Source: Spirochaetia bacterium (GTDB taxonomy: Bacteria > Spirochaetota > Spirochaetia > SZUA-6 > Bin103). Taken from it: a stretch of DNA of 64,000 bases. Both the position numbers and the translations under genes were made by a program. The stretch covers positions 2,368,001-2,432,000 of the forward strand of contig CBDBDQ010000005.1 in NCBI GenBank assembly GCA_965203905.1, read 5' to 3'. Below are positions 1-64,000 of this stretch, piece after piece; within the stretch, counting starts at the first letter, position 1; each line of letters opens with the position of its first letter. Under the pieces are notes generated by a model that had not been told where the DNA came from, did not search any database, and worked only from the letters and a program-made list of their open reading frames with translations.

Positions 1-334
1 TGCCATCGTGCTGGTGGACTACATCAATCAACTGCGGCGCCGCGGGATGGAACCGCGGGCGGCGATCCGGCAGGCGGCGGCGACCCGGGTGCGCCCGATC
101 CTGATGACCACCGCCACTACGGTGCTGGGGCTGGTACCCCTGGCCCTGCGCCTCGGCGAAGGCTGGGAGCTGCGCCAGCCGCTGGCGGTGACGGTGATCG
201 GCGGGTTGCTGTTCTCCACCTTGATCACGCTGGTCCTGGTGCCGACTCTTTACTCCCTGATTGGCGGTCACGGCGTGCGCCGTGAGACCGCTGAAGCGAC
301 CGCGAACGGCGCGGCGCTGGAGGTACGCCCATGA
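1..334 (+). CDS. RND efflux permease (AcrB/MdtB-like), C-terminal part, truncated by window edge
   Basis: RVRPILMTTATTVLGLVPLAL and PLAVTVIGGLLFSTLITLVLVP are typical RND TM11-12 motifs; stop overlaps next ATG (ATGA). Confidence 0.9.
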   Translation, partial: AIVLVDYINQLRRRGMEPRAAIRQAAATRVRPILMTTATTVLGLVPLALRLGEGWELRQPLAVTVIGGLLFSTLITLVLVPTLYSLIGGHGVRRETAEATANGAALEVRP

Positions 335-3300
335 CTTCTTTTGCCGAATTCTCGGTGCGGCGGCCGCTTGGCGTGATCCTGGTGATTGCCGCGATCTCCG
401 TGTTCGGGTTCTTCGCGATCGGCCGGCTTCCGCTGCTGTTTCTGCCGGAGATCGAGAGTCCGAACCTGAGCGTGACCGCGCCGTTCCCGAACTCCTCGCC
501 GGAAGAGGTGGGGCGGCGCGTGGCCACGCCGCTGGAGGGCGCCATCGGCGGCATGAGCGGGATCGAGTCGGTGAGCTCCACCTCCTCGGCCAGTTCGGCC
601 CGCGTACGCGCCCAGTTCGCGGTCGGCACCGACATGGACCTGGCGGCGGCGGAGATCCGTGACCGCATCGACCGTATCCGCGGCACGCTGCCGGACGGCG
701 TGGGCCGTATCCGCGTGTCCAATTTCTCCACCACCGATATCCCGATCCTGCAACTCAGCGTGAGCCTGGACGGCTCGCGCGCGGAGCTGGAACGCCTCAC
801 CGAGGACCTGATCGTGCCGCGGCTGCTGCGCCTGGACGGAGTCGCCGACGTGCAGGTGCGCGGCCTGCAGGACGAGCAGGTGATGATCGACGTCGATCCG
901 CAGGCGATGGCCTCCCTGGGAGTGGCGGTCGACGACCTGACCCGCAGCCTGCGCGCCAACAACGTGGACCTTGCCGGGGGCTACCTGATCGACGGCGGGC
1001 GCCGCTACTTCGTGCGCTCGGTGGGTTCGTTCACCGACCTGGAGGAGATCGCCTCGTTGCCGATCGCCGGTGCCGGCGGGGTGCGAATAGGCGACGTCGG
1101 GACAGTCCGCCGCGGCGTCGGCGACCAGGACAGCGTGCAGCGGCTCAACCTGGCCGAGGCGGTCACGGTGCGGGTGTTCAAGGGCAGCGACGCCAACGTG
1201 GTGAGCGTGGTCCGGGCCGCGCGCGGCCAGTTGGCGGAGATCGAAGCGGCGGAGCCGCGCCTGGCCACGTTCGTGTTCTTCGATCAGTCCGAGGAGATCA
1301 CCACCAGCCTCAACAACCTGCGCAACTCGGGGCTGATCGGTGCGGGTCTGGCGGTGCTGGTGCTGTTCGCGTTCCTGCTCAGGGTGCGCGCCACGCTGGT
1401 GGTGGCGATCGCCATCCCCATCTCCATCATCGCCACCTTCGCCGTGGTCTACCTGATGCGGCGCGTCGGCGGGCTCAATTTCTCGCTCAACATCATCTCG
1501 CTGAGCGGGCTGATGCTGGCGGTGGGCATGCTGGTGGACAACAGCGTCGTGGTGCTGGAGAACATCTACCGCTACCGGGAACGCGGCCTTGCGCCGCAGG
1601 CGGCGGCAATTCGCGGCGCCGGCGAGGTAACGACGCCGGTGCTGGCCGCGACCATCACCTCGATCATCGTGTTCGTACCGGTCCTGTTCAACGCGACCAG
1701 TGCGTTCGGCCGCTTCATGGGCGATTTCGCGACCACCATGGTAGCGGCGATGATCGCCTCCCTGGTGATCTCCCTCAGCCTGATTCCCGTGGTCAGCTCG
1801 CGCTTCCTGGTGGCAGCCGGCGCCGGGCGGCATCGCCTCATGGACGGGCTTGCGGCAGCCTACCGGGCACTGCTGCGCTGGACGCTGCAGCACCGGCTGA
1901 TCACGGTCGCCTGCATGCTGGCGGTGCTCGGCGGCGGCATCTACCTGCTCACCAAGATCGAACGCGAGTTCACGCCGCCCACGCCGTCGCGGCGCATGTC
2001 GATCGCGGTCACCGCCGAGAACGGAGTGACCTTCCAGGAAACCAGGCAGGTGTTCGACGCCTTCGAACGTGACCTGCTGGCGCGCACCGAGGAGCTGGAG
2101 ATCGACGCGGTGGCGGCCAACTTCTCCGCCCGCAGCGGCAACGTGACGGTGTACTTCCGCGACGACCAGTCCACGCAGCGCTCCACCAACGAGCTCACCA
2201 ACGAGATCCGCGCCATGCTGCCGCAACTGCCCGGATACAACTTCTCCGTGGGTCGACGCTGGGGCCGCGGCGGCGGCGGCGCGCTGGGCGTCTCGGTGGA
2301 CATAACGGGCCCGAACACCGAGGTGCTGGCGCTGTTTGCCGAGGACATCGGCGCCAGGCTGGGGGCCCTGCCCGGGGTCGAAGACGTAAGCACCAACCTG
2401 GAGTCGGGGGACGAGCAGCTTCAGGTGCGGGTCAACCGCGACCGCGCCACCGCCGCGGATCTGACTCCGACGGCGGTAGGTCAGCTCTTGAGCTCCAACC
2501 TGAGCGAGAGCAACGCCGGTACGCTGGCCGCCGGCGAGGACGAGCTGCCGATCCGGGTGCGCGTGAACGAGGCGGCGCGCGTCGACCTGAACGGACTCGC
2601 GCAGCTCCCCGTGGAGCAGGGCGCCGACGCGGTGCCGCTGGGTGCGCTGGCGACCTTCGAGCGCCAGCCGGGCCCGCGCTCCATCCAGCGCGACGGCGGC
2701 AGCGAGATCGTCTCCGTGACGGCCAACACCGACCTGCGCGGCATGTTCCGCCTGCGCGGCCAGATACAGGGCATGCTCAACCAGCAGCAGCTCCCACCCG
2801 GATACAGCGCGGAGGTAGGACAGAACTTCCGGCGCTTCCAGGAGTCGGAGCAGCAGTCGCTGCTCGCCCTGATCCTTGCCGCCGCCTTCATCTACCTGGT
2901 GATGGCGGCGCTGTTCGAGTCATTCGTGCATCCGATCACCATCCTCACCTCGCTGCCCTTCTCGCTGCTCGGCGTAACGGTGTTGTTCTATCTCACGGGA
3001 ACGACACTCAACACCAACTCCTGGCTCGGGATCATGGTGCTGGCGGGGGTCGTGGTGAACAACGGCATCATTCTGGTGGACCACATCAACCGCCTGCGCG
3101 CAGGCGGGATGGCGCGCACCGAGGCGATCATCACCGGCGGGCGCGACCGCCTGCGGCCGATCCTGATCACCGCCTGCACGACGCTGCTGGGGCTGTTCCC
3201 GCTGGTGGCGCCGCTGGTGGCGCCGGGGGTATTCGGCCCGGTGGAGGGTCGTGCCGGTATCTGGGGTCCGATCGCCCTGGCGGTCGTGGGTGGTCTGACC

Positions 3301-3444
3301 ACTTCCACCTTCATGACGCTGGTGGTGATGCCGACCATCTACTCACTGTTCGACGACTTGGCGGAATACCTGCGGCGCGTGACGCGGGCGATGCGTCCGG
3401 CGCCGCGCCAGCCGGCACAGCCTACCCCGGAGGGGGGAGGTTGA
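331..3444 (+). CDS. RND efflux permease subunit (AcrB/AcrD/AcrF family)
   Basis: 1037 aa; GMLVDNSVVVLENI (TM4), GVVVNNGIILVD, RLRPILIT motifs. Confidence 0.95.
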   Translation: MTSFAEFSVRRPLGVILVIAAISVFGFFAIGRLPLLFLPEIESPNLSVTAPFPNSSPEEVGRRVATPLEGAIGGMSGIESVSSTSSASSARVRAQFAVGTDMDLAAAEIRDRIDRIRGTLPDGVGRIRVSNFSTTDIPILQLSVSLDGSRAELERLTEDLIVPRLLRLDGVADVQVRGLQDEQVMIDVDPQAMASLGVAVDDLTRSLRANNVDLAGGYLIDGGRRYFVRSVGSFTDLEEIASLPIAGAGGVRIGDVGTVRRGVGDQDSVQRLNLAEAVTVRVFKGSDANVVSVVRAARGQLAEIEAAEPRLATFVFFDQSEEITTSLNNLRNSGLIGAGLAVLVLFAFLLRVRATLVVAIAIPISIIATFAVVYLMRRVGGLNFSLNIISLSGLMLAVGMLVDNSVVVLENIYRYRERGLAPQAAAIRGAGEVTTPVLAATITSIIVFVPVLFNATSAFGRFMGDFATTMVAAMIASLVISLSLIPVVSSRFLVAAGAGRHRLMDGLAAAYRALLRWTLQHRLITVACMLAVLGGGIYLLTKIEREFTPPTPSRRMSIAVTAENGVTFQETRQVFDAFERDLLARTEELEIDAVAANFSARSGNVTVYFRDDQSTQRSTNELTNEIRAMLPQLPGYNFSVGRRWGRGGGGALGVSVDITGPNTEVLALFAEDIGARLGALPGVEDVSTNLESGDEQLQVRVNRDRATAADLTPTAVGQLLSSNLSESNAGTLAAGEDELPIRVRVNEAARVDLNGLAQLPVEQGADAVPLGALATFERQPGPRSIQRDGGSEIVSVTANTDLRGMFRLRGQIQGMLNQQQLPPGYSAEVGQNFRRFQESEQQSLLALILAAAFIYLVMAALFESFVHPITILTSLPFSLLGVTVLFYLTGTTLNTNSWLGIMVLAGVVVNNGIILVDHINRLRAGGMARTEAIITGGRDRLRPILITACTTLLGLFPLVAPLVAPGVFGPVEGRAGIWGPIALAVVGGLTTSTFMTLVVMPTIYSLFDDLAEYLRRVTRAMRPAPRQPAQPTPEGGG

Positions 3445-3517
3445 GGTGCGGCGGCACGAACCGCCGCTACGGCGCAATGGCAGTGCGTTTGGAGTGAGTC
3501 GACAAACAGGAGGCGGG

Positions 3518-5347
3518 ATGGTGAGACGACTGGCGCTGGCCGGGTTGTTGTCGCTGACGGTGGCGCTCGGTGGCTGCGACGTGGTGAACAACATCCTGGG
3601 CCGCTCCGGGGGCCAGACGGCCGGTGCGGGGGGAGGCTTCGGTGGTGGTGGCTTCGGCGGCGGCTTCGGCGGGCAGGCCGCCGCGCTTCCCGTGGTGACC
3701 GCGGACGTGGTGCGGCAAACGGTATCCAGCTTTCTCGTGGCCACCACGACCCTGAGCGCGGAGCGATCGCTCGACGTGGTGGCACGCGCCGGCGGCGAGG
3801 TGGTCGAGGTGCTGGTGGAAGAGGGCGACGCCGTGCGCGAGGGGCAGCTGCTGGCACAGTTGGACCCGAGTGACGCGCGGCTGGCGCTGGCCGAGGCGCA
3901 GGCGCACTATGACAACCTCCAGCGCGAGTACAACCGCACCGTCGAGCTGGCCGAGCACGGCGGGGTCACCGATCAGGAGCTGGAGAACCAGCGCTACCAG
4001 GTCGAGTTGCGCACGATCGCCCTGGAGCGTTCCCGGCAGCAACTGACCGATACCGAGATCCGTTCGCCGATCACCGGCATCGTCGGCGCGCGCTCCGTGG
4101 AGGCGGGCGCGACCATTTCGGCCAACACCCGCGTGTTCCACGTGCTCGATCCCGATCCGCTGCTGGCGGTGATCCACATCCCGGACGCCAGTCGGCAGAG
4201 CCTGCGCGCGGGGCAGAGAGTGCAGATTCAGGCCGCCGGCGGAGTCCAGGCGACCGGGGTGATCGATCGCATCAGTCCGGTGGTCGATGCGGAGTCGGGC
4301 ACGGTAAAGGTCACGGTGGAGCTGGATGCGGCCGGCACGGACGCCGGCATGCTGGTGCCCGGATCGTTCGTCACGGTCCAGGTGCCGACCGAGACCCGCC
4401 CCGATGCCGTGGTGGTGCCCAAGCGTGCGATCCTCCTGGAGCGGGACCAGAGCATCGTCTACCGCGTGCAGGAGGGGGTGGCAGTGCGCACGCCGGTGGC
4501 GGTGGGGCTGTCGGCGCAGGACCTGGTGGAGATCACCAGCGGCCTGAGCGTCGGCGACGCGGTGGTGACGGTCGGACACGAGTCGTTGCGCGACGGCGCT
4601 CCGGTGCGCGCTGCCGGCGAGCCGCTGCCGGAGTCGGCCACGGCCGGCGCTCCGGCCGGCGGGCCGGGCGGCGGCGGCGGCGGTTTCGATCTGGCGCAGC
4701 TACCGGCGGAACGCCGCGACGCGTTGTTCGAGCGGTTGCTCCAGAATGCCGAGTTCAAGAAGGCATACGACGCCAAGCTGCAGGAAGACCCGGCACTGGA
4801 GAGGGACGAGGACAAGAAGCTGGCGTTCTTCCAGGAGCAGATCGCCGCGATGGGCGGTATGCGGGCGATATTCGCCGGCGGCGCCGGAGGCGGAGCGCGC
4901 CAGGGAGCTGCGGGCGCTGCTGGCGGCGGGCCGGGCGGTGGCGCCGCGGCTGGCGCCGGTGGTCAAGCTGGCGGCGGTACGCAGGGTGGCGGCGCCGACC
5001 AGGCGGCTGCCGGTGCAGCGGCCGGGCAGGCCGCTGCGGGCGCGGGGGGCGGCGGAGCGCGCGCCGGCGGTGGCGGCGGCCAGGGCGGATTCGCCGGTGG
5101 TGGCCCGGGTGGCGGCGGCTTCAGCCTGGCGAACCTGCCCGAGGAGCGCCGCGAGAGGTTGATAGCGCGCCTGCTGCAGAACGAGGAAGTGAAGAAGGCC
5201 TACGACGCGAAACTGAAGGAAGATCCGGCGCTGGAGAACGACGAGCCACGGCGGCTGCAGTTCCTGCAGGAGCAGCTCCAGGCGATCGGTGGCCCGCGCG
5301 CGCTGTTCGGCGGCGGCGGTGGCGGCGGCGGTGGCTTCGGCGGCTGA
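3518..5347 (+). CDS. RND periplasmic adaptor (MFP) lipoprotein with Gly-rich, internally duplicated C-terminal extension
   Basis: AGGAGG then ATG 3518; lipobox LGGC; VEEGDAVREGQLLAQLD and IRSPITGIV lipoyl half-motifs. Confidence 0.9.
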   Translation: MVRRLALAGLLSLTVALGGCDVVNNILGRSGGQTAGAGGGFGGGGFGGGFGGQAAALPVVTADVVRQTVSSFLVATTTLSAERSLDVVARAGGEVVEVLVEEGDAVREGQLLAQLDPSDARLALAEAQAHYDNLQREYNRTVELAEHGGVTDQELENQRYQVELRTIALERSRQQLTDTEIRSPITGIVGARSVEAGATISANTRVFHVLDPDPLLAVIHIPDASRQSLRAGQRVQIQAAGGVQATGVIDRISPVVDAESGTVKVTVELDAAGTDAGMLVPGSFVTVQVPTETRPDAVVVPKRAILLERDQSIVYRVQEGVAVRTPVAVGLSAQDLVEITSGLSVGDAVVTVGHESLRDGAPVRAAGEPLPESATAGAPAGGPGGGGGGFDLAQLPAERRDALFERLLQNAEFKKAYDAKLQEDPALERDEDKKLAFFQEQIAAMGGMRAIFAGGAGGGARQGAAGAAGGGPGGGAAAGAGGQAGGGTQGGGADQAAAGAAAGQAAAGAGGGGARAGGGGGQGGFAGGGPGGGGFSLANLPEERRERLIARLLQNEEVKKAYDAKLKEDPALENDEPRRLQFLQEQLQAIGGPRALFGGGGGGGGGFGG

Positions 5348-5366
5348 CGCCCGTCCGGCCTCCGCG

Positions 5367-6092
5367 GTGGAGGAGGCAGCCGATCCGGATGCCGCCGCGG
5401 CCCGCGTCCTGGTGGTAGAGGATGACGCTGCCATCGCGGAGCTGATCGAACTGTATCTGCACAAGGAGGGGCTGGAGAGCACCTGCGTCGCTTCGGCCGA
5501 GGAGGCGGAGAGCACCCTGCGCCGGATGGTTTGCCACTTGGTGATCCTGGACATCAACCTGCCCGGTCGCGACGGCTTTCAGTTCCTGACGCAGTTTCGC
5601 GCGCGCCACTCTACCCCGGTGATCATCGTGTCGGCGCGCGACTCCGACGAGGACAAGGTGCTCGGCCTCGGGGTCGGTGCGGACGACTTCGTCACCAAGC
5701 CGTTTTCGCCGCGCGTGCTGTTGGCGCGAGTGCGGACCAACCTCCGCTACCTGCAGCGCGGGCCGGCGCCATCGGTACGGGCGGTTCGCTTCGGTGACTA
5801 CCTCATCCACCTGAACGAGTACACCGTCACCCGCGACGGCAGCCGCGTGACGCTGGCTCCCAAGGAGTTCGATCTGCTTGCCTACCTGGTGAGCAACGCC
5901 GGGCGCGCCTTCAGGCCGCAGGAGCTGTACGCGCGCGTGTGGGGCAACCGCTTCGGCGACCTGTCCACGGTCACCGTGCACGTGCAGCGGTTGCGCAAGA
6001 AGCTGCACCGTCCGGGAACGGCACCGCTGATCGAGACCGTCCCACGGGTCGGCTACCGCGCCTCTTCCGCCGTCGTGAGCTTCGAGACGTGA
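5367..6092 (+). CDS. OmpR/PhoB-family response regulator (start uncertain)
   Basis: VLVVEDD, LVILDINLPG, GADDFVTKPF, winged-helix TVTVHVQRLRKKL...IETV. Confidence 0.92.
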   Translation: MEEAADPDAAAARVLVVEDDAAIAELIELYLHKEGLESTCVASAEEAESTLRRMVCHLVILDINLPGRDGFQFLTQFRARHSTPVIIVSARDSDEDKVLGLGVGADDFVTKPFSPRVLLARVRTNLRYLQRGPAPSVRAVRFGDYLIHLNEYTVTRDGSRVTLAPKEFDLLAYLVSNAGRAFRPQELYARVWGNRFGDLSTVTVHVQRLRKKLHRPGTAPLIETVPRVGYRASSAVVSFET

Positions 6093-7456
6093 CGATCAGA
6101 ACCAGGCTCGCGCTGCTGGTCGTGGCGGTGGTGTGCGTGCCGGTAGGGGTGGTGGGTCTGCTCAGCTATATCGACTCCCGCTCGCTCAGCGACCGTGAGG
6201 AGGCCCGAATTGCGGCGTTTCATACCGTGCATACCTGGCTGGCGGAGGAGGTTGCACCGAGCTGGGCGCAGGTTCGCACCCTGGAGCCGCCGGCCGGTCA
6301 CCAGGCCATCGTGGTGGATGCCGGCAGCGTAGTGCTGGTCTCGTCCGTAGCCGACGTGGCAGCCGGCCAACGGGTCGACAGGGGCACGCTGGCGGCGCGG
6401 TTCCCGCCACCCGAGCATCGGATTCTGGAGTTCCCGATTTTCGCCGACGGCGCCCTCGTAGGCGCCGCGTTCGAGGTGCGGCCGCGCCCGAGCCCCTGGT
6501 GGCTGCGCTGGCGCTGGCTGCTGGACAGCGGCCGTTACGGGTTGGCCACCCTCATCGTCATCGGCGTCGCCATGGTGTGGTGGCTGGCCCACGCGCTGCG
6601 CCGCTCGCTGGGCGATCTGGACCGTGCCTCACAGCGCATCGCCGCCGGCGACCTGAACTTCCAACTGCGTGCCGAGGGCCGTGACGAGGTGGCCGCGGTG
6701 GCGCGCTCGTTCGACCGCATGCGGCGCGCGCTGATCGAGGAACGGCGCATGCTGCGTGCCGAGCGGGAGCGCAAGCGCAGTTTCCTGATGGCCGTATCGC
6801 ACGATCTGCGGACGCCCCTGACCAGCATCAAGGGCTACCTGGAGGCGCTGCAGGACGGCATGGCGGGCGACCGCGGGGCGGAGCTGCGCTACCTGCGCAT
6901 CGCCCGCGATCGGGCGGATTTGCTGGAGAACAGGATCGCGGATCTCAACGAGTTGTTGCGCATGGAGACCGGCGAGTGGCGGACGCAGCGCGAGCCGCGC
7001 AGCCTGACGGGAATCCTCGGCGGCCTGGCAGCCGACTATCGCGAAGACGCACTGCTGCTCGGACGCCGATTCGAGGTGGCCATCGACCTGCCGGACTATC
7101 TGGTCGTGGACGCTGACTGGAGTCTGTTCACGCGCGTTACCGACAACCTGATGGAGAACGCGCTGCAATACACTCGCAACGGCGACCGTATCCGGTTCAC
7201 GGCGCTGCAGCATAACGGCGCCGTCGAAGTCGCGGTCCGGGACAGCGGCCCCGGCATTCCGGCAGAGCAGTTGGCACACATCTTCGACCCGTTCTTCCGT
7301 GGCGCCGCCGATCGCCGCGAGCCGGGCAACGGCCTGGGACTGGCGGTGGCCCGCTCCATCGTCGAGGCGCACGGTTGGAAGATCAGTGCCGCCGCCGGCA
7401 ACGGCGGCGGAGCATGCTTCACGATCCATATCCCCGTCACACAGCGTACGCCCTGA
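6089..7456 (+). CDS. HAMP-domain sensor histidine kinase
   Basis: GTGA overlap with regulator; two TM segments; H-box VSHDLRTPLTSI, N-box NLMENALQY, DSGPG, GLGL. Confidence 0.93.
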   Translation: MTIRTRLALLVVAVVCVPVGVVGLLSYIDSRSLSDREEARIAAFHTVHTWLAEEVAPSWAQVRTLEPPAGHQAIVVDAGSVVLVSSVADVAAGQRVDRGTLAARFPPPEHRILEFPIFADGALVGAAFEVRPRPSPWWLRWRWLLDSGRYGLATLIVIGVAMVWWLAHALRRSLGDLDRASQRIAAGDLNFQLRAEGRDEVAAVARSFDRMRRALIEERRMLRAERERKRSFLMAVSHDLRTPLTSIKGYLEALQDGMAGDRGAELRYLRIARDRADLLENRIADLNELLRMETGEWRTQREPRSLTGILGGLAADYREDALLLGRRFEVAIDLPDYLVVDADWSLFTRVTDNLMENALQYTRNGDRIRFTALQHNGAVEVAVRDSGPGIPAEQLAHIFDPFFRGAADRREPGNGLGLAVARSIVEAHGWKISAAAGNGGGACFTIHIPVTQRTP

Positions 7457-7463
7457 CCAGGCG

Positions 7464-8903
7464 TCAACGCACGATGGCGGTCAGTTGCTGCTGCAGGTCC
7501 AGGCCGAGGTCGCCGGCGAGCGACAGGTAGGCGCTTCCCAGGGTCAGCGCGGCCGCGTGTGCACCAGCCTCCGCCTCGCGGAGCTGTACGGCTGCTTCCT
7601 CCAGCGCCGAATCGCTGATCGCACCGGCATCGTGGCGTCGCACTGCGCGCTCCAACTGCAGGTCAGCGCGCTCCAACCGCAGCGTGGCCAGTTCTTCCGC
7701 GGCCAGCGCGGAACTCAGCTCCAGCCGCGCTCGTTCGAAGCCGCGCTCTACACTGGTACGGGTGGTGGTCAGACTGCGCCGGGCCGTGGCCGCCTGCTCC
7801 CGTGCCTGCTCGCTCGCAAGCGCCCGGCGGTCGCTGTCGTAGAGCGGGTAACTGCCGGTGATCGACAGGCTGAGCGAACCGGGTCGCGAAGCCGAGCGCG
7901 ATTTGCGGTAGTCGAGGCTGACTGAGAGTTCCGGCAGCAGCCCGGCCTGGGCGCGCTCGGCGCGCAGTTCGGCGCTGGCCAGCGCAGCCTCCGCCTCCAA
8001 TACTTCCAGGGCGCTGCCGATCGCACCCGGCGGAGCCGGCTCCGCGAGCAGCGCCCCGGCGTTCCGGCGCAGAGCGTCGAGGTCGGCTTCCGGAACCGTC
8101 AGCGGCCCCGGCGTCAGATCGAGATCGGCGAAGAACTCGGCCCGATCAAGGTTGAGGACGGCACGCTGTTCGGCAGTCGCATTGCGCTGCTCGGCAACGG
8201 TGATCGTCGCATCGATCAAGTCGAGCCGGTCGGCCGCCTGCCGCTCCACCCGCGACCGGGTGTGCGCCAGGTCACGCTCGGCGAACGCCAGGCGCTGCTC
8301 CGCCAACGCCAGAGCAACCTGGCGTGAGGTCAACGACAGGAAGGTGCGTGCAACGTGCAACACCACGTCATTGCGCGCGCGCCACAGGCGCAGACGCGCC
8401 AGGCGAAGCTGATCATCGCGCTCAGACAGTGCCAGCGCGGACGCGGAAAGCCCCGCCGGCGGAAGCAGGCCCTGGGAAACCGACAGACTGTGGGTGTCGG
8501 TCAGGCTGTCGGCGACCGGCTCCGGGCCATCGAGGTCGACTTCGCCGGTGTAGCTGCCGGTGATCTCCATGCCCCACGGAAAGCCTATGGCAGCAGAGAT
8601 CGTACCCCCGGCACCGAAACTGAGGGTGTCGGCGACGTCGCTGGCCGTGCCACTCTGAAGCGGAGCCAGGTCGACGCTTGCCGCCGGAGTGGCACTCAGC
8701 GTGACGGCAACGCCGCCGTGGTCGATCTCGGCAAGGCGCAGGGCGATCGCGGCCGATCGCGCACCTGCGTCCGCCTCCACCACGGAGCGGTGCACGGCGA
8801 GGCCTGCGGCAACTGCGTCGCCGATGCGCAGCGCCTCCTGTGCGTGCGCCGACAGCGCCGCGGTCAGGCCGAGCAGGATCGGCAACCAGCGACCGGCGGT
8901 CAC
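7464..8903 (-). CDS. TolC-family outer membrane efflux protein
   Basis: Signal peptide, long coiled-coil helices, LLPELSVS...YPLYD beta segment; convergent on RND operon. Confidence 0.75.
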   Translation of the reverse strand: MTAGRWLPILLGLTAALSAHAQEALRIGDAVAAGLAVHRSVVEADAGARSAAIALRLAEIDHGGVAVTLSATPAASVDLAPLQSGTASDVADTLSFGAGGTISAAIGFPWGMEITGSYTGEVDLDGPEPVADSLTDTHSLSVSQGLLPPAGLSASALALSERDDQLRLARLRLWRARNDVVLHVARTFLSLTSRQVALALAEQRLAFAERDLAHTRSRVERQAADRLDLIDATITVAEQRNATAEQRAVLNLDRAEFFADLDLTPGPLTVPEADLDALRRNAGALLAEPAPPGAIGSALEVLEAEAALASAELRAERAQAGLLPELSVSLDYRKSRSASRPGSLSLSITGSYPLYDSDRRALASEQAREQAATARRSLTTTRTSVERGFERARLELSSALAAEELATLRLERADLQLERAVRRHDAGAISDSALEEAAVQLREAEAGAHAAALTLGSAYLSLAGDLGLDLQQQLTAIVR

Positions 8904-9952
8904 TCCATCCCCGGCAGCTCGAGGCCGGCTGCATCCTGGAGCCGCACCCAGGCGAACCAGGCCGACCAGCGCGCCGCGCGCAGGGTATTGACCGCCGCAA
9001 CCAGGTCCGCCTGCGAGCCGTCGAGGTCGGACCGGGTAACCATGCCGGCGTCGAATTGCTCCCCGGTGCGACGCGTCCGTTCCGCCTGCAGTGCAAGTTG
9101 CAGCTCGCGCAACGTCACCGTGCCGTAGGCCTGCTGCGCGGTTGCGAAGGCGCTGGCGGTTGCGGTCTGCAAGTCCAGTCCGGTGTTTTCCAGCGCCGCC
9201 TGGCTGCTCTCCACGGTGTTGGTCGCCGTCTCCAGATCGAGCCGCGAGGTTTCCTCCGCGGAGAGCAGATCCAGGTTGATCTGGTCGACTTCCAGTTGCT
9301 GCGCGGCGTGGCGGTGCTCCGCGCGCCGCGCGGTGGCGGCGGAGTAGCTGTCCGGCGTGCCCAGCTCCGGCAGCCCCGGCGGCTCCGAGGCGAGCACCGC
9401 CGCGTCCAGAGCCGCGAACGCCAGGCCGCTCTTCTCCACCAGGTTCGGCAGCGTGTTGAAGCGCCTCTGGTTACGAGCGCTCGCCAGGTTCAGTTCGGCG
9501 GTGAGCGCTGCCACCTGTGACTGCAACTGCTGCGTGGCGCCGGTGGCGCCTACCTCCACCCGCGCGTTCGTCAATTCCAGGTCGAGCTGTGCCAGTCGCA
9601 GTCGTTCTTCCAGCAGGGTGAGGTCTTCGTTCGCCTGCTGCAGATCCACGTAGGCTTGCGCGATGGCCAGCAGTTCGCGGACCGTCCCCTGACGGACGTT
9701 GAGTTGTGCCCGCTCCCATTGCAGTGTCGCCACCATCTGGTCCAGGCGCGCATCCGAGGCTGCCGAGGCACGGTCGAACGCGACGCGCGCATTTTCCTGT
9801 TGCAGCGCCAGAGACTCCAGTTCCGGGTTGGCCGTCTGCGCCGCGGTCAGGACCTGTGACAGCGTCAGCGTATCGGTCTGCTGCTGCGCCACTGACGGCA
9901 GCGTGATCGCCAGCAGAAGGGCGATGGCGGACAGGGCGATGCGAGTGTTCAT
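8900..9952 (-). CDS. TolC-family outer membrane efflux protein (short type)
   Basis: GGAGGAG RBS before ATG 9952; signal peptide; TLTLSQVLTAAQTANPEL and QFDAGMVTRSDL repeats typical of OEP domains. Confidence 0.75.
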   Translation of the reverse strand: MNTRIALSAIALLLAITLPSVAQQQTDTLTLSQVLTAAQTANPELESLALQQENARVAFDRASAASDARLDQMVATLQWERAQLNVRQGTVRELLAIAQAYVDLQQANEDLTLLEERLRLAQLDLELTNARVEVGATGATQQLQSQVAALTAELNLASARNQRRFNTLPNLVEKSGLAFAALDAAVLASEPPGLPELGTPDSYSAATARRAEHRHAAQQLEVDQINLDLLSAEETSRLDLETATNTVESSQAALENTGLDLQTATASAFATAQQAYGTVTLRELQLALQAERTRRTGEQFDAGMVTRSDLDGSQADLVAAVNTLRAARWSAWFAWVRLQDAAGLELPGME

Positions 9953-10169
9953 GTAATCTCCTCCGATAGGGAACTCCAGAGGATCTCCCGCGGACGGCGG
10001 CAGGAGCGGTCGATGCCGCGACGGCCCCGCCCGCCACGGCAGGTCCCCTGGCGCTGCGTGGGGTTGTCGGTGTGTGCCGTTCGCAAGTATACCGGCTGGA
10101 CTGGGCGGCACCGTTACGAATCCGATCAATTCTCGGTAAACGTGCGCCGCCCTTCGGCAGGCCCAATGC

Positions 10170-10196
10170 AAAGAGCCCCGCGTGAGGCGGGGCTCT
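10170..10196 (-). terminator. Hairpin terminator downstream of Hsp20 copy 1
   Basis: AGAGCCCCGC-gtgag-GCGGGGCTCT stem-loop, short U tract on minus strand. Confidence 0.6.
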
Positions 10197-10221
10197 CTGT
10201 CGGACAGCGGTGGCCGCTGTG

Positions 10222-10656
10222 TCAGGCGCCGCTGGTCACGGCGATCTGCTTGCGCTGCGCCGTGGCCGTCTTGGGCACGGTCACCGTCAGCAGTCCATCC
10301 CGAAAGCTGGCGCTGATCTGCTCGGGGTCGACGTCCTGCGGCAGCGCGAAGGAGCGCTTGAAGGTGCCGCTGCGCCGCTCGCGGATCACGTAGCCGTGCT
10401 CGTCGCGCTCGCTCTCCTGCTCGGACTGCGAGGCGATGGTGAGCAGGTTGTGCTCCACGTTGACGGTGAAGTCCTTCTCGGTGAGACCGGGCAGCTCGGC
10501 CTCCAGGTGGTAGCCGTCGGCTTGCTCGCGGACGTCCACGCGGGGCGCGGCGGTGGCGAAGGTAGGACGGCTCCAGTCCTGGAACAGGGAGTCGAACCAG
10601 CGGTCGAGGTTCACCGGCGAAAGGCGATACGGTCGATAGGTAACCAGGCTTCTCAT
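10222..10656 (-). CDS. Hsp20/alpha-crystallin small heat shock protein (copy 1)
   Basis: PRVDVRE, ELPG, ERRSGTFKRSFALP, DGLLTVTVPK; AGGAGG RBS. Confidence 0.95.
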   Translation of the reverse strand: MRSLVTYRPYRLSPVNLDRWFDSLFQDWSRPTFATAAPRVDVREQADGYHLEAELPGLTEKDFTVNVEHNLLTIASQSEQESERDEHGYVIRERRSGTFKRSFALPQDVDPEQISASFRDGLLTVTVPKTATAQRKQIAVTSGA

Positions 10657-10694
10657 GTCTTTCCTCCTATGAGATTGGTCTGTACCAATCAATA

Positions 10695-10711
10695 AGCAGC
10701 AACCGTGCCAA
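10695..10711 (-). promoter_or_regulatory. Putative sigma54 (-24/-12) promoter of Hsp20 copy 1
   Basis: Minus strand TTGGCACGGTTGCTGCT matches TGGCACG-N4-TTGC with one mismatch; identical in copy 2. Confidence 0.7.
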
Positions 10712-10914
10712 CCTGCTTACACCCTCGATTCAGGCGACTCTGAGGCGTTTCCCGCCGCGTTTTCGGAGCATCCGGGTGGCCCAACGGGTCGAAACGACAC
10801 GCCGCTTGCGGGAGTCGGTTCAGTTGGGACATTTTCGCCCACCGACGCCGCTCGCGGCAGAAATTCTGTTACCGGTAGCACAGCGGCGGCGGTGGTGAGA
10901 CTCGAAATCGAACG

Positions 10915-13284
10915 TCATCCCTCGCGGGCAAGTGCGGAGCGGAGTCGGTCGAGTTCACCGGCGCCCGCGTTGTCGGCCAACCCGGCGTGCTCGGCGGTCT
11001 CGACCAGCAGGCGCATGTGCGTAAGGTCCGCGGCATACTCTTTCAGACGCCGCTCGTGCCCGGCACGGGTCTTGGTGCACACCAGGGTGTACGGACTTCC
11101 TTTGCGCTCGGTCTCGTGGAGCAGGTCGAGGCCGTCGCGGTCGATGGTCTCGTGGACATGCCGCCGCAGTTCCTTGCGTAGCGGAAGCCGGAGCACCTGC
11201 GCCTGCGGGTCGGCGTAGAACCGTTGCAGGCGGCCACAGTGCGGGCAGCGACATGAGATGGTGGCATCCAGCGCCCAGTCGCTCGGCGCCGCCGGGAGCT
11301 GTGCGCTTCGTGCCAGCAGGAAGCCGGCGGCGTGGCGCCACAGTGTCACGAACGCGGGTCCTGCCGCGGCGTTGTCCGTGTGTCGCGCCAGTCCGGCCAG
11401 CGCGCTCGGCAGCGCCCGATCGGGCGGCGCCGCGACGGGATGCTCGATCAACAACGTCGCGGCTGCGAGTGCCTCCCCGTTCAGGTCGAAGTGCCAGGCC
11501 AGCGCCAGCAGGTTGCGGATCGCGGCCGCCCCGAGCGGTTGCGGCGGATTGTGCGGTGGCCGACTCCGCGCCGCGTCGGTGCGCATCTCCAGGGCGCCGG
11601 AGATGGATTGCAGCAGAAGCTGGGCGGCGGCGCGCAACGAGCGTTGCCAGTCGGCGTCGTGCCCGTCGGGAATCCGGCTGAGCCGCCACACCAGATCGAT
11701 CACGCCGTCCGTGCTGCGCAGCAGATTCGCGCGGATGAACTCCGGCAGCCAATCGCGGAGCGCCTCGGGCGTGATCACGGCCGCCAACTCCTCGTTGGCG
11801 CCGCCGCGGTAGATCGAGGTAGCGACCTCGCGTAGGTAGCGCAGCGTCGTGGGTCGGTCCCCGAGCCGGCACAGCAGCCGGAGCGCCTCTCGGCAGCTCT
11901 TGTCGATGTCGGTCCGGAGCCCAGGCGGCGGCTTCGGCCATGCGTCGATGATCTGCGTGGCAAGAGCGCGCAAGCGGCTGTCCTCGGCCTCCGACCGGTC
12001 GCTGCGCTCCAACTCCCCGTCCACGTACGCAACCAGGGCGCCGATACCGGCGCCGGCCAGGGTGGTGACGGTCCGCGCCCGCGGCCACAACACCAGCGCC
12101 GCCGAGCGATAGGCACGCTCGATCTCCACCCCCGCGTTCCCCGTGGCCTCGTTTGCCCACTCTTCGTCCGGGTCGACGCCATCCAGAGCGCCGGCCGGCA
12201 GCAGTTCGCCCGCCCGTAGCGGCAGCTTCCCATAGTGCGGCCTGGTATCGTCCGGCGCTACCCAGCCATCGAGCCAATGATCCGATTCGATCACCTCGCC
12301 GGCCTCCAGGTCGCTGTCGTCGAGGTCGACCCCGTACGGCAGGTCCTGCGGGTACTCGGCCACGCACGCTTCTTCGATGTGGAGGATCGCCGCGTACAAG
12401 GCACAATCCGCGCGCCGCGCCGCTGCCGCCAGGGCGCGCGCCACGGCGGCGTCGGTGTTCTTCAAGGCCGCGAACGAGAGTCCCTCCTCGCTGTACTCGT
12501 GCTCCAGCAGCCAGACGATCTTTTGCGCGCCGTGCGTAGTGCGGTCCCACCGCTCCAGCAGGGCGGCGATGCGCTCCGCCTCCGCGTCGTGGTCCGGTGC
12601 CCGGTCCAGCCGGCTACCGCCCCCACCGCGCAGTACGAGTTGGTAGACGAGGACGATTCGGTGGCCGGTGGCGACCGGACGGATCTCGTGGACGCAGTCG
12701 GCGTAGAACGCCGCGAACGCGAGTTCCGACGGATCCTCGATGCGCAGGTCGATCACCGTCTCACGGCTTTTATGGTGGATCACCAACTCGCCGCCGGTAC
12801 CGGCGACCGGCAGCGAGATCACCAACGTGGCGACCATACCGGTCGCCTTCTCGCTGTCGCGGTGGGCGCTGAAGAAGCCTCCCGGCTCGTACACCAGGAG
12901 TTTGTAGAGGAGCGCCTCGGTGCGCTCGCGCGGGCAGCCGAGTCCGTCGGCGGCACGACCGACGATTTGCGCCAGGGTGTCGCTCCAGGCCCCGCCGCCC
13001 ACCGCCACCCGGTCCGCGTCGATCTGCCAGCAGTCGCGTACCGAACGGTCCAGCACCGTGTCCGGTCCCCTGCCGTACGGTGCCCGTTCCGCCGTCGCCA
13101 CCAGAGCCTCGGCCTGGGCAGGCGGAACCGGAAACGGGATCAGCCCGGCGCCCGCAACCTCCAGGCGTGGCAACGGCGCGAACAACCGGCCGTGCGTACA
13201 GTACTCGCCGGGGCGGTCAATCGACGCAATCACGGCTTCCAGGTCTGACTGGGCGGGGTGGTATTCAATCTCGAAGTCCGGCAT
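10915..13284 (-). CDS. Large 2OG-Fe(II) oxygenase superfamily protein
   Basis: YKLLVYEPGGFFSAHRDSEK (HxD), ADCVHEIRPVATGHRIVLVY (distal H, R); long helical C-terminus with CRCPHC. Confidence 0.85.
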   Translation of the reverse strand: MPDFEIEYHPAQSDLEAVIASIDRPGEYCTHGRLFAPLPRLEVAGAGLIPFPVPPAQAEALVATAERAPYGRGPDTVLDRSVRDCWQIDADRVAVGGGAWSDTLAQIVGRAADGLGCPRERTEALLYKLLVYEPGGFFSAHRDSEKATGMVATLVISLPVAGTGGELVIHHKSRETVIDLRIEDPSELAFAAFYADCVHEIRPVATGHRIVLVYQLVLRGGGGSRLDRAPDHDAEAERIAALLERWDRTTHGAQKIVWLLEHEYSEEGLSFAALKNTDAAVARALAAAARRADCALYAAILHIEEACVAEYPQDLPYGVDLDDSDLEAGEVIESDHWLDGWVAPDDTRPHYGKLPLRAGELLPAGALDGVDPDEEWANEATGNAGVEIERAYRSAALVLWPRARTVTTLAGAGIGALVAYVDGELERSDRSEAEDSRLRALATQIIDAWPKPPPGLRTDIDKSCREALRLLCRLGDRPTTLRYLREVATSIYRGGANEELAAVITPEALRDWLPEFIRANLLRSTDGVIDLVWRLSRIPDGHDADWQRSLRAAAQLLLQSISGALEMRTDAARSRPPHNPPQPLGAAAIRNLLALAWHFDLNGEALAAATLLIEHPVAAPPDRALPSALAGLARHTDNAAAGPAFVTLWRHAAGFLLARSAQLPAAPSDWALDATISCRCPHCGRLQRFYADPQAQVLRLPLRKELRRHVHETIDRDGLDLLHETERKGSPYTLVCTKTRAGHERRLKEYAADLTHMRLLVETAEHAGLADNAGAGELDRLRSALAREG

Positions 13285-13290
13285 CGATCG

Positions 13291-14589
13291 TTACCAGTAG
13301 CGCAGGGCGTCGGCAAACAGGGCGCTCAGATCGGTTTCCGAGGCCGGGCGCGGCGCCAGCTTGGTGACCCGGTGCTGCGGCACGGTGCCCGCCACCAGCG
13401 CCGGGATGTGCTGTTCCGTGAACCCGACGGCGGCCAAGCCCGCCGGCATGTCGACCGCCCGCATCAGGTCGATGATGGTGTCGGCGAGGATGGTCCCGGC
13501 AGCGGCCGGATCGGCACCCTCCACCTCGGCTCCCATCAGGCGCGCGGCGCGCAGGTGGCGCTGCGGGTCGGCGGCGGCGGTGAAGCGGAACACCGCCGGG
13601 GCGTTGAGGATCACCGACATGCCGTGCGGACACATCGGGTGGTCGTCGGGATAGCCGACGGGATGGTAGCCGGGACCGGCGGTCTGCCGCCCGGCCACCA
13701 TGCTGGAAACCGGGTAGGACATGCCGTGCGGCAGGTGGACGCCGGCGTTGCCGAAACCGTAGCCGGCGAAGGTGGCTGCGAGCAGCATGGCGGTGCGCGC
13801 CTCTTCGTCATCCGCATCGCGCATGGCGCGTACCAGGTTGCCGGCCACCAGCTCGATGGCGCGTTCGGCCCACAGGTCGCTGATCGGATTGGCGCCCTGG
13901 TAGGCCGGACGCAGCGCCGGCTCGGCGGGCGCCTCGCGCGCCGTGTAGGGGAGGGCGGTGAACGACTCCACGGCGTGGCACAGCACGTCGAGGCCGGTGC
14001 TGGCCGCCACCACCGGCGGCAGGGTGCGCGTGTTGTCGGGATCGACTATACCGAGCGTGGGCCTCAGAGCGCGGTGCGCGATGCCGGTCTTGGCGCCCAT
14101 CTCCAGGTAGTCGAAGATCGCCACGCCGGTGGTCTCGCTGCCGGTGCCGGCGGTGGTGGGCACCGCCACCAGCGGCTTCAGCGGCCCCGGCACCGGCTCG
14201 CCGCGCCCGATCGGATGGTTGACGTAGGTGAGCAGGTCGGCCGGATAGGTGGTGTACAGGTTGGCCGCCTTGGCGGTGTCCATGCTGGAGCCGCCGCCCA
14301 CCGCGGCAAAGCCGTCGCAGCCGCTGTCGCGGGCGGCGCGGATCGCCTCCTGGAACGAAGCGTCGCTGGGCTCGATACGGGAATCGGTGAACAGCACGGT
14401 GTCGATCCCCGCGGCCCGGATCGAATCGCGCGCCACCGCCACCGGCTCCGACTGCGCCATCACCGGATCGGTAACCAGGAACGCGCGCCGCACGCCGAGC
14501 GCGCGCAGTTCGAAGCCCAACTCGCGGGTGGCGCCGGCACCGAACTTGATGCGCGCCCCCTCCATGTTCAGGATCGTCTCAGTAGCCAT
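13291..14589 (-). CDS. Hydroxyacid-oxoacid transhydrogenase (iron-containing ADH, ADHFE1-like)
   Basis: AVGGGSSMDTAK, VPTTAGTGSETTG, DVLCHAVES, RPAYQGANPISD, GFGNAGVHLPHGMSYP. Confidence 0.88.
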   Translation of the reverse strand: MATETILNMEGARIKFGAGATRELGFELRALGVRRAFLVTDPVMAQSEPVAVARDSIRAAGIDTVLFTDSRIEPSDASFQEAIRAARDSGCDGFAAVGGGSSMDTAKAANLYTTYPADLLTYVNHPIGRGEPVPGPLKPLVAVPTTAGTGSETTGVAIFDYLEMGAKTGIAHRALRPTLGIVDPDNTRTLPPVVAASTGLDVLCHAVESFTALPYTAREAPAEPALRPAYQGANPISDLWAERAIELVAGNLVRAMRDADDEEARTAMLLAATFAGYGFGNAGVHLPHGMSYPVSSMVAGRQTAGPGYHPVGYPDDHPMCPHGMSVILNAPAVFRFTAAADPQRHLRAARLMGAEVEGADPAAAGTILADTIIDLMRAVDMPAGLAAVGFTEQHIPALVAGTVPQHRVTKLAPRPASETDLSALFADALRYW

Positions 14590-14861
14590 GTCTGTACTCG
14601 TCACGATGCCCGGTCCGGGCGCCGCGTGCCTATCCCTCGATGCCGGACATCACCCGCTCTTGCAGCGCGGCGATGCAGCGCAGCAGGATTGCAGCAGTCA
14701 GCGCGGCAATGCCCTGCCCGGGACCAACTCGCGCAGGAAGCGGTCGACTGGAATGCAACGCACACCGTGGCTGCTCGTGGGAGCGTCGAAGAATCTCTGC
14801 ACAATCGCCATTTCGGGGCTCAATTTCTCAGCCACGCTGCGAAAATGCTACCTGCGAATGC

Positions 14862-14888
14862 AAAGAGCCCCGCGCAGAGGCGGGGCTC
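14862..14888 (-). terminator. Hairpin terminator downstream of Hsp20 copy 2
   Basis: GAGCCCCGC-gcagag-GCGGGGCTC stem-loop. Confidence 0.6.
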
Positions 14889-14916
14889 GGTATCGGATTG
14901 GCGGGTGGCCGCTGTG

Positions 14917-15351
14917 TCAGGCGCCGCTGGTGACGGCGATCTGCTTGCGCTGCGCCGTGGCCGACTTGGGCACGGTCACGGTGAGCAGCCCATCCTGAAA
15001 GCGGGCGCTGATCTGCTCGGGGTCGACGTCCTGCGGCAGCGCGAAGGAGCGCTTGAAGGTGCCGCTGCGCCGCTCGCGGATCACGTAACCGTGCTCGTCG
15101 CGCTCGCTCTCCTGCTCGGACTGCGAGGCGATGGTGAGCAGGTTGTGCTCCACGTTGACGGTGAAGTCCTTCTCGGTGAGACCGGGCAGCTCGACCTCCA
15201 GGTGGTAGCCGTCGGCCTGCTCGCGCACGTCGACGCGGGGCGCGGCGGTGGCGAAGGCGGGGCGGCTCCAGTCCTGGAACAGGGAGTCGAACCAGCGGTC
15301 GAGGTTCACCGGCGAAGGGCGATAGGGGCGATAGGTAACCAGGCTTCTCAT
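14917..15351 (-). CDS. Hsp20/alpha-crystallin small heat shock protein (copy 2)
   Basis: 144 aa, differs from copy 1 at only a handful of residues. Confidence 0.95.
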   Translation of the reverse strand: MRSLVTYRPYRPSPVNLDRWFDSLFQDWSRPAFATAAPRVDVREQADGYHLEVELPGLTEKDFTVNVEHNLLTIASQSEQESERDEHGYVIRERRSGTFKRSFALPQDVDPEQISARFQDGLLTVTVPKSATAQRKQIAVTSGA

Positions 15352-15389
15352 GTCATTCCTCCTATGAGATTGGTCTGTACCAACCAATA

Positions 15390-15406
15390 AGCAGCAACCG
15401 TGCCAA
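15390..15406 (-). promoter_or_regulatory. Putative sigma54 promoter of Hsp20 copy 2
   Basis: TTGGCACGGTTGCTGCT on minus strand, same distance to ATG as copy 1. Confidence 0.7.
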
Positions 15407-15610
15407 CTTGGTGCGGCCCTGATTTCTGGCCGTTCTGAGGGGTTTCCCGCCGCCTCGGTGTGCTGACCGGGTGGTCGAATGGGTCGAAACGACCCGCCAC
15501 TTACGGGAGGCCGTTCTGTTGGGACACTTTCTCCCAGCTCAGCCCGTGGCATCGTACAATCTGTTACCGCTATGGGCGCCCGGCATACGCTGCGGGTCCC
15601 GGAGGCAGCC

Positions 15611-16147
15611 ATGAGCGATCAGCCACCCGTCCATGTCCATCATCACGGCCCGCCGCGAGTACGGTTCTGCAGCGGCTGTGCCGCGCCGCTGGAGCGCCGC
15701 AGCGTGGAAGGCAAGACACTGCCGGTTTGCCCGCGCTGCGGCCAGGTGGTGTACGCCGATCCCAAGGTGGCGGCGGGCACGATCATCGAGGACGCCGGCC
15801 GTGTTCTGCTGCTGCGCCGCGCCATCTCGCCGGCGCGCGGGCTGTGGACCTTTCCCGGCGGCTACGTGGATCGCGGCGAGCCGGTGCCCGAGGCCGCCGC
15901 CCGCGAGGCACATGAAGAGGCGGGGGTGACGGTTGCGGTGGGGGAACTGCTCGGCGTCTACTCCGCGCGCAACGTGCCGGTGGTGCTGATCGTCTACCGC
16001 GCCCGGATCGCGGCCGGCACGGCGCAGCCCGGTCCGGAGGCGCTGGAGCTGCGCTGGGCGGGACCGGATTCGATCCCCTGGGAGGAACTGGCGTTTCCGA
16101 GCACCGCCACGGCACTGAACGACTGGCGGCGGACGCTGGAGGAGTAG
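15611..16147 (+). CDS. NUDIX hydrolase with N-terminal zinc ribbon
   Basis: GGAGG RBS; FCSGC...CPRCG; Nudix box GGYVDRGEPVPEAAAREAHEEAG. Confidence 0.92.
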   Translation: MSDQPPVHVHHHGPPRVRFCSGCAAPLERRSVEGKTLPVCPRCGQVVYADPKVAAGTIIEDAGRVLLLRRAISPARGLWTFPGGYVDRGEPVPEAAAREAHEEAGVTVAVGELLGVYSARNVPVVLIVYRARIAAGTAQPGPEALELRWAGPDSIPWEELAFPSTATALNDWRRTLEE

Positions 16148-16162
16148 CGGACGCGGCGGGCG

Positions 16163-17872
16163 CTACTGCTTGGCGGCGCGCTGCAGCCTGGCCCAGGTGT
16201 CGCGCAGGCCCACCGAGCGGTTGAACACCGGTGCACCGGGGCGGGAGTCGCGGTTGTCGACCACGAAGTAGCCGTGGCGCAGGAACTGGAAGATCTGCTC
16301 CGGCTGCGCCGCCGCCAAGCCCGGCTCCACCTTGCAGCCGGTCAGGATCACCTCGGAGTCCGGGTTGAGACGCTCCCCCAGATCCTCGTGGTCCACCTCG
16401 TTCATGTTCTCGGTGGTGAACAGGTGATCATAGAGGCGTACCTCGGCGGTATGAGCGTGCTGCGCCGAGACCCAGTGCAGCGTGCCGCGCACCTTCCGGC
16501 CGTCCGCGGTGCCGCCGCCGCGGGAGGCGGGATCGTAGCTGCAGCGCAGCTCGGTCACCTGCCCGGCGTCATCCTTCACCACCTCGTCGCAGGTGATGTA
16601 GTAGGCGCCCTTCAGCCGCACTTCGCGCCCCGGTGACAGGCGGAAGAACCTGCGCGGCGCCTGCTCCATGAAGTCGCTGCGTTCGATGAGCAGCTCGCGG
16701 CAGAAGGGCAGCGCCCGGGTGCCGGCGTTCGGGTCCTCGGGGTTGTTCTCCACCTCCACCTGCTCGCTCTTCCCCTCGGGGTAGTTGGTGATCACCACCC
16801 GCAACGGGTCCAGCACCGCCATCACCCGGGTGGCTGTGCGGTTCAGCTCCTGGCGCAGGTAGTACTCCAGCTGCGCATAACTGATCAGCACCGTGGTCTT
16901 GGTGAGGCCGACGCTGCGCACGAAGGCGCGGATGGAGCTGGGGGTGAAGCCGCGCCGGCGCAGGCCGCGCAGCGTCAGCAGGCGCGGGTCGTCCCAGCCA
17001 CGTACCGTGCCGTCGGCCACCAGCCGGCGCAGGACGCGCTTGTGCAGCACCGCGTAGGCCACGTTGAGGTGGTTGAACTCGATCTGCCGCGAGCGGAAGA
17101 TCCCCAGCTTCTCCAGGTACCAGTCGTACAGCGGGCGGTTGTTCTCGAACTCCAGCGAGCACAGCGAGTGGGTGACGCCCTCGATCGAGTCGCTCTGGCC
17201 GTGCGCCCAGTCGTACATCGGGTAGATGCACCAGGCGTCGCCGGTGCGGTAGTGGCGCGCGCGGCGGATGCGGTACATCACCGGATCGCGCAGGTTCAGG
17301 TTGGGCGAGGTCATGTCGATCCGTGCGCGCAGCACGTAGGCGCCGTCGGCGAACTCGCCCGCGCGCATGCGGCGCAGCAGGTCGAGGCTCTCCGCCGGCG
17401 GCCGGTTGCGGTCCGGGCTCTCGCGGCCGGGACGGGTCGGGACGCCGCGGTACTCGCTGATCTGTTCCGCGGTCAGGCTGTCGACGTAGGCGTCGCCCTG
17501 CTCGACCAGTTGCTCGGCCAGCTCGTAGAGCCGCCCGTAGTAGTCGGAGGCGTAGTACTCGTGCTCGCCCCAGTCGAAGCCGAGCCAGCGGATATCCTCC
17601 TTGATCGACTCCACGTACTCCAGCTTCTCGCGCTCGGGGTTGGTGTCGTCGAAGCGCAGGCTGCAGAAGCCGCCGAACTCGCGCGCGACGTCGAAGTTGA
17701 GGGTGATCGCCTTGGCGTGGCCGATGCCGATGTAGCCGTTCGGCTCCGGCGGCCAGCGCGTCTGCACGCGGTCGAAGCGGCCGGCGGCCAGGTCTTCGCG
17801 AATCGCCTTGCGAATGAAGTCGGACACCTCGGGAGCGGTCTCGATGGCGGGGGAGGGACTGGCGCTGCTCAC
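16163..17872 (-). CDS. glnS: Glutamine--tRNA ligase with atypical signature motifs (start GTG 17872 or ATG 17905)
   Basis: TRWPPEPNGY, LRFDDTNP, WCIYPMYD, THSLCSLEF, GWDDPRL, FQFLRHGYF. Confidence 0.92.
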   Translation of the reverse strand: MSSASPSPAIETAPEVSDFIRKAIREDLAAGRFDRVQTRWPPEPNGYIGIGHAKAITLNFDVAREFGGFCSLRFDDTNPEREKLEYVESIKEDIRWLGFDWGEHEYYASDYYGRLYELAEQLVEQGDAYVDSLTAEQISEYRGVPTRPGRESPDRNRPPAESLDLLRRMRAGEFADGAYVLRARIDMTSPNLNLRDPVMYRIRRARHYRTGDAWCIYPMYDWAHGQSDSIEGVTHSLCSLEFENNRPLYDWYLEKLGIFRSRQIEFNHLNVAYAVLHKRVLRRLVADGTVRGWDDPRLLTLRGLRRRGFTPSSIRAFVRSVGLTKTTVLISYAQLEYYLRQELNRTATRVMAVLDPLRVVITNYPEGKSEQVEVENNPEDPNAGTRALPFCRELLIERSDFMEQAPRRFFRLSPGREVRLKGAYYITCDEVVKDDAGQVTELRCSYDPASRGGGTADGRKVRGTLHWVSAQHAHTAEVRLYDHLFTTENMNEVDHEDLGERLNPDSEVILTGCKVEPGLAAAQPEQIFQFLRHGYFVVDNRDSRPGAPVFNRSVGLRDTWARLQRAAKQ

Positions 17873-17995
17873 GTCGCTGCTAAAGTTAGCTCGCCGCGTG
17901 GCCATCTACAACCGGATTCTGGGCCGCGCATCCGCAATCCGGCTGCATATCCCGCGCCTTGCGTGGCCTCGGCTCCTCTGGCACGCTCGCGGGAC

Positions 17996-19228
17996 ATGGA
18001 CACGCTGCGCGAGCCGACCCTGCTGCTGCGGGGTGGTCACGTCATCGACCCGTCCGCGAATGTCGATGGCAGAGCCGACGTGGTGGTGGCCGGCGACCGC
18101 ATCTCCCGGGTGGTGGTCGGCGGCGGCCTGGCGGAGGAAGAGTGCCCGCCCACGGTGGTGGACTGCAGCGGTCGCTACGTGTGTCCCGGTCTGGTGGACC
18201 TGCACGGCCACTACTACGAGGGCAGCCTGTACGGCGTCGATCCGCGCGCCGCGCTGCGCGGCGGAGTCACTACCGCGGTCGATGCGGGCACCTGCGGCTG
18301 CGTCAACTTCGCCGAGTTCCGCCGCACCGCCATCGACGGTGCGCCGGTGCGCATCCTGCCGTTCGTCCACATCGGCTGCCTGGGAATCCCCACCCCGACG
18401 CTCGGCGAGCTGCTCGACCTGCGGCACGCCCGCCCGCGCGAGACCGCGGCGACGATTCTGGAGCATCGCGACGTCGCGCTGGGGGTGAAGTTGCGCGCCG
18501 GCATCATGGCCCTGGGACACAATGTCGAGGCGGTGGAGCTGGCGCTGCGCGCCGCTGCCGAGAGCGGCTCACGCATGATGGTGCACATCAGCCTGCAGGG
18601 CGACACCCGCGAGGTGCTGCGGCGGTTGCGTCCGGGCGACATCGTCACCCACTGCTTCACCGGCCGCGGCGACGGCATTCTCGACTCCGCCAGCGGCGCA
18701 CTGCTGTCCGAGACCAGCGCGGCGCGGCAGCGCGGGGTGGTGTTCGACGTCGGCCACGGCTCCGGCAGCTTCCGCTGGGATACCGCGCTGAAGGCGTTCG
18801 AGCACACTTTCTATCCCGACACCATCAGCACCGACCTGCACCGCTACAACGTCGAGCAGGTGGTGTTCGACCTGCCCACCACCATGTCCAAGTTCCTGCT
18901 GCTGGGCATGACGCTGGCGGAGGTGGTGGAGAAGGCGACCCTGGCGCCGGCCCAGGCGATCGGACGTGCCCCGGAGCTCGGCACCCTTGCGCCCGGGGCC
19001 AGCGCCGACGTGCTGGTGTTCTCGGTGGAGCAGGGCGAGTTCCGGTTTCAGGACTCGCACCTGCGGGAGCGGGTCGGGGAACGCCGCCTGCGGCCCGAGC
19101 TGGTGGTGTCCCGCGGCCGCGTGGTGCGGCCCGCGGAGGTGCCGGTGCGCCTGCGCCGCATGACGCCCTGGGACGACGAGACCTACGCCGCGCTGCGCAC
19201 CTCGGCAGCCGCCGCGGGAAAATATTAA
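17996..19228 (+). CDS. Amidohydrolase/deacetylase-family metallohydrolase (dihydroorotase-like)
   Basis: PGLVDLHGH, GVTTAVDAG, GVKLR, MMVHI, THCF, DVGHGSGSF, ISTDLH. Confidence 0.88.
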   Translation: MDTLREPTLLLRGGHVIDPSANVDGRADVVVAGDRISRVVVGGGLAEEECPPTVVDCSGRYVCPGLVDLHGHYYEGSLYGVDPRAALRGGVTTAVDAGTCGCVNFAEFRRTAIDGAPVRILPFVHIGCLGIPTPTLGELLDLRHARPRETAATILEHRDVALGVKLRAGIMALGHNVEAVELALRAAAESGSRMMVHISLQGDTREVLRRLRPGDIVTHCFTGRGDGILDSASGALLSETSAARQRGVVFDVGHGSGSFRWDTALKAFEHTFYPDTISTDLHRYNVEQVVFDLPTTMSKFLLLGMTLAEVVEKATLAPAQAIGRAPELGTLAPGASADVLVFSVEQGEFRFQDSHLRERVGERRLRPELVVSRGRVVRPAEVPVRLRRMTPWDDETYAALRTSAAAAGKY

Positions 19229-19445
19229 AGCAAGGCTGAGAATAGCGTGTTATTTAAGAGCGTACGCTACAGGCGGTTGATGCTACACTACTAGTTGTGG
19301 TGCATGATAGCGTTTGTCAAAGTGTTTATCCTTGGCGCACGGCGAGCCACACGAGCGCGGCCGCACTCGGCGGGCTGGGATACCATCGTTGCGTGTTGTC
19401 GCCTGCACTCGGTGGTGACGAGGCGTCGCAAATGGACCCGACGAA

Positions 19446-20321
19446 TTGAGATACGCATTGCCGAACAGTCTTCAGCATGATCTGGCCGGATTTCAAGTCT
19501 GTACTGAACTCTATGAGCGCACCAAAGATCGGCGTTTTGATGAAATTGAGATCGACATGCGCAGCACGACTTGGTTGGACGCCGATATGTGTGCAATTAT
19601 CGGTGCACTTCTCTACTATATTGGATCACGCTTGAATACGGTACGGCTTACAAACATAAACTCGCGAGTGCGTTCTGTTCTCTCGAAGAATGGATTTCTC
19701 ACCCATTACGGAGAAGAGAGGATACACGATCGTTGGGGTACGACAATAGCATATCAGAGATTCGACGTACAAGATGACAGATACTTTTCAGAATATATCG
19801 AGAGAGAGTTCATCCATCGCACAGAGATGCCAACGATGTCACTTGGTTTGTTGAAGAAATTCCGTGAGAGTATATTCGAGATTTTTAGCAACGCAGTATT
19901 ACACTCAAATAGCAGATTGGGAATATTCAACTGTGGCCAATACTCCCCTAATCGAGGTCAACTGAATCTTACGGTAGCCGATCTAGGCGTTGGAATGAAG
20001 AAGAATGTGGGCGACCATATTAGGATAGATATCGCGCCGGAGAAGGCAATTGAGTGGGCGACTCAAGAGCGGAATACTACTAAAATAGGCAGTGTTCCTG
20101 GAGGTCTCGGGTTGAAGCTTCTACGCGAATTCATCGACCTAAATCGAGGTTGTATTCAGATAGTGTCAGATGCAGGGTACTGGTGTCGGCAGAACGGCCT
20201 AACTACCATGCATAGGCTCCGACACCAATTTCCCGGAACAGTGGTGAGTGTAGAGATCAATACAACAGATACACACTCATATCGGTTACAGTCAGAAGTG
20301 TCACTCGAGGACATATTTTAA
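19446..20321 (+). CDS. STAS-like + HATPase_c (GHKL) ATP-binding protein, anti-sigma-kinase-like
   Basis: AT-rich insert; N-box FEIFSNAVLHS, G1 VADLGVG, G2 GGLGL, FPGTVV; no HisKA H-box. Confidence 0.8.
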   Translation: MRYALPNSLQHDLAGFQVCTELYERTKDRRFDEIEIDMRSTTWLDADMCAIIGALLYYIGSRLNTVRLTNINSRVRSVLSKNGFLTHYGEERIHDRWGTTIAYQRFDVQDDRYFSEYIEREFIHRTEMPTMSLGLLKKFRESIFEIFSNAVLHSNSRLGIFNCGQYSPNRGQLNLTVADLGVGMKKNVGDHIRIDIAPEKAIEWATQERNTTKIGSVPGGLGLKLLREFIDLNRGCIQIVSDAGYWCRQNGLTTMHRLRHQFPGTVVSVEINTTDTHSYRLQSEVSLEDIF

Positions 20322-20331
20322 GGCATTTAGA

Positions 20332-20711
20332 ATGAAAAATCGGATCACGATTTCGGCATTCGAGGTAATAGGAAGCCCCCTATGTGTGGCTTCCGCGGAC
20401 GGCCAGAAGATCTACGATCGTATCGCGCGAGTTTTGAAAGAGGGTGGATATGCTGCGGTGTCATTTCGAAATGTCAGTACCCTCACGTCTGCTTTTCTAA
20501 ATGCAGCCATTGGTCAGCTATATGGTGAGTTCGACAATGACACGATTCGCAGTAGGATAACGATAGAAGAGATGGAGCCGAACGACATCGCGCTATGAGG
20601 CGCGTAGTTGACACCGCCAAGGAGTACTTCAAAGATCCACAAAGGTTCGAGCAGGCTGTTCGTGATACATTGGGAAACGGAGATGGCGGCTCAGAATCCA
20701 ATATCAGTTGA
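20332..20711 (+). pseudogene. STAS-like DUF4325 protein, frameshifted near 20596
   Basis: DGQKIYDRI...VSFRNVSTLTSAFLNAAIGQLY; continuation RRVVDTAKEYFKDPQRFEQAV in a shifted frame to TGA 20711. Confidence 0.75.
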
Positions 20712-21071
20712 GCACTATGTCTTCCAGGAAGATGACTGTGTATTCCTTGACGCCAATATCTGGTTGTTTGTTTATGGTCCACAGCAACCAAAAGACAAGA
20801 CGAGGATTTATTCGGATGCCCTTAGTCGTATCTTGAAGGCACGGTGCAGAATCTATATCGATATACTGGTAGTGTCAGAAGTAATAAACGCATTTGCAAG
20901 GATTAGATGGAGACTAAACGTATCCAGGCTACCCTTTAAGGTGTTTCGAAACAGCCCTCTGTTTGTACCGGTAGCTGAAGCTGGAAGCTCGTTACGGATG
21001 ACGGCGATTTTGATGCCCAAGGGATACCGGTCATAACCGCCAATTCCGGTCTGCTACGCTCGCGCACATGA
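20683..21071 (+). pseudogene. PIN-domain protein with internal deletion/frameshift
   Basis: VFLDANIW, VVSEVINAF; conserved C-terminal LVTDDGDF...VITAN lies in another frame after about 20985; the segment with the third acidic residue is missing. Confidence 0.75.
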
Positions 21072-21144
21072 AATAGGGGCTCAACACTGAGTAGGCGCAT
21101 CGAAGCAGAATGAACGGGGAAGACAGACGATATGGATTGCGTGA

Positions 21145-22260
21145 TCAGGGCAATTTCGTGGCTTCGGAGGCTGCCTCGACTGGAAGATGCGTGGTGAGAA
21201 ACCGGACTGCATTATTGCTCAGGATCCCCGCGATCTGTTCATCAGTATAGCCGCGTTCGGTCAGGATTCCTCCCAGCCGCTGCAGGTCGGCGATCGTGGT
21301 CAGTTCGCGCGGCGTCTGCTCGGAGCCGAAGCCGCCGTCCAGGTCGCTGCCGACGGCGGCCTGCGACGCGTTTCCCGCGAGCTGGCAGATGTGATCGACG
21401 TGGTCGGCCAGCGTGGTCATCGGCACCTGCTCGCTGCTGGTCTCGCCGCGTACCCAGCCGGGGTAGAGCATCCAGGCGTCGCAGGCCACGGCCACGATGC
21501 CGCCGCGCTCCAGCACCAGGCGCAGTTGCTCGTCGGTAAACTGGCGTCCGCCGGGGACCAGGGCGCGGCAGTTCTGGTGGCTTGCCAGCACCGGCCCGGG
21601 AAAGCGGTCGAGGGCCTGGAAGAACGCAGGATCCGAGAGATGGGTCAGGTCCAGGATCAGGCCTGCCTCCGCGAATGCGTCCAGCAGCTTGCGGCCGGCC
21701 GCGGTCAAATCCCCGTCGGTGCCGGTGCCGCCGGCGTAGCGACCCAGCCCGTAGTGCACCAGGCTGGCCACCCGCAGGCCGGCGGCATGCCAGCGTGCCA
21801 CGTGGCCGGGTGAGATGATCGGGTCGCTGCCCTCCATGGCCAGCACGATACCCACCCGGCGTTCCTCGCCCGCCCGCCAGCGCCGGGCGTGCGCCTGAAG
21901 CTCGTCGCCGGTGGCGAGCAGCGCCACCTCGCCCGCTTCCTCCAGCGCCCGGTACCAGGCGAGCTGCCCGGTGGCGACCGCCCCCGCCGCCGCCGGCGTC
22001 GGGTAATCGAGCAGGCCGCCGTGGATTGCCGTCGCGCCCACCGGAGTGCGCGCGATCAGCGTCGCCATGCACAGCCCCACGCCACCGGCGCGCATCTCGG
22101 GCAGGGTGGTGGTGGCGCGGCCGCGGCCCCGCTCGTCGGTCAGGCCGCGCTCGCGGTCGTTGAGCCGCTCCAGCGGCAGCGTGAGGTCGCGCCGGAAGCC
22201 GAGCGCGTTCCAGGCCAGGTCCAGGTGGCAGTCGAAGATGAGCCGGGCATCGTGGTGCAT
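21145..22260 (-). CDS. Membrane dipeptidase (peptidase M19)
   Basis: IFDCHLDL, LAMEG, LDLTH, ASHQN, VGSDLDGG. Confidence 0.9.
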   Translation of the reverse strand: MHHDARLIFDCHLDLAWNALGFRRDLTLPLERLNDRERGLTDERGRGRATTTLPEMRAGGVGLCMATLIARTPVGATAIHGGLLDYPTPAAAGAVATGQLAWYRALEEAGEVALLATGDELQAHARRWRAGEERRVGIVLAMEGSDPIISPGHVARWHAAGLRVASLVHYGLGRYAGGTGTDGDLTAAGRKLLDAFAEAGLILDLTHLSDPAFFQALDRFPGPVLASHQNCRALVPGGRQFTDEQLRLVLERGGIVAVACDAWMLYPGWVRGETSSEQVPMTTLADHVDHICQLAGNASQAAVGSDLDGGFGSEQTPRELTTIADLQRLGGILTERGYTDEQIAGILSNNAVRFLTTHLPVEAASEATKLP

Positions 22261-22268
22261 GTGCTACA

Positions 22269-23930
22269 GTGCAGCGCACCGTGCGGATTACGTCCAGTGA
22301 CCATTACATAGGCCGTCGCTCGCCGGCGCTCTCCAGCCGCGGCATGGTGGCCTCGTCGTCGCCGCAGGCGTCCCTGTTCGGCCTGCGCATGCTCGCCGCC
22401 GGGGGCAGCGCGGCCGACGCGGCGCTGGCGGCGGCCGCCGGCATGCAGGTCACCATGCCCTGCCAGACCGGCCTCGGCGGCGACTGTTTCGTGCTCTACT
22501 ACGAGGCGGCGAGCGGCACCGTGCACGCCCTCAACGGCTCCGGACGCAACGCCCGCGGACTGAGCCTGGAGCTGCTGCGGCGCGAGGGGCTGGCGACCGC
22601 CCTGCCCGCCGGCCACGCCCACAACGTGACCGTGCCGGGCGCCCCCGCCGCCTGGTCCGACCTGCACGCCCGCTTCGGCATCCTGCCGCGCGCGCAGGTG
22701 GTGGAGCCGGCCGCCGAGCTGGCCGCCGCCGGGTACCCGGTGGCCCCCATCAGCGCGCGCCTGTGGCAGGCCGCCGCCGGCCAGCTCCTGGCGGCCCGCC
22801 ACGGTGGAGAGCTGCTCGTGCAGGGACGCGCCCCCCATGCGGGCGAAGTGATGCGTATCCCGACGCTGGCCGCCTCGCTGCGCGCCTGGGGCGACGTCGG
22901 CGCGGAGCCGTTCTACCGCGGGCCGATCGCCGAGCAGGTGGTGGCCGCCGTGCGCGAGGCGGGCGGCGTGCTGGCCGTGGAAGACCTGGCCGCGCACCGC
23001 AGCGAATGGGTGCAGCCGCTGTCCGTCGACTACCGTGGCAGGCGGATCTGGGAGTGCCCGCCCAACGGCCAGGGCCTGGCGGTGCTGGTCGCCCTGCAGA
23101 TCCTCGGCCGCTTCGAGTTGCCCGCCGCGTCGGGCCCCCATCCGGGCGCGGATCGGTATCACCTGCTGATCGAGTGCATGCGCCGCGGCTTCGCCGTTGC
23201 GGCCCGCTACGTGGCCGACCCCGAGCACGCGGAGCTGCCCCTGGACCAGCTCCTGGACGGCGACTACGCGGCCGCGCTCGCGCGCCACGTCGATCCGCAC
23301 CGGGCCAGCGCTCCACCCGTGGGCGGGGAGGAACCGGTGCCTGCCGCGGACACCATCTACCTGTGCGCCGCCGACGGCGCCGGCAACGCCTGCTCCTTCA
23401 TCGGCAGCAACTACATGAGCTTCGGCACCGGCATCGTGCCGCGCGGGTGCGGCTATTCACTGCAGAACCGCGGCGCCGGGTTCTCCCTCGATCCGCGCCA
23501 CGCCAACGCCCTGGCGCCCGGCAAGCGTCCCTATCACACCATCATCCCGGGCATGATCACGGACTCGGACGGCGCACTGCAGGCGGCATTCGGGGTAATG
23601 GGCGGCTTCATGCAGCCGCAGGGTCACCTGCAGGTGGTGTCGGCCCTGGTGGACGATGCCGTGGATCCGCAGGCGGCCCTGGACCGGCCCCGGTTCCAGC
23701 TCGCCGCCGGCAGCGTGGCGGGGCTACCGGGCGCCCCGGTGGCACTGGAAGAAGGCCTGGAACAGGTGGCCGGGGACCTGGAAGGCCGCGGTCACCGGGT
23801 GCAGATGGTGGCCGGAGCCGAACGTCCCGGGTTCGGGCGCGGGCAGGTGATCTGGCGCGACGGGGAAGGCGTGCTGTGGGGCGGCAGCGACCCGCGCGCC
23901 GACGGCTGCGCCCTGGGCGTGCCGGGATGA
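22269..23930 (+). CDS. ggt: Gamma-glutamyltransferase family protein
   Basis: GLGGDCF, VTVPGA, WECPPNGQG, DTIYL nucleophile Thr, KRPYHTIIPG, GVMGGFMQPQG, GGSDPRADG. Confidence 0.92.
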   Translation: MQRTVRITSSDHYIGRRSPALSSRGMVASSSPQASLFGLRMLAAGGSAADAALAAAAGMQVTMPCQTGLGGDCFVLYYEAASGTVHALNGSGRNARGLSLELLRREGLATALPAGHAHNVTVPGAPAAWSDLHARFGILPRAQVVEPAAELAAAGYPVAPISARLWQAAAGQLLAARHGGELLVQGRAPHAGEVMRIPTLAASLRAWGDVGAEPFYRGPIAEQVVAAVREAGGVLAVEDLAAHRSEWVQPLSVDYRGRRIWECPPNGQGLAVLVALQILGRFELPAASGPHPGADRYHLLIECMRRGFAVAARYVADPEHAELPLDQLLDGDYAAALARHVDPHRASAPPVGGEEPVPAADTIYLCAADGAGNACSFIGSNYMSFGTGIVPRGCGYSLQNRGAGFSLDPRHANALAPGKRPYHTIIPGMITDSDGALQAAFGVMGGFMQPQGHLQVVSALVDDAVDPQAALDRPRFQLAAGSVAGLPGAPVALEEGLEQVAGDLEGRGHRVQMVAGAERPGFGRGQVIWRDGEGVLWGGSDPRADGCALGVPG

Positions 23931-24135
23931 TGACAACGGAAGTATTATGCCACAATCACGCGAATGTGGCGTACAAAACAACTAATGCGCCACGTGTGGC
24001 ACACAACGTCGGCATTTGGGTTTGGAGAGTACGCCCTTCTTTGCCGGGGGCGTCACAGCACCATTCGACCCTCGACGAGGTTCACCAGAGCCGGGAATCC
24101 CAGTACGTTGGCGCGACGGCCGTTGCCGGCGCTTA

Positions 24136-25444
24136 GGAGTCTCGCCAAAATAAGCTGGTCTTTTAGTCACTGTCGGGGAGTCAGCATGTAGTTCCATTCG
24201 CCGTGAAACCGATCGCGCTTCAGATTCAGTGCCTGCATCTGTTCGTCGCTCACCGTCTGCCCCGTCGGGTAGCTGTTGTGGTCCAACTCCGAGCGGATCG
24301 TCAAGCCGCTCCTGGTTCTCGTGTGGCCGATCAGGTTCACCACCACCTGCCGGCTCACCAGCGGTCGCCCGCGCCAGTTCTCGGTGATGTGACAGAACAT
24401 CCGATGCTCGATCTTGTTCCACTTGCTGGTCCCCGGCGGAAAGTGACACACCGAGATGCGCAGCCCCGTGGCATCGGCGAACTGCTGCAACTCCACCTTC
24501 CACAGCCGACTGCGACTGCTGTTGGAACCGCCCCCGTCGGCCGTGATCAGCAACCGCCGCGCCTGTGGATACGCCATATGGCCCATCCTCTGCCACCACC
24601 TCCGCAGTGTCTCCACGGCGAATACCGCGGTGTCGTGATCCTCCCCCACGCTCACCCAGCCGGTGTCACCGGTCACGTCGTAGATCCCGTACGGAATCGC
24701 CTTGCCGAGCGTCTTATCCACGAAATCGTGCACCTTGACGCGCTCCGGTTGGCCCTTCGGGCGCCACTCTCGACCCCCGTTGCGGTACTCGCCCACCAAC
24801 TCCTTTTTCTTGGTGTCAACAGAAACTACCGGCTGCCGCAGAGCCTGAAACGCGCGCACCCTCCGGTTGATGTGCTTGAACTGCGCATCGCGGTCGACAT
24901 GCTGCGTGCCTTCCAGCGTCTTGCGGTTGGCCTGCAGGCTGTAGCCCAACTCATGCAACAGCCGGTTCACGGTCCGCTCGCTCACCGGGTGACCGGCCGC
25001 CTGCAGTTCCTCGGCCAGCCGCGCCGCGCTACTGCAGGTCCACAGCAACGGCCCCATCGGGTCGCCGCGGGTGACCGGGTCGACCAACCGCTCCAGCGCC
25101 TGTGTCAACTTCGGGTCGCGGGCGGTCAACGGCTTACGGCCTGCGCCGGGTCGTCGCTGGCGTCCGCTGTTGGCTTGTGCCCCTGCTGCTGCGCCGGCAT
25201 CCAGTTCCTTCAGCCCGGCGTGAATGGTGGTCCGCGAGATCCCGGTGGCGGCTGCCACACAGGCGATGCCGCCACGGCCCAGCAGGCGCGCCTCCACCGC
25301 AGCCCAGCGGCGCCGGAGGCGCTCGTCAAACAATGGATTCAGGGCTGCGAACTTGGTCTTGACCGCTTGGGTGAGAATTGGGTCCACTACGTCTGAGTAG
25401 ATTATCGGCTACTCCTTTCGACCACTTTATTTTGGCGAGATCCC
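24136..25444 (-). mobile_element. ISAzo13-family insertion sequence
   Basis: Imperfect 25-bp TIRs (GGAGTCTCGCCAAAATAAGCTGGTC vs GGGATCTCGCCAAAATAAAGTGGTC) flanked by TTA direct repeats at 24133-24135 and 25445-25447. Confidence 0.9.
24167..25387 (-). CDS. ISAzo13-family (Rhodopirellula-type) DDE transposase
   Basis: VSVDTKKKELVG, ITADGGGSN, PPGTSKWNKIEHR, FHGEWNY. Confidence 0.95.
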   Translation of the reverse strand: MDPILTQAVKTKFAALNPLFDERLRRRWAAVEARLLGRGGIACVAAATGISRTTIHAGLKELDAGAAAGAQANSGRQRRPGAGRKPLTARDPKLTQALERLVDPVTRGDPMGPLLWTCSSAARLAEELQAAGHPVSERTVNRLLHELGYSLQANRKTLEGTQHVDRDAQFKHINRRVRAFQALRQPVVSVDTKKKELVGEYRNGGREWRPKGQPERVKVHDFVDKTLGKAIPYGIYDVTGDTGWVSVGEDHDTAVFAVETLRRWWQRMGHMAYPQARRLLITADGGGSNSSRSRLWKVELQQFADATGLRISVCHFPPGTSKWNKIEHRMFCHITENWRGRPLVSRQVVVNLIGHTRTRSGLTIRSELDHNSYPTGQTVSDEQMQALNLKRDRFHGEWNYMLTPRQ

Positions 25445-25744
25445 TTACCGTCGTCAGAATGCCCGCTTCGAGCAGGACTCGGAGCAACCGATGCGCCGTT
25501 CGCGGTGGCAACCCTGCCGTCGCGGCGTCCGGATGGGGAACCGCGGCGAGCACGCCATCGTAACGCGCGACCGCGGCTGACGCAGGGCCTATCAGGGGAA
25601 TCAGCTTCGGCCAGTCCAGCCGCGCGTCCGGTGGGAAAGCGCCTCTGCGGTAGTGGACCGGCGGCATCAGGCGCCCACCACGAGATGCTGCCGACTGCTA
25701 AACGTTGTGGATGCCGGATGACCGCGGGCGCTCGTGGGAGAGCC

Positions 25745-25981
25745 TCAGCGATACCTGGCGATGAGCCGGTCGACCTTGGGCTTGTCGAAGCCGACCACGA
25801 TGGTGCCGTGGAAGTCGAGCACCGGCACCGCGGTCTGGCGCGACTTGTGCAGCATCTCGCCGGCCTTGCGCTCGTCGCGCGACACGTCGTAGTCCACGAA
25901 CTTGACGCTGCGCTGGCGCAGATAGTTCTTGAGCTGGTCGCAGAAGGTGCAAGTGGGGGTCGAGTAGATGCGAACCGCCAT
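25745..25981 (-). CDS. Glutaredoxin/NrdH-like redoxin (YruB type)
   Basis: IYSTPTCTFC, AVPV, VVGFD; lies at the end of a long shadow ORF. Confidence 0.9.
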   Translation of the reverse strand: MAVRIYSTPTCTFCDQLKNYLRQRSVKFVDYDVSRDERKAGEMLHKSRQTAVPVLDFHGTIVVGFDKPKVDRLIARYR

Positions 25982-25999
25982 TACCATCACCATTATACC

Positions 26000-27370
26000 A
26001 TGGCTGCCAGCGACAGACCCAACGTCATCGTCTTCTTCACCGACCAGCAGCGCTGGGACACCGCGGGCGTGCACGGCAACCCCGCCGGGCTCACCCCCAA
26101 CTTCGACCGCATGGCGGTCGAGGGCACCCACCTGTTCAACTCGTTCACCTGCCAGCCGGTGTGCGGCCCGGCCCGTTCCTGCCTGCAGACCGGCCGCTAC
26201 GCCACCGAGACCGGCGTGTGGCACAACGGGCCGGGGCTGCCCGACGACCTGCCCACCCTGGCCGGACTGTTCGGCGCGGCCGGCTACCGCACCGGCTACC
26301 TCGGCAAGTGGCACCTGAGCAGCGCCGGGCCCGCCGCCGTGCCGCCCGAGCAACGCGGCGGCTACCGGGACTGGCTGGCGTCCAACGTCCTGGAGTTCAC
26401 CTCCGACGCCTACCGCACCCGGATGTACGACGGCGCCGGGGACGCGGTGGACCTGCCCGGCTACCGGGTCGACGCGGTCGCCGACGCGGCCATCCGCTAC
26501 GTCGACGCGCGCTCCCGCGAGGCGGACCCCTTCCTCCTGTTCCTCTCCTTCATCGAGCCGCACTTTCAGAACAGCCGCGACGACTACCCGGCCCCGACCG
26601 GCTACGAGGAGAGTTACACCGGGACGTGGGTACCGCCCGACCTGGCCGCCCTCGGCGGCTCCACCCACCAGCACCTGGCCGGCTACTACGGCATGGTCAG
26701 GCGTCTCGACGAGGCGCTGGGACGGCTGCAGGACGCCCTGCGCAGCCTCGACCTGCTGCGCTCGACGGTGCTGCTGTACACCACCGACCACGGCTGCCAC
26801 TTCAAGACCCGCAACGGCGAGTACAAGCGTTCCTGCCACGAGAGCTCGGTGCGGCTGCCCACCGCCCTGACCGGCCCCGGCTTCGACGGCGGCGGCCGCG
26901 TGCAGCAGCTCACCAGCCTGATCGACCTGCCCCGTACCCTGCTCGACGCCGCCGGCATCACCCCGCCCGCCGAGATGCGCGGCCGTTCGGTGCTGCCGCT
27001 GCTGAGCGACCCGGCGGCGCGCACCGACTGGCCGGACGACGTGTTCATCCAGATCAGCGAGAGCCAGGTGGGACGGGCCGTGCGCACCGCGCGCTGGAAG
27101 TACGGGGTCACCGCGCCGGGGATCGGCGGCAGGCGGCAGCCGGCGGCGGACCGCTACCAGGAACAGTACCTGTACGATCTGCTGGCCGACCGCTACGAGC
27201 TGAACAACCTGGCAGGCAGTACGGCGCACGCCGAAGTGGCGCGCCGCCTGCGCCGGCGGCTGCTGCGCCACCTGCGCGCGGTGGAGGGGGCCGAACCCGC
27301 CATCGAGCCTGCCGGGGCGCGCAGCGGCGGTGGCATCCGGGTAGGGGCGGAGGAGCTGGCGGGCCTGTAG
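26000..27370 (+). CDS. Sulfatase
   Basis: PNVIVFFTDQQR, CGPAR formylglycine motif, GKWHL, TDHG. Confidence 0.93.
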   Translation: MAASDRPNVIVFFTDQQRWDTAGVHGNPAGLTPNFDRMAVEGTHLFNSFTCQPVCGPARSCLQTGRYATETGVWHNGPGLPDDLPTLAGLFGAAGYRTGYLGKWHLSSAGPAAVPPEQRGGYRDWLASNVLEFTSDAYRTRMYDGAGDAVDLPGYRVDAVADAAIRYVDARSREADPFLLFLSFIEPHFQNSRDDYPAPTGYEESYTGTWVPPDLAALGGSTHQHLAGYYGMVRRLDEALGRLQDALRSLDLLRSTVLLYTTDHGCHFKTRNGEYKRSCHESSVRLPTALTGPGFDGGGRVQQLTSLIDLPRTLLDAAGITPPAEMRGRSVLPLLSDPAARTDWPDDVFIQISESQVGRAVRTARWKYGVTAPGIGGRRQPAADRYQEQYLYDLLADRYELNNLAGSTAHAEVARRLRRRLLRHLRAVEGAEPAIEPAGARSGGGIRVGAEELAGL

Positions 27371-27448
27371 CCGAGGCCGTGCGCGGGGCGTTCCCGCACG
27401 CCGGGTCCGGCGGTTGACGGCCGGCGCCGCCGCCGGCACGGTAGCCGG

Positions 27449-28765
27449 GTGGAGGAGCTCGGTCCGCGCGGCCTGGAAGGGTCCTGGAGCGCGGAGATAC
27501 GCCGCCTCGAACGGGAGGAAGCCCACCTCACCGCGCGGGTAGCGGAAGAGGAACGGCGCTTCGCGGGCCTGAAGGACCTGGACGATGTGTTCGCGCTCGT
27601 CGCGGTCCGTTTCTCGCTGGCGCTGCGGATCCTCGACGGCCTGCGTGCGACCGGAGAGCCGGCGCCGCGCCTGTATCGGCGCGCCCGCGACTGCGCCACC
27701 CGCGGCCTGGCGCTGCTGGAGGAGCTGCTGGCGGCGGGAATCTCGCTCGATCAGCGCGAGCTGGTCACCGGTGACGCCGGCTACCGGCGCGCCCAGGAGC
27801 TGTTTCAGCAACTGCTGCTGCGCGGCGGCGGGGCGCTGTTCGAGCCGGACGAGACCCCGGCGGCCACTTCGCGCGCGCTGGCACGCATCGTGGTGCAGGC
27901 GCTTCGCAAGCACGCGGCACGCGACGACACTTACGCGCCGCTGTTCCACACCGAGCGGCTGCCGCGGCCGTGGCGGGGCGTGGTGAAGAGTCTGCTGCGG
28001 ACCGTGGCATGGGAGGGACAGGCCGACCCTCCCTACGGGGTGGAGGAGGACGCGGAGCAGGAGCAACTGGTGGCCGAGCGCATCAGGCTGCCCCTGTCGC
28101 AGGCGATCCGGCTGTTCGAGGAGGAGATCCTGCCGCCGCTGCGGCAACGGCTGGAGCAGGCTCCGGGGGACGCCCGGCTGCAGCAGGAGATCGCGCGCAT
28201 CAGCGGCCAGCTCGAGGAGCTGCGGCGCATGCGCTTCATCCCCCGTTCCACGCCGATCGTGGTGGAGCACGGCCTCTACACGCAGTGGCTGACCGGCTAC
28301 ACGGTGGATGGGGAAGCGCTGGTGAGCGTGCCGTTGCGGGTGACCTACCGCGGCGGCACCAACCTGGACCGCGCGCAGCAACTGATCCAGGACGAGATTA
28401 CCCGCAAGGCGGCCGGACGCGGCATCAGCCCGGACCTCGACGCCTCCTACCGCCACCTGCGCTCGCTGCAGAGCGGCATCCGCGGCAGCAGCCGCACCCC
28501 CAGCCTGCGTCTGAACGCCAAGCGCGGGTTCCAGGCCCTCAAGCAGACCGTGCCGTCGCTGGCGCGGCTGGAGGACCGTACCGAGCTGCGCCGCCTGATG
28601 GCGCTGGTCACCAGTTCCTCGCGCTGGCGCGCGGAGCGGGAGATCGCGGCGTTGCTGGCGGCGGGGCGCGACCTGTCCCTGCCGGCACGCGACGGGAATG
28701 GCACCGCCGGGCCGGCCGGCGAGGCCCCGCGGGAGGGCGGGGATGGGCCGGCTCCCGCTCCTTAG
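27449..28765 (+). CDS. Hypothetical helical protein
   Basis: 438-aa ORF with host-like codon usage filling the gap between sulfatase and MFS; no motif recognised. Confidence 0.7.
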   Translation: MEELGPRGLEGSWSAEIRRLEREEAHLTARVAEEERRFAGLKDLDDVFALVAVRFSLALRILDGLRATGEPAPRLYRRARDCATRGLALLEELLAAGISLDQRELVTGDAGYRRAQELFQQLLLRGGGALFEPDETPAATSRALARIVVQALRKHAARDDTYAPLFHTERLPRPWRGVVKSLLRTVAWEGQADPPYGVEEDAEQEQLVAERIRLPLSQAIRLFEEEILPPLRQRLEQAPGDARLQQEIARISGQLEELRRMRFIPRSTPIVVEHGLYTQWLTGYTVDGEALVSVPLRVTYRGGTNLDRAQQLIQDEITRKAAGRGISPDLDASYRHLRSLQSGIRGSSRTPSLRLNAKRGFQALKQTVPSLARLEDRTELRRLMALVTSSSRWRAEREIAALLAAGRDLSLPARDGNGTAGPAGEAPREGGDGPAPAP

Positions 28766-29981
28766 CAGGAGGTTCGCGGGCGCCGCCCCAGCTCCAAGCG
28801 GCGCGATCCAGCGCCGCCGGCTGCTGCCGCTCGCCATCGGTCACTTCTGCGTCGACTCCTACGCCGGCATGTTGGCGCCCATGGTGCCGTTGCTGCAGGA
28901 GCGCCTGCAGCTCAGCCTGGCGGCCGCCGGCACCGTCGGCGCGGTAGTCGCCTTCAGTGCCATGTCGCAGCCGCTGCTGGGCCTGCTCGGCGACCGCATG
29001 CGGCGGCGTTTGCTGGTGCCGCTGGGGGTGCTGCTGGCGGCGCTGTGCATGCCGCTGATGGGGGTGGCGCCGAACTACCCGCTGCTGCTCGTGGTGGTGA
29101 CCCTCGGCGGCCTCGGAGTGTCGGCGTTCCACCCGCAGTCGTTCGTGATCGCGGCCGATCTGAGCGGCCAGCGGCGAGCGTTCGGGATCGCCCTGTTCGT
29201 CTTTGCCGGCACGCTCGGTCTGGCCGTGACCCCGGTCTGGGTCACCTTCGTGGTGCAAGCCCGCGGCCCGGGGGTGCTGCCGCTGGCCTCCCTCGCGGGG
29301 GTAGCGGCAGCGCTGCTGATCTGGCGCCTGGTGCCGCTGGCCGCCGATCCCGGCCGCGACCGCAGTTGGCGCAGCGTGGGCGCACAGTTCGCCGCCAGCC
29401 TGCGACCGCTGGCCGCCATCCTCGCCGTGGTGGTCCTGCGCTCCATCGCCTTCCTCGGCTTCAACCTGTTCATCGCGGTGTTGTCGCTCGACCGCGGACT
29501 GACCCTGGGCGCCGGTGGCCTGGCGCTGTCGGTGTACAACCTCTCCGGCGTACTCGCCAGCCTGGGCCTGGGCAGGATCGCCGATCGCGTCGATCCCAAG
29601 CCGCTGATCTGCGGATCGCTGATTCTCTCGACACCGTTCCTGTGGGCCTACGCCGCGCTGCCGGGGCCGCTGAGCTTCGTCTGGCTGGCGCTGGGCGGGG
29701 CGCTGCTGGGTGCCACCACCTCGGTGATGGTGGCACTTGCCCAGCAGGCGGCGCCGGGGCTGCGGGCGCTGGCTTCCAGCCTGCCGCTGGGGCTGAGTTG
29801 GGGCCTGGCCAGCCTGACCCTGCCGCTGCTCGGCTGGATCGCCGATCAGGTCGGGGTCACCGCCATGCTGCGCGGCCTGGCCTGGCTGCCGCTGGTGGCC
29901 GCGGCGGTCATGCTGTTGCTGGTGCCTACCCGGCGCCCGGTGCCGCTGGTCGAACCAGCTCCTCCTGCAGGAAGCGGGTGA
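28743..29981 (+). CDS. MFS transporter (Fsr-like)
   Basis: GHFCVDSY, QPLLGLLGDR, GLGVSAFHP; about 12 hydrophobic segments. Confidence 0.9.
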   Translation: MGRLPLLSRRFAGAAPAPSGAIQRRRLLPLAIGHFCVDSYAGMLAPMVPLLQERLQLSLAAAGTVGAVVAFSAMSQPLLGLLGDRMRRRLLVPLGVLLAALCMPLMGVAPNYPLLLVVVTLGGLGVSAFHPQSFVIAADLSGQRRAFGIALFVFAGTLGLAVTPVWVTFVVQARGPGVLPLASLAGVAAALLIWRLVPLAADPGRDRSWRSVGAQFAASLRPLAAILAVVVLRSIAFLGFNLFIAVLSLDRGLTLGAGGLALSVYNLSGVLASLGLGRIADRVDPKPLICGSLILSTPFLWAYAALPGPLSFVWLALGGALLGATTSVMVALAQQAAPGLRALASSLPLGLSWGLASLTLPLLGWIADQVGVTAMLRGLAWLPLVAAAVMLLLVPTRRPVPLVEPAPPAGSG

Positions 29982-30825
29982 TGATGCCGGTGAGTGCCGG
30001 CACCGTATCCGGCGCCTGGATCGCTCCGGCCAGCTCGTGCAGCTCCGCCTCCGGGAACTCCACCAGCCGCTTGCGGGTGCTGCCGATCCGTTCGTAGGCG
30101 CGCTTGATGGCGGCGACCGAGACCACCCGGTCCTGCTCGGTATAGACCACCAGCACCGGGCAGCGGATCTGCTCCAGGGGCGTGCGCCGCCCCAGGCGCA
30201 CCGCCTGCATCATCGGTACCAGGGAACGCGAGTGGTGGCGGGTGGTCCAGTAGCGGTCCTCCTGCTCGCTGTTCCCGGAGAGATCGCGGTAGCGGCCCAC
30301 CAGCAGCCGCGCCAGCAGCGGACCGGCGGGCGACAACAGCAGGCTCACGCCGCGGTTGCGCGGCCAGAAGTTGGGCGACAGCAGCACCAGGGCCGCCGTC
30401 TCCGGGTGCCGCGCCACCCACCAGGCGGCCAGCGTGCAGCCGGTGGACATCGCCACCAGCACCACCCGACGGCCGATCACGGCGCCGATCCGGGCCGCCT
30501 CGGCCAGGTCCCGCTGCCAGTCGCCCAGGGTCACGGCGCCGATCGCATCCGCGCCCAGCCCGCCGCCGGTCAGACGGGCGCAGAACAGGTTGGCCTCAAG
30601 GCGCGCCGCCACCTGGTCCGGTACCGGTGCCACCGACTGGCGGCTGCCGGTGTAGCCGTGGATGAACACCAGGGCCAGATCGGTGCGGCAGGGGGCGCCG
30701 CCGTTCCATGCCACGAGCTTCTCGGTTCCCGGCGTGATCGGCCGCGCCGCCGCCGTTGCGGACTCCGCCTCCGCGGCGTTCAGCCAGGCTTCTACGGAAT
30801 CGGGTGCACGTGGCTCCTGGGGCAC
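29926..30825 (-). CDS. Alpha/beta hydrolase (lysophospholipase-like)
   Basis: VFIHGYTGS, nucleophile elbow AMSTG, DRVV, HELAG. Confidence 0.85.
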   Translation of the reverse strand: MPQEPRAPDSVEAWLNAAEAESATAAARPITPGTEKLVAWNGGAPCRTDLALVFIHGYTGSRQSVAPVPDQVAARLEANLFCARLTGGGLGADAIGAVTLGDWQRDLAEAARIGAVIGRRVVLVAMSTGCTLAAWWVARHPETAALVLLSPNFWPRNRGVSLLLSPAGPLLARLLVGRYRDLSGNSEQEDRYWTTRHHSRSLVPMMQAVRLGRRTPLEQIRCPVLVVYTEQDRVVSVAAIKRAYERIGSTRKRLVEFPEAELHELAGAIQAPDTVPALTGIITRFLQEELVRPAAPGAG

Positions 30826-30945
30826 GTGGGATGGTTTACCGTGCCGTCGAGACTCGCGCCAGGCATGGGCGGGCCCCTGCGGGACGCCGCGGCCGTTCCT
30901 CTGCCGACTCCGTCGCCGCCGTTCGCCCGCGGCCTGCGGTGTCCG

Positions 30946-31980
30946 TCACCCCGGATCCGAGCGCGGGTCCGTGGCGGCGACCCCGGAGTTGGTGGCGGCC
31001 GGTTCCTGCTCTGCCGGAGTTCCTTCGACATCGTCCGCGTGCACCCAGCCGAAGCTGCGGTAGCTGCCGCGCACCCGGACGTCGTACCAGCCGTCCACCT
31101 TGCCGGAGGCGAACAGCAGCTCGCCGCCCCGCAGGTGCAGCCTCACCGTCGACTCCCGGTCCCTGGCGGCGTGCAGCGGCGCTCCGCCGCGCGGCGTCCG
31201 CAGGACGATCGGCTCCACCGGCGGCAGGGTCTCCCAGCGGTCGAACGGGTCGCGCTGCTGCAGGTAGGCGAGGACGCCGGCGGCCAGCCCCTGCGCCGCC
31301 ACGGCGGTGTTCTTGCGCAGGAACGCACGGTCTACGGGGTTGCTGACGTAGCCCATCTCCAGGATCGCCGCCGGCGTCGTATCGGCGATGGCGTGGCGGT
31401 AGCGGTAGCCGTTGAAGGCGTAGTAGCCGCGCATGTTGTAGGTGACGCCGTTGAGGTCTTCCGGCAGCCCGGTCGTCTGCCCGTAGTGCCGGTGCAGGGC
31501 GGCCGCCAGCAGGCGGGAGGCGGGCGAGGCGCGCCACGGCGGCGAGACCTTGTAGCCGCGCGCCGAGGAGTCGTTGTTGCCGTCGGCGTGAACCGAGACG
31601 AAGGCGTCGGCGTCGAAGCCGGGCGGGATGGTGGCCGGCAGCAGCGTCACGTCTATCCCCTCCGCCTCCAGCAGGGCTGCCGCGGCACGGGCCACCACGA
31701 TGTTTATCTGCACCTCGGCTACGCCGGCGGCCCAGGCGCCGGTCGAGCCGTGCAGGCGGGACAGCTCCGCCGGCAGTTCCGCGGCATGCAGGTGACCGAC
31801 CTGGATACCTACCCGCCACGGCGCCCCGGCGCCGCGCACCGCCACCGCACGGGTGGGGTGCCACTGCGTAGCGGCACGCTGCGCCGCACGCGCCAGTGGC
31901 CGATTGGAGTTCAACATCACCCCCGCGGCAATGATCAAGCCCGCGGCTACGACCAGCAGGCTGCGCCCAGCAATACGCAT
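30946..31980 (-). CDS. N-acetylmuramoyl-L-alanine amidase (Amidase_3) with C-terminal SH3-like domain
   Basis: VGIQVGH, AEVQIN, FVSVHADG, AAILEMGYVSN; C-terminal GWYDV...GWVH. Confidence 0.85.
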   Translation of the reverse strand: MRIAGRSLLVVAAGLIIAAGVMLNSNRPLARAAQRAATQWHPTRAVAVRGAGAPWRVGIQVGHLHAAELPAELSRLHGSTGAWAAGVAEVQINIVVARAAAALLEAEGIDVTLLPATIPPGFDADAFVSVHADGNNDSSARGYKVSPPWRASPASRLLAAALHRHYGQTTGLPEDLNGVTYNMRGYYAFNGYRYRHAIADTTPAAILEMGYVSNPVDRAFLRKNTAVAAQGLAAGVLAYLQQRDPFDRWETLPPVEPIVLRTPRGGAPLHAARDRESTVRLHLRGGELLFASGKVDGWYDVRVRGSYRSFGWVHADDVEGTPAEQEPAATNSGVAATDPRSDPG

Positions 31981-32038
31981 AGGTCCGGACAATATAATTC
32001 AATGTCGGCCACTGCGCGCAAAATGCTATGCTGCCTCC

Positions 32039-33010
32039 GTGCATGCCATCGTCGTAGGACCTGGAGACAGCGCGCCGCTGGAATGGCGCCGGGTGGCGGA
32101 CCCCGAGCCGCAGCCGCACGAGGTGCTGGTGAGCATCCACGCCACCGCGGTCAATCGCGCTGACCTGATGCAACGCCGTGGCGGCTACGACCCGCCGCCG
32201 GGAGCCTCGCCGTACCTGGGACTGGAGATGGCCGGCACGGTCGTCGAGGTGGGGCCGCGGGCGCAGGGCTTCGCCGCCGGCGACCGCGTGTACTCGATTC
32301 TGCCCGGCGGCGGTTACGCCGAGGCGGTGGCGGCGGATCCCGCCTACCTGATGCCGCTGCCGGAGGCTCTGAGCTTCACCGAAGCGGGCGGGCTGCCGGA
32401 AGTGTTCCTCACCGCCTACGTCAACCTGTTCATGGAAGCCGGACTGGCCGCCGGCGAGACCGTGCTCATCCACGGCGGCGCCAGCGGTGTCGGCACCGCG
32501 GCCATCCAGCTCGCACGCCGGGCGGGCGCCACCGTGTGCGTGACGGCACGCTCGGAGGCCAAGCTGGAGGCCTGCCGCAAGCTCGGCGCGCAGGTCACGG
32601 CCAACCACGCCACCGAGGACTGGGCCGCGGTGATCGGCGCCGCCACCGGCGGCGTGGACGTGATCCTGGACTGCGTCGGCGCCGACTACCTGGAGCGCAA
32701 CCTGCAGCTCCTGCGCCTGCGCGGGCGCCTCGTGTTCATCGCCACCCTGGGCGGCAACGTCGCCGAGCTGCGAATCGGCGACCTGATGCGCAAGCGCCAG
32801 CGCCTCATCGGCTCCGTGCTGCGCTCCCGCAGCGCCGAGGAGAAGGCCGCCATCAGCGCCGGCTTCCAACGCGATTTCGGCGCCGCCGTAGCCGCCCGCG
32901 AAATCCTCCCGGTCATCCACACCGTCCTGCCCATCCAGCAGGCTGAGCAGGCCCACGCCCTGGTGCAGTGCTACGACAACATCGGCAAGGTGGTGCTCAA
33001 GGTCCGCTGA
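32039..33010 (+). CDS. NAD(P)H-quinone oxidoreductase (PIG3 family)
   Basis: AVNRADLMQRRG, LGLEMAG, LIHGGASGVG, NIGKVVL. Confidence 0.93.
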   Translation: MHAIVVGPGDSAPLEWRRVADPEPQPHEVLVSIHATAVNRADLMQRRGGYDPPPGASPYLGLEMAGTVVEVGPRAQGFAAGDRVYSILPGGGYAEAVAADPAYLMPLPEALSFTEAGGLPEVFLTAYVNLFMEAGLAAGETVLIHGGASGVGTAAIQLARRAGATVCVTARSEAKLEACRKLGAQVTANHATEDWAAVIGAATGGVDVILDCVGADYLERNLQLLRLRGRLVFIATLGGNVAELRIGDLMRKRQRLIGSVLRSRSAEEKAAISAGFQRDFGAAVAAREILPVIHTVLPIQQAEQAHALVQCYDNIGKVVLKVR

Positions 33011-33067
33011 CCGCGCTCCGCGTCCTACCACCGCGAGCAACCGTTCGAGAGTCGCTGGGGCACCGGT

Positions 33068-33304
33068 TCAATCGGCGGCGAGCGATGCCTCCAATTCGGG
33101 CGAAACGCTGATGTAGATGAACCGTTCCGACGGATACAGGTAGTCCTCTCCGCTTTCGTCGATTACCCTAGTGTCGCCCTCGGCACAGGCACCCGCATCC
33201 TCGATCACGCGGTAGATCTTGTGCTTTTCGAGCGATGCAGCGTAGTCCGAGTTATCGATACACACCACATAATCGTTTTGCGCTCCCCTGTTCGCCTGTT
33301 TCAT
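33068..33304 (-). CDS. Small acidic hypothetical protein (possible immunity/antitoxin)
   Basis: 78 aa; SLEKHKIYRV...RVIDESGEDYLYPSERF; 3 bp from upstream gene. Confidence 0.7.
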   Translation of the reverse strand: MKQANRGAQNDYVVCIDNSDYAASLEKHKIYRVIEDAGACAEGDTRVIDESGEDYLYPSERFIYISVSPELEASLAAD

Positions 33305-33307
33305 GCC

Positions 33308-33544
33308 TCAATCCAGATATCGCTTACGCTTGAATTCGAACCTACCAACGCCGTGGCCCTCATACCAGTGAAGTTCCGCGATTCGATAGTCCCCGTTGCG
33401 TAGCCGAATCGTCGCGGTCCCTTTCAGCTTCCTCCAGTTGGCTCGGCCGTAGACTCGGTTGAGTCGGTGCAACTCTCGAATGCCTCGGCCTCTCGTGATC
33501 GTTTCCACGTCCGTGATCTCGCCCGCGATTTCGAAATCGGCCAT
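33308..33544 (-). CDS. Small hypothetical protein with basic C-terminal half (possible nuclease toxin)
   Basis: 78 aa; WRKLKG...AELHWYEGHGVGRFEFKRK; AAGGGG RBS. Confidence 0.7.
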   Translation of the reverse strand: MADFEIAGEITDVETITRGRGIRELHRLNRVYGRANWRKLKGTATIRLRNGDYRIAELHWYEGHGVGRFEFKRKRYLD

Positions 33545-34059
33545 TGCCCCTTATCGTTCTCTTCCATATTATGCGCGGCGGCGTCGCGAATGTCACATCG
33601 TGGAGCGGCCGGTATGCCGGATGAGGCGGCCTGCGAGGTCGGCGAGCAGTGCACCGCCGGCGGGCCAACGACGTAGATCTACTGCGAAGCCTCTGCAATC
33701 TCCCGCGGCTGCGGGGATCGACGAGTGCTTGCAGGAGCCGGCGAGGTGGCGAGTATGCGCTTGAACCGGCGCGGATCACCCCACGATCCTGTGCCGCGGC
33801 GGCCATCTGCCCACTCAGTTCAGCTTGCACCCCGCATGCACCCTACTTGCACCCCGGTTCGCTCCCGCGCCACCGGCGGGACGCGTACTCAACAACTCGT
33901 ACAGGGTGGCCTCCTGCGGCATTACGCCCATCATGTCCGCTCCCGGTCTTGGAACCAGGAGAGCAAGCGCTTCTCGTGATGTCGGGGCGGTTACGGTCGA
34001 CAGCCGCAACCGCCCGATGGTACGTGGTAGGATCGTATGCCCGGAGTGCGGACGCAGCG

Positions 34060-35340
34060 ATGACAGGGAGCAGCTCACCGAGGCCGAGTTCGAGCGGTGC
34101 GACGGGCGGCGGCCAGCCTGCGCTCGACGTCTTCGCACTGCGTGACAGCGTCGTCGCCGAGTACGAGCGCTTCGCCACGTCGTTCACGACGATCCACGCT
34201 CCGGACATTCGCCAGCAGGTTGCGGCCATCTACGCGGAGAGCCGCTACTGGCCCGAGCCGCTGATCCAGATCAACCCGAGCTACAAGCGCTCGAAGGATG
34301 TCAGCACCCTCGTTGCGGACCGAGTCCTACATCCCGGCTGCGCCGACATCTTCTGCGCGGACGGTCAGCCGCTGTCGCTCTACAAGCACCAGGAACAGGC
34401 GATCGCGCTCGCCGCCGAGGGGGAGAGCTTCGTGGTGACCACCGGGGTACCGGGTCCGGGAAGTCGCTCTGCTTCTTCATCCCCATCGTCAGCCACGTGC
34501 TGGCCGCACGGCGGAGGAGTGCGCAACGCCGCACCCATGCCATCGTCGTCTACCCGATGAACGCGCTCGCGAACTCGCAGATGGAGGAGCTGAGCAAGTT
34601 CATCGACCAGTGCCGGGGGGCCGGCCGGTCACGTTCGCCCGCTACACGGGGCAGGAGGACATGGACGAGCGGAGGCGGGTGGCAGACGACCCACCGGACA
34701 TTCTCCTGACCAACTTCATGATGCTTGAGCTGCTCATGACGCGGCAGGAGGAACTCGACCGCCAGGTCATCGGCAACTGTGCGGGCCTCGGCTTCCTCGT
34801 CCTGGACGAGCTCCACACGTACCGCGGCCGCCAGGGTGCCGACGTGGCGCTGCTGGTGCGCCGTGTCCGTGAGCGCCTCCAGCCGGAGAAGCTCCTGTGC
34901 ATCGGCACCTCGGCCACGATGGCGAGCGAAGGATCGATCAAGGACAAGAGTGCCGTGGTCGCAGGCGTGGCTTCGAAGCTCTTCGGGGTCCCCATCGCCG
35001 AAAGCAACGTGATCGCCGAAACGCTCGAACGCATCACGGTTCCGTCCGCCACCGCTGATTCGGTGAAGCCCCACCTTGGTACGGCCATCCCGCTGTAGCG
35101 CCCCAGTACACCGGACGGGACGCTTGCTCCGACGCCACCGTGGCATCGCCCGCTGAGCGCTTCGACAACGCGTTCCCTCGCTGGCGAGACCTCTTTGCCG
35201 CCGCCGAAAAGCAACGCGACGCCGTGCACAGGTCCATGGACGAACTCGTCTACACGCCTGACAGCCTCGTCAGCGCACGCGACCGGGGAGTGGGTGGCCC
35301 TCACCGGGGCTCAACGGAGACCCTGCAGGTCCGTCCGTGA
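34060..35340 (+). pseudogene. SF2 DEAD/DEAH helicase (DrmA/DruE/MrfA-like), frameshifted and truncated
   Basis: LYKHQEQAI, TGSGKS (frameshift about 34445), YPMNALANSQ, frameshift about 34615, DILLTN, LVLDELHTYRGRQG, IGTSATM; C-terminal majority missing. Confidence 0.85.
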
Positions 35341-35368
35341 CGGGAACACTATCACCGAGGAGGGCAAC

Positions 35369-36613
35369 ATGAACGCATTCCGGCTCCAGGAAATCGACGT
35401 ACGCAACTACCGTTGTTTCGAGGAACTGAAGTTACGACTCGAGGAGGACACCACGGTTCTCTTCGCCGAGAACGGCGGCGGAAAGACCGCGTTGCTCAAG
35501 GCCATCGCGATGGGGCTCGCCGTGTTCCAACGCGGCGCACCGAGGCCCCTGAAACTCGACGCACGGCGTGATCCCACAATGCGTACGCTCGACGAGAAGG
35601 GGCGACACGAGCCGGTCGGCCCGTGCAGGATTACGTGGACTGCCGCCGTCGGCGAATCGGATTCCGTCACATGGTCAACGGCAGCTCATCCCGCGTCCGG
35701 CCGCACGACGACCCAGCGCCAACCGATTCTTGAGGCGCTGGAGGGAGTTCGAGTGCCTGGAAATCGGTGGCCGTTGTTCGCGTGGTACGGTGTTGATCGC
35801 TTGGTGCGGACCCGCGGACGCCGTCGCAAGGTCGAACGCACGGGAGACCGATGGGAAGCGTACGCCTCCGCGCTCGACCCGAACCTCGACGAAGCTTCGC
35901 TACTTCAGTGGCTCCAGGACGAGATGCTCGGGGACGTGGTCCGGAGGCAGCAGGAAGAACCGGAGCGCTTTCTCGATAAGGCCGTGATGGATGCAACGGT
36001 CCGCGCCACGCCGTGCGTCGCCAATGCCTGGTACGACCCGGTGGAGCGAATGCCAAGGGTGGGCTTCGTCGACGGGCATGTGACTACGTGGTCCGAGCTG
36101 TCCGACGGCTACCACGTATTCATCGCTCTGGTCGCCGACATCGCCCGGCGCGCGGTCATGCTCAACGAGTTCGACGGTGCCGCCGCACCCGCGCGAGTAG
36201 ATGGCGTTGTGCTCATCGACACGCTCGACCTCCACCTCCACCCACGTTGGCAGCGCGTGGCGCTTCCACATCTTCGCGAGGCATTCCCGCGACTGCAGAT
36301 AGTCGTCACTACCCATTCGCCGCAGCTACTGAGTAGCGTCGAGAACCGCCAAGTACGCCGACTCTTCGACGGAAAGCTCCAGGAGTACCCCGTGTTGGTT
36401 GAGGGCAGAGACACAAACGCCATCCTGCGCGAGTACATGCGCACCGAGGACCGCAGCGCGGAGGGTACACGCGCGTTGCGCGCGCTCCACGACTACATTG
36501 ACCAGGGTCGCCGCGAGGAAGCCGAGGATCTGTACAAGGATCTACTTGCTCGTTGGGGCGACCTCGATCCCGCCTTGATTCAAGCCCACGCGTTCATGGA
36601 CTTGGACGAATAA
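35369..36613 (+). CDS. AAA_15/21 ABC-type ATPase (Septu/retron PtuA-like)
   Basis: RNYRCF, Walker A AENGGGKT, signature LSDGY, LIDTLDLHLHPRWQ, VTTHSPQ; GAGGAGG RBS. Confidence 0.85.
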   Translation: MNAFRLQEIDVRNYRCFEELKLRLEEDTTVLFAENGGGKTALLKAIAMGLAVFQRGAPRPLKLDARRDPTMRTLDEKGRHEPVGPCRITWTAAVGESDSVTWSTAAHPASGRTTTQRQPILEALEGVRVPGNRWPLFAWYGVDRLVRTRGRRRKVERTGDRWEAYASALDPNLDEASLLQWLQDEMLGDVVRRQQEEPERFLDKAVMDATVRATPCVANAWYDPVERMPRVGFVDGHVTTWSELSDGYHVFIALVADIARRAVMLNEFDGAAAPARVDGVVLIDTLDLHLHPRWQRVALPHLREAFPRLQIVVTTHSPQLLSSVENRQVRRLFDGKLQEYPVLVEGRDTNAILREYMRTEDRSAEGTRALRALHDYIDQGRREEAEDLYKDLLARWGDLDPALIQAHAFMDLDE

Positions 36614-36614
36614 G

Positions 36615-36773
36615 GTGCGCGGTGTCTCGAAGCCCAGGCCTCCAAGTGAGATGATGTCAATCCTAAGGGCCCGCGCTTGCAGAAGCTACTTCAAGAAACA
36701 AGACCGCTACCAGGGACGAACCCGAAACAGCGGCCACCCAACTCCTCGGCAGGGTAGCTTCCTCCGTTCGTGA
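36615..36773 (+). pseudogene. Short stub where the partner HNH nuclease (PtuB-like) would be
   Basis: GTG 1 bp after ATPase stop, MRGVSKPRPP start, no HNH motif. Confidence 0.35.
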
Positions 36774-36799
36774 GCATCCGGGTCGCGTGGCTGTGAAGA

Positions 36800-37134
36800 G
36801 ACCGGACGAAGTCGGTGATGCTGACGGCCGTCACGATCACCCGTGACGACGATGATGGCGCCATCGCGCATCTCATCCGCGTGGCGTTCAATCAAGGTCC
36901 GCATGGCTTCGGCACGCTCCTTCGGTGTCATCTCGACGAGACGAACGATGCCAGGGTGCGGCCGGCCCCGCAGGAAGACGAGCACCCGATTTTTCCTCGC
37001 GGGCGAGTGCCAGCAGTGCTTCGTCCGAGGCGTTCGGGAAGCGCTCGCGGGCGGGACAGGACGTCGTGCCCGAGGTCCGCCAGGGCCGCGCGGAGCGGCC
37101 GCGAGTCCGCGCACACGTCGAGCAGGAACTTCAC
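36800..37134 (-). pseudogene. DUF5615 PIN-like toxin, frameshifted
   Basis: MKFLLDVC...LGHDV / ASDEALLALAREE / RVLV...PHPGIVRL across three frames; the acidic T-x-D-x-D-F segment is absent; left boundary approximate. Confidence 0.7.
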
Positions 37135-37388
37135 GAAGCCCCGCGAACCACGACGCGATCATGCACATGTTCGCCTGCCAGCGAGCGGTGCGCGAACAGA
37201 AGGCAGGCCCGGATGTCGTCCGGTTCAAGGAACGGGTAGTCCTCGAGAAGGTTCTCGACGGTCTCGCCCGCCGCCAGATTGGCCAGCACGTGCTCCACGG
37301 CGATCCGCATGTCGCGGATGATCGGCTTGCCGCCGAAAACGTCGGGGCGCACGGTAATGCGGTCCAGCAGTTCGTCTTCTCGAATCAG
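37131..37388 (-). CDS. DUF433 antitoxin (start codon uncertain, CTG after GAGGAG)
   Basis: RITVRPDVFGGKPIIRDMRIAVEHVL...LLEDYPFLEPDDIRACL. Confidence 0.85.
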   Translation of the reverse strand: MIREDELLDRITVRPDVFGGKPIIRDMRIAVEHVLANLAAGETVENLLEDYPFLEPDDIRACLLFAHRSLAGEHVHDRVVVRGAS

Positions 37389-37465
37389 GGGTCTCTCCTC
37401 GGTTCGATTTCTCGGCGCTCGGCCAGTCGCACAGATGACAAACAGCGCTGTTCTCGGACACTGGG

Positions 37466-37880
37466 TCACCGCCGGGACGCCCAGAGATGGCGAGTGTTCA
37501 GTGCACAGGCATGCTCTGGGATCCACCCGTGGTCGCGCAAATCGTCCCAGAACGTGGATGAGACGATCAGCGCGAACTGTTTGAGGCTATCCAGAAGGTC
37601 CGTCATGATGCAACTCAGCGCCGGGTGCGTCAGTGGGAACTGGCAGGCGGCGGCTTTCAGGCACACCGAGTGCCTGCGCGTCAACGCCTTCAGGCGCTGG
37701 ACAGCGGCGGTCGGCAACAGGAGGCCGCGATGGGTACCAGCATCACCGGTGAGGGACTCGGCATCGCGTCGATCACCGTCTGGGGGGTCCTGGACCGAAT
37801 CGGCGCCTCCCTCACGGCCCGGGAGGGCCTCGCCGAGCGGTTCCTCGATCTTCTCGTTCCGTAACACCGGGGTCATGACC
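37466..37880 (-). pseudogene. Degenerate aldo/keto reductase remnant
   Basis: EEPLGEAL and LKAAACQFPLTHPA...FWDDLRDHGWI resemble AKR N- and C-terminal segments with the middle missing. Confidence 0.4.
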
Positions 37881-38055
37881 GTCAACCCGTGGACCGCCGC
37901 GCCCGCGGGGCCGCAATGAGGACCGTTCGGATCATGCCGACCCCGATCACACGGAGCGCCGGAATCGGTGCTCACGGCCACACCAGGATTGAAGGTCGCT
38001 CCGAATTGCCATCACGCAGGCCGTCCGATACGATCCGTGACCGGCGGGAGTTGGG

Positions 38056-39015
38056 ATGAGCGAGGAGATGATGGTCGCCACGGAGCGTGCCAAACGCGGC
38101 ACCGGCACGCGCGGCACGTTTCTCAAGGAGGTGTACCGGCACCGCGAGTACCTGCTGCTGCTGCTGCCGGCGCTGGTGATCTTCGTGCTGTTCCGCTACA
38201 TCCCGATGGCCGGGATCGTCATCGCCTTCAAGAAGTACACCATCGCCGGCGGCCTGTTCGGCAGCCCGTGGGTCGGGTTCACCTACTTCGAGCGGCTGTT
38301 CGACTCCGAGAAGTTCTACCAGGTGCTGTGGAACTCGATCCGCATCAGCTTCCTGAAGATCGCCATCGGCTTCCCGGGGCCGATCATCTTCGCCCTGCTG
38401 CTCAACGAGGTGCGCCAGGTCGCCTGGAAGAAGTCGTTCCAGACCATCAGCTACCTGCCGCACTTCGTCTCCTGGGTGGTGGTCGGCGGCATCGTGCGCG
38501 ACGTGCTGTCGGTGCACGGCGTGGTCAACGGCATGATCGGATTCTTCGGCGCCGAGCCGCGGCTGTTCCTGCAGGAGATGCACTCGTTCCTGCCGATCGT
38601 CATCACCTCCATGATCTGGAAGAACATCGGCTGGGGCTCGATCATCTACCTGGCGGCGATCACCAGCATCGATCCCGACCTGTACGAGGCCGCCGAGATC
38701 GATGGCGCGGGGCGGGTGCGGCGCATGTGGCACATCACCCTGCCGTCGATCACGCACGTCATCATCATCCTGTTCCTGCTGCGCATCGGGAACATCCTGG
38801 AGGCCGGCTTCGACCAGATCTTCAACCTCTACAACCCGCTGGTGTACGACGTCGCCGACATCATCGACACCTACGTGTACCGCGAAGGGATCAGCGGCTT
38901 CCAGTACAGCCTGACGGCGGCGGCCAGCCTGTTCCAGAACGTGGTCGGGCTGATGCTGCTGCTGCTGGTCAACGTGGTGACCCGGCGCATGCAGGCCGAC
39001 TACTCGGTGGTATAG
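38056..39015 (+). CDS. Sugar ABC transporter permease (LplB-like)
   Basis: FQTISYLPHFVSWVV, EAA motif LYEAAEIDGA...HITLP. Confidence 0.93.
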   Translation: MSEEMMVATERAKRGTGTRGTFLKEVYRHREYLLLLLPALVIFVLFRYIPMAGIVIAFKKYTIAGGLFGSPWVGFTYFERLFDSEKFYQVLWNSIRISFLKIAIGFPGPIIFALLLNEVRQVAWKKSFQTISYLPHFVSWVVVGGIVRDVLSVHGVVNGMIGFFGAEPRLFLQEMHSFLPIVITSMIWKNIGWGSIIYLAAITSIDPDLYEAAEIDGAGRVRRMWHITLPSITHVIIILFLLRIGNILEAGFDQIFNLYNPLVYDVADIIDTYVYREGISGFQYSLTAAASLFQNVVGLMLLLLVNVVTRRMQADYSVV

Positions 39016-39020
39016 CAGCC

Positions 39021-39929
39021 ATGCGCCTGCCGACCTTGAAAGGAGCGACCCTGAAGCGCCGCACGCTCGAGGACGTGATCGTCGACGCCGTCGTGTGGAT
39101 CGTCATGATCGGTTTCTCGGTCTCGGTGATCTATCCGTTCTGGACCATGCTGATCGACTCCTTCTCCACCCCGGAGAACGTCTACTCGGTCGGCTTCCGG
39201 CTGTGGCCGCGACCGGCGACCGTCGAGGCGTACCGCGACGTGCTGTCCAAGGACACCGTCGGCATCGCCTACTACAACACCGTCCTCAGGACGGTCGCCG
39301 GCACCCTGGTCACGCTGTTCGTGTCGTTCTCCGCCGCCTACGCGCTGGCCCGGCGCACGCTGCCCCTGAACAAGACCATAACGCTGCTGATGATCTTCAC
39401 CATGTTCTTCTCCGGCGGCCTGATCGCCACCTACCTGTGGATGGGGCAGATGGGGCTGCACAACAACCGGCTGGCGCTGATCCTGCCGCCCGCCGCCAGC
39501 GCCTACTACATCATCATCATGCGCAACTTCTTCCGCGCCATCCCGCCGGAGCTGGAGGAGTCCGCGTTCATGGACGGCGCCTCGGCCTACACGGTGCTGC
39601 TGCGCATCATCGTGCCGGTGTCGATGCCGGTGGTGGCGACCATCGCGCTGTGGTCGGCGGTGTTCCACTGGGACTCCTGGTTCGACGCCCTGCTGTATAC
39701 GCCGAAGCGGGAACAGCTCGTGCTCCAGTTGATGCTGCGGCGGATCCTGATCGAGCACCAGGCGTCCAACCTGTTCGACCTGTCGGTGGACGAGCTGGAG
39801 AGCAGCTTCGTGGTGGAGACGATCAAGGCGGCCACCCTGTACATCGCAATCGGTCCGATAATACTCTTGTACCCGTTCCTGCAGCGGTACTTCGTCAAGG
39901 GAATCATGACCGGGAGCCTGAAGGGTTAG
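39021..39929 (+). CDS. Carbohydrate ABC transporter permease (LplC-like)
   Basis: FTMFFSGGLI, ELEESAFMDGA, YPFLQRYFVKGIMTGSLKG. Confidence 0.93.
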   Translation: MRLPTLKGATLKRRTLEDVIVDAVVWIVMIGFSVSVIYPFWTMLIDSFSTPENVYSVGFRLWPRPATVEAYRDVLSKDTVGIAYYNTVLRTVAGTLVTLFVSFSAAYALARRTLPLNKTITLLMIFTMFFSGGLIATYLWMGQMGLHNNRLALILPPAASAYYIIIMRNFFRAIPPELEESAFMDGASAYTVLLRIIVPVSMPVVATIALWSAVFHWDSWFDALLYTPKREQLVLQLMLRRILIEHQASNLFDLSVDELESSFVVETIKAATLYIAIGPIILLYPFLQRYFVKGIMTGSLKG

Positions 39930-40024
39930 CCCGGCAGAGTCGCACGGCGGCTCGGGACTCGCACGGCGACTCCACGCGGCGCAGTTCGGATGACGCGGTC
40001 GACCATTCAAGAAAGGAGGTGTGC

Positions 40025-41602
40025 ATGACACACACGAGATGGCTATTGGTGCTCGCCGGCCTGCTGGTTGCCGGTCTGGCGTTCGGCGGAGCGGAGCAGG
40101 AGGGAGCCGCCGCCGAGGAGCGGCTGACGATAAGCTGGATGGGGCCGAACAACCGCGGCGTGCTGCTGCCGGCCGACAGCCCGACCGAGCTGTTCCTGGA
40201 AGAATACTTCAACGTCGAGTTGGAGCCGTGGACCGACGTGGACCTCTACCAGTCGGACCAGTGGAAGACGCGCATCGCGTCCGGCGACATTCCCGACTAC
40301 ATCAAGGCCGATGCGATCCGGTCCGGGCTGCACGACATCGGCGCGGTGCGGGTGCTGTCCGAGGACTTGCTGCGCCAGCACATGCCCAACTACACCAAGC
40401 TGGTCGACCAGATCGCCGGTCCCTACGGCTGGCAGACGGTGACCTCGGGCGGCGAGGTGGTCGGCATCCCGAGCGTCAACGTCGCCATCGCCTCGGGCGC
40501 CACCTTCGTCACCCGCCGTGACTGGTTGGAGGCGGTCGGCGAGCCGCTTCCGGAGAAGCGCATGCTCGGCTCTCCCTATTCCGACTACTCCAGCCTGGAG
40601 GACGTCGAGCGCCTGCTGCTGAAGTATCGCAACGAGGATCCTGACGGCAACGGCCAGAAGGACACCTACGGCCTGTCGGTCTACAAGAACAGCAACACCG
40701 TCAGCTTCAACGCCGGCGCCCAGTGGGCGTTCCCGAACGAGTTCGGCGCCCACGGCGTGCGTCTCGCCTCCTGGCAGGAGGTCGGCGGCGCGCTGCAGTA
40801 CTCGATGATTTCGGAGGGCTACAAGGAAGCCCTGGCGTTCCTGCACCGCTGGTACGAGGAGGAGATCATCGATCCCGAGTTCGTCACCGACAAGCGCTCG
40901 GAGCTGATCACCAAGTTCTCCAACGGCATCGTGGGCGCCTTCCAGGCATCACCGGCCTGGACCGGCCCGCGCCCGAGCGGTCCGACCGGCGTCCTGCTCA
41001 AGAACGTGCCGGACACCGAGCTGGTCTACTTCATCGCCTACGAGGGCCCCGGCGGCAAGGCCTCGGTCAACTTCAACCCGATCCTCGGCAACACCTCGAT
41101 CGGCGCCAACGCCTCCGACGCCGTGACCGAGAAGCTGCTCGCCATGCTCGACGAGATCCATACCAACATGGAGCTGTACGGGCGGGTCGCCTATGGTGAG
41201 GAGGGCGTCAACTACGAGTGGGACGAGGACGGGCTGCTGATCCAGAAGCCCGGTTTCGGCACCGGTGAGGAACGCACCAACCAGGGTTGGCAGTACTTCA
41301 CCATGTGGAACACCATCACGCCCGACATCTCGCGCTTCCGGCTGCCGCGCTGGCGCACCATTCCGCACACCATCGGCATCGACGCACCGAAGCTCGACAA
41401 CGGGTTCGCTCCCCAGTGGGACGAGGAGCTGCGCGCCGTTGCCAGCCAGCTCACCGAGGTGGAGAGCGAGTACTTCTTCCGCGCCATCATCGGCCAAGCG
41501 AACTTCACCTCCGACTGGGACGCCTACGTGGACGAGTGGACCCGCCGCGGCGGCGATGAGCTGACCAAAGAAGCCAACCGCCAGTGGCAGGACTCGATGT
41601 AA
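40025..41602 (+). CDS. Carbohydrate ABC transporter extracellular solute-binding protein
   Basis: AAAGGAGGTG RBS; signal peptide; IASGDIPD, RRDWLEAVG, EDPDGNGQKDTYG, WDAYVDEW. Confidence 0.9.
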   Translation: MTHTRWLLVLAGLLVAGLAFGGAEQEGAAAEERLTISWMGPNNRGVLLPADSPTELFLEEYFNVELEPWTDVDLYQSDQWKTRIASGDIPDYIKADAIRSGLHDIGAVRVLSEDLLRQHMPNYTKLVDQIAGPYGWQTVTSGGEVVGIPSVNVAIASGATFVTRRDWLEAVGEPLPEKRMLGSPYSDYSSLEDVERLLLKYRNEDPDGNGQKDTYGLSVYKNSNTVSFNAGAQWAFPNEFGAHGVRLASWQEVGGALQYSMISEGYKEALAFLHRWYEEEIIDPEFVTDKRSELITKFSNGIVGAFQASPAWTGPRPSGPTGVLLKNVPDTELVYFIAYEGPGGKASVNFNPILGNTSIGANASDAVTEKLLAMLDEIHTNMELYGRVAYGEEGVNYEWDEDGLLIQKPGFGTGEERTNQGWQYFTMWNTITPDISRFRLPRWRTIPHTIGIDAPKLDNGFAPQWDEELRAVASQLTEVESEYFFRAIIGQANFTSDWDAYVDEWTRRGGDELTKEANRQWQDSM

Positions 41603-41621
41603 CCGTCGACTACGCCGAAGT

Positions 41622-41660
41622 AAAGCGCCCCGGACCGTGCCGCGATCCGGGGCGTTTGTA
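41622..41660 (+). terminator. Intrinsic terminator after ABC operon
   Basis: CGCCCCGGA...TCCGGGGCG stem followed by TTTGTATT. Confidence 0.65.
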
Positions 41661-41674
41661 TTACCGGGCACCCA

Positions 41675-42000
41675 GGAACGTTGGCATGCCCGAGGTCGTG
41701 TCGCGACGCCGACGACTTCCGGTGCCGTGCCATCCCGGGACCTGGGTCGGCGACTACGTGCCGTTCTACTTCTGCCCGCGCTCGGTGATGCTCTACGTCA
41801 TCTCGCGCAAGAATCACCCAAGTCTGACCTATCGAGGTGGACAGAGGGTCCCCTGGTCGCTGATCGAGCGGATTGGCGTTCAACGCCATGGTGCTGCGCG
41901 TCGCGTCGACGAGATCCTGGCCAGCACGTCGGATGCCCATCGCCCTCGTGTCGAAGTGCGCCGTGACTGGTACTATCAAGAGACGGAGGCGGGAGGATGA
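41675..42000 (+). pseudogene. darT: DarT (DUF4433) DNA ADP-ribosyltransferase remnant
   Basis: DYVPFYFCPRSVMLYVI...YRGGQ fused directly to VPWSLIERIGV...WYY; N-terminus and catalytic segment missing. Confidence 0.8.
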
Positions 42001-43046
42001 TCGACTATGCGACTGGCGATCTGCTCGAGGCTGACCGTGAAGCGCTGGTCAACAGCGTCAACTGCGTCGGTGTCATGGGCCGGGGCGTCGCACTCGCCTT
42101 CAAGCGCAGGTTCCCGGCCAACTTCAAGGCCTACAAGGCAGCCTGCGACTGGGACGAGGTGGAGCCGGGGCACATGTTCGTCTTCGAGACCGATCAGTTG
42201 CAGCCCCGCTACATCATCAACTTCCCAACCAAGCGGCACTGGCGGGGCAGGAGCCGCCTCGGCGACATCAAAGCCGGGCTGTCGGCCCTCGTCGCAGAGA
42301 TCGAACAACGGCACATTCGTTCCATCGCGCTGCCGCCGCTCGGCTGCGGCCTCGGCGGTCTGGAATGGTCGCGGGTGAAGCCGCTGATCCATGCCGCGCT
42401 GGCACCGTTGTCCGGCGTCGACACGCTAGTGTTCGAGCCCAACGCGACGTCCGCGTCCGTGCCTGCGCCCGCGGCCCCAACACCACCGGCCATTACGCCG
42501 GGACGCGCCGCCCTGCTTGGACTAATGCACCGTTACCTGGCCGGACTGGCAGAGCCGTTCGTGACGCTGCTTGAATTACACAAGCTGATGTACTTCATGC
42601 AGGAAGCAGGCGAGCCGCTGAGCCTGCGTTACGAAAAGGAGTGGTATGGTCCATATGCGAAGAACCTCCGACATGTGGTGGACACGCTCGACGGCCATTA
42701 CCTTACCGGAGAGGGTGCCGGTGGGGGTGACAAGCCGGACCAACCGCTGTTTCTCATGCCCGGGGCAACGGCGAAGGCGCTGGCATACCTCGCCGACTAT
42801 CCGGAGTCCCGCGCCCGGTTCGATCGCGTCGCCGAGCTGGTGGAGGGGTTCGAGTCACCGTCCGGCCTCGAGTTGCTCGCCACGGTGCACTGGGTCGTCA
42901 CAGAGATTGGCTCGTCTAGTGCGCGCGAAGTGACGCGTGCAACCTACGCCTGGAACAAACGCAAGAGGCGATTCTCGAAAGAGAATATCGTGCTGGCACG
43001 CGACAGGTTGCGCGATCGCGGCTGGATCGAGAGTCTCAGCGAATAG
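41997..43046 (+). CDS. darG: DarG macrodomain antitoxin
   Basis: GDLL, ALVNSVNCVGVMGRGVA, IINFPTKRHW, SIALPPLGCGLGGL; C-terminal KLMYF, YGPY, GLELLATVHW. Confidence 0.92.
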   Translation: MIDYATGDLLEADREALVNSVNCVGVMGRGVALAFKRRFPANFKAYKAACDWDEVEPGHMFVFETDQLQPRYIINFPTKRHWRGRSRLGDIKAGLSALVAEIEQRHIRSIALPPLGCGLGGLEWSRVKPLIHAALAPLSGVDTLVFEPNATSASVPAPAAPTPPAITPGRAALLGLMHRYLAGLAEPFVTLLELHKLMYFMQEAGEPLSLRYEKEWYGPYAKNLRHVVDTLDGHYLTGEGAGGGDKPDQPLFLMPGATAKALAYLADYPESRARFDRVAELVEGFESPSGLELLATVHWVVTEIGSSSAREVTRATYAWNKRKRRFSKENIVLARDRLRDRGWIESLSE

Positions 43047-43075
43047 GCCGTGCCAGTGCCCGGCGCGGAAGGGAT

Positions 43076-44539
43076 GTGACGCGGATGACCGTTCCCCATG
43101 CCGGCGGCGTCAGCGGGGCCAATGCGGCGGGGACGCCCCGCACCAGGCCGCACGTGCTGATCGTGGTGCTCGACCAGTTGCGGGCGGACTCGCTCGGCTG
43201 CGCCGAGCACCCGGTGATCAGGACCCCGGCCATCGACGGCATCGCGGCCCAGGGGCTGCGGTTCACCGGCGTGCACACCGTGTCGCCGGTGTGCCAGCCG
43301 GCGCGCGTCTCCTTCGTCACCGGCCGCTACCCGCACAACCACGGCATCTGGCACAACCGCGGCGAGTTGCCGGTGAACTACCCCACTTTCTTCACCGCGC
43401 TGCGCGACGCGGGGTACACGACGGCGACGGTTGGCAAGTCGCACCTGTGGAGCCATCGGCGGGTGGCGCACCTCCGCGAGGGCGAGCCCTACCTGCGGGC
43501 GCTCGGGTTCGACACGATCGACGAGGTCGGCGGCCCGCGGGGAACCTGCGCCACCGAGTCCGGTTACTCCGACTACCTGCGCGAGAAGGGGCTGTTCGAG
43601 CTGTTCGTGTTCGACACCAAGGAGCGCGTGGCCGACCCCACCATCACGCGGGCGGCGCCGTTCGACGAGGCCGATCACATGGACGGCTACGTCGGCCGGC
43701 GCGCGGTGCAGTGTGTCGACACCTTCCCGGATGACCGCCCGACCTGTCTGTTCGTGAACTTCCCCGGTCCGCACGATCCCTGGGACGCGCCCGGCCGCTA
43801 TGCGACCAGGTACGACCCGGCCAGCTCACCGCTCCCGATCCCCGTTCCGGACCGACCGCGAACCCTGCCCGACCATGCCGCCGCGAAGCTCGACTTCCAG
43901 CCGGACTCGGGGCTGACCCCCGAGGTGATCGCCGCGATTCGCGCCAACTATGGCGGCAAGGTGAGCTTCGTCGACGACTGGTGCCGGCGCATCTTCGACG
44001 CCTACGCGGCCCGCGGCTGGCTCGACGACCTGCTGGTGATCATTACCTCCGACCATGGCGAGATGGCCGGCGATCACGGCCGGGTATACAAGCGCACCTT
44101 TCACGAATCGGCGTTGCGGGTGCCGCTCATCCTGCGCTGGCCCGGGCGGATCCCCGGCGGAACTCGCGACGCGCTGGTCGAGAACATCGACATCCTGCCG
44201 ACGCTGCTGGAGGCGATCGGCGTGCCGCAGCCGCCCATGTCCCTCGGCCGGTCGTTGCTGCCGGTGGTCGCCAACCTGCAGGCGCAGCACCGCTCCGACC
44301 TGTTGAGCGAGATCTACTACGGCGGCTCGCGCAACGTGATGCTCAAGACCGCGCGCCACAAGTACGTCATCGACCAGGAGGGCCGCGGCTACATGCTGTA
44401 CGACCTCGACCGGGACCCGGACGAGCAGTACAACCTGGTCGGCGCGCCGGAGGCGCGAGCACTCGAGCAGGCCATGCGTGACGCGCTGCTCGTGCGGCTG
44501 GCCGCGTCGGCGTACGTCATCGACAGCGTCAACCTGTAG
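43076..44539 (+). CDS. Sulfatase
   Basis: LDQLRAD, CQPAR, GKSHL, PGPHDP, SDHGEM. Confidence 0.92.
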   Translation: MTRMTVPHAGGVSGANAAGTPRTRPHVLIVVLDQLRADSLGCAEHPVIRTPAIDGIAAQGLRFTGVHTVSPVCQPARVSFVTGRYPHNHGIWHNRGELPVNYPTFFTALRDAGYTTATVGKSHLWSHRRVAHLREGEPYLRALGFDTIDEVGGPRGTCATESGYSDYLREKGLFELFVFDTKERVADPTITRAAPFDEADHMDGYVGRRAVQCVDTFPDDRPTCLFVNFPGPHDPWDAPGRYATRYDPASSPLPIPVPDRPRTLPDHAAAKLDFQPDSGLTPEVIAAIRANYGGKVSFVDDWCRRIFDAYAARGWLDDLLVIITSDHGEMAGDHGRVYKRTFHESALRVPLILRWPGRIPGGTRDALVENIDILPTLLEAIGVPQPPMSLGRSLLPVVANLQAQHRSDLLSEIYYGGSRNVMLKTARHKYVIDQEGRGYMLYDLDRDPDEQYNLVGAPEARALEQAMRDALLVRLAASAYVIDSVNL

Positions 44540-44590
44540 GGCCGCGGCGTCGTGGTGGCCGCGCCCCGCCGCATCCGCTACGGGTTCTGC

Positions 44591-45697
44591 TTATACCTCG
44601 AACCAGGTGCCCTGGATGCAGGTCACGCCATCGCGGTCCTCGCCGTAGTAGGCGGTGAACAGCTTGCCGGGCTGGTACTCGATCGCCGCGGGGTAGCCGA
44701 GGTTTCCGTTGGGCAGGTCGGCGCGGATCACGATCTCGTCGCTCCACGACGCCCCGTCGTCGGCGCTGACGATGGCGCGGATTCCGAACGGCGCGCGGCG
44801 CCGCCCGTAGACGATGACGACGCGGCCGTCGGCCAGCGCCACGCAGTGGCTGGGGAAGCCCCACACCGGCAACTCGCGCGGCAGCTCCCAGGTGGCGCCG
44901 CCGTCGCGCGATGCGCTCAGGTGGACGTGGCCGTGGTTCTCCTCGCGCGACGCCACCAGGATGGTGCCGGACGCGGTTTGCGCCGCCGACGGCTCGGAGA
45001 AGATCAGCCCTTGCTTGCGGGCCACCTCCACTGGTGCGCCCCAACTGCGCCCGCGGTCGCGCGAGCGGACGCAGAACGAGGCTTCCAGCGGACAGTGGTC
45101 GTGACTGCCGAGCGCCAGCAGCAGGTCGCCGCCTGCCAGTTCCAGCGCGCCCTTGGGGCTGAACGCTCCCTGGTAGGGGGCGATGGCCACCTCCGCGGTG
45201 TGCTCCCAGGTGCGCCCGCCGTCGCTGCTGACGTGCACCCAGGCGCCGCCCTCGGCGCGGGCGTAGGGGTGCGGGTGGCGCTGCCAGTCCGCCTCGCTCG
45301 CCGCCTTCTGCCAGCGCCGCTCCGTGCGCACGAAGATCTCACGCTCGCCGCGCGCCGCCAGCGCTTGCGCCTGCTCCAGCGGATACCACAGGAAACGCCA
45401 CTGGTTGAGCAGCACCTCGCCGCTGGAGAGGGCGCTGATGCCGGGCACCTCCACGCCGTGCCAGTCGTAGCCGGGAGCCACCCGCGGCGCCTCCCAGGTC
45501 GCGCCCTGGTCGCGGGAGCGGGTGATGAAGTTGAGAAACTGCGGATCGCTGGGCGGATGCATGTGAGGGACCCGCTCCAGGCTCTGGGCGAAGGCGACCA
45601 GCCAGTCGCCGTCCGGCAGGCGCGCAATGCACGCGTGCGACGAGTAGGCGTGCTGCGCCTTGTAGATGATGATGGTGCGACCGACGGTGGCTTGCAT
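44591..45697 (-). CDS. Sialidase-family / BNR (Asp-box) protein
   Basis: Five Asp-boxes: SRDQGATW, SSDGGRTW, SRDRGRSW, SRDGGATW, SADDGASW. Confidence 0.88.
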   Translation of the reverse strand: MQATVGRTIIIYKAQHAYSSHACIARLPDGDWLVAFAQSLERVPHMHPPSDPQFLNFITRSRDQGATWEAPRVAPGYDWHGVEVPGISALSSGEVLLNQWRFLWYPLEQAQALAARGEREIFVRTERRWQKAASEADWQRHPHPYARAEGGAWVHVSSDGGRTWEHTAEVAIAPYQGAFSPKGALELAGGDLLLALGSHDHCPLEASFCVRSRDRGRSWGAPVEVARKQGLIFSEPSAAQTASGTILVASREENHGHVHLSASRDGGATWELPRELPVWGFPSHCVALADGRVVIVYGRRRAPFGIRAIVSADDGASWSDEIVIRADLPNGNLGYPAAIEYQPGKLFTAYYGEDRDGVTCIQGTWFEV

Positions 45698-45754
45698 CCG
45701 AGCCTCCTTCGCGGGATACCGGGTTCGTCGCCTTGAGTGTAACCTCGAAAGGTC

Positions 45755-45916
45755 ATGGAGCGCATCACCATCTCTCGCGACGACGACCTCTACGAGGCGT
45801 TCGCGGACATCGCACAGACTCCCGACGGCATGCTCGCGGTGACGTATCGCGAGAGCCTGCGCCACGGCCCGCAGCCGTTCTCACGGGTGGTGGTGCGTAC
45901 GAAGGAGCGGACTTGA
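45755..45916 (+). pseudogene. N-terminal fragment of a second sialidase-like protein
   Basis: AAAGG RBS; MERITISRDDDLYEAFADIAQTPDGMLAVTYRE...H stops before the first Asp-box. Confidence 0.5.
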
Positions 45917-45998
45917 TTAGATCAGATTGGACCAGCCGGCCGCTTCCCACACTTGATTCACGTCGCCGGACCGCGCTACCCACGCCAGCGGACGGGCG

Positions 45999-47027
45999 CT
46001 ACGCGGCGGCGAAGATGAGGGCCAGCTCGGCCATGCGGTGGCTGAAGCCCATCTCGTTGTCGTAGAAGCTGGTGAGCTTGACCAGGGAGCAGCAGCCGTC
46101 GACCGGCACCACCAGCGGGCTGTCCGAGACCATCGACGAGAACGGCTCGCCGACGCAGTCGCGGGAGCACTCGTAGTAGTCGTTGACGGTGATCACCTGG
46201 CCGAGCAGGGTGGAGTCGTTGATCTTGCCGGCGTTGGCGCCCAGGGCGGCGACCAGCTCCTCCTTGGAGGGGGTGCCGTCGATCTGGTAGACCGCCTCCA
46301 CCACGCTGCCGGTGTCGGTGGGCACCCGCAGGGCGGTGCCGTTGAGCTTGCCGTTGAGGTGCGGCAGCACCTTGCCGACGGCGACCGCGGCTCCGGTGCT
46401 GGCCGGGATCACGTTGTTGAGGGTGGCGCGGTTCTTGCCGCCGCCGAAGGTGTCGGCCACTTTCTGGGTGGCGGTGGCGGCGTGGGTGGTGCTCATCAGG
46501 CCGCCCTTGACCGGGTAGCTCATGTCGACGGCGCGGGTCATTGGCGCCAGGCAGTTGGTGGTGCAGCTCGCGTTGGAGACGATCTTGTGCTCGGGGGAGA
46601 GAAGGTCGTGGTTGACGCCCACCACCACGGTGTCGGTGTCGTCGTTGCAGGGCGCGGAGACGATCACGCGCTTGGCACCGCCCTCGAGGTGGGCTCCGGC
46701 CTTCTCGGTGGTCAGGTAGAAGCCGGTGCACTCGAACACGATGTCCACGCCGTGGTCGCCCCACGGTACGTTGGCGGCGTCCATCTCGGCGTAGATGGTC
46801 AGCTCGTGGTCGCCGACGCGGATCTTGTTGTCGGCGGTCTGCTCCACCGCGGCGGGAAAGCGGCCGTACACCGCGTCCTTCGGCAGGCTGGCGGCGATGT
46901 CGGCGGTGGGCACCAGGTCGTTGCCGGCCACGATCTCGAAGCGGTCGTTCAGCTTCGAGACGATCACCCGCATCACGTTCTTGCCGATGCGGCCCATGCC
47001 GTTGAATCCTACGCGTACTTTGCTCAT
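45999..47027 (-). CDS. gap: Type I glyceraldehyde-3-phosphate dehydrogenase
   Basis: GFNGMGRIG, ECTG, SNASCTTNCLAP, IPASTGAA, RVPT, YDNE; AAGGAG RBS. Confidence 0.93.
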   Translation of the reverse strand: MSKVRVGFNGMGRIGKNVMRVIVSKLNDRFEIVAGNDLVPTADIAASLPKDAVYGRFPAAVEQTADNKIRVGDHELTIYAEMDAANVPWGDHGVDIVFECTGFYLTTEKAGAHLEGGAKRVIVSAPCNDDTDTVVVGVNHDLLSPEHKIVSNASCTTNCLAPMTRAVDMSYPVKGGLMSTTHAATATQKVADTFGGGKNRATLNNVIPASTGAAVAVGKVLPHLNGKLNGTALRVPTDTGSVVEAVYQIDGTPSKEELVAALGANAGKINDSTLLGQVITVNDYYECSRDCVGEPFSSMVSDSPLVVPVDGCCSLVKLTSFYDNEMGFSHRMAELALIFAAA

Positions 47028-47234
47028 GGTGTCGATTTCTCCTTGTGGTGCGGCGCACTCGCCGAGCGGCACTACCCGTTCACCGGCAGGTAGCGGACCG
47101 GAGCCCGCCGCCCATGTGGGCCGTCACCGGGCAGTGCCGCCCCTTATATAGTCGGCCGCGCTGCTTGCCGTCAATGTTGGACCAACGCGCGTGGGGTTGC
47201 CGGAGGCCGCGCGGGGGTTTAGCTTGGCCCCGCC

Positions 47235-48728
47235 ATGCGCAGGTTCGTCTTGGCCCTCGACCAGGGTACCACCAGTTCGCGGGCGCTGCTGTTCGACGCC
47301 GCGGGAGCGGTGGTGGCCGTGGCGCAGCAGGAGTTCCGCCAGCACTTCCCCAAGGCCGGCTGGGTGGAGCACGACCCCGAGGAGATCCTCGCCAGCCAGG
47401 TTGCGGTGGCGCGCGAGGCGGTCGCGGCGGCCGGCGCCACCGCGGCGGAGGTGGCCGCGGTGGGCATCGCCAACCAGCGCGAAACCACCGTGGTGTGGGA
47501 CCGGCGCAGCGGCGCCCCAATCCACCCCGCCATCGTGTGGCAGGACCGCCGTACCAGCGCCATGGTGGAGCGGCTGGCCGCCGCCGGGCACGGGGACCTG
47601 TTCCACACCCGCGCCGGCCTGGTTCTGGACGCCTACTTCTCCGGCACCAAGCTGGCCTGGATCCTGGACCACGTGCCGGACGCACGGCGCCGCGCCGAAG
47701 CCGGCGAGCTGGCGTTCGGCACCGTGGACAGTTGGCTGGCGTTTCGCCTCAGTGGCGGCGAACTGCACCTGACCGACGCCAGCAACGCCAGCCGCACCCT
47801 GCTCTACGACATCCATCGCGGCCGCTGGGACCAGGAACTGCTGGGGCTGCTGGAGGTGCCGGCGGCGGTGCTGCCGGAAGTGCGCGACTCCTCCGCGGTC
47901 TACGGCGAGCTGAGCGGGCTGCTGGAGGAGCCGGTGCCGCTGGCCGGCATTGCCGGCGACCAGCAGGCGGCCTCGGTCGGCCAGGCCCTGTTCGCGCCGG
48001 GGCTGGCCAAGAACACCTACGGCACGGGCTGCTTCCTGCTGGCCCACACCGGCACGGCGGCCCCGCGCTCGGCCAACCGGCTGCTTACCACCGTGGCGTC
48101 GCAACTGGCCGGCCGACGGGAGTATGCCCTGGAGGGCAGCGTGTTCATCGGCGGCGCGGTGGTGCAGTGGCTGCGCGACGGCCTGGGACTGATCGCGAGC
48201 GCCGCCGAGGTGGAGCGGTTGGCGGCGTCGGTGCCGGACACCGGCGGCGTGTACCTGGTGCCGGCGTTCGCCGGCCTGGGCGCGCCCCACTGGGACCAGG
48301 AGGCACGCGGCACGGTGACCGGCCTGACCCGCGGCTCCACCGCTGCCCACCTGGCGCGCGCGGCGCTGGAGGCGATCGCCTGCCAGGTGGTGGACGTGGT
48401 GCGCGCCATGGAGCGCGACCTGGGCGCCCCGCTGCACGAGCTGCGGGTGGACGGCGGCGCCGCGGCCAACGACCTGCTGCTGCAACTCCAGGCCGACCTG
48501 CTCGACCTGCCGGTGGTGCGGCCGGTGAACCTGGAGACGACCGCCTGGGGCGCGGCACTGCTGGCGGGGCTGGCGGTCGGGCTGTGGCCCGACCGCTCGG
48601 CGGCGGCCGACCTGTGGCGCGCCGAGCGGCGCTTCGAGCCGCGCATGGACGCGGCCACCAGGGAGCACCTGCTGGCGGGCTGGGCGGAAGCCGTGCAGCG
48701 CACCCGCTCCGGGCACCGCCGCGACTGA
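47235..48728 (+). CDS. glpK: Glycerol kinase
   Basis: [40 protein letters not shown]. Confidence 0.96.
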
Positions 48729-48734
48729 GCGCGG

Positions 48735-50417
48735 ATGACGCGGGCCGGCCATCTGCGGCGGCTGCAGGAGGAACGCTTCGACCTGCTGGTGATCGGCGGC
48801 GGGGCGACCGGCTGCGGCAGCGCCCTCGACGCCGCCACCCGTGGACTGCGCGTGGCGCTGGTGGAGCGCGGCGACTTCGCCGGCGGCACCAGCAGCCGCA
48901 GCACCAAGCTGGTGCACGGCGGGGTGCGCTACCTGGAGCAGGCGGTCAGGCGCATCGACCGGTCTCAGTTCCGGCTGGTGCGGGAGGCGCTGCGGGAGCG
49001 TGCGGCGCTGCTGGAGCTGGCCCCGCACCTGGTGCACGAGCTGGCGATCTTCGTGCCCCTCTACCAGTTGCGCCAGCAACCCTACTACCGCATCGGCCTC
49101 AACCTGTACGACCGCCTGGCGGGCCGCTACGCGCTGCGCCGTTCCGAGTTCGTGCCGCGCGAGCAGGCGCACGAGCGGTTCCCCTACCTGCGCGAGCAGG
49201 TACGTGGCCAGGGACCGCCACGCCACCTGCGCGGCGGAGTGATTTACTACGACGCCCAGTTCGACGACGCGCGCATGAACCTGGCGCTGGCCCTGACCGC
49301 GGCCCATCACGGCGCGGCGCTGGCCAACTACGTGGCCGTCGAGGGACTGGTGAAGGACGCCGCCGGCCGGCTCACGGGCGCCATTGTGCGCGACCGCCTC
49401 GACGGTGCCGAGTGGGAGCTGCGGGCGCGGGTGGTGCTGAACGCGGCCGGGCCCTACGTGGACGAGCTGCGCCGCCTGGACGATCCCGGCGGCACCCCGC
49501 TGCTGCGCGTCAGCGCGGGGTCCCACCTGGTGCTTGGAGAGCGCTTTCCCGCCCCCGACACCGGCTTCCTGATTCCCCGTACGGAGGACGGCCGGGTGAT
49601 TTTCGTGCTGCCCTGGCACGGGCAGCTCCTGGCGGGCACCACGGAGGTGGACGCGCAGGTGACCGACGAGCCGCTGCCGGCGCGGCAGGAGGTGAGCTAC
49701 CTGCTGACGCACCTGCGCAACTACCTGAACCTGCCGGCGGGGCCCGGCGACGTGATGGCGGCATGGTCGGGGCTGCGCCCGCTGATCGCCGCCCCACCAC
49801 GGCGCGTGGCCGGCGGCCGCCGTCAGCGCCGGGACACCGCGGCACTGACCCGCGACCACTTCCTGAGCACCAGCCGCAGCGGGCTGATCACCGTCGCCGG
49901 CGGCAAATGGACGACTTACCGGGTGATGGCCGTGCACGCCGTGAACCGCGTCGTGGAGGCGGGCGGCCTGGCGCCGCGGCGCACGTCGCAGACCCGCAGC
50001 ACGCCGTTGCTCGGCGCGGTCGGCTACCGCCCGGACGCCGCCGGCCTGCAGCGCCGGTACCACCTGGCCGCCGACGTCGCCGGTCACCTCGACCGGGCAT
50101 TCGGCGACCGCGCCCACCTGGTGGCGCAGCTGGCGGGCGCCGGGTTCGGCTCCCGGCTGGCGCCGCGCCATCCCTACCTGGAGGCCGAGGTGGTGTACGC
50201 GGCGCGCCACGAGGCGGCCTGCACCGTGGACGACGTGCTGGCTCGGCGCACCCGGCTGGCGTTCGTCGACAACGTGGCGGCCCTGGCCAGCGTGCCGCGG
50301 GTGGCGCAGCTGCTGGCCGCGGAGCTGGGTTGGAGCGCCGCCGAGCGCCGGCGTCACGCGGACGCCGCCAGGGCCCGCCTGGAGACTGCACAGGCGATCG
50401 TCGACGGCGTCGAGTAG
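48735..50417 (+). CDS. glpD: FAD-dependent glycerol-3-phosphate dehydrogenase
   Basis: IGGGATG, GTSSRSTKLVHGGVRYLE, GGKWTTYR, RRTRL. Confidence 0.95.
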   Translation: MTRAGHLRRLQEERFDLLVIGGGATGCGSALDAATRGLRVALVERGDFAGGTSSRSTKLVHGGVRYLEQAVRRIDRSQFRLVREALRERAALLELAPHLVHELAIFVPLYQLRQQPYYRIGLNLYDRLAGRYALRRSEFVPREQAHERFPYLREQVRGQGPPRHLRGGVIYYDAQFDDARMNLALALTAAHHGAALANYVAVEGLVKDAAGRLTGAIVRDRLDGAEWELRARVVLNAAGPYVDELRRLDDPGGTPLLRVSAGSHLVLGERFPAPDTGFLIPRTEDGRVIFVLPWHGQLLAGTTEVDAQVTDEPLPARQEVSYLLTHLRNYLNLPAGPGDVMAAWSGLRPLIAAPPRRVAGGRRQRRDTAALTRDHFLSTSRSGLITVAGGKWTTYRVMAVHAVNRVVEAGGLAPRRTSQTRSTPLLGAVGYRPDAAGLQRRYHLAADVAGHLDRAFGDRAHLVAQLAGAGFGSRLAPRHPYLEAEVVYAARHEAACTVDDVLARRTRLAFVDNVAALASVPRVAQLLAAELGWSAAERRRHADAARARLETAQAIVDGVE

Positions 50418-50455
50418 TGCCTTTCGCTGCGCCAATACGCGTAATCGGCAATACT

Positions 50456-51859
50456 TCAGTACCGTATATCGACAAACATAGCCATTCGTCCCGGACAGGG
50501 ATACCCGTATTTGTCTTTGTGAGGATTCAGACGGGTAGTGCGCTTCTTACGCCTGAAGCGTTTGCCACAATAAGTACACTCATAGATGTGATGTGGGCCG
50601 CTTCCTGATCGCGCTGCGCGTGTTCGGCGGCGCTGCCGCGTCGGTGCTGCCGCTCGAGCCGCGGCGGGCGGAACTGCGATCGGGTTCCGCGGACTCAACT
50701 CCACGACGTAACGCGGGACAAAGCTCCGTCCAGTAATCTTTGCGCCTTCAATACGGTCAATGCGGTAGCTCCGGTGCTCTCCATCAGAGTTTCGGATTGC
50801 GTGCAGGACGATATTTCCATCGCGGGTGCGTCGTAGAGAATACGGTTCAATCCGTCGAACTGAGCTCTGGTAGCGTAAGTCGACGCACACATGGTTGGCG
50901 GCCGCAAAGCGAATGATCTCCAGGAATGACCGTGCGGCCGTGGCCACCGGCAGCCGTAGTGTACGCTCTCTTAGGACGGTTTCTCCCGCCGCTATCTCGT
51001 AGACTTCCGGTTCGCTAGGGGCAACGCCAGTGTGCAGCCATGCAAAGAAATCAGGGAGCTCGTTCCAGAACGATTCGACCGGCAGTAGAGCCTGAAGCTG
51101 ATGACCCAGCATGGATCCCAAGAACCTTCAAGATCGCCTTTACGTCTCTCTAGTTCCGTAAGCGTTGGAATAAGGATGTCGCGATGCCTACACTTTTGGT
51201 GTAGTACATCGTGCAGTACAGCGGGCTGCGGGCGTGCCTCGGTATTCCGATAGAGATTGACCACATCGTAGAGATCGCGCGGCCGTGCACGGTCACCCAA
51301 TGCGCGGACCTTTGGCCGAAGGCTTCCTCATAGGCGTAGCAACGGACTCTGATGCCCTCTTCGGGCGCATCGCTGTAGTCGTGAAAGATGACTCGTTGCA
51401 GCGGTGGGAGTACAAGAATTTCGTCAGCCGTAAGATCCAGTTTGATACGCGGGAGACCACCTGACCGCGGAGCGATCGGCCCTTGATAGCTGAGTTGCCC
51501 TGACAGGAGAACGTGCCACGCGTGTTTTCGAAGATTTCGAAGTCCTGCAAGTCTGCCGGAATCTCGATGCCAGTATGATCGTATATCCATTCTCCGATTT
51601 CGCGGAATACGGGACGAAGGAACTCCTGATCGACGTGGGAAGGTTCGGTGAGTGTAAAATCAAGATCTTCGGAGAACCGATAGGTTTCAAAATAGCATTT
51701 CTTGAGACATGTCCCGCCCTTGAAGATCCAGGTATCAGTAAGTGCGGGATGCTGATGGATGCCGGCAAGAACCCAGCCAAGTACATAGTCCTTTTCGATG
51801 ATCTGAGGGCGTAACCCAAGCGTATTCGCTGCACTGAGGATTTCGCCGCGGCCAATCAT
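50456..51859 (-). pseudogene. AbiEii nucleotidyltransferase toxin fused to WYL domain and Zn finger; three frameshifts
   Basis: IEKDY, FKGGT, RFSEDLDF / IKLD / KVRAL, RPRDLYD / RRIEPYSL, RSYRIDRI (WYL), CTYC...H...C; frame breaks near 51497, 51315 and 51117. Confidence 0.85.
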
Positions 51860-51870
51860 CGAGAAGCCAC

Positions 51871-52656
51871 CTACGTCCAGCTCTCAGGTACCAGAAGGCG
51901 CCAACGGGAAACAAGACGACCGCAGGTGAGCGCTCGATCAAGCTTGGCGTTACCTTGGGTCAGATGCGCCCGGCACGCCTGGACAAGTCTAGCAGTGTTT
52001 GCTCTCCGTTCTGCCAGGAATCCCAGACGCTTGAATACGGCGCCATTGCCGAGCATCCCTGCATAATCTATTAGCTTGGCATCATCTCTGTCGTTGCGGC
52101 TGAAGTAGCTCACAACGCAGTCAGATACGTGCTGGATACCGGCTCCGACTTCCGGATCGTCGAGCATGTCGATGATGGTACGGTGAACGTCGGAAATCGC
52201 GATTCGAGTTCTTCCACGCCAGACGTTCTTGGTGCCGAAGATATTGGTCTCTTGAACGTGTTTCAGCGTGAAGTGTGCTCCGTGGCGTAGCAGCCTCTTC
52301 GCACGAACGGCCCGCGCCGTCATTACGACGATGTCACGAAAGATCTGGTCCGTCAGGCTCCAGTGTTCCGCTGCAGCGCGTCCGCCGATGTAGGCAGGTC
52401 CGAAGAGAACCGGCACCAGCACCCAGGGGTCATCGAGAACCAATTCGCTGGCCAGCGAATCAAGGCCGACGGGCGCGTAGCAGCCCGGTCCAACGCGTCG
52501 CAGCCAGCCCTGCCGAAACCACCGGGAGAGTAGCTTCGATGCGTCGGAACGGCTCACGTCCAGTGCTCGTTCGGCATCATCGATTTGGATGATATCGCCG
52601 GCTGCCCGAACAACGGCAGCCAGTCTAAGGCGACCCTTCGGTATGGGGGGGCTCAT
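51871..52656 (-). CDS. AbiEi-family type IV antitoxin / transcriptional regulator
   Basis: N-terminal wHTH LSRWFRQGWLRRVGPGCY; YIGGRAAAEHWSLTDQ, ISDVHRTIIDML, KRLGFL. Confidence 0.85.
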   Translation of the reverse strand: MSPPIPKGRLRLAAVVRAAGDIIQIDDAERALDVSRSDASKLLSRWFRQGWLRRVGPGCYAPVGLDSLASELVLDDPWVLVPVLFGPAYIGGRAAAEHWSLTDQIFRDIVVMTARAVRAKRLLRHGAHFTLKHVQETNIFGTKNVWRGRTRIAISDVHRTIIDMLDDPEVGAGIQHVSDCVVSYFSRNDRDDAKLIDYAGMLGNGAVFKRLGFLAERRANTARLVQACRAHLTQGNAKLDRALTCGRLVSRWRLLVPESWT

Positions 52657-52754
52657 GATTCAGTATCGGGACTCCAATAATTCGCTGTTTTCAGGAAGTT
52701 TAGCAAGCATAATATACACTATCGAGACCTCGTAAGGTACTTAAGTAAAGCATT

Positions 52755-52775
52755 AATTCGCATTTTTTGCGAATT
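52755..52775. promoter_or_regulatory. Inverted repeat upstream of abiEi (candidate operator)
   Basis: AATTCGCA-N5-TGCGAATT perfect 8-bp arms in AT-rich leader. Confidence 0.5.
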
Positions 52776-52894
52776 CGAGCAGCGAAGATATCTAATCTCG
52801 AAGACGAACCGAGGTGCCGCCGGAGACGCGCGGGTTCAGACTTGGGTCATCGTCACCGGGACTGGAGCGGAGATCGCTCCGCTGGTTGTTTGGG

Positions 52895-54283
52895 CTATAC
52901 GACCGCGGATGGCAGAGTGCGCTCGATCTCGTCGATGCGGTAGCCGAAGCCGCTCCCGGTCACGGACTTCAGGTCGACGTGTCCGTCACGCCGGCGGTAG
53001 AGGCCGGGATGGACCCGCGCTTCGGCGGCTGAGGCGGCCGGGTAGAACTGCATGGCGTTGGTCTCCACGCCCATGATGGTGCCGGCGTGTGCCGCCAGTT
53101 GCAGGTGCGGGACCTGCGCCAGCATCGGATTGGTCAGGTCCTGCACCATCAGGGTCATGCCGTGGTGGCGCGCCCAGCACAGGCTGAGGATGGCGCCGGT
53201 CTGCGTCTTGCAGGTCTTCAGGGCCACCCCGCTCCAACCGAGCGAGCGGCCGAGGCGTACCAGCGTCCAGTCGTGGGCGCTCTCATCCATGAACAACGGC
53301 TTGCGTGCCGCCACCGAGCGCACGTCGATCTGATGCTGCTCCAGGTCGTAGGGGAACGGCTGCTCGACGTAGAGGATCGCGGCGTAGGTGCGCGGCTCGT
53401 GGTCGCGCAGTCGGTCCAGTATCCGGTTCACGTACTCGGGCTCGGTCACCGTACAGTTGAAGTCGGCGGACAGCCACAGCACCGGATGCCGTGCCGCGAT
53501 GGCACCTACCGCCGCCAGGCGCCGGTAGTCCCACTCGGCGTCGTCGCCGCGCAGCTTCACCTTGAGCGCCTGCAGTCCGTCGCTGCGGATCCAGTCCTCC
53601 AGCAACACCGGGTAGCCGTCGTCCGGCTCGTCCCCGGTGAGCTCGTCCGGCGAGAGGGGGTCGAGGCCCCCGACCAGGTGCCATGCCATCAGCCGGCGGC
53701 GCGGCGGCACCAGGTAGTCGCGGGGGTAGCGGCCGGCAAAGGCGGGGTCGCCCAGGAGCGCGGCCAGGTCGCTGCCCAGGTGCTCGGGGCCGTAGGTGTC
53801 GTAGGTGGGACAATCCAGCAGCTTGCCGTAGGCGTCATGGGTAGCCAGATCGAACGCCGAGGCACATACCAGGGCGGCGAGCCAGGGGATCGCGGCGGCG
53901 CCCGGCCGGGTGCGGTTGGCCGCCGCCAGCAGCTCCGGCAGGCGCCGCTCGACGAAGCGCTGGCCGATCTCCAGCGGATGACCCGGCTCCGCCGCATCCG
54001 GCCAGGCCCGCGCGATCGCCTCGCTGAGACCGCACAGCGCCTGCAGCCGTTCTGCGTAAGGGATGCCGCTCGGCCAGACCCATTGCACGCTCAGCGGCGT
54101 CTCGCCCCAGCCCACGACGGTTTCGGACCCGTCTCCGGCGCGGCTCAACTCGACGCTGGCGCGCGCGCAGATGACCGACGTGGTGACCTCCGGACCGAAC
54201 TTCAGCGGCACGCGGGTGGTGACCGGCAGATAGTACAGGTGGGTGGCACCTACCGCCGCGCTGCACGAATGGTGAGTGGGCAT
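52895..54283 (-). CDS. Mandelate racemase/muconate lactonizing (enolase superfamily) protein
   Basis: LKVKL, SADFN, YVEQP, MDES, ALKTCK. Confidence 0.88.
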   Translation of the reverse strand: MPTHHSCSAAVGATHLYYLPVTTRVPLKFGPEVTTSVICARASVELSRAGDGSETVVGWGETPLSVQWVWPSGIPYAERLQALCGLSEAIARAWPDAAEPGHPLEIGQRFVERRLPELLAAANRTRPGAAAIPWLAALVCASAFDLATHDAYGKLLDCPTYDTYGPEHLGSDLAALLGDPAFAGRYPRDYLVPPRRRLMAWHLVGGLDPLSPDELTGDEPDDGYPVLLEDWIRSDGLQALKVKLRGDDAEWDYRRLAAVGAIAARHPVLWLSADFNCTVTEPEYVNRILDRLRDHEPRTYAAILYVEQPFPYDLEQHQIDVRSVAARKPLFMDESAHDWTLVRLGRSLGWSGVALKTCKTQTGAILSLCWARHHGMTLMVQDLTNPMLAQVPHLQLAAHAGTIMGVETNAMQFYPAASAAEARVHPGLYRRRDGHVDLKSVTGSGFGYRIDEIERTLPSAVV

Positions 54284-54397
54284 CGCGCTCGGAGTATAGG
54301 GGGCCAACGGCCGGCGGACAACGAGCGGCCGGCGCGGCGAAGCCGGTGGGCGGTACCCCGGCGGCACTCCCGGCACCGGGCAGTGCACCCGCGGGCG

Positions 54398-54528
54398 AAA
54401 AAAAGGCCCCTGGGTAAAGGAGGTGAAACCCCAGGGGCCAATGGATGGTAGTCGGCGTAGCTTGCGGGTGTGCTCAGTTCCCTCAAGCTTTGCAAGCCAA
54501 ACGCTTGCAGACAGGAGGTTTCACCGAC
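54398..54528 (-). ncRNA. Putative sRNA A (about 130 nt): multibranch 5' domain + terminator with anti-SD loop
   Basis: GUCGGUG/CGCCGAC basal stem, UGCAAGC/GCUUGCA and AGCUUG..CAAGCU hairpins, then 10-bp GGCCCCUGGG stem, loop GUUUCACCUCCUUUA, U7. Confidence 0.6.
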
Positions 54529-54535
54529 GTTATAA

Positions 54536-54563
54536 TCGTCGGCTTCCGGCACTCACAGCTTTA
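54536..54563 (-). promoter_or_regulatory. Sigma28 (FliA/WhiG)-like promoter of sRNA A
   Basis: TAAA-N16-GCCGACGA on minus strand, 7 nt before the predicted 5' stem. Confidence 0.5.
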
Positions 54564-54632
54564 ATCATTTTCGAAGAAATCGGAATTTTTTTGACTCCTG
54601 TCGAGCGAGATTCCTGTCGAGAGCGCGGGCAT

Positions 54633-54740
54633 AAAAAAAGGCCCCTGGGTAAAGGAGGTAAAACCCCAGGGGCCAGTGGATGGCCATCAGAACATCTGGG
54701 GGTAAAATCACACGCGCGTGTTCGGAATCCCCCAGTGTCT
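54633..54740 (-). ncRNA. Putative sRNA B (about 108 nt) with the same 3' module
   Basis: 5' stem CUGGGGG/CCCCCAG; 3' 51 nt are 49/51 identical to sRNA A, loop GUUUUACCUCCUUUA, U7. Confidence 0.6.
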
Positions 54741-54745
54741 ATAAG

Positions 54746-54775
54746 TAACAACAACAGTCGAGTTGGAAGGTTACA
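54746..54775 (-). promoter_or_regulatory. ECF-sigma-like promoter of sRNA B
   Basis: TGTAAC followed 16-19 nt later by TGTT(A) on minus strand. Confidence 0.35.
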
Positions 54776-54809
54776 TGGGGTACCAAAAAAATGTGAAAGG
54801 AGACCACGC

Positions 54810-55466
54810 CTACCGCGCCGCACGGTAGCGCTCCAGATGGCGCCGCACCGCGCTGCGCTGCTCGGCGGCCACCGAGGCCAGTTCCACCACTTCCTCGATC
54901 GTGATCAGTGCGGCGGTGGCAAACCCGAACTCCGCCTGCAGCTCGGCCAGGGCGCTGGCCGACCCGCTGCCGCGCTCCATGCGATCGACCGCAATCAGCA
55001 GGCCGACGATCCGCGCCGCCGATCGGCTGCGCAGCAGCTCCACCGCTTCCCGCTTGGCGCCGCCATCGGTAACTACGTCGTCTACAATCAATACGCGGTC
55101 GTCGGCTTCCGGTTCCCGCCCCACCAGGGTCCCCGCCTCGCCGTGGGTCTTGGCCTCCTTGCGGTTGAAGGTGTAGCTCAGCGGGCGTCCCAGCATCCGC
55201 GAGGCGCTGATGGCGGTCGCGACGGCCAGCGGGATCGCCTTGTACGCGGGACCGAACAGGCAGCTCGGCGGGGCGCCGGCAAAGTGCTCGGCGATGGCGC
55301 CCGCGTACAGGTCCGCCAGTTGGGCGATCTGCTCCCCGTGATGGATCGCCCCCAGATTGACGAAGTAGGGCGAGGAACGCCCGCTCTTGGTGGTGAACCG
55401 GCCGAAACGCACGGCGCCGGTGTCCACCAGCAACTGCGCGAGGCGTTGCTTGTCGGGGGTGGTCAT
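54810..55466 (-). CDS. pyrE: Orotate phosphoribosyltransferase
   Basis: FTTKSGRSSPYF, LFGPAYKAIP, FNRKEAKTHGE, PRPP motif VLIVDDVVTDGG. Confidence 0.95.
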   Translation of the reverse strand: MTTPDKQRLAQLLVDTGAVRFGRFTTKSGRSSPYFVNLGAIHHGEQIAQLADLYAGAIAEHFAGAPPSCLFGPAYKAIPLAVATAISASRMLGRPLSYTFNRKEAKTHGEAGTLVGREPEADDRVLIVDDVVTDGGAKREAVELLRSRSAARIVGLLIAVDRMERGSGSASALAELQAEFGFATAALITIEEVVELASVAAEQRSAVRRHLERYRAAR

Positions 55467-55515
55467 GGCCCCCGCAGTGTAGCGGATCGCGCGCCGGTTC
55501 GGGTACGTTGCCCCC

Positions 55516-56001
55516 ATGGCACGCAAGCGGATCTACCTGGCGAGCCCGTACGGATTCTCGAAGCAGCAGAAGGCGTTGCTGCTGCCGCCCATAGTGGCGC
55601 GGCTGGAGGCGCTGGGCGCCGAGGTGTGGGAGCCGTTCGCGCGCAACAACTGGGACATTCCGCGCCCGGGATGGGCCTACCGCGTCGCTCAACGCGACCT
55701 CGGCGACGTGCTCACCTGTGACGCCATCTTCGCGGTCGTGAACGGCACGCCGCCGGATGAAGGCGTGATGGTGGAGCTGGGCGTGGCCATTGCGCGGCGG
55801 ATTCCCACGTTCCTGTTCCGTGACGACCTGCGCCGCTGCACCGACAGCGAACACTATCCGCTCAACCTGATGCTGTTCGCGGGGCTGCCAGAGCAGGGTT
55901 GGAAGGACTACTACTACACCGACCTGGACCATCTGGCACGGTCCGACAAGGCCCTGGCTCCCTGGCTGGCGGCCGGGGACACGGGCGCGGCTGCGGATTG
56001 A
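55516..56001 (+). CDS. Nucleoside 2-deoxyribosyltransferase family protein
   Basis: IYLASPYGF, PPDEGVMVELGVA, NLML. Confidence 0.88.
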   Translation: MARKRIYLASPYGFSKQQKALLLPPIVARLEALGAEVWEPFARNNWDIPRPGWAYRVAQRDLGDVLTCDAIFAVVNGTPPDEGVMVELGVAIARRIPTFLFRDDLRRCTDSEHYPLNLMLFAGLPEQGWKDYYYTDLDHLARSDKALAPWLAAGDTGAAAD

Positions 56002-57191
56002 GTGGCGTGTCGGGCGGCGAGCTGATCCTGGCGCTGATACTCGGAGGCATCGGGCTGGCGCAGCTCGCGCCGCCGCTGGCGAGCTGGTGGCGGCGCGCCC
56101 GCTACCGGCTGCCGCCGCTGGCCGGGCGGCCGTCGCCGCCGGTTCACCTGGTGGTGCCCTGCAAGGGCGGAGGCGCTCACCTGGCGCGCCACCTGGAGGC
56201 GTTCGCCGCGCAGCGTTACCGTCCACTGCTGGTGTCCTTCGTCACCGAGAGCGCATCTGACGCCGCCGTCCCGCTGATCGCGGAGCTGGCCGCCCGCCAC
56301 GACCACGTGCGCCACGTCGTAGCCGGACTGGCCAGTTCCGGGTCGCAGAAGATCCACAACCTGCTGGCCGCCGTCGCCGCCGCCCCGCCGCAGGCCGAGG
56401 TGTTCGCCTTCTGCGACTCCGACATCGAGCCGCACCCCGACCTGCTGCACCACCTGGTGGGGGCGCTGGTGTCCCACGGCGTCACCGTGACCACCGGCTA
56501 CCGCTGGCTGGCTCCGGAGCCGGCCGGTCTGGTGGCGCGGGTGCACACCGTGCTTTCGGCTTACCTGGCGACGCTGGCGGCGTGGCCGACCTCGCGGGTC
56601 GTGTGGGGTGGTACCTGGGCGATTCGGCGCAACGACTGGCAGCGGTTGCGGGTAGCCGAGTACTGGCGCCCGCGCCTCTCCGACGACCTGTCGCTGCAGA
56701 CCCTGCTGCAGCGCCACGGGGCGCGCCGCGAGTTCGTGCCCTGGTGCGTGTCGCCGACCCGCGACGCGCTCACCGGGCCGGCGCAGCTGCTGGACTGGTT
56801 CAGCCGCCAGGTTTTCTACATGCGTCTCTACACGCCCTCCTGGTGGCGCGTTGCGGTGGCGTCGCTGCTGTTGGCGGGGGTTGCGGTAGTGGGTGCGCTG
56901 GGGGTGCTGGCGGCACCGCTGTTGGGCTGGGGCTTCGCGGGCGTGCTGCCGGCCGCGGGCGCCGCCGTGATGCTCCTGGGTGTGCTCGCCGTGCCGCTGC
57001 TGATCGTCGCGCCGCGCCCCGGTCCCCTTACCTTCACGCGGCGGCAGTGGGTGGCGCTGGCGCCGCTGGCAGGGGTGGTCGCGCTGCTGAGCGCGGTCCA
57101 CTCGCTGTTCATGCGCCAGGTTACCTGGGCCAACATCACCTACACCTTCAACCGCGACGGAACGGTGAAGCGGGTTCAGCATCAACCGTGA
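55998..57191 (+). CDS. GT2/GT21 membrane glycosyltransferase (ceramide glucosyltransferase/HpnI-like)
   Basis: VVPCKG, QKIHNL, FCDSD, TGYRW, WGG, SDD, WFSRQ; C-terminal TMs; TTGA overlap with upstream gene. Confidence 0.85.
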   Translation: MSGVSGGELILALILGGIGLAQLAPPLASWWRRARYRLPPLAGRPSPPVHLVVPCKGGGAHLARHLEAFAAQRYRPLLVSFVTESASDAAVPLIAELAARHDHVRHVVAGLASSGSQKIHNLLAAVAAAPPQAEVFAFCDSDIEPHPDLLHHLVGALVSHGVTVTTGYRWLAPEPAGLVARVHTVLSAYLATLAAWPTSRVVWGGTWAIRRNDWQRLRVAEYWRPRLSDDLSLQTLLQRHGARREFVPWCVSPTRDALTGPAQLLDWFSRQVFYMRLYTPSWWRVAVASLLLAGVAVVGALGVLAAPLLGWGFAGVLPAAGAAVMLLGVLAVPLLIVAPRPGPLTFTRRQWVALAPLAGVVALLSAVHSLFMRQVTWANITYTFNRDGTVKRVQHQP

Positions 57192-57266
57192 ACCTGCGGG
57201 CCATGGCTGCATCGGTAAGCCCGCCGGGAGTATGCTGTCGGCGTCCAACGGACGAGGAGTGAGCAG

Positions 57267-58091
57267 ATGCATAGCACACGGGTAGCGTGCGGCCAGTTCC
57301 ATGCCCGCGCCGCCGACAAGGCGTACAACCTGGACCGGATGCGATCCCAGATCGACGAGGCTGCCGGCGCCGGGTGTGCCGTGATCCTGTTCCCGGAGCT
57401 GATCGTGAGCGCCTACCTGGCCGCCGACCGGGTACCCGAACAGGCCGAGCCGGTGCCGGGCCCGGCGGTGTCGCGGATCCAGGAGGACGCCGCCGCGGCG
57501 GGCATCGCGGTGGCGTTCGGCATGGCCGAGCGGGCGCCGGACGGCAAGCTCTACAACAGCCTGGTGGTGGTGGATGGCGCCGGCACGCTGGTGACCACCT
57601 ACCGCAAGCTGCACCTGTTCGGGGCCGAGACCTCGTGGGCCACCGCCGGCGATACGGTGCCGGTGTTCAGCGTCGGCGGCGTCACCGCCAGCGGCTGGAT
57701 CTGCTTCGATACCCGCTTCCCGGAGCTGGCGCAGTGCGCCGCCGCCGGCGGGGCGGAGCTGGCGCTGGTGCCCACCGCCTGGCTGGGTCCGCCCGCGGAG
57801 TGGGAGCTGGCACTGCGCGCGCGGGCCATGGACAACAGCATGTTCGTGGCCGGCGCGGACATCGTCAGCTTCGCCGACGGGCTGCGCTGCCGCGGCAACA
57901 GCCTGATCGCGGGTCCCCACGGCGAGGTGCTGGCGCGCGCCGAATCGGACACCGACTGCGTGATCCACGCCGACCTGGATCCCGCCTCCATCGCCCATCA
58001 GCACCAGCGCCTGGCGCTGCTGGCCAACCGCCGCGACGACCTGTTCGGCAGCGCCGGCGGCCGCGCCGCGGCCCAGACCGCCCGCGCCTGA
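57267..58091 (+). CDS. Carbon-nitrogen hydrolase (nitrilase family)
   Basis: FPE, YRKLHL, ICFDTRFPE (E-K-C triad). Confidence 0.93.
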   Translation: MHSTRVACGQFHARAADKAYNLDRMRSQIDEAAGAGCAVILFPELIVSAYLAADRVPEQAEPVPGPAVSRIQEDAAAAGIAVAFGMAERAPDGKLYNSLVVVDGAGTLVTTYRKLHLFGAETSWATAGDTVPVFSVGGVTASGWICFDTRFPELAQCAAAGGAELALVPTAWLGPPAEWELALRARAMDNSMFVAGADIVSFADGLRCRGNSLIAGPHGEVLARAESDTDCVIHADLDPASIAHQHQRLALLANRRDDLFGSAGGRAAAQTARA

Positions 58092-58174
58092 GGCGTTGCC
58101 GGCGGCTGCCCGGATGCCCACGGATGCCCCGCGGCGGGTGCCCGTGCCGGGTACATCGATGATAGGATGCCACC

Positions 58175-59332
58175 ATGAGTCGCAGAATTCGCATGGGAAT
58201 GGTGGGCGGCGGCAGAGACGCTTTCATCGGCGCCGTCCACCGCATGGCGGCTGCCCTGGATGGCCATATCGAACTGGTGTGCGGGGCGTTCAGCAGCGAT
58301 CCGGAGCGCTCGCGGGCGTCGGGAGCCGACCTCTACCTGCCACCGGACCGCGTCTACGGCGGCTACCAGGAGATGATGGAGGCGGAAGCCGGGCTGTCCG
58401 CGGACGAGCGCATGGACTTCGTGTCCATCGTCACCCCCAACCACGTCCACTTTCCGGTGGCCAAGGCGGCGCTGGAGGCGGGGTTCCACGTCATGAGCGA
58501 CAAGCCGATGACCTTCGACCTGGCGCAGGCGCGGGAGCTGCAGTCGCTGGTGGAGCGCACCGGGCTGCAGTTCGGCCTGACTCACAACTACACCGGCTAC
58601 CCGATGGTCAAGGAGGCGCGCCACCTGGTGCGCAGCGGCACCATCGGCAAGGTACGCAAGATCGTGGTGGAGTATCCCCAGGGCTGGCTGGCGCAGCTGA
58701 TCGAGGCCGAGGGCCAGAAGCAGGCGAGCTGGCGTACCGATCCGACCCGTGCGGGGGCCAGTTCCTGCATCGGCGACATCGGCACCCACGCCGAGAACCT
58801 GATGGAGTACATCACCGGGCTGCACATCACCGAGCTGTGCGCCGACCTCACCACCTTCGTCGCGGGCCGCAAGCTGGAGGACGACGGCAACGTCCTGGTG
58901 CGGCTGGAGCAGGGCGCCCGCGGCGTGCTGTACGCCAGCCAGGTCTCCGCGGGCGAGGAGAATCCCCTCACCATCCGCATCTACGGCGAGGACGCCGGCC
59001 TGGAGTGGCACCAGGAAGAGCCCAACACGCTCATCGTGAAGTGGGGGGCGCAGCATCGCGAGGTGCGGCGCACCGGCGTCGGCGAGCTGTCGGCGGCCAG
59101 CGCCGCCCATACCCGGCTTCCGCCCGGACACCCGGAGGGGTTCGTCGAAGCGTTCGCCAATCTGTATCGCAACTACGCGCTGGCGCTGCAGGCGCGGCTG
59201 GCCGGCGCAGATCCGGCGCCCGAACATCTCGATTTCCCCACGGTGCATGACGGGGTCCGCGGCATGGCCTTCATCGCGGCCTGCGTGGCCAGCTCCGCCA
59301 GCGCCGACAAGTGGACCAGACTGGAGGTATAG
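58175..59332 (+). CDS. Gfo/Idh/MocA oxidoreductase
   Basis: [31 protein letters not shown]. Confidence 0.93.
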
Positions 59333-59334
59333 AC

Positions 59335-60339
59335 ATGGCACGAGAGGTAACCCTGTTCACCGGTCAGTGGGCGGACCTGCCGCTGGAGGAGTTGGCCGGG
59401 AAGGCGGCCGCCTGGGGCTTCGACGGCCTGGAACTGGCGTGCTGGGGCGACCACTTCGAGGTCGACAAGGCGTTGGCCGACGCCGGCTACGTCAGCGCCA
59501 AGCGGGAGCTGCTGGAGCGCCACGGCCTGAAGTGCCACACCATCAGCAACCACCTGGTGGGCCAGTGCGTGTGCGACTCCCCCATCGACGCCCGGCACCA
59601 GGGCATCGTCGGCCCGGAGATCTGGGGCGACGGCGACCCGGAGGGGGTGCGTCAGCGCGCGGCCGAGGCGATGAAGGACACCGCGCGGGCGGCCGCGAAG
59701 TTCGGCGTCACCACGGTGGCGGGGTTCACCGGGTCCAGCATCTGGTACGCGCTGGCCGGCTTCCCGCCGGCGGTGGAAGGCATGATCGACGCCGGCTACC
59801 AGGACTTCGCCGACCGCTGGAATCCGATTCTCGACGTGTTCGACCAGGAGGGGGTGCGGTTCGCCCTGGAGGTGCACCCCTCCGAGATCGCCTACGACTA
59901 CTGGACCACCCAGCGCACGCTGGAGGCGGTCGACCGGCGGCCGGCGTTCGGCATCAACTTCGATCCCAGCCACCTGGTGTGGCAGGCGGTGGATCCGGAG
60001 CAGTTCGTGCTCGACTTCGCGGACCGCATCTATCACGCCCACGTCAAGGAATCGCAGCGCAACCACAACGGCCGCAACGGCGCCCTGGCCTCCCACCTGG
60101 ACTTCGGCAACATGCGCCGCGGCTGGGACTTCGTGTCGCCGGGACGCGGCGAGGTGCCGTTCGAGCGGGTGTTCCGGGCGCTGAACTCCATCGGCTACCA
60201 GGGCCCGCTCTCGATCGAGTGGGAGGACAGCGGCATGGACCGCGAGCAGGGCGCGCCCGAGGCGCTCGGGTTCGTGCGCCGCACCGACCTGACCGCCTCG
60301 CAGATCGCCTTCGACGCCGCCTTCACCCAGTCGGAGTAG
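59335..60339 (+). CDS. Sugar phosphate isomerase/epimerase (AP endonuclease 2 fold)
   Basis: [33 protein letters not shown]. Confidence 0.92.
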
Positions 60340-60461
60340 CACCAGGCTCCGTGCGGCGGTCGCCGGCGGGCCGCGCGGAGCAGTCTCGACACGGGGCGAA
60401 GACTCGTTCGTCCATGCCCTCGGCGGTCTCGGTGGCCGCCGATTCGTGCTATCGTCCAGCC

Positions 60462-61499
60462 GTGGCTGAAGAGATAGGAATCGGGATCGCCGGCCTCGGA
60501 CGCAGCGGCTGGTCGATTCATGCGCGGGCGCTGGGGGAACTTGGCGAGCACTACCGCGTGGTAGCGGTGTCCGATCCACTGGCGGAGCGGCGCGCGGAGG
60601 CGAGCGAGCGGTTCGGCTGCGCGGCCCACGAGGAGTTCGCCGCGCTGCTGGAGGACGAGCGCATCGAGGTGGTGGTGGTGGCGGCGCCCAGCCACCTGCA
60701 CGCCGAGTACACCGTCGCCGCGCTGCGTGCCGGCAAGCACGTGGTGTGCGAGAAGCCGATGGCGACCGACGTCGCGGCGGCCACGGAGATGAGCGCGGCG
60801 GCCGAGGAGACCGGCAGGCTGCTCACCGTGTTCCAGAACTACCGCTATCACGGCGACGTGGCCAAGGTGCGCGAGGTGCTCGCCTCCGGAGTGCTGGGGC
60901 GCATCGTGCTGATCCGCATCGCCCATCACTCGTTCACCCGGCGCTGGGACTGGCAGACGCTGCAGCGCTACGGCGGCGGGTCGATGAACAACACCGGCCC
61001 GCACGTCATCGATACCGGCCTGCTGCTGTTCGGGGACGGCGAGCCTCAGGTGACCTGCGTGCGCGACCGCACCCGCACCCTCGGCGACGCCGATGACCAT
61101 GTGATCATCCTGTTGCGCGGGGAACGCAACCCGGCCGTGCAGATCGAGATCACCGCGGCGTGCGCCTATCCCCAGGAGAAGTGGCAGGTGATGGGCTGTG
61201 AGGGCGGCCTGACCGGTTCCGACTCGGAGTTGCACTGGCGTTACGTGGAACCGGGATCGCTGCCGGAGCGGACCCTGAGCACGGAGCCGACCCCCGACCG
61301 CAGCTACAACCGCGACCCCGCGGTGTGGGTGGAGCACTCCTGGTCGCAGGACGAAGCCCCGGCCGGCCGCGGCGACGCCGGATTCTACCTGGACCTGTAC
61401 GCGGCCGTCCGCGACGGGCAGCCGGTGCCGGTGCCCGCGGAGGAGGTGCTGCGGCAGATGCGGGTGATGGAGGAGTGCCGCCGCCAGGCCCCGCTCTGA
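60462..61499 (+). CDS. Gfo/Idh/MocA oxidoreductase
   Basis: GLGRSG, PSHLH, HVVCEKP, GPHVID. Confidence 0.92.
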   Translation: MAEEIGIGIAGLGRSGWSIHARALGELGEHYRVVAVSDPLAERRAEASERFGCAAHEEFAALLEDERIEVVVVAAPSHLHAEYTVAALRAGKHVVCEKPMATDVAAATEMSAAAEETGRLLTVFQNYRYHGDVAKVREVLASGVLGRIVLIRIAHHSFTRRWDWQTLQRYGGGSMNNTGPHVIDTGLLLFGDGEPQVTCVRDRTRTLGDADDHVIILLRGERNPAVQIEITAACAYPQEKWQVMGCEGGLTGSDSELHWRYVEPGSLPERTLSTEPTPDRSYNRDPAVWVEHSWSQDEAPAGRGDAGFYLDLYAAVRDGQPVPVPAEEVLRQMRVMEECRRQAPL

Positions 61500-62666
61500 T
61501 CAGGTGAGCGCCTGCAGGCCGGTCACCAGGCGTTCGATCCCCGCGCCGGCGTCCTGCGGCGTCAGCGCGGCGTAGCCGAGGCGCAGCGAGCAGCCTTCCA
61601 GTCCGAAGGCGGTGCCGGGCAGCACCGCCACCCGGTGCTCGGCCACCAGCCGCCGCGCCAGGGTCATCGGGTCGCCGCCGCGGCGCAGCCGCAGCAGCAC
61701 GTAGAAGGCGCCGTCGGCGTGCACCGGCTCGCAGCGGTCACCGAGCGCCGCGAGCGCCGCCAGCACCGTTTCCCGCACCCGCTCGATCGGGACGCGCCGC
61801 TGCAGGCAGTAGCTGCGGCCGGCCTTCAGGGCGCCCGTCGCGGCCACCTGGCTCACCAGCGGCGGACAGATCAGCACCGTGTCCTGGATCTTGGCCACCG
61901 CGTCGTAGAGCGCCGCCGGGATCGTCAGGTAGCCGATGCGCCAGCCCGCGAAGCCGTAGCTCTTGGAGAGCGAGAACAGGGAGATGGTGTGTCCCGCGGC
62001 CTGCGGCAGCGAGCCGGGCGAGAAGTGCGCGCGCCCGTCGTAGGTGAAGTACTCGTAGGCCTCGTCGTGGATGTGGTAGATGCCGCGCTCCGCGCACAGC
62101 GCGTTCAGGCCCCTCAGGTCGGCCTCGGGGTAGACCGCGCCGGTGGGGTTGTTGGGCGAGATCGACACCACCGCGCGGGTGCGTGAGGTGATGGCGCCGG
62201 CTATGGCGTCGAGATCGAGCTGATAGGCGGCGTCCGCGGGCACGATCACCGGGCGGCAGTTGGCCATCGCCACCGCCATCTCGTGGTTGAAGTAGTAGGG
62301 GCTGATCAGGATTATCTCGTCGCCCGGATCGGCGATGGCGAGCAGGGCGTTGACGAACGCCATGTTGCCGCCGGCGCTGACTACCAGCTGGCGCTCATCG
62401 TCGAGGCGGATGCCGTTTTCCGCCTCCAGCTTGGCGCACAACAGCTCGCGCAGCGGCGGAATGCCCCACACCGCCCCGTAGAGGTGGTTGGTCGGTGTTT
62501 CCCAGAAGCCACGCAGTGCCTCCTCGGTCTGCGGCGGCGGTCCGTAGTAGACCACGCCCTGGCCCAGGGAGATGGTGTCCGGGTACTCGCGGATCAACCC
62601 GTGGATGATCGGGATCACCGGCGGCTGCACCTGCGCCAGCCGCGCCGACTCCCCGAGCCCCCTCAC
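61500..62666 (-). CDS. PLP-dependent aminotransferase class I/II
   Basis: ISLGQG, SPNNPTG, DEAY, SLSKSYGFAGWRIG. Confidence 0.93.
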   Translation of the reverse strand: MRGLGESARLAQVQPPVIPIIHGLIREYPDTISLGQGVVYYGPPPQTEEALRGFWETPTNHLYGAVWGIPPLRELLCAKLEAENGIRLDDERQLVVSAGGNMAFVNALLAIADPGDEIILISPYYFNHEMAVAMANCRPVIVPADAAYQLDLDAIAGAITSRTRAVVSISPNNPTGAVYPEADLRGLNALCAERGIYHIHDEAYEYFTYDGRAHFSPGSLPQAAGHTISLFSLSKSYGFAGWRIGYLTIPAALYDAVAKIQDTVLICPPLVSQVAATGALKAGRSYCLQRRVPIERVRETVLAALAALGDRCEPVHADGAFYVLLRLRRGGDPMTLARRLVAEHRVAVLPGTAFGLEGCSLRLGYAALTPQDAGAGIERLVTGLQALT

Positions 62667-63688
62667 GCCGCTGGTACCAGCACGGCGGACCCGCTCAGGG
62701 CGCCGCTGCGCACGGCGTGCAGGGCGCTGTTGGCCTCCTCCAGGGGGAAGCGCTCGGCCGCGGCGGTGAGCGACAGCTCCGCGGCACGCGCCAGGAAGGC
62801 GGCTCCGTCACTCCGTGTCAGGTTGGCCACCGAGCACAGCTCCCGTTCGTGCCACAGGGCAGCGTAGGGAAACGCGGGGATATCGCTCATGTGGATGCCG
62901 GCGCATACCACGGTGCCACCGCGTTCCACCGCCGCGAGGGCCGCCGGAACCAGGCCGGCCGCCGGGGCCAGGATGATGGCGGCGGCGGGGCGGTGGGGCG
63001 GCGCGGTGTCGGAGCCGCCAGCCCAGGCGGCCCCGGCTGCCCGCGCCTGCTCCTGCTTGCGCAGGTCGCCGGGCCGGGTATGGACGTACACGGCATGGCC
63101 GTCGGCGCGGGCCACGGCCAGCAGCAGCCGCGCCGCGGAACCGAACCCGTACAGCGCCAGCGGCCCGCCTCCCGCGGTCAGGGCCGGGCGCGCCTTGCGG
63201 TAGGCGCGGAAGCCGATCATGCCGGCGCACAGCAGCGGGGCCACGACCGCGGGATCGGCCGGCGCCGCGGCGCCCAGCGAGAACACGTAGCCGGCGCGGG
63301 TCAGCATCAGCTCCGCGTAGCCGCCGTCGGTCGTAAATCCGGTGAAGAGGGCGCCCGTGCACAGGTTCTCGCGGCCGCTACGGCAGAAGGAACAGCCGCC
63401 GCAGGTCGCCGCCAGCCACGCCACTCCGATGCAGTCGCCCGGCGCGAAGCCGGCACAGCCGGGGCCGGTCGACACCACCTTCCCCACCACCTGGTGCCCG
63501 GGAATTCGGGGCAGCGGCACCCGTGGATCCAGCTCGCCGTCGACCAGGTGCAGGTCGGTACGGCACACCGCGCAGGCCAGCACCCGTAACAGCAGCTCGC
63601 CCTGACCCGGAACCGGATCCGGCACCTCGCGTGCCTCCAGCGGCCGCGCCGATCGTGGGGTGATCCGTTCCAGGACCATGGCCAGCAT
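62663..63688 (-). CDS. Zinc-dependent alcohol dehydrogenase family protein
   Basis: VCRTDLH, PGHQVVG, CGGCSFCRSGRENLC, LLCAG, YGFG. Confidence 0.93.
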   Translation of the reverse strand: MLAMVLERITPRSARPLEAREVPDPVPGQGELLLRVLACAVCRTDLHLVDGELDPRVPLPRIPGHQVVGKVVSTGPGCAGFAPGDCIGVAWLAATCGGCSFCRSGRENLCTGALFTGFTTDGGYAELMLTRAGYVFSLGAAAPADPAVVAPLLCAGMIGFRAYRKARPALTAGGGPLALYGFGSAARLLLAVARADGHAVYVHTRPGDLRKQEQARAAGAAWAGGSDTAPPHRPAAAIILAPAAGLVPAALAAVERGGTVVCAGIHMSDIPAFPYAALWHERELCSVANLTRSDGAAFLARAAELSLTAAAERFPLEEANSALHAVRSGALSGSAVLVPAA

Positions 63689-64000
63689 GCCCCCATGGTG
63701 CGCGCTGCGAAGCCCCCGCGCAAGTACTTGCATAAACAGACAAGTGTCTGTATTGTTGGTCTTCATGGCACTACGATGGAAGCCTGCAGTAGTCATGGCG
63801 CCACGCCAAGCCAGAGCCGGACCCGTTCTTGCAGACACGGGTGGGTACAGGGCAGAGGTACACGCGGAACTCTCAGTGTTCTGTGACGCTTGCTTGCCGA
63901 GCCCTAGGCTGCTGCGTCAATATGGGCTCGCACATGGGCCAGTGGCGCATACTCGCCGGTGATTGAGCATTGGATTGGAAGCAAACGTATCCGGGATCCG

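Follow-up and report, generated by a model that had tools for sequence, protein, structure and literature searches.

Two-gene operons of the AbiE type (AbiEi + AbiEii, DUF1814/COG5340) have been described in Lactococcus lactis and Streptococcus agalactiae. The antitoxin gene comes first, and the winged-helix AbiEi has inverted-repeat operators, which in S. agalactiae are two adjacent 23-base repeats. The nucleotidyltransferase residues of S. agalactiae AbiEii are given as G49, T65, D67, D69 and D192. According to a 2026 preprint (10.64898/2026.01.19.700257), the toxin auto-phosphorylates under the influence of its antitoxin, the property on which a type VII assignment rests, and S. agalactiae AbiE did not protect against the 32 coliphages examined. 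In MenT3/TglT and MenT4, toxins of the MenAT systems of Mycobacterium tuberculosis, the phospho-acceptor serine has the same position relative to the DxD motif as in the family described here.

WYL domains occur in the regulators CapW, BrxR, DriD and PafBC, where they lie between HTH and WCX domains and control transcription; all four are linked to phage defence or DNA damage, with ssDNA as the ligand. A fusion of WYL to an 'AbiGII-like nucleotidyltransferase (DUF1814)' was listed by Makarova, Anantharaman, Grishin, Koonin and Aravind in 2014, with ligand sensing as its proposed function (PMC4012209).

Here we analyze a locus of this kind in a 64,000-nucleotide stretch of DNA (the window, to whose positions all coordinates refer). 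As a single account, we consider it probable that the locus is the decayed form of a module from an AbiE toxin-antitoxin/abortive-infection subfamily that is widespread and already catalogued, that the module was acquired as a 2.47-kb islet, that three 1-base deletions have killed its toxin and left an intact orphan antitoxin/repressor, and that intact members work by the mechanism set out below.

An AbiE islet between glpD and an enolase-superfamily gene

The module occupies a low-GC islet (50421-52892, 2,472 bases, no strand) between glpD (48735-50417, plus strand, 560 aa) and a convergent enolase-superfamily gene (52895-54388, minus strand, 497 aa), both flanking genes being assigned by Pfam. 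The islet is delimited by its drop in GC (0.53-0.59 inside versus 0.72-0.78 on the left flank), which bears out the low-GC insert of the preliminary description, and by the spacing of the flanks in same-genus genomes. In all five of the same-genus genomes compared (5/5), the glpD and enolase-family flanks are only 12-385 bases apart; in G010 they are separated by 12 bases, and the query is matched over 1-1621 and 4094-5529. On the minus strand the order within the islet is a palindromic operator, an intact abiEi and a broken abiEii-WYL gene. The genome contains a second remnant at another place.

We detected neither an integrase nor a tRNA or target duplication for the islet; a search of 50000-56000 found no tRNA gene, and in 50300-55000 the gathering score was not attained by any Rfam family. 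The best pair in a scan for terminal repeats and target duplication (18 nt, 83% complementary, 50423-50440 / 52769-52786) was taken as chance, because many other pairs in the list were equally good. A scan of 50300-53000 for sigma-70 promoters returned zero sites, and terminator-like hairpins in the same interval numbered two, overlapping, on the plus strand at 52863-52883 (1.8 expected from shuffles).

An intact antitoxin gene and its predicted operators

The antitoxin/repressor gene abiEi (COG5340, PF13338; 51871-52656, minus strand) encodes 261 aa and is intact, as the preliminary description had stated. It is assigned by Pfam AbiEi_4, at a borderline 25.4 bits against a cut-off of 25 (E 1.6e-5), and by the PADLOC AbiEi model PDLC02271, which matches residues 4-260 of 261 at E 4.3e-122. 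The gene is without an indel in all four sequencing runs that we compared. Among the runs listed as containing the locus, none is registered as RNA. Its stop codon ends at 51871 and the toxin starts at 51859, so that abiEi is directly upstream of the toxin. The same arrangement, on the same strand, is found in 79 of 80 related loci. The one-component sensor-effector that had been proposed does not hold, because this partner is almost always there.

An operator-like palindrome had been noted upstream, and the top-scoring palindrome of the region (site 1, 52754-52776, minus strand) agrees with it. Read from 52776 to 52754 on the minus strand, site 1 is GAATTCGCA-aaaaa-TGCGAATTa, and its core, ATTC-N11-GAAT (52756-52774), lies at -118 relative to the abiEi start. 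A second, weaker site, cTTC-N11-GAAT (52680-52698, minus strand), lies 76 bases from site 1, at -42 relative to the start of abiEi; it is left out of the count that follows because its first base breaks the RTTC rule. RTTC-N11-GAAY occurs in 43 of the 73 upstream regions of this AbiE subfamily; shuffled controls average 1.2 and never exceed 5, and the other spacings (N7-N10 and N12-N15) occur in 0-3 of the same 73 regions. Relatives commonly have two sites, at about -120 and -48, with a spacing of ~73 bases. RTTC-N11-GAAY, found in this analysis, is a conserved predicted operator of the AbiEii-WYL subfamily; it is a 19-base palindrome, often in two copies, in contrast to the adjacent repeats of S. 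agalactiae.

A toxin gene in four frames

The toxin gene (50456-51859, minus strand) is a pseudogene of 468 codons in four frames, assigned from its open reading frames, Pfam, alignment to homologues and PADLOC. The overlapping frames are located at 51293-51859, 51150-51590, 50992-51300 and 50456-51121. The gene spans 1404 bases, with its start at 51859 and its stop at 50456, and adding three gives 468 codons and a stop, close to the ~470 aa that the preliminary description had joined from the same frames. The encoded architecture is an AbiEii nucleotidyltransferase followed by a WYL domain, a basic linker and a C-x2-C-x15-H-x7-C finger, and all the motifs named earlier (KGGT, RFSEDLD, RDLYD within RPRDLYD, IEPYSL, SYRIDRI and CTYC..H..C) are present in the translated frames. 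Compared with the toxins of L. lactis and S. agalactiae, ~200 C-terminal residues (WYL, basic linker, C2HC finger) are extra, and the window's copy differs further in being a pseudogene. With three frame changes the gene is not open for translation, and by the PADLOC definition of a complete AbiE system the module falls short, AbiEi being whole and AbiEii in four pieces.

The Pfam AbiEii profile (cut-off 22.5) matches frame 1 at positions 3-65 with 54.9 bits and frame 3 at positions 154-206 with 23.4 bits; frame 2 matches at positions 96-143 below the cut-off, with 19.7 bits. The PADLOC AbiEii model PDLC02317, which spans both the nucleotidyltransferase and the WYL domain, matches the first frame at profile positions 1-138 (E 4.6e-67) and the last frame at 249-395 (E 3.1e-57). 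The catalytic and phospho-acceptor residues G49, S63, D65, D67, R195 and D196 are invariant in 113 homologues and are all found in the window's frames. The motifs G49 and (S/T)-x-D-x-D are shared with S. agalactiae AbiEii, in which T65 corresponds to S63 here and D192 to D196.

Fold comparisons used an AlphaFold model (pLDDT 84, pTM 0.76) of an intact homologue, P0001 (PF08843 at 129.1 bits), and not the broken protein of the window. The best structural matches of the N-terminal part of the model are MenT3/TglT (6j7p, E 1.7e-7, TM 0.67 on target) and MenT4 (6y56, E 2.5e-7), at only 12-18% identity; the MenT toxins have neither WYL nor finger. When PDB chains were searched by sequence with the family profile, only MenT4 (E 4.8e-4) and finger matches (E 0.058-1) were recovered.

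The WYL domain and the C-terminal finger

The WYL domain comprises residues 67-128 of the last frame (50738-50923, minus strand), where Pfam WYL (PF13280) scores 27.9 bits against a cut-off of 21.8 (E 2.4e-6) and the PADLOC WYL models likewise match. In the structure search, the WYL part of the P0001 model matches the C-domain of DriD bound to ssDNA (7tzv_A, rmsd 2.3 over 86 columns, 24% identity) as well as PafBC, CapW and BrxR. The sequence search of PDB chains returned no WYL chain, so the fold assignment rests on the structure search. The region is therefore WYL by sequence and by fold, and in the homologues it is part of the same polypeptide as AbiEii and not a separate gene.

The family shares with CapW, BrxR, DriD and PafBC the WYL fold, a conserved first-strand serine and the R-x-x-R-x-D-R-I motif; unlike them, it carries WYL after an enzyme, without HTH or WCX, and then a finger. 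Among the 113 homologues S342 and the R364/R367/R370 motif are conserved, and they resemble S144 and R184 of CapW. The tail is strongly basic, with seven arginines that vary little or not at all (R336, R337, R344, R345, R364, R367 and R370), and the linker is basic too. In CapW the arginines that flank the WYL motif (RWHVR) contact ssDNA; at these positions the family appears to have N350 and H354 instead.

The finger, C-x2-C-x15-H-x7-C, follows the basic linker at 50495-50578 (minus strand) and was recognized from the translation and its conservation. Across the 113 homologues C429, C432 and H448 do not vary, and at least 90% retain C456. The Pfam C2H2 models (PF00096 and relatives) reach 15.4 bits, under their cut-off of 25.2, and in view of the conserved spacing we describe it as a C2HC finger-like motif outside the Pfam family. 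The finger is dispensable for the family, since 18 of 80 loci are classed as being without it, in a rough classification in which L059, L068 and L099 count as 'broken' only through BLAST alignments running past the stop and L033 and L093 count as 'short' yet carry a damaged finger.

Distribution and prior description of the fusion

Using the last frame as query, 1534 proteins of 388-2000 aa match at E <= 0.001 (8000 candidates scored), and the best 120 of these 1534 are 393-496 aa long and all have PF08843. A library of representatives at 50% identity contains 482 such proteins at E <= 1e-10 and 106 at E <= 1e-30. Intact homologues with the fused domains, 465-495 aa long, occur in abundance in many phyla and are also carried on Rhizobium plasmids, confirming the AbiEii, WYL and Zn-finger fusion, and RefSeq annotates intact copies of it. 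A search of 50,697 phage records at E <= 1e-10 gave no match, and NCBIfam has no model for the toxin.

The fusion is real and is not new, having been listed in 2014 and modelled by PADLOC. It had been described to us beforehand as uncharacterized, which is correct insofar as we found no experiment on AbiEii-WYL proteins in the literature searched, and incorrect insofar as the fusion was already in print. The 2014 listing has the same domains and the same proposed role, ligand sensing that regulates abortive infection, in one line (PMC4012209). To that line this analysis adds the finger, the strict linkage to abiEi, the operator and the pattern of decay. The assignment to AbiE also stood, while the 'type IV' label attached to it is under revision to type VII in the preprint (10.64898/2026.01.19.700257).

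Frame changes in the toxin gene

We located the frame changes by alignment to intact homologues, and comparison of sequencing runs places the missing bases at 51494/5, 51310/1 and 51115/6, in agreement with the three single-base frameshifts put earlier at 51497, 51315 and 51117. Run X16, the likely source of the assembly, reproduces the window over 50400-52900 with no difference over 2501 bases (word depth 10.6) in Logan contigs built from the reads themselves; these contigs reach 123 kb, which indicates that the reads are accurate. Runs X1, X17 and X3, from three other studies, contain 99% identical copies with one more base at each of 51115, 51310 and 51494. The X3 copy has its own 5-base insertion at 51259 and the X17 copy its own 1-base loss at 50906 (at a depth of only 3), and the X1 copy is split over two contigs at 51192/51196, so that no single near-identical contig has an uninterrupted toxin frame. 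In the relatives G006 and G018 the toxin is broken at other places, and in G001 it is intact (482 aa). With these other lesions in X3, X17, G006 and G018, decay of the AbiEii-WYL toxin is recurrent.

It is unlikely that the frameshifts are read or consensus errors in an organism with an intact, working abiEii-WYL gene, although several observations point that way. The four indels by which the window departs from the other runs (the three breaks and one at 52800) are each a one-base loss from a short A/T run, and relative to X1 the 4 indels stand beside 7 substitutions, a high ratio for natural divergence that systematic read error could produce. The near-identical copies of three other studies keep the base at each site, and X16 is possibly the assembly's own data, which would deprive the breaks of independent support. 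Against this are the exact agreement, depth and length of the X16 contigs, the uninterrupted state of glpK (497 aa), glpD, the enolase-family gene and abiEi, and the lesions elsewhere in the same gene in other copies. From these comparisons the breaks appear genuine. Synthesis of the whole toxin through three programmed ribosomal frameshifts, for which the position of the breaks in short A runs might speak, is rejected as vanishingly improbable, as it requires three separate +1 shifts in a family without a conserved shift site whose homologues, including the 99%-identical copies, use one frame.

The copy in the window contributes little: its toxin is dead and its antitoxin survives, as is usual when such modules decay.

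Possible roles of the WYL-finger tail in intact members

By analogy with S. agalactiae AbiEi, the AbiEi of intact members would bind the palindromic RTTC-N11-GAAY operators and repress the operon. It would also keep the toxin off by inducing auto-phosphorylation at the serine two residues before DxD (S63 here), a candidate phospho-acceptor on account of T65 in S. agalactiae AbiEii and S78 in MenT3. Once released, the nucleotidyltransferase would add nucleotides to tRNA 3' ends and stop translation, if the tRNA-modifying activity of MenT3 and MenT4 extends to the AbiEii-WYL family. The C-terminal WYL domain, basic linker and zinc finger are predicted to bind single-stranded nucleic acid.

Our preferred reading, held tentatively at somewhat short of even chances, is that the tail senses phage- or damage-derived ssDNA and licenses the toxin, just as the WYL domains of CapW, DriD and PafBC sense ssDNA. 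The WCX domain forms part of the ssDNA crevice in CapW, and the family's want of a WCX domain counts against a sensor, as do the apparent replacement of the CapW arginines by N350 and H354 and the loci classed as having no finger. We infer this gating, and a substrate-binding role of the tail fits equally well.

Such a role would make the WYL domain and finger a clamp that presents tRNA, or another RNA, to the nucleotidyltransferase by its single-stranded 3' end, with no function in sensing a trigger, and we regard it as possible but rather unlikely. The Sm-like WYL fold binds single strands, PDB titles giving ssDNA complexes of DriD and CapW, and the basic arginines and linker of the tail are suited to a nucleic acid substrate. 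In PIF1 helicase the WYL domain binds the ssDNA on which the enzyme itself acts, and in Cas13d systems WYL1 binds ssRNA. As the full AbiEi partner is kept almost throughout, control could rest wholly on the antitoxin. On the other hand, the characterized AbiEii and MenT toxins act on tRNA without such a tail, all WYL domains with a solved ligand complex in the structure search belong to sensor-regulators, and part of the family lacks the finger.

It is improbable that the tail is instead a DNA-binding co-repressor part through which the toxin helps AbiEi to silence the operon, in the manner of the conditional cooperativity known from other toxin-antitoxin pairs. The finger starts like a C2H2 DNA-binding finger, albeit with Pfam matches below the cut-off, and two operator sites at their common spacing would leave room for a larger repressing complex. 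Yet S. agalactiae AbiEii gave no repression beyond that of AbiEi (PMC3985639), a dimeric winged-helix AbiEi alone explains a palindromic operator, and the loci without a finger again do not fit.

If the tail does sense single-stranded nucleic acid, it might free the toxin from the phosphorylated 'off' state that AbiEi induces and set it off in phage infection or DNA damage, which would make this subfamily the first AbiE/MenT system with an identifiable trigger input; we think this extension doubtful. The repeated, independent loss of the toxin in near-identical copies that keep abiEi possibly reflects host selection against a hair-trigger toxin.

How AbiE/MenT-type toxins are activated during infection is still unclear. 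This large natural subfamily joins a recognized ssDNA-sensing fold to a toxin, and intact copies are carried by cultured, tractable bacteria, on Rhizobium plasmids and in Aromatoleum toluvorans Td21 (L079), making it a practical place to look for the trigger.

The insert and its flanks

The glpD and enolase-superfamily genes flanking the module, named by Pfam, are convergent and lie adjacent in all five same-genus genomes searched, with gaps of 12 (genome G010), 34 (G009), 102 (G001), 143 (G007) and 385 bases (G004). The match of G010 to our query runs up to base 1621 and resumes at base 4094, and the insert is therefore placed at 50421–52892 of the window (2,472 bases), between the two convergent stop codons. 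All module elements are encoded on the minus strand, and GC content over the module region is 0.53–0.59, compared with 0.72–0.78 on the left flank. No integrase, tRNA or Rfam match was found at the insert, and a search for terminal repeats gave no convincing pair.

We also observed a 51-base direct repeat (54398–54448 and 54633–54683; 96% identical, copies 235 bases apart) in a lower-GC gap (0.58–0.59) between a 238-aa gene (54810–55526) and the enolase-family gene. Each copy contains a perfect 10-bp GC-rich stem, followed on the minus strand by seven T, resembling an intrinsic terminator; searches of this region gave neither a tRNA gene nor an Rfam family.

An AbiEii toxin fused to a WYL domain and a finger

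The insert encodes AbiEi as an uninterrupted 261-aa ORF (51871–52656, minus strand; Pfam AbiEi_4, 25.4 bits, cut-off 25; PADLOC AbiEi PDLC02271, E 4.3e-122). Downstream, four overlapping minus-strand ORFs in different frames make up the toxin gene: frames 1 (51293–51859), 2 (51150–51590) and 3 (50992–51300) match positions 3–65, 96–143 and 154–206 of the Pfam AbiEii profile, and frame 4 (50456–51121) matches Pfam WYL (27.9 bits, cut-off 21.8). Pfam C2H2-type fingers match the toxin tail only below their cut-offs. These elements, the palindrome described below and the low-GC insert bear out the observations of the preliminary description, and every motif it quoted is found in the window translations.

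An alignment of 113 homologues shows invariant residues in the nucleotidyltransferase (NTase) (G49, S63, E64, D65, L66, D67, R195, D196) and WYL (E339, Y341, S342, L343, R344, R364) parts. The finger reads C-x2-C-x15-H-x7-C, with C429, C432 and H448 invariant and C456 present in at least 90% of the sequences. From this alignment we obtained an AlphaFold model of P0001, an intact database homologue (pLDDT 84, pTM 0.76), with a disordered linker at 393–421. Foldseek searches of the PDB matched its first ~300 residues to MenT3/TglT (6j7p, E 1.7e-7) and MenT4 (6y56), and its WYL part to PafBC, DriD, CapW and BrxR; the DriD C-domain with ssDNA (7tzv_A) superposes on the WYL part at rmsd 2.3 over 86 columns. 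The anatomy first proposed, an AbiEii NTase followed by WYL and a finger, is right.

The AbiEii-WYL fusion is real and common. Among 8000 candidates scored (proteins of 388–2000 aa), 1534 match the last frame at E ≤ 0.001, and the best 120 of these are 393–496 aa long, all with PF08843. A library of 50%-identity representatives yielded 887 matches at E ≤ 0.001, 482 at 1e-10 and 106 at 1e-30, counts that include many fragments. In one-genome-per-species contigs, 540 of 590 pattern matches encode a relative, and 80 loci were kept. Their hosts are Acidobacteriota, Alpha-, Beta-, Gamma- and Deltaproteobacteria, Gemmatimonadales, Nitrospiraceae, Bacteroidota, Ignavibacteriales, Elusimicrobia, Dehalococcoidia, Planctomycetes, a Gracilibacteria MAG and the cultured Aromatoleum toluvorans Td21. 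Full-length copies (58–60% identity) occur on four plasmid records (three Rhizobium, one Candidatus Thiodictyon), labelled by RefSeq as 'nucleotidyl transferase AbiEii/AbiGii toxin family protein'; two of the four matches overlap an annotation of 'type IV toxin-antitoxin system AbiEi family antitoxin' as well. The phage records searched gave no match to the toxin family.

Intact fused homologues next to abiEi were sought and found, and the linkage is strict: of the 80 loci, 79 have an AbiEi homologue encoded immediately 5′ of the toxin gene in the same orientation, the exception having an N-terminally truncated toxin. The module is accordingly a two-gene one, not the one-component system once proposed. 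A script sorted the toxins into 48 intact long forms with the finger, 18 short forms (394–476 aa) lacking a whole finger, two of them with a damaged finger, 10 broken genes, three of these doubtfully assigned, 3 running off their contig and 1 N-terminally truncated. The 18 short-form loci indicate that the finger is an optional addition to an NTase-WYL core. Fingerless forms of 394–429 aa stop just past WYL (L024, L025, L030, L053, L060, L063–L065, L071, L074, L083, L090, L094, L100–L102).

The PADLOC AbiEii model PDLC02317 (396 positions) covers frame 1 at 1–138 and the last frame at 249–395, and this catalogued model therefore already includes a WYL domain; it corresponds to the fingerless short form. 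The combination of WYL with an 'AbiGII-like nucleotidyltransferase (DUF1814)' is likewise listed by Makarova et al. 2014 (PMC4012209), the only paper among the matches listed in which both domains appear together. The novelty first claimed was thus overstated; as to experimental characterization, the literature searched, which lies outside subscription journals, yielded none for the fusion.

Probable decay of the toxin gene

Alignment of the frames to intact homologues and reading of the DNA reveal three one-base losses in the toxin gene, and the window's toxin copy is dead. We compared contigs of four sequencing runs with the window over 50400–52900. The X16 contig is identical over all 2501 bases (word depth 10.6; X16 contigs reach 123 kb). 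Those of X1, X17 and X3, from three other studies, are ~99% identical (7, 11 and 25 other letters, respectively) and each carry one extra base behind positions 51115, 51310 and 51494, restoring the local readings SWESMLG, FGEKVRAL and CQGKLSY, which fit the family consensus. They also carry one more base behind 52800, in the promoter region, where a short T run (minus strand) is one base shorter in the window; this site (52800/52801) is in the promoter-distal part of the insert. X3 shows an additional insertion of 5 bases behind 51259, X17 a one-base loss at 50906 at a depth of only 3, and X1 no other indel, its copy being divided between two contigs at 51192/51196. No abiEi indel is found in any of the four runs.

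The three frameshifts originally reported are present in the window. Their reading as genuine carries a caveat: each of the four window indels removes a base from a short A/T run, indels are numerous relative to substitutions, and X16, which holds all sampled words, may be the assembly's source run and perhaps not independent. General error is disfavoured by the uninterrupted neighbouring genes (497, 560 and 497 aa) and abiEi.

Among relatives, the toxin gene is intact in G001 (482 aa, with finger), has one extra G right after the CYAYEE codons in G006, of which P0001 is the uninterrupted database form, and is broken after VVLPP, without a finger, in G018. At least six loci (L023, L042, L050, L058, L092, L096) have a toxin gene that is split or interrupted by a stop. 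The window's own genome holds a second remnant (G000:C5:130657–131112; L002 1306–1977, plus strand), a 223-aa ORF with WYL (Pfam E 2.8e-8) and finger, 51% identical to the window copy, with only NTase vestiges upstream and no abiEi seen at the locus; it adjoins a GmrSD-type restriction gene (GmrSD_C, E 8.8e-26). We consider it very probable that toxin decay is real and recurrent, with the antitoxin retained. Broken module genes are not rare among species-representative genomes, and abiEi itself is split in two loci (L036, L052); some of these breaks may be MAG assembly errors.

A conserved operator upstream of abiEi

The palindrome in the window has the core ATTC-N11-GAAT at −118 from the abiEi start, and a weaker second site (cTTC-N11-GAAT), read from the DNA sequence, lies at −42. 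RTTC-N11-GAAY is present in 43 of 73 regions upstream of abiEi and is common to several phyla; these regions are the window's, those of three relatives (L004–L006) and those of the 80 loci (L023–L102) with 240 bases 5′ of a near-complete abiEi. After shuffling (200 shuffles), it was present in 1.2 regions on average and in 5 at most, and other spacings (N7–N10, N12–N15) occur in 0–3 regions. Two sites per locus are frequent, near −120 and −48 and ~73 bases apart. The pattern suggests an operator grammar shared by this AbiEi clade. The predicted operator fits a dimeric winged-helix repressor, and S. agalactiae AbiEi is described as binding inverted repeats in its own promoter (PMC3985639).

Proposed mechanism

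By homology, AbiEi would repress the operon and neutralize the toxin through phosphorylation of S63, and the toxic act would be tRNA 3′-end extension. Binding of AbiEi to AbiEii and AbiEi-induced auto-phosphorylation of the toxin on T65 are reported in a 2026 preprint (10.64898/2026.01.19.700257), whose authors now place AbiE in type VII; S63 stands two residues before D65-x-D67, as T65 does before D67-x-D69 in that AbiEii. CapW, DriD and PafBC detect ssDNA via their WYL domains. Our tentative preference is that the tail serves as a single-strand sensor licensing the toxin. That it clamps the RNA substrate seems rather unlikely, a part in repression is improbable, and the remaining probability is assigned to none of these roles. 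We class the locus in the window as a decayed representative of a known, uncharacterized subfamily.

Follow-up and report, generated by a model that had tools for sequence, protein, structure and literature searches.

Between an enolase-superfamily gene (MR_MLE_C) and a pyrE-like phosphoribosyltransferase gene, both on the minus strand, the window (the whole 64,000-nt stretch of DNA analyzed here) contains a gap of ~526 bp (54284 to 54809) with ~50% GC, against ~70% in the surroundings. The first-pass annotation had described an AT-richer gap of about 520 bp holding two 51-nt repeats, and both elements of that description are borne out: a repeat search returns a single 51-nt repeat family with copies at 54398-54448 and 54633-54683, 96% identical (49/51). 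Each copy contains a perfect 10-nt inverted repeat, GGCCCCTGGG/CCCAGGGGCC, with arms 15 nt apart and a stem of nine G-C pairs and one U-A pair. Read on the minus strand, each runs CCAUCCA-(U/C)-U, stem, loop GUUU(C/U)ACCUCCUUUA, stem, U7, and the 15-nt loop carries (C/U)ACCUCCUUU in both copies. With a G+C-rich 10-bp stem followed by U7 on this strand only, both copies have the form of intrinsic terminators, and a terminator scan, using the inner sub-stem, flags both sites. In RNAfold structures of the two RNAs (z = -4.9 and -4.5) the loop stays free of pairing, in keeping with the stem, anti-Shine-Dalgarno (anti-SD) loop, and U tract that had been read from the letters alone. The 35-nt stem-loop pattern, allowing up to three mismatches, is found twice in the window against 0.00 expected (100 shuffles), and AAAGGAGGT has three sites there (the two loops and 40012) against 0.08 expected. 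Transcription on the minus strand would meet pyrE, then the copy we call B, then the copy we call A (Table 1). A tRNA/tmRNA scan returned no genes. The gap gave no BLAST match to plasmid sequences; for the 8-kb neighborhood, plasmid matches comprised AbiE toxin-antitoxin genes and short pieces only.

Table 1. Predicted features of units A and B, their upstream regions, and a candidate target (window positions)
Feature	Position	Strand	Basis or sequence
sRNA B, ~110 nt, predicted	54633..54742	minus	RNAfold fold; R1 covariance-model score 67.1 bits
sRNA B 5' hairpin	54739-54691	minus	RNAfold
sRNA B single-stranded linker with CCAUCCA	54683-54677	minus	RNAfold
sRNA B terminator stem arms	54674-54665 and 54649-54640	minus	RNAfold
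sRNA B terminator loop GUUUUACCUCCUUUA	54664-54650	minus	RNAfold
sRNA B U7 tract	54639-54633	minus	sequence
sRNA B promoter-like box	54748..54775	minus	TGTAAC (54775-54770), 17-nt spacer, GTTGT (54752-54748)
sRNA A, minimal version, ~95 nt, predicted	54398..54492	minus	RNAfold; R1 score 64.2 bits
sRNA A 5' hairpin	54489-54459	minus	RNAfold
sRNA A CCAUCCA	54448-54442	minus	sequence
sRNA A terminator stem arms	54439-54430 and 54414-54405	minus	RNAfold
sRNA A terminator loop GUUUCACCUCCUUUA	54429-54415	minus	RNAfold
sRNA A U7 tract	54404-54398	minus	sequence
Unit A upstream region	54493..54563	minus	degenerate box, palindrome, conserved block
Degenerate promoter box, unit A	54523-54518 and 54502-54498	minus	TGAAAC, 15-nt spacer (not 17), GTTTG
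Palindrome, unit A upstream region	54541-54523	minus	CCGACG-N7-CGTCGG
Conserved block, unit A upstream region	54563-54558	minus	TAAAGC; alignment A3
Sigma-70-like promoter of enolase-superfamily gene	54293..54321	minus	TTGTCC-17-TATACT
Candidate target: RBS AAAGGAGGTG and ATG (40025)	40012..40027	plus	10-nt complement of loop A

Unit B is predicted from the sequence to start near 54742, and its length agrees with the 108 nt first proposed for it. The box TGTAAC-N17-GTT occurs once in the 64-kb window, at sRNA B and 34 nt past the pyrE stop, against 0.03 expected. Orthologs of sRNA B were recovered at six other loci (L051, L056, L079, L083, L086, and L090), where the 5' hairpin is kept and its apex varies; copy B lies downstream of pyrE in 4/4 loci with flanks. 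The terminator scan detects no terminator between the pyrE stop and the B hairpin, so this hairpin must also end pyrE transcripts, and sRNA B could come partly or wholly from the pyrE mRNA. Two features of 3'UTR-derived sRNAs, the position after pyrE and the common terminator, are present at B; a third, the lack of an own promoter, is contradicted by the conserved promoter-like box.

Such an arrangement invites the view that these are ordinary terminators, with B serving as the pyrE terminator or 3'UTR, A a duplicated remnant, and the loop having no function in trans. The B hairpin is indeed the first terminator after pyrE, with its position conserved as described, and terminator hairpins are common and stable; however, a plain terminator needs no set loop or stem sequence, and a conserved promoter-like box stands between pyrE and B. 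Comparison of the window with L079, L056, and L051 gives 86, 74, and 76% identity for pyrE DNA and 75, 62, and 64% for the B 5' domain, while 49, 50, and 50 of the 51 nt of the 3' module are identical, that is, 96-98% for the module against 74-86% for coding DNA. We therefore consider the ordinary-terminator account unlikely; the identities suggest that the 3' module is under purifying selection. The B-then-A tandem is found again, order included, in three other genomes of high-GC spirochaetes; across species each type has its own orthologs, A as well as B, with the same module kept, and the genomic neighbors are retained for each type. The earlier proposal of modular siblings, with a strongly conserved 3' module joined to different 5' domains, is thus upheld and extended to an orthologous tandem in three relatives.

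Unit A, with orthologs at L079, L083, and L086, is less simply delimited. In alignment A3, a perfect TGTAAC-N17-GTTTG precedes unit A in L079 and L083, and the box is degenerate in the window and L086. The segment GUCGGUG (54528-54522) can pair with CGCCGAC (54457-54451), a helix that RNAalifold retains in 4/4 sequences through G-U/A-U changes and that, if real, places the upstream region inside the RNA. Positions 54493..54563 may thus serve as promoter/operator DNA or else belong to RNA A as its 5' portion, in which case the RNA is longer; the predicted 5' end is ambiguous, giving an RNA of about 95 nt or of 130 nt or more, where ~130 nt had first been proposed. The "second AACCUCCU" attributed to domain A does exist (minus strand, 54520-54513), but it is absent from 3/3 orthologs and overlaps the -35-like box and is therefore not a conserved seed. 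A hairpin GCAAGC/GCUUGC in unit A was rejected as an RNA structure, its register being lost in L083 and L086 on our reading of A3.

The gene downstream of unit A bears on whether A acts in cis. Its ATG (54283) lies 9 nt past the -10 hexamer, so the enolase-superfamily mRNA looks leaderless and offers no SD on which an anti-SD could act; unit A ends ahead of this independent promoter. Both flanking genes, the two whose starts were inspected, have an ATG 9 nt after a -10 hexamer. Unit A could still be envisioned as a leader or attenuator of the enolase-superfamily gene, or A and B as products processed from pyrE-B-A read-through: all three are encoded on one strand, conservation at unit A reaches upstream of the box (TAAAGC, palindrome), and the predicted long-range helix spans that box. 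We judge this very unlikely in view of the downstream gene's own promoter-like site, of U7 terminators that argue against efficient read-through, and of the B-only loci L051 and L056, where the longest downstream ORF examined is on the opposite strand.

A 51-nt sequence present twice within 235 bp may also be a REP- or MITE-type element, and its plus strand presents a perfect SD, with an ATG/GTG just past the stem and an open frame at 54423-55721, so that an SD-in-loop for a small ORF or a CsrA-type GGA loop can be imagined. Either is extremely improbable. A scattered high-copy element had been named at the outset as the competing possibility, and a search of the 64 kb with covariance model R1, up to E = 10, finds only two copies; the copies have only 51 nt in common, with no terminal repeats, and synteny is kept for each type. 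The plus-strand reading was rejected as well: no Pfam family matches the open frame (54423-54812), which is not kept in L079 (our reading of A3), the two plus-strand promoter-like sites fall in non-conserved columns, and in nearly all members the SD strand has a run of A before the hairpin, which has no meaning there and makes up the U-tail of the opposite strand.

To place the pair in a wider context, public genomes (1.2e12 positions) were scanned with a pattern of 18 specified loop and stem-top bases. At least 109 loci were recovered against ~17 expected by our estimate, 88 of them under spirochaete titles. Folded by RNAfold, 90/112 of the matches listed combine a stem of 7 bp or longer with a U-rich tail on the anti-SD strand, and the loop is unpaired in every fold. 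The loci (at least 109) are on 109 different contigs among the matches listed, with one locus on each of the 4-7 Mb chromosomes, a distribution unlike that of a REP/MITE element. The pattern fixed 18 bases, so that loop invariance is partly built in and diverged loops were beyond its reach; the terminator loop measures 14 nt, not 15, in some members.

Support for the stem comes from covariation, the analysis of which the first-pass annotation had proposed. In the MAFFT alignment (A1), members with 14-nt loops were out of register at the stems, and pair counts were therefore made on A2, a model-fitted alignment that leans towards structure: 8/10 stem pairs are changed on both sides, the share of paired stem cells is 89.3%, compared with 76.7% after shuffling, and the observed score was reached in 0/500 shuffles. 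The window groups with a high-GC clade in which A, B, and C copies alike have the whole stem-loop unchanged; in the Sphaerochaeta types the stem varies freely and the loop is kept. Among the matches listed, Sphaerochaeta-type genomes have one copy each and the high-GC clade at least three paralog types (A, B, and C). In Sphaerochaeta-type RNAs, moreover, the 5' hairpin covaries and a second AACCUCCUUUU, located where the RNA is single-stranded, is invariant. Cultured spirochaetes with a member include Sphaerochaeta halotolerans (L085), Sphaerochaeta sp. PS (L088), and Pleomorphochaeta sp. (L030). Two further observations weigh against ordinary terminators: stems that differ and covary display the same loop in unrelated contexts (pfk-pgi, sucD, and topA), and members of the C and Sphaerochaeta types stand alone as units whose 5' domains are conserved.

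Rfam comparison of the whole window and 12 loci gave no match at the gathering score, in line with the failure of the first-pass annotation to recognize the family; E-value mode returned sub-threshold matches alone, and Rfam 15 is without such a family. A literature search found no paper on Sphaerochaeta sRNAs or spirochaete anti-SD sRNAs. On the evidence of sequence and predicted structure, this is a previously uncatalogued RNA family, distributed across free-living spirochaetes and represented in at least ~90 species-level genomes.

How these RNAs may be expressed is suggested by the sequence upstream. The bipartite motif TG[TA][AT]AC-N17-18-GT[TC] stands 60-150 nt upstream in 32/114 family members. 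It has 39 sites on the RNA strand across 376 kb, 32 of which are the ones upstream of these members; the remaining Sphaerochaeta-type members have, by our reading, a sigma-70-like TTGATT-N17-TAnnnT instead. ECF16 promoters are described with a -35 consensus tGTAACc, a 16- to 17-nt spacer, and a -10 CGAA (PMC3420878, PMC8315932); measured against that description, sRNA B, with TGTAACC and a 17-nt spacer, has the ECF16 -35 and spacer, as do 32/114 members, and the -10 half of the motif, GTT(T/C/G), is unlike the published CGAA. We infer that an ECF-sigma-type promoter drives copy B, along with most members outside the Sphaerochaeta type, which would imply stress-induced expression.

The loop itself resembles the end of 16S rRNA. 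Compared with the canonical tail GAUCACCUCCUUUCU, as given in PMC3025663, loop A has 11 contiguous nucleotides in common (UCACCUCCUUU) and loop B a 9-nt copy, the host's own 16S gene lying outside the window. A candidate partner is the ribosome binding site AAAGGAGGTG at 40012-40021, 3 nt before the ATG at 40025 of a gene encoding a 525-aa protein with a signal-peptide-like N-terminus and preceded by two ABC permease genes. This gene had been labeled an ABC binding protein; genomic context agrees with the label, but the product has no Pfam family at 1e-5. The site is, as had been claimed, a 10-nt complement of loop A, with predicted duplex energies of -17.8 kcal/mol for loop A and -15.9 for loop B against a window background with a mean of -6.3 (sd 3.0). 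The value for loop A is among the best in the window yet not unique, several coding-region sites having similar values.

Taken with its conservation, the locus probably comprises two paralogous trans-acting sRNA genes whose loops occlude SD sites of mRNAs. In each RNA, a 5' hairpin domain particular to its type would be followed by a short unpaired CCAUCCA and then by an intrinsic terminator whose 15-nt loop presents a copy of the 16S rRNA 3' tail, that is, an anti-SD. The ECF-sigma-type promoter TGTAAC-N17-GTT would yield a stress-induced sRNA B, and the exposed loop may then kiss the SD region of mRNAs with strong, extended SDs, occluding 30S binding and lowering translation; AAAGGAGGUG of the transporter-associated gene at 40025 is one candidate for such pairing.

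Specificity is the difficulty for this scheme: since any strong SD would pair with a perfect anti-SD, the loop alone gives no target specificity. This same property suits a decoy, or mimic of the 16S 3' tail, that would sequester a protein or affect ribosomes at large, for example by way of a tail-binding factor or nuclease. The 11 nt that loop A and the canonical tail have in common, and a stem-loop invariant across the high-GC A, B, and C copies as a protein-binding site might be, are compatible with a decoy. Even so, it is improbable, as no candidate partner is encoded alongside in any context examined, the variable stem and constant loop of the Sphaerochaeta type fit RNA-RNA pairing through the loop, and the analogs LhrC and cuckoo/CcsR are, in the accounts cited below, described as SD-pairing or anti-SD-like. 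Alternatively, the family may be a phylum-wide 16S 3'-tail mimic whose role is general competition and not the regulation of specific genes, a broader reading that we also hold to be unlikely. When the ECF sigma fires, abundant anti-SD loops would coat or compete for strong SDs or a tail-binding factor, and translation would shift from SD-led to leaderless or SD-less mRNAs, which are seemingly common here.

Returning to two trans-acting, SD-occluding sRNAs, the closest architecture among known systems appears to be that of Listeria LhrC. LhrC1-5 (Listeria monocytogenes, RF00616) are likewise multicopy, partly tandem sibling sRNAs; in the published description, an SD is bound by CU-rich, anti-SD-type motifs followed by U's, which lie both in the terminator loop and in an unpaired stretch; binding of the terminator loop to the SD region of lapB mRNA was demonstrated, and the RNA is induced under cell-envelope stress (PMC4132741). 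LhrC is also the best sub-threshold Rfam match of the Sphaerochaeta-type locus L012 (31.8 bits, E = 0.0024), which against a gathering score of 110 is hence not a member, and it is not among the window's Rfam matches at E up to 10. The motif reported for LhrC is CUCCC, whereas here it is ACCUCCUUU, a full 16S-tail copy; the window copies bear it in the terminator loop only; and a Firmicutes host with the two-component system LisRK, on the same account, contrasts with Spirochaetota and an ECF-like or sigma-70-like promoter.

The cuckoo RNAs of Alphaproteobacteria, including CcsR1-4 (RSs0680a-d), offer a second likeness, being described as modular and often arranged in tandem arrays (PMC4615179, PMC3927594, PMC8034643). 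Their sole conserved sequence is reported to be an anti-SD-like loop motif, CCUCCUCCC, on 2-4 adjacent hairpins whose stems vary by compensatory changes (PMC4615179). The window copies do not show such adjacent CCUCCUCCC-loop hairpins; here GUUUNACCUCCUUUN is on the terminator hairpin alone, or accompanied by one single-stranded copy, the phyla differ, and there is no Rfam match at gathering. The mmgR/suhB (RF00519) comparison likewise falls short, with scores of 17.1 bits (E = 0.74) and 14.8 bits (E = 2.8) where gathering requires 41. The resemblance is confined to a CCUCC stretch and the U-tail.

In enterobacteria, the sRNA genes micA, rybB, and micL are under a Sigma-E/ECF promoter. The AbcR sRNAs of Rhizobiales/Brucella use anti-SD-like loops to repress mRNAs for the binding proteins of ABC transporters. 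FoxJ of Fusobacterium is described as an sRNA under an ECF-type sigma (PMC11005410). The present family resembles the Sigma-E/ECF sRNAs in having an sRNA gene directly under a putative alternative ECF-type promoter; it differs in the place of the seed, at the 5' end there and putatively in the terminator loop here, and in the sigma-70-like promoter of Sphaerochaeta-type members. Tandem paralogs with common modules are features of AbcR1/AbcR2 (Rhizobiales/Brucella) and, as described, of OmrA/OmrB (enterobacteria; PMC12692685), which have no sequence or Rfam relationship to the window copies; one ABC-associated candidate target, a predicted one, is present in the window. A role for sRNA terminator loops in pairing has been described elsewhere (PMC11979758), and the loops here may provide a clean added case of a terminator loop as putative seed.

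To our knowledge, base-pairing sRNAs are rarely conserved beyond genus or family, and we know of almost nothing concerning riboregulation in free-living spirochaetes. The family described here may be the first broadly conserved candidate regulator RNA for Spirochaetota, one that can be found by covariance model, and it would link an sRNA to an ECF-type promoter outside Proteobacteria. Action as a general competitor, if true, would bear on the bacterial balance of SD-led and leaderless translation. Similar loop-bearing terminators were also seen in Anaerolineae contigs, and under that same reading these would point to convergent or very ancient use.

The window holds one family of 51-nt direct repeats, two copies that are 96% identical in a repeat search, each with a perfect 10-nt inverted repeat and 15 nt between the arms. 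On the minus strand both read exactly as the first-pass annotation had described them, a hairpin with its loop followed by U7; the stem is a perfect 10-bp helix, made of nine G-C pairs and one U-A pair. Allowing up to three mismatches, a search for the 35-nt stem-loop finds two occurrences in the window, against 0.00 expected from shuffles. RNAfold leaves the 15-nt loop unpaired in both units (the predicted sRNA genes A and B) and gives each a stable 5' domain, with fold energies of -57.8 kcal/mol for A and -46.0 kcal/mol for B (z = -4.9 and -4.5 against dinucleotide shuffles). The neighbors, an enolase-superfamily gene (MR_MLE_C) and a pyrE-like phosphoribosyltransferase gene, are both on the minus strand, so the order on that strand is pyrE, unit B, unit A, enolase-family gene; GC in the gap is about 50%, against about 70% for its region. 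Tandem 13-mers in the spacer between B and A belong to about 40-60 nt of inserted sequence missing from related loci of other genomes (L079, L083, L086); a regulator site or slippage could account for them.

Coordinates of features in the window and in related loci
Feature	Position	Strand	Detail
Module, copy A	54398-54448	minus	CCAUCCA-(U/C)-U, GGCCCCUGGG, loop GUUU(C/U)ACCUCCUUUA, CCCAGGGGCC, U7
Module, copy B	54633-54683	minus	as copy A
CCAUCC(A)	54442-54448; 54677-54683	minus	just 5' of terminator
Strict box, unit B	54775-54750	minus	34 nt past pyrE stop
AACCUCCU, domain A	54520-54513	minus
Tandem 13-mers	54593-54621		GACTCCTGTCGAG and GATTCCTGTCGAG, 16 nt apart
Start region of enolase-family gene, with -10-like hexamer TATACT	54283-54293	minus	ends 9 nt before ATG
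Start region of pyrE-like gene, with -10-like hexamer TACACT	55464-55481	minus	ends 9 nt before ATG
Candidate target RBS	40012		AAAGGAGGTG, 3 nt upstream of ATG
Lower-GC island	50400-52900		GC 0.46-0.65
WYL-domain gene	50456-51121	minus
AbiEi-antitoxin-like gene	51871-52656	minus
ISAZ013-type DDE transposase (E = 4.5e-146) and two sulfatase genes	24167-25387; 25505-27370; 43076-44539	minus; plus; plus
L048 variant	1940-2060		TGTAAC-N17-GTTTC box, identical stem-loop
Anaerolineae hairpins	~1990-2040 (L037, L043, L075); ~290-330 (L092)
Rickettsiales-titled matches	1966-2043 (L076); 1994-2027 (L006)

A high-copy repeat element of the REP or MITE kind, named as an alternative in the first-pass annotation, was rejected. 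At an E cutoff of 10 a model of the module picks out just the two copies across the 64 kb, nothing beyond the 51 nt is common to them, and the listed loci (at least 109) lie on as many different contigs, with chromosomes of 4-7 Mb giving one locus each. These loci come from a scan of species-representative genomes with a degenerate pattern that covers the loop and the three uppermost stem pairs (18 specified bases, two free positions), for which we estimate about 17 matches by chance. Among the matches listed, 88 of 109 record titles bear spirochaete names, the groups being Sphaerochaeta, Pleomorphochaeta, Salinispira, Sediminispirochaeta, and unnamed Spirochaetales, Spirochaetia and Spirochaetota.

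When 48-nt windows were folded around 114 matches (112 in loci, two in the window), 92 of those listed gave a stem of 7 or more pairs and then a U-rich tail on the anti-SD strand, one of them (L037) via a neighboring helix; the 22 failures were mostly matches from other phyla without a hairpin. Stems vary among clades yet remain complementary. Both sides change in 8 of the 10 stem pairs in a model-fitted alignment (96 hits, 83 distinct rows), where paired cells reach 89.3%, against 76.7% when shuffled. None of 500 shuffles attained its covariation score, and shifting partners by 1-3 columns reduces all measures, in an alignment fitted to structure whose loop and three top pairs are fixed by the search pattern.

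Members fall into types by the sequence 5' of the hairpin. Sphaerochaeta types run 5' to 3' from a sigma-70-like TTGATT-N17-TAnnnT through an invariant CAGAAAGAGAACGACAUGC, a small covarying hairpin and a single-stranded invariant AUCGGAUUUUUUCUAACCUCCUUUUGUU, itself a second anti-SD, to the terminator; a frequent site is between pfk and convergent pgi. High-GC genomes (loci GC 0.65-0.73) have three types: A (window 54398 copy; L079, L083, L086), B (window 54633 copy; L079, L083, L086, L051, L056, L090) and C (L002, L020, L033, L042, L060, L100; converging on sucD in each of the 5 loci inspected). In L079, L083 and L086 the units again stand in tandem, B then A, at a spacing of about 190-235 nt, and type B lies directly 3' of a pyrE-like gene in all four loci with enough flank (the window, L051, L056, L079). 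Identity of the pyrE protein to that of the window is 85% in L079, 73% in L056 and 76% in L051, which makes L079 the nearest of the relatives compared and places the window in a related spirochaete of high GC. For the same three loci in that order, identity is 86%, 74% and 76% in pyrE DNA, 75%, 62% and 64% in the B 5' domain, and 49/51, 50/51 and 50/51 in the 3' module; with the 18 pattern-fixed positions set aside, 31-32 of 33 module positions are identical.

Since each of A and B has its own orthologues in other species, their duplication is old, and despite this the module is nearly identical between the paralogues. Judged from sequence, such near-identity is a signature of selection, or of gene conversion plus selection. 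The proposal of sibling sRNAs with a conserved 3' module and different 5' domains is supported by the A and B orthologues, the shared tandem and the module identity of 49-50/51, and it is likely that the units are real, selected RNA genes. The CCAUCC(A) motif is present in 10 of 11 A- and B-type copies (L079 B has CCAUCA) and absent from C-type copies; MAFFT places it opposite the single-stranded AACCUCCUUUU of Sphaerochaeta types, and it may represent a second seed that has diverged.

The high-GC types, like many further members outside the Sphaerochaeta types, are preceded by a bipartite box: TGTAAC(C/T)TT, then GTT(T/C), with TGTAAC and GTT always 17-18 nt apart. Among the matches listed, TG[TA][AT]AC-N17-18-GT[TC] is found 60-150 nt upstream in 32 of 114 members, and these are 32 of its 39 same-strand occurrences in 376 kb of locus sequence (about 0.009 expected per 91-nt window). 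The window has the strict box once. In PMC3420878 and PMC8315932, ECF16-type sigma promoters have -35 tGTAACc and -10 CGAA, and one starts transcription 6 bp past the -10 box; the family shares the -35 half, whereas its -10 half is GTTT. The box upstream of B would be an ECF-like promoter, placing the predicted start of RNA B near 54742 and its length at about 110 nt, in agreement with the 108 nt first suggested.

Unit A's box is perfect in L079 and L083, reads TGAAAC, a 15-nt spacer and GTTTG in the window, and has decayed further in L086. Conservation reaches upstream of it, to the block TAAAGC and a palindrome (CCGAYG/CRUCGG) that contains one compensatory pair, and a helix predicted by RNAalifold (GUCGGUG/CRCCGRC, with G-U/A-U changes) spans the box in 4 of 4 sequences. 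Given the degenerate window box, the upstream conservation and the box-spanning helix, RNA A could start near 54492 and measure about 95 nt, or have a length of at least about 130 nt; the originally suggested 130 nt corresponds to the second option. The second AACCUCCU claimed for domain A coincides in part with the -35-like box and is missing from 3 of 3 orthologues, so it is not a conserved seed.

The window scan finds no terminator between the pyrE stop and B's hairpin, which must therefore end pyrE transcripts too; part of RNA B could derive from the pyrE 3'UTR. Neither flanking gene has an SD ahead of it, and with a -10-like hexamer 9 nt before each ATG (the pyrE start set by alignment with orthologues) both look leaderless. 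The first-pass suggestion that such RNAs might selectively throttle strongly SD-led mRNAs among leaderless ones does not so far hold up. That the units form a leader of the enolase-family gene was rejected: this gene has its own TTGTCC-17-TATACT site, with the ATG 9 nt past the -10 hexamer, and in L051 and L056, which have unit B alone, the longest ORF examined downstream is on the opposite strand. Plus-strand function was also rejected. There an A-run with no known role precedes the hairpin, the ORF has no Pfam family and is broken in L079 on our reading of alignment A3 (A-type units), the two promoter-like sites fall in non-conserved alignment columns, and in Sphaerochaeta types we read a second SD-like stretch without a start codon at usable distance.

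Loop A has UCACCUCCUUU and loop B ACCUCCUUU in common with the 16S 3' tail GAUCACCUCCUUUCU, as given in PMC3025663, the host 16S gene lying outside the window. A 15-nt loop exposed on a stable stem is suited to kissing the SD regions of mRNAs, and the trans-acting sRNAs would occlude the SD. We lean slightly toward the loop pairing with SDs, and SD occlusion in trans is a moderately favored mechanism. The core proposal of modular anti-SD sRNAs holds up well on comparative evidence, with transcription and pairing predicted. As for targets, AAAGGAGGT occurs in the window as the complements of the two loops and at 40012, nowhere else. The gene at 40012 comes after two ABC permease genes, and its 525-aa product has a signal-peptide-like start and no Pfam family at 1e-5. 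Duplex energies there are -17.8 kcal/mol with loop A and -15.9 with loop B (the background across the window is -6.3 +/- 3.0), and several coding-region sites in the window match or beat them. The complementarity to loop A first noted at this RBS stands; the site counts as a candidate target and does not speak for specific pairing.

Anti-SD sRNAs, sibling copies, terminator-loop seeds and alternative-sigma promoters are already known. Listeria LhrC (PMC4132741) has CUCCC...UUUU in two loops, one of them that of the terminator, and in a single-stranded stretch, and compensatory mutation shows that the terminator loop binds the lapB SD region; it is the best Rfam match of the Sphaerochaeta form, far below threshold (31.8 bits vs 110). 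In alphaproteobacterial cuckoo/CcsR sRNAs the CCUCCUCCC loop motif alone is conserved and stems covary (PMC4615179), and sRNA terminator loops are reported to have a role in E. coli (PMC11979758). The first-pass annotation recognized no family; likewise, Rfam 15 has no match in the whole window at gathering thresholds, E-value mode gives weak mmgR and suhB matches alone (17.1 and 14.8 bits vs gathering 41), and no Rfam family matches the window units or the related loci tested. In the main text of open-access papers we found no description of Sphaerochaeta sRNAs or spirochaete anti-SD sRNAs, and no relevant paper pairing the loop motif with an sRNA. The sRNA family appears new, and its spread is unusually wide for a base-pairing sRNA family.

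Several variants deserve mention. The odd high-GC spirochaete locus L048 has UCACCUCCUUUUAGCC, a second anti-SD, after its hairpin in place of the U-tract; on the opposite strand the hairpin is followed by TTCTTTTGTG. Four Anaerolineae/Chloroflexi contigs have a longer, two-tier hairpin tipped by GGGUUUNACCUCCUUUNCCC (arms CCUUCGCCAUG...CAUGGCGAAGG, then a U-run, with conserved CCCUCCUUCUGGGG upstream), which could represent a separately arisen or only very remotely related anti-SD terminator-loop RNA beyond spirochaetes. Two Rickettsiales-titled MAG contigs have the identical loop, each on its own stem (L076 with a U8 tail and 47.8 bits with the model, L006 with no U-tail), and could reflect chance, contamination or wider distribution. 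A contig titled Leucobacter MAG (L015) is identical in the sRNA region to a spirochaete contig (L035), has a locus GC of 0.46, and is probably mis-binned rather than actinobacterial.

Near the sRNA locus, the DNA of the lower-GC island is 64-66% identical to AbiEii/AbiEi toxin-antitoxin pairs on Rhizobium and Thiodictyon plasmids; the island is probably a horizontally acquired defense or toxin-antitoxin module. The sulfatase genes are consistent with a free-living, polysaccharide-degrading spirochaete, and a sulfatase gene also adjoins the sRNA of another locus, L012.
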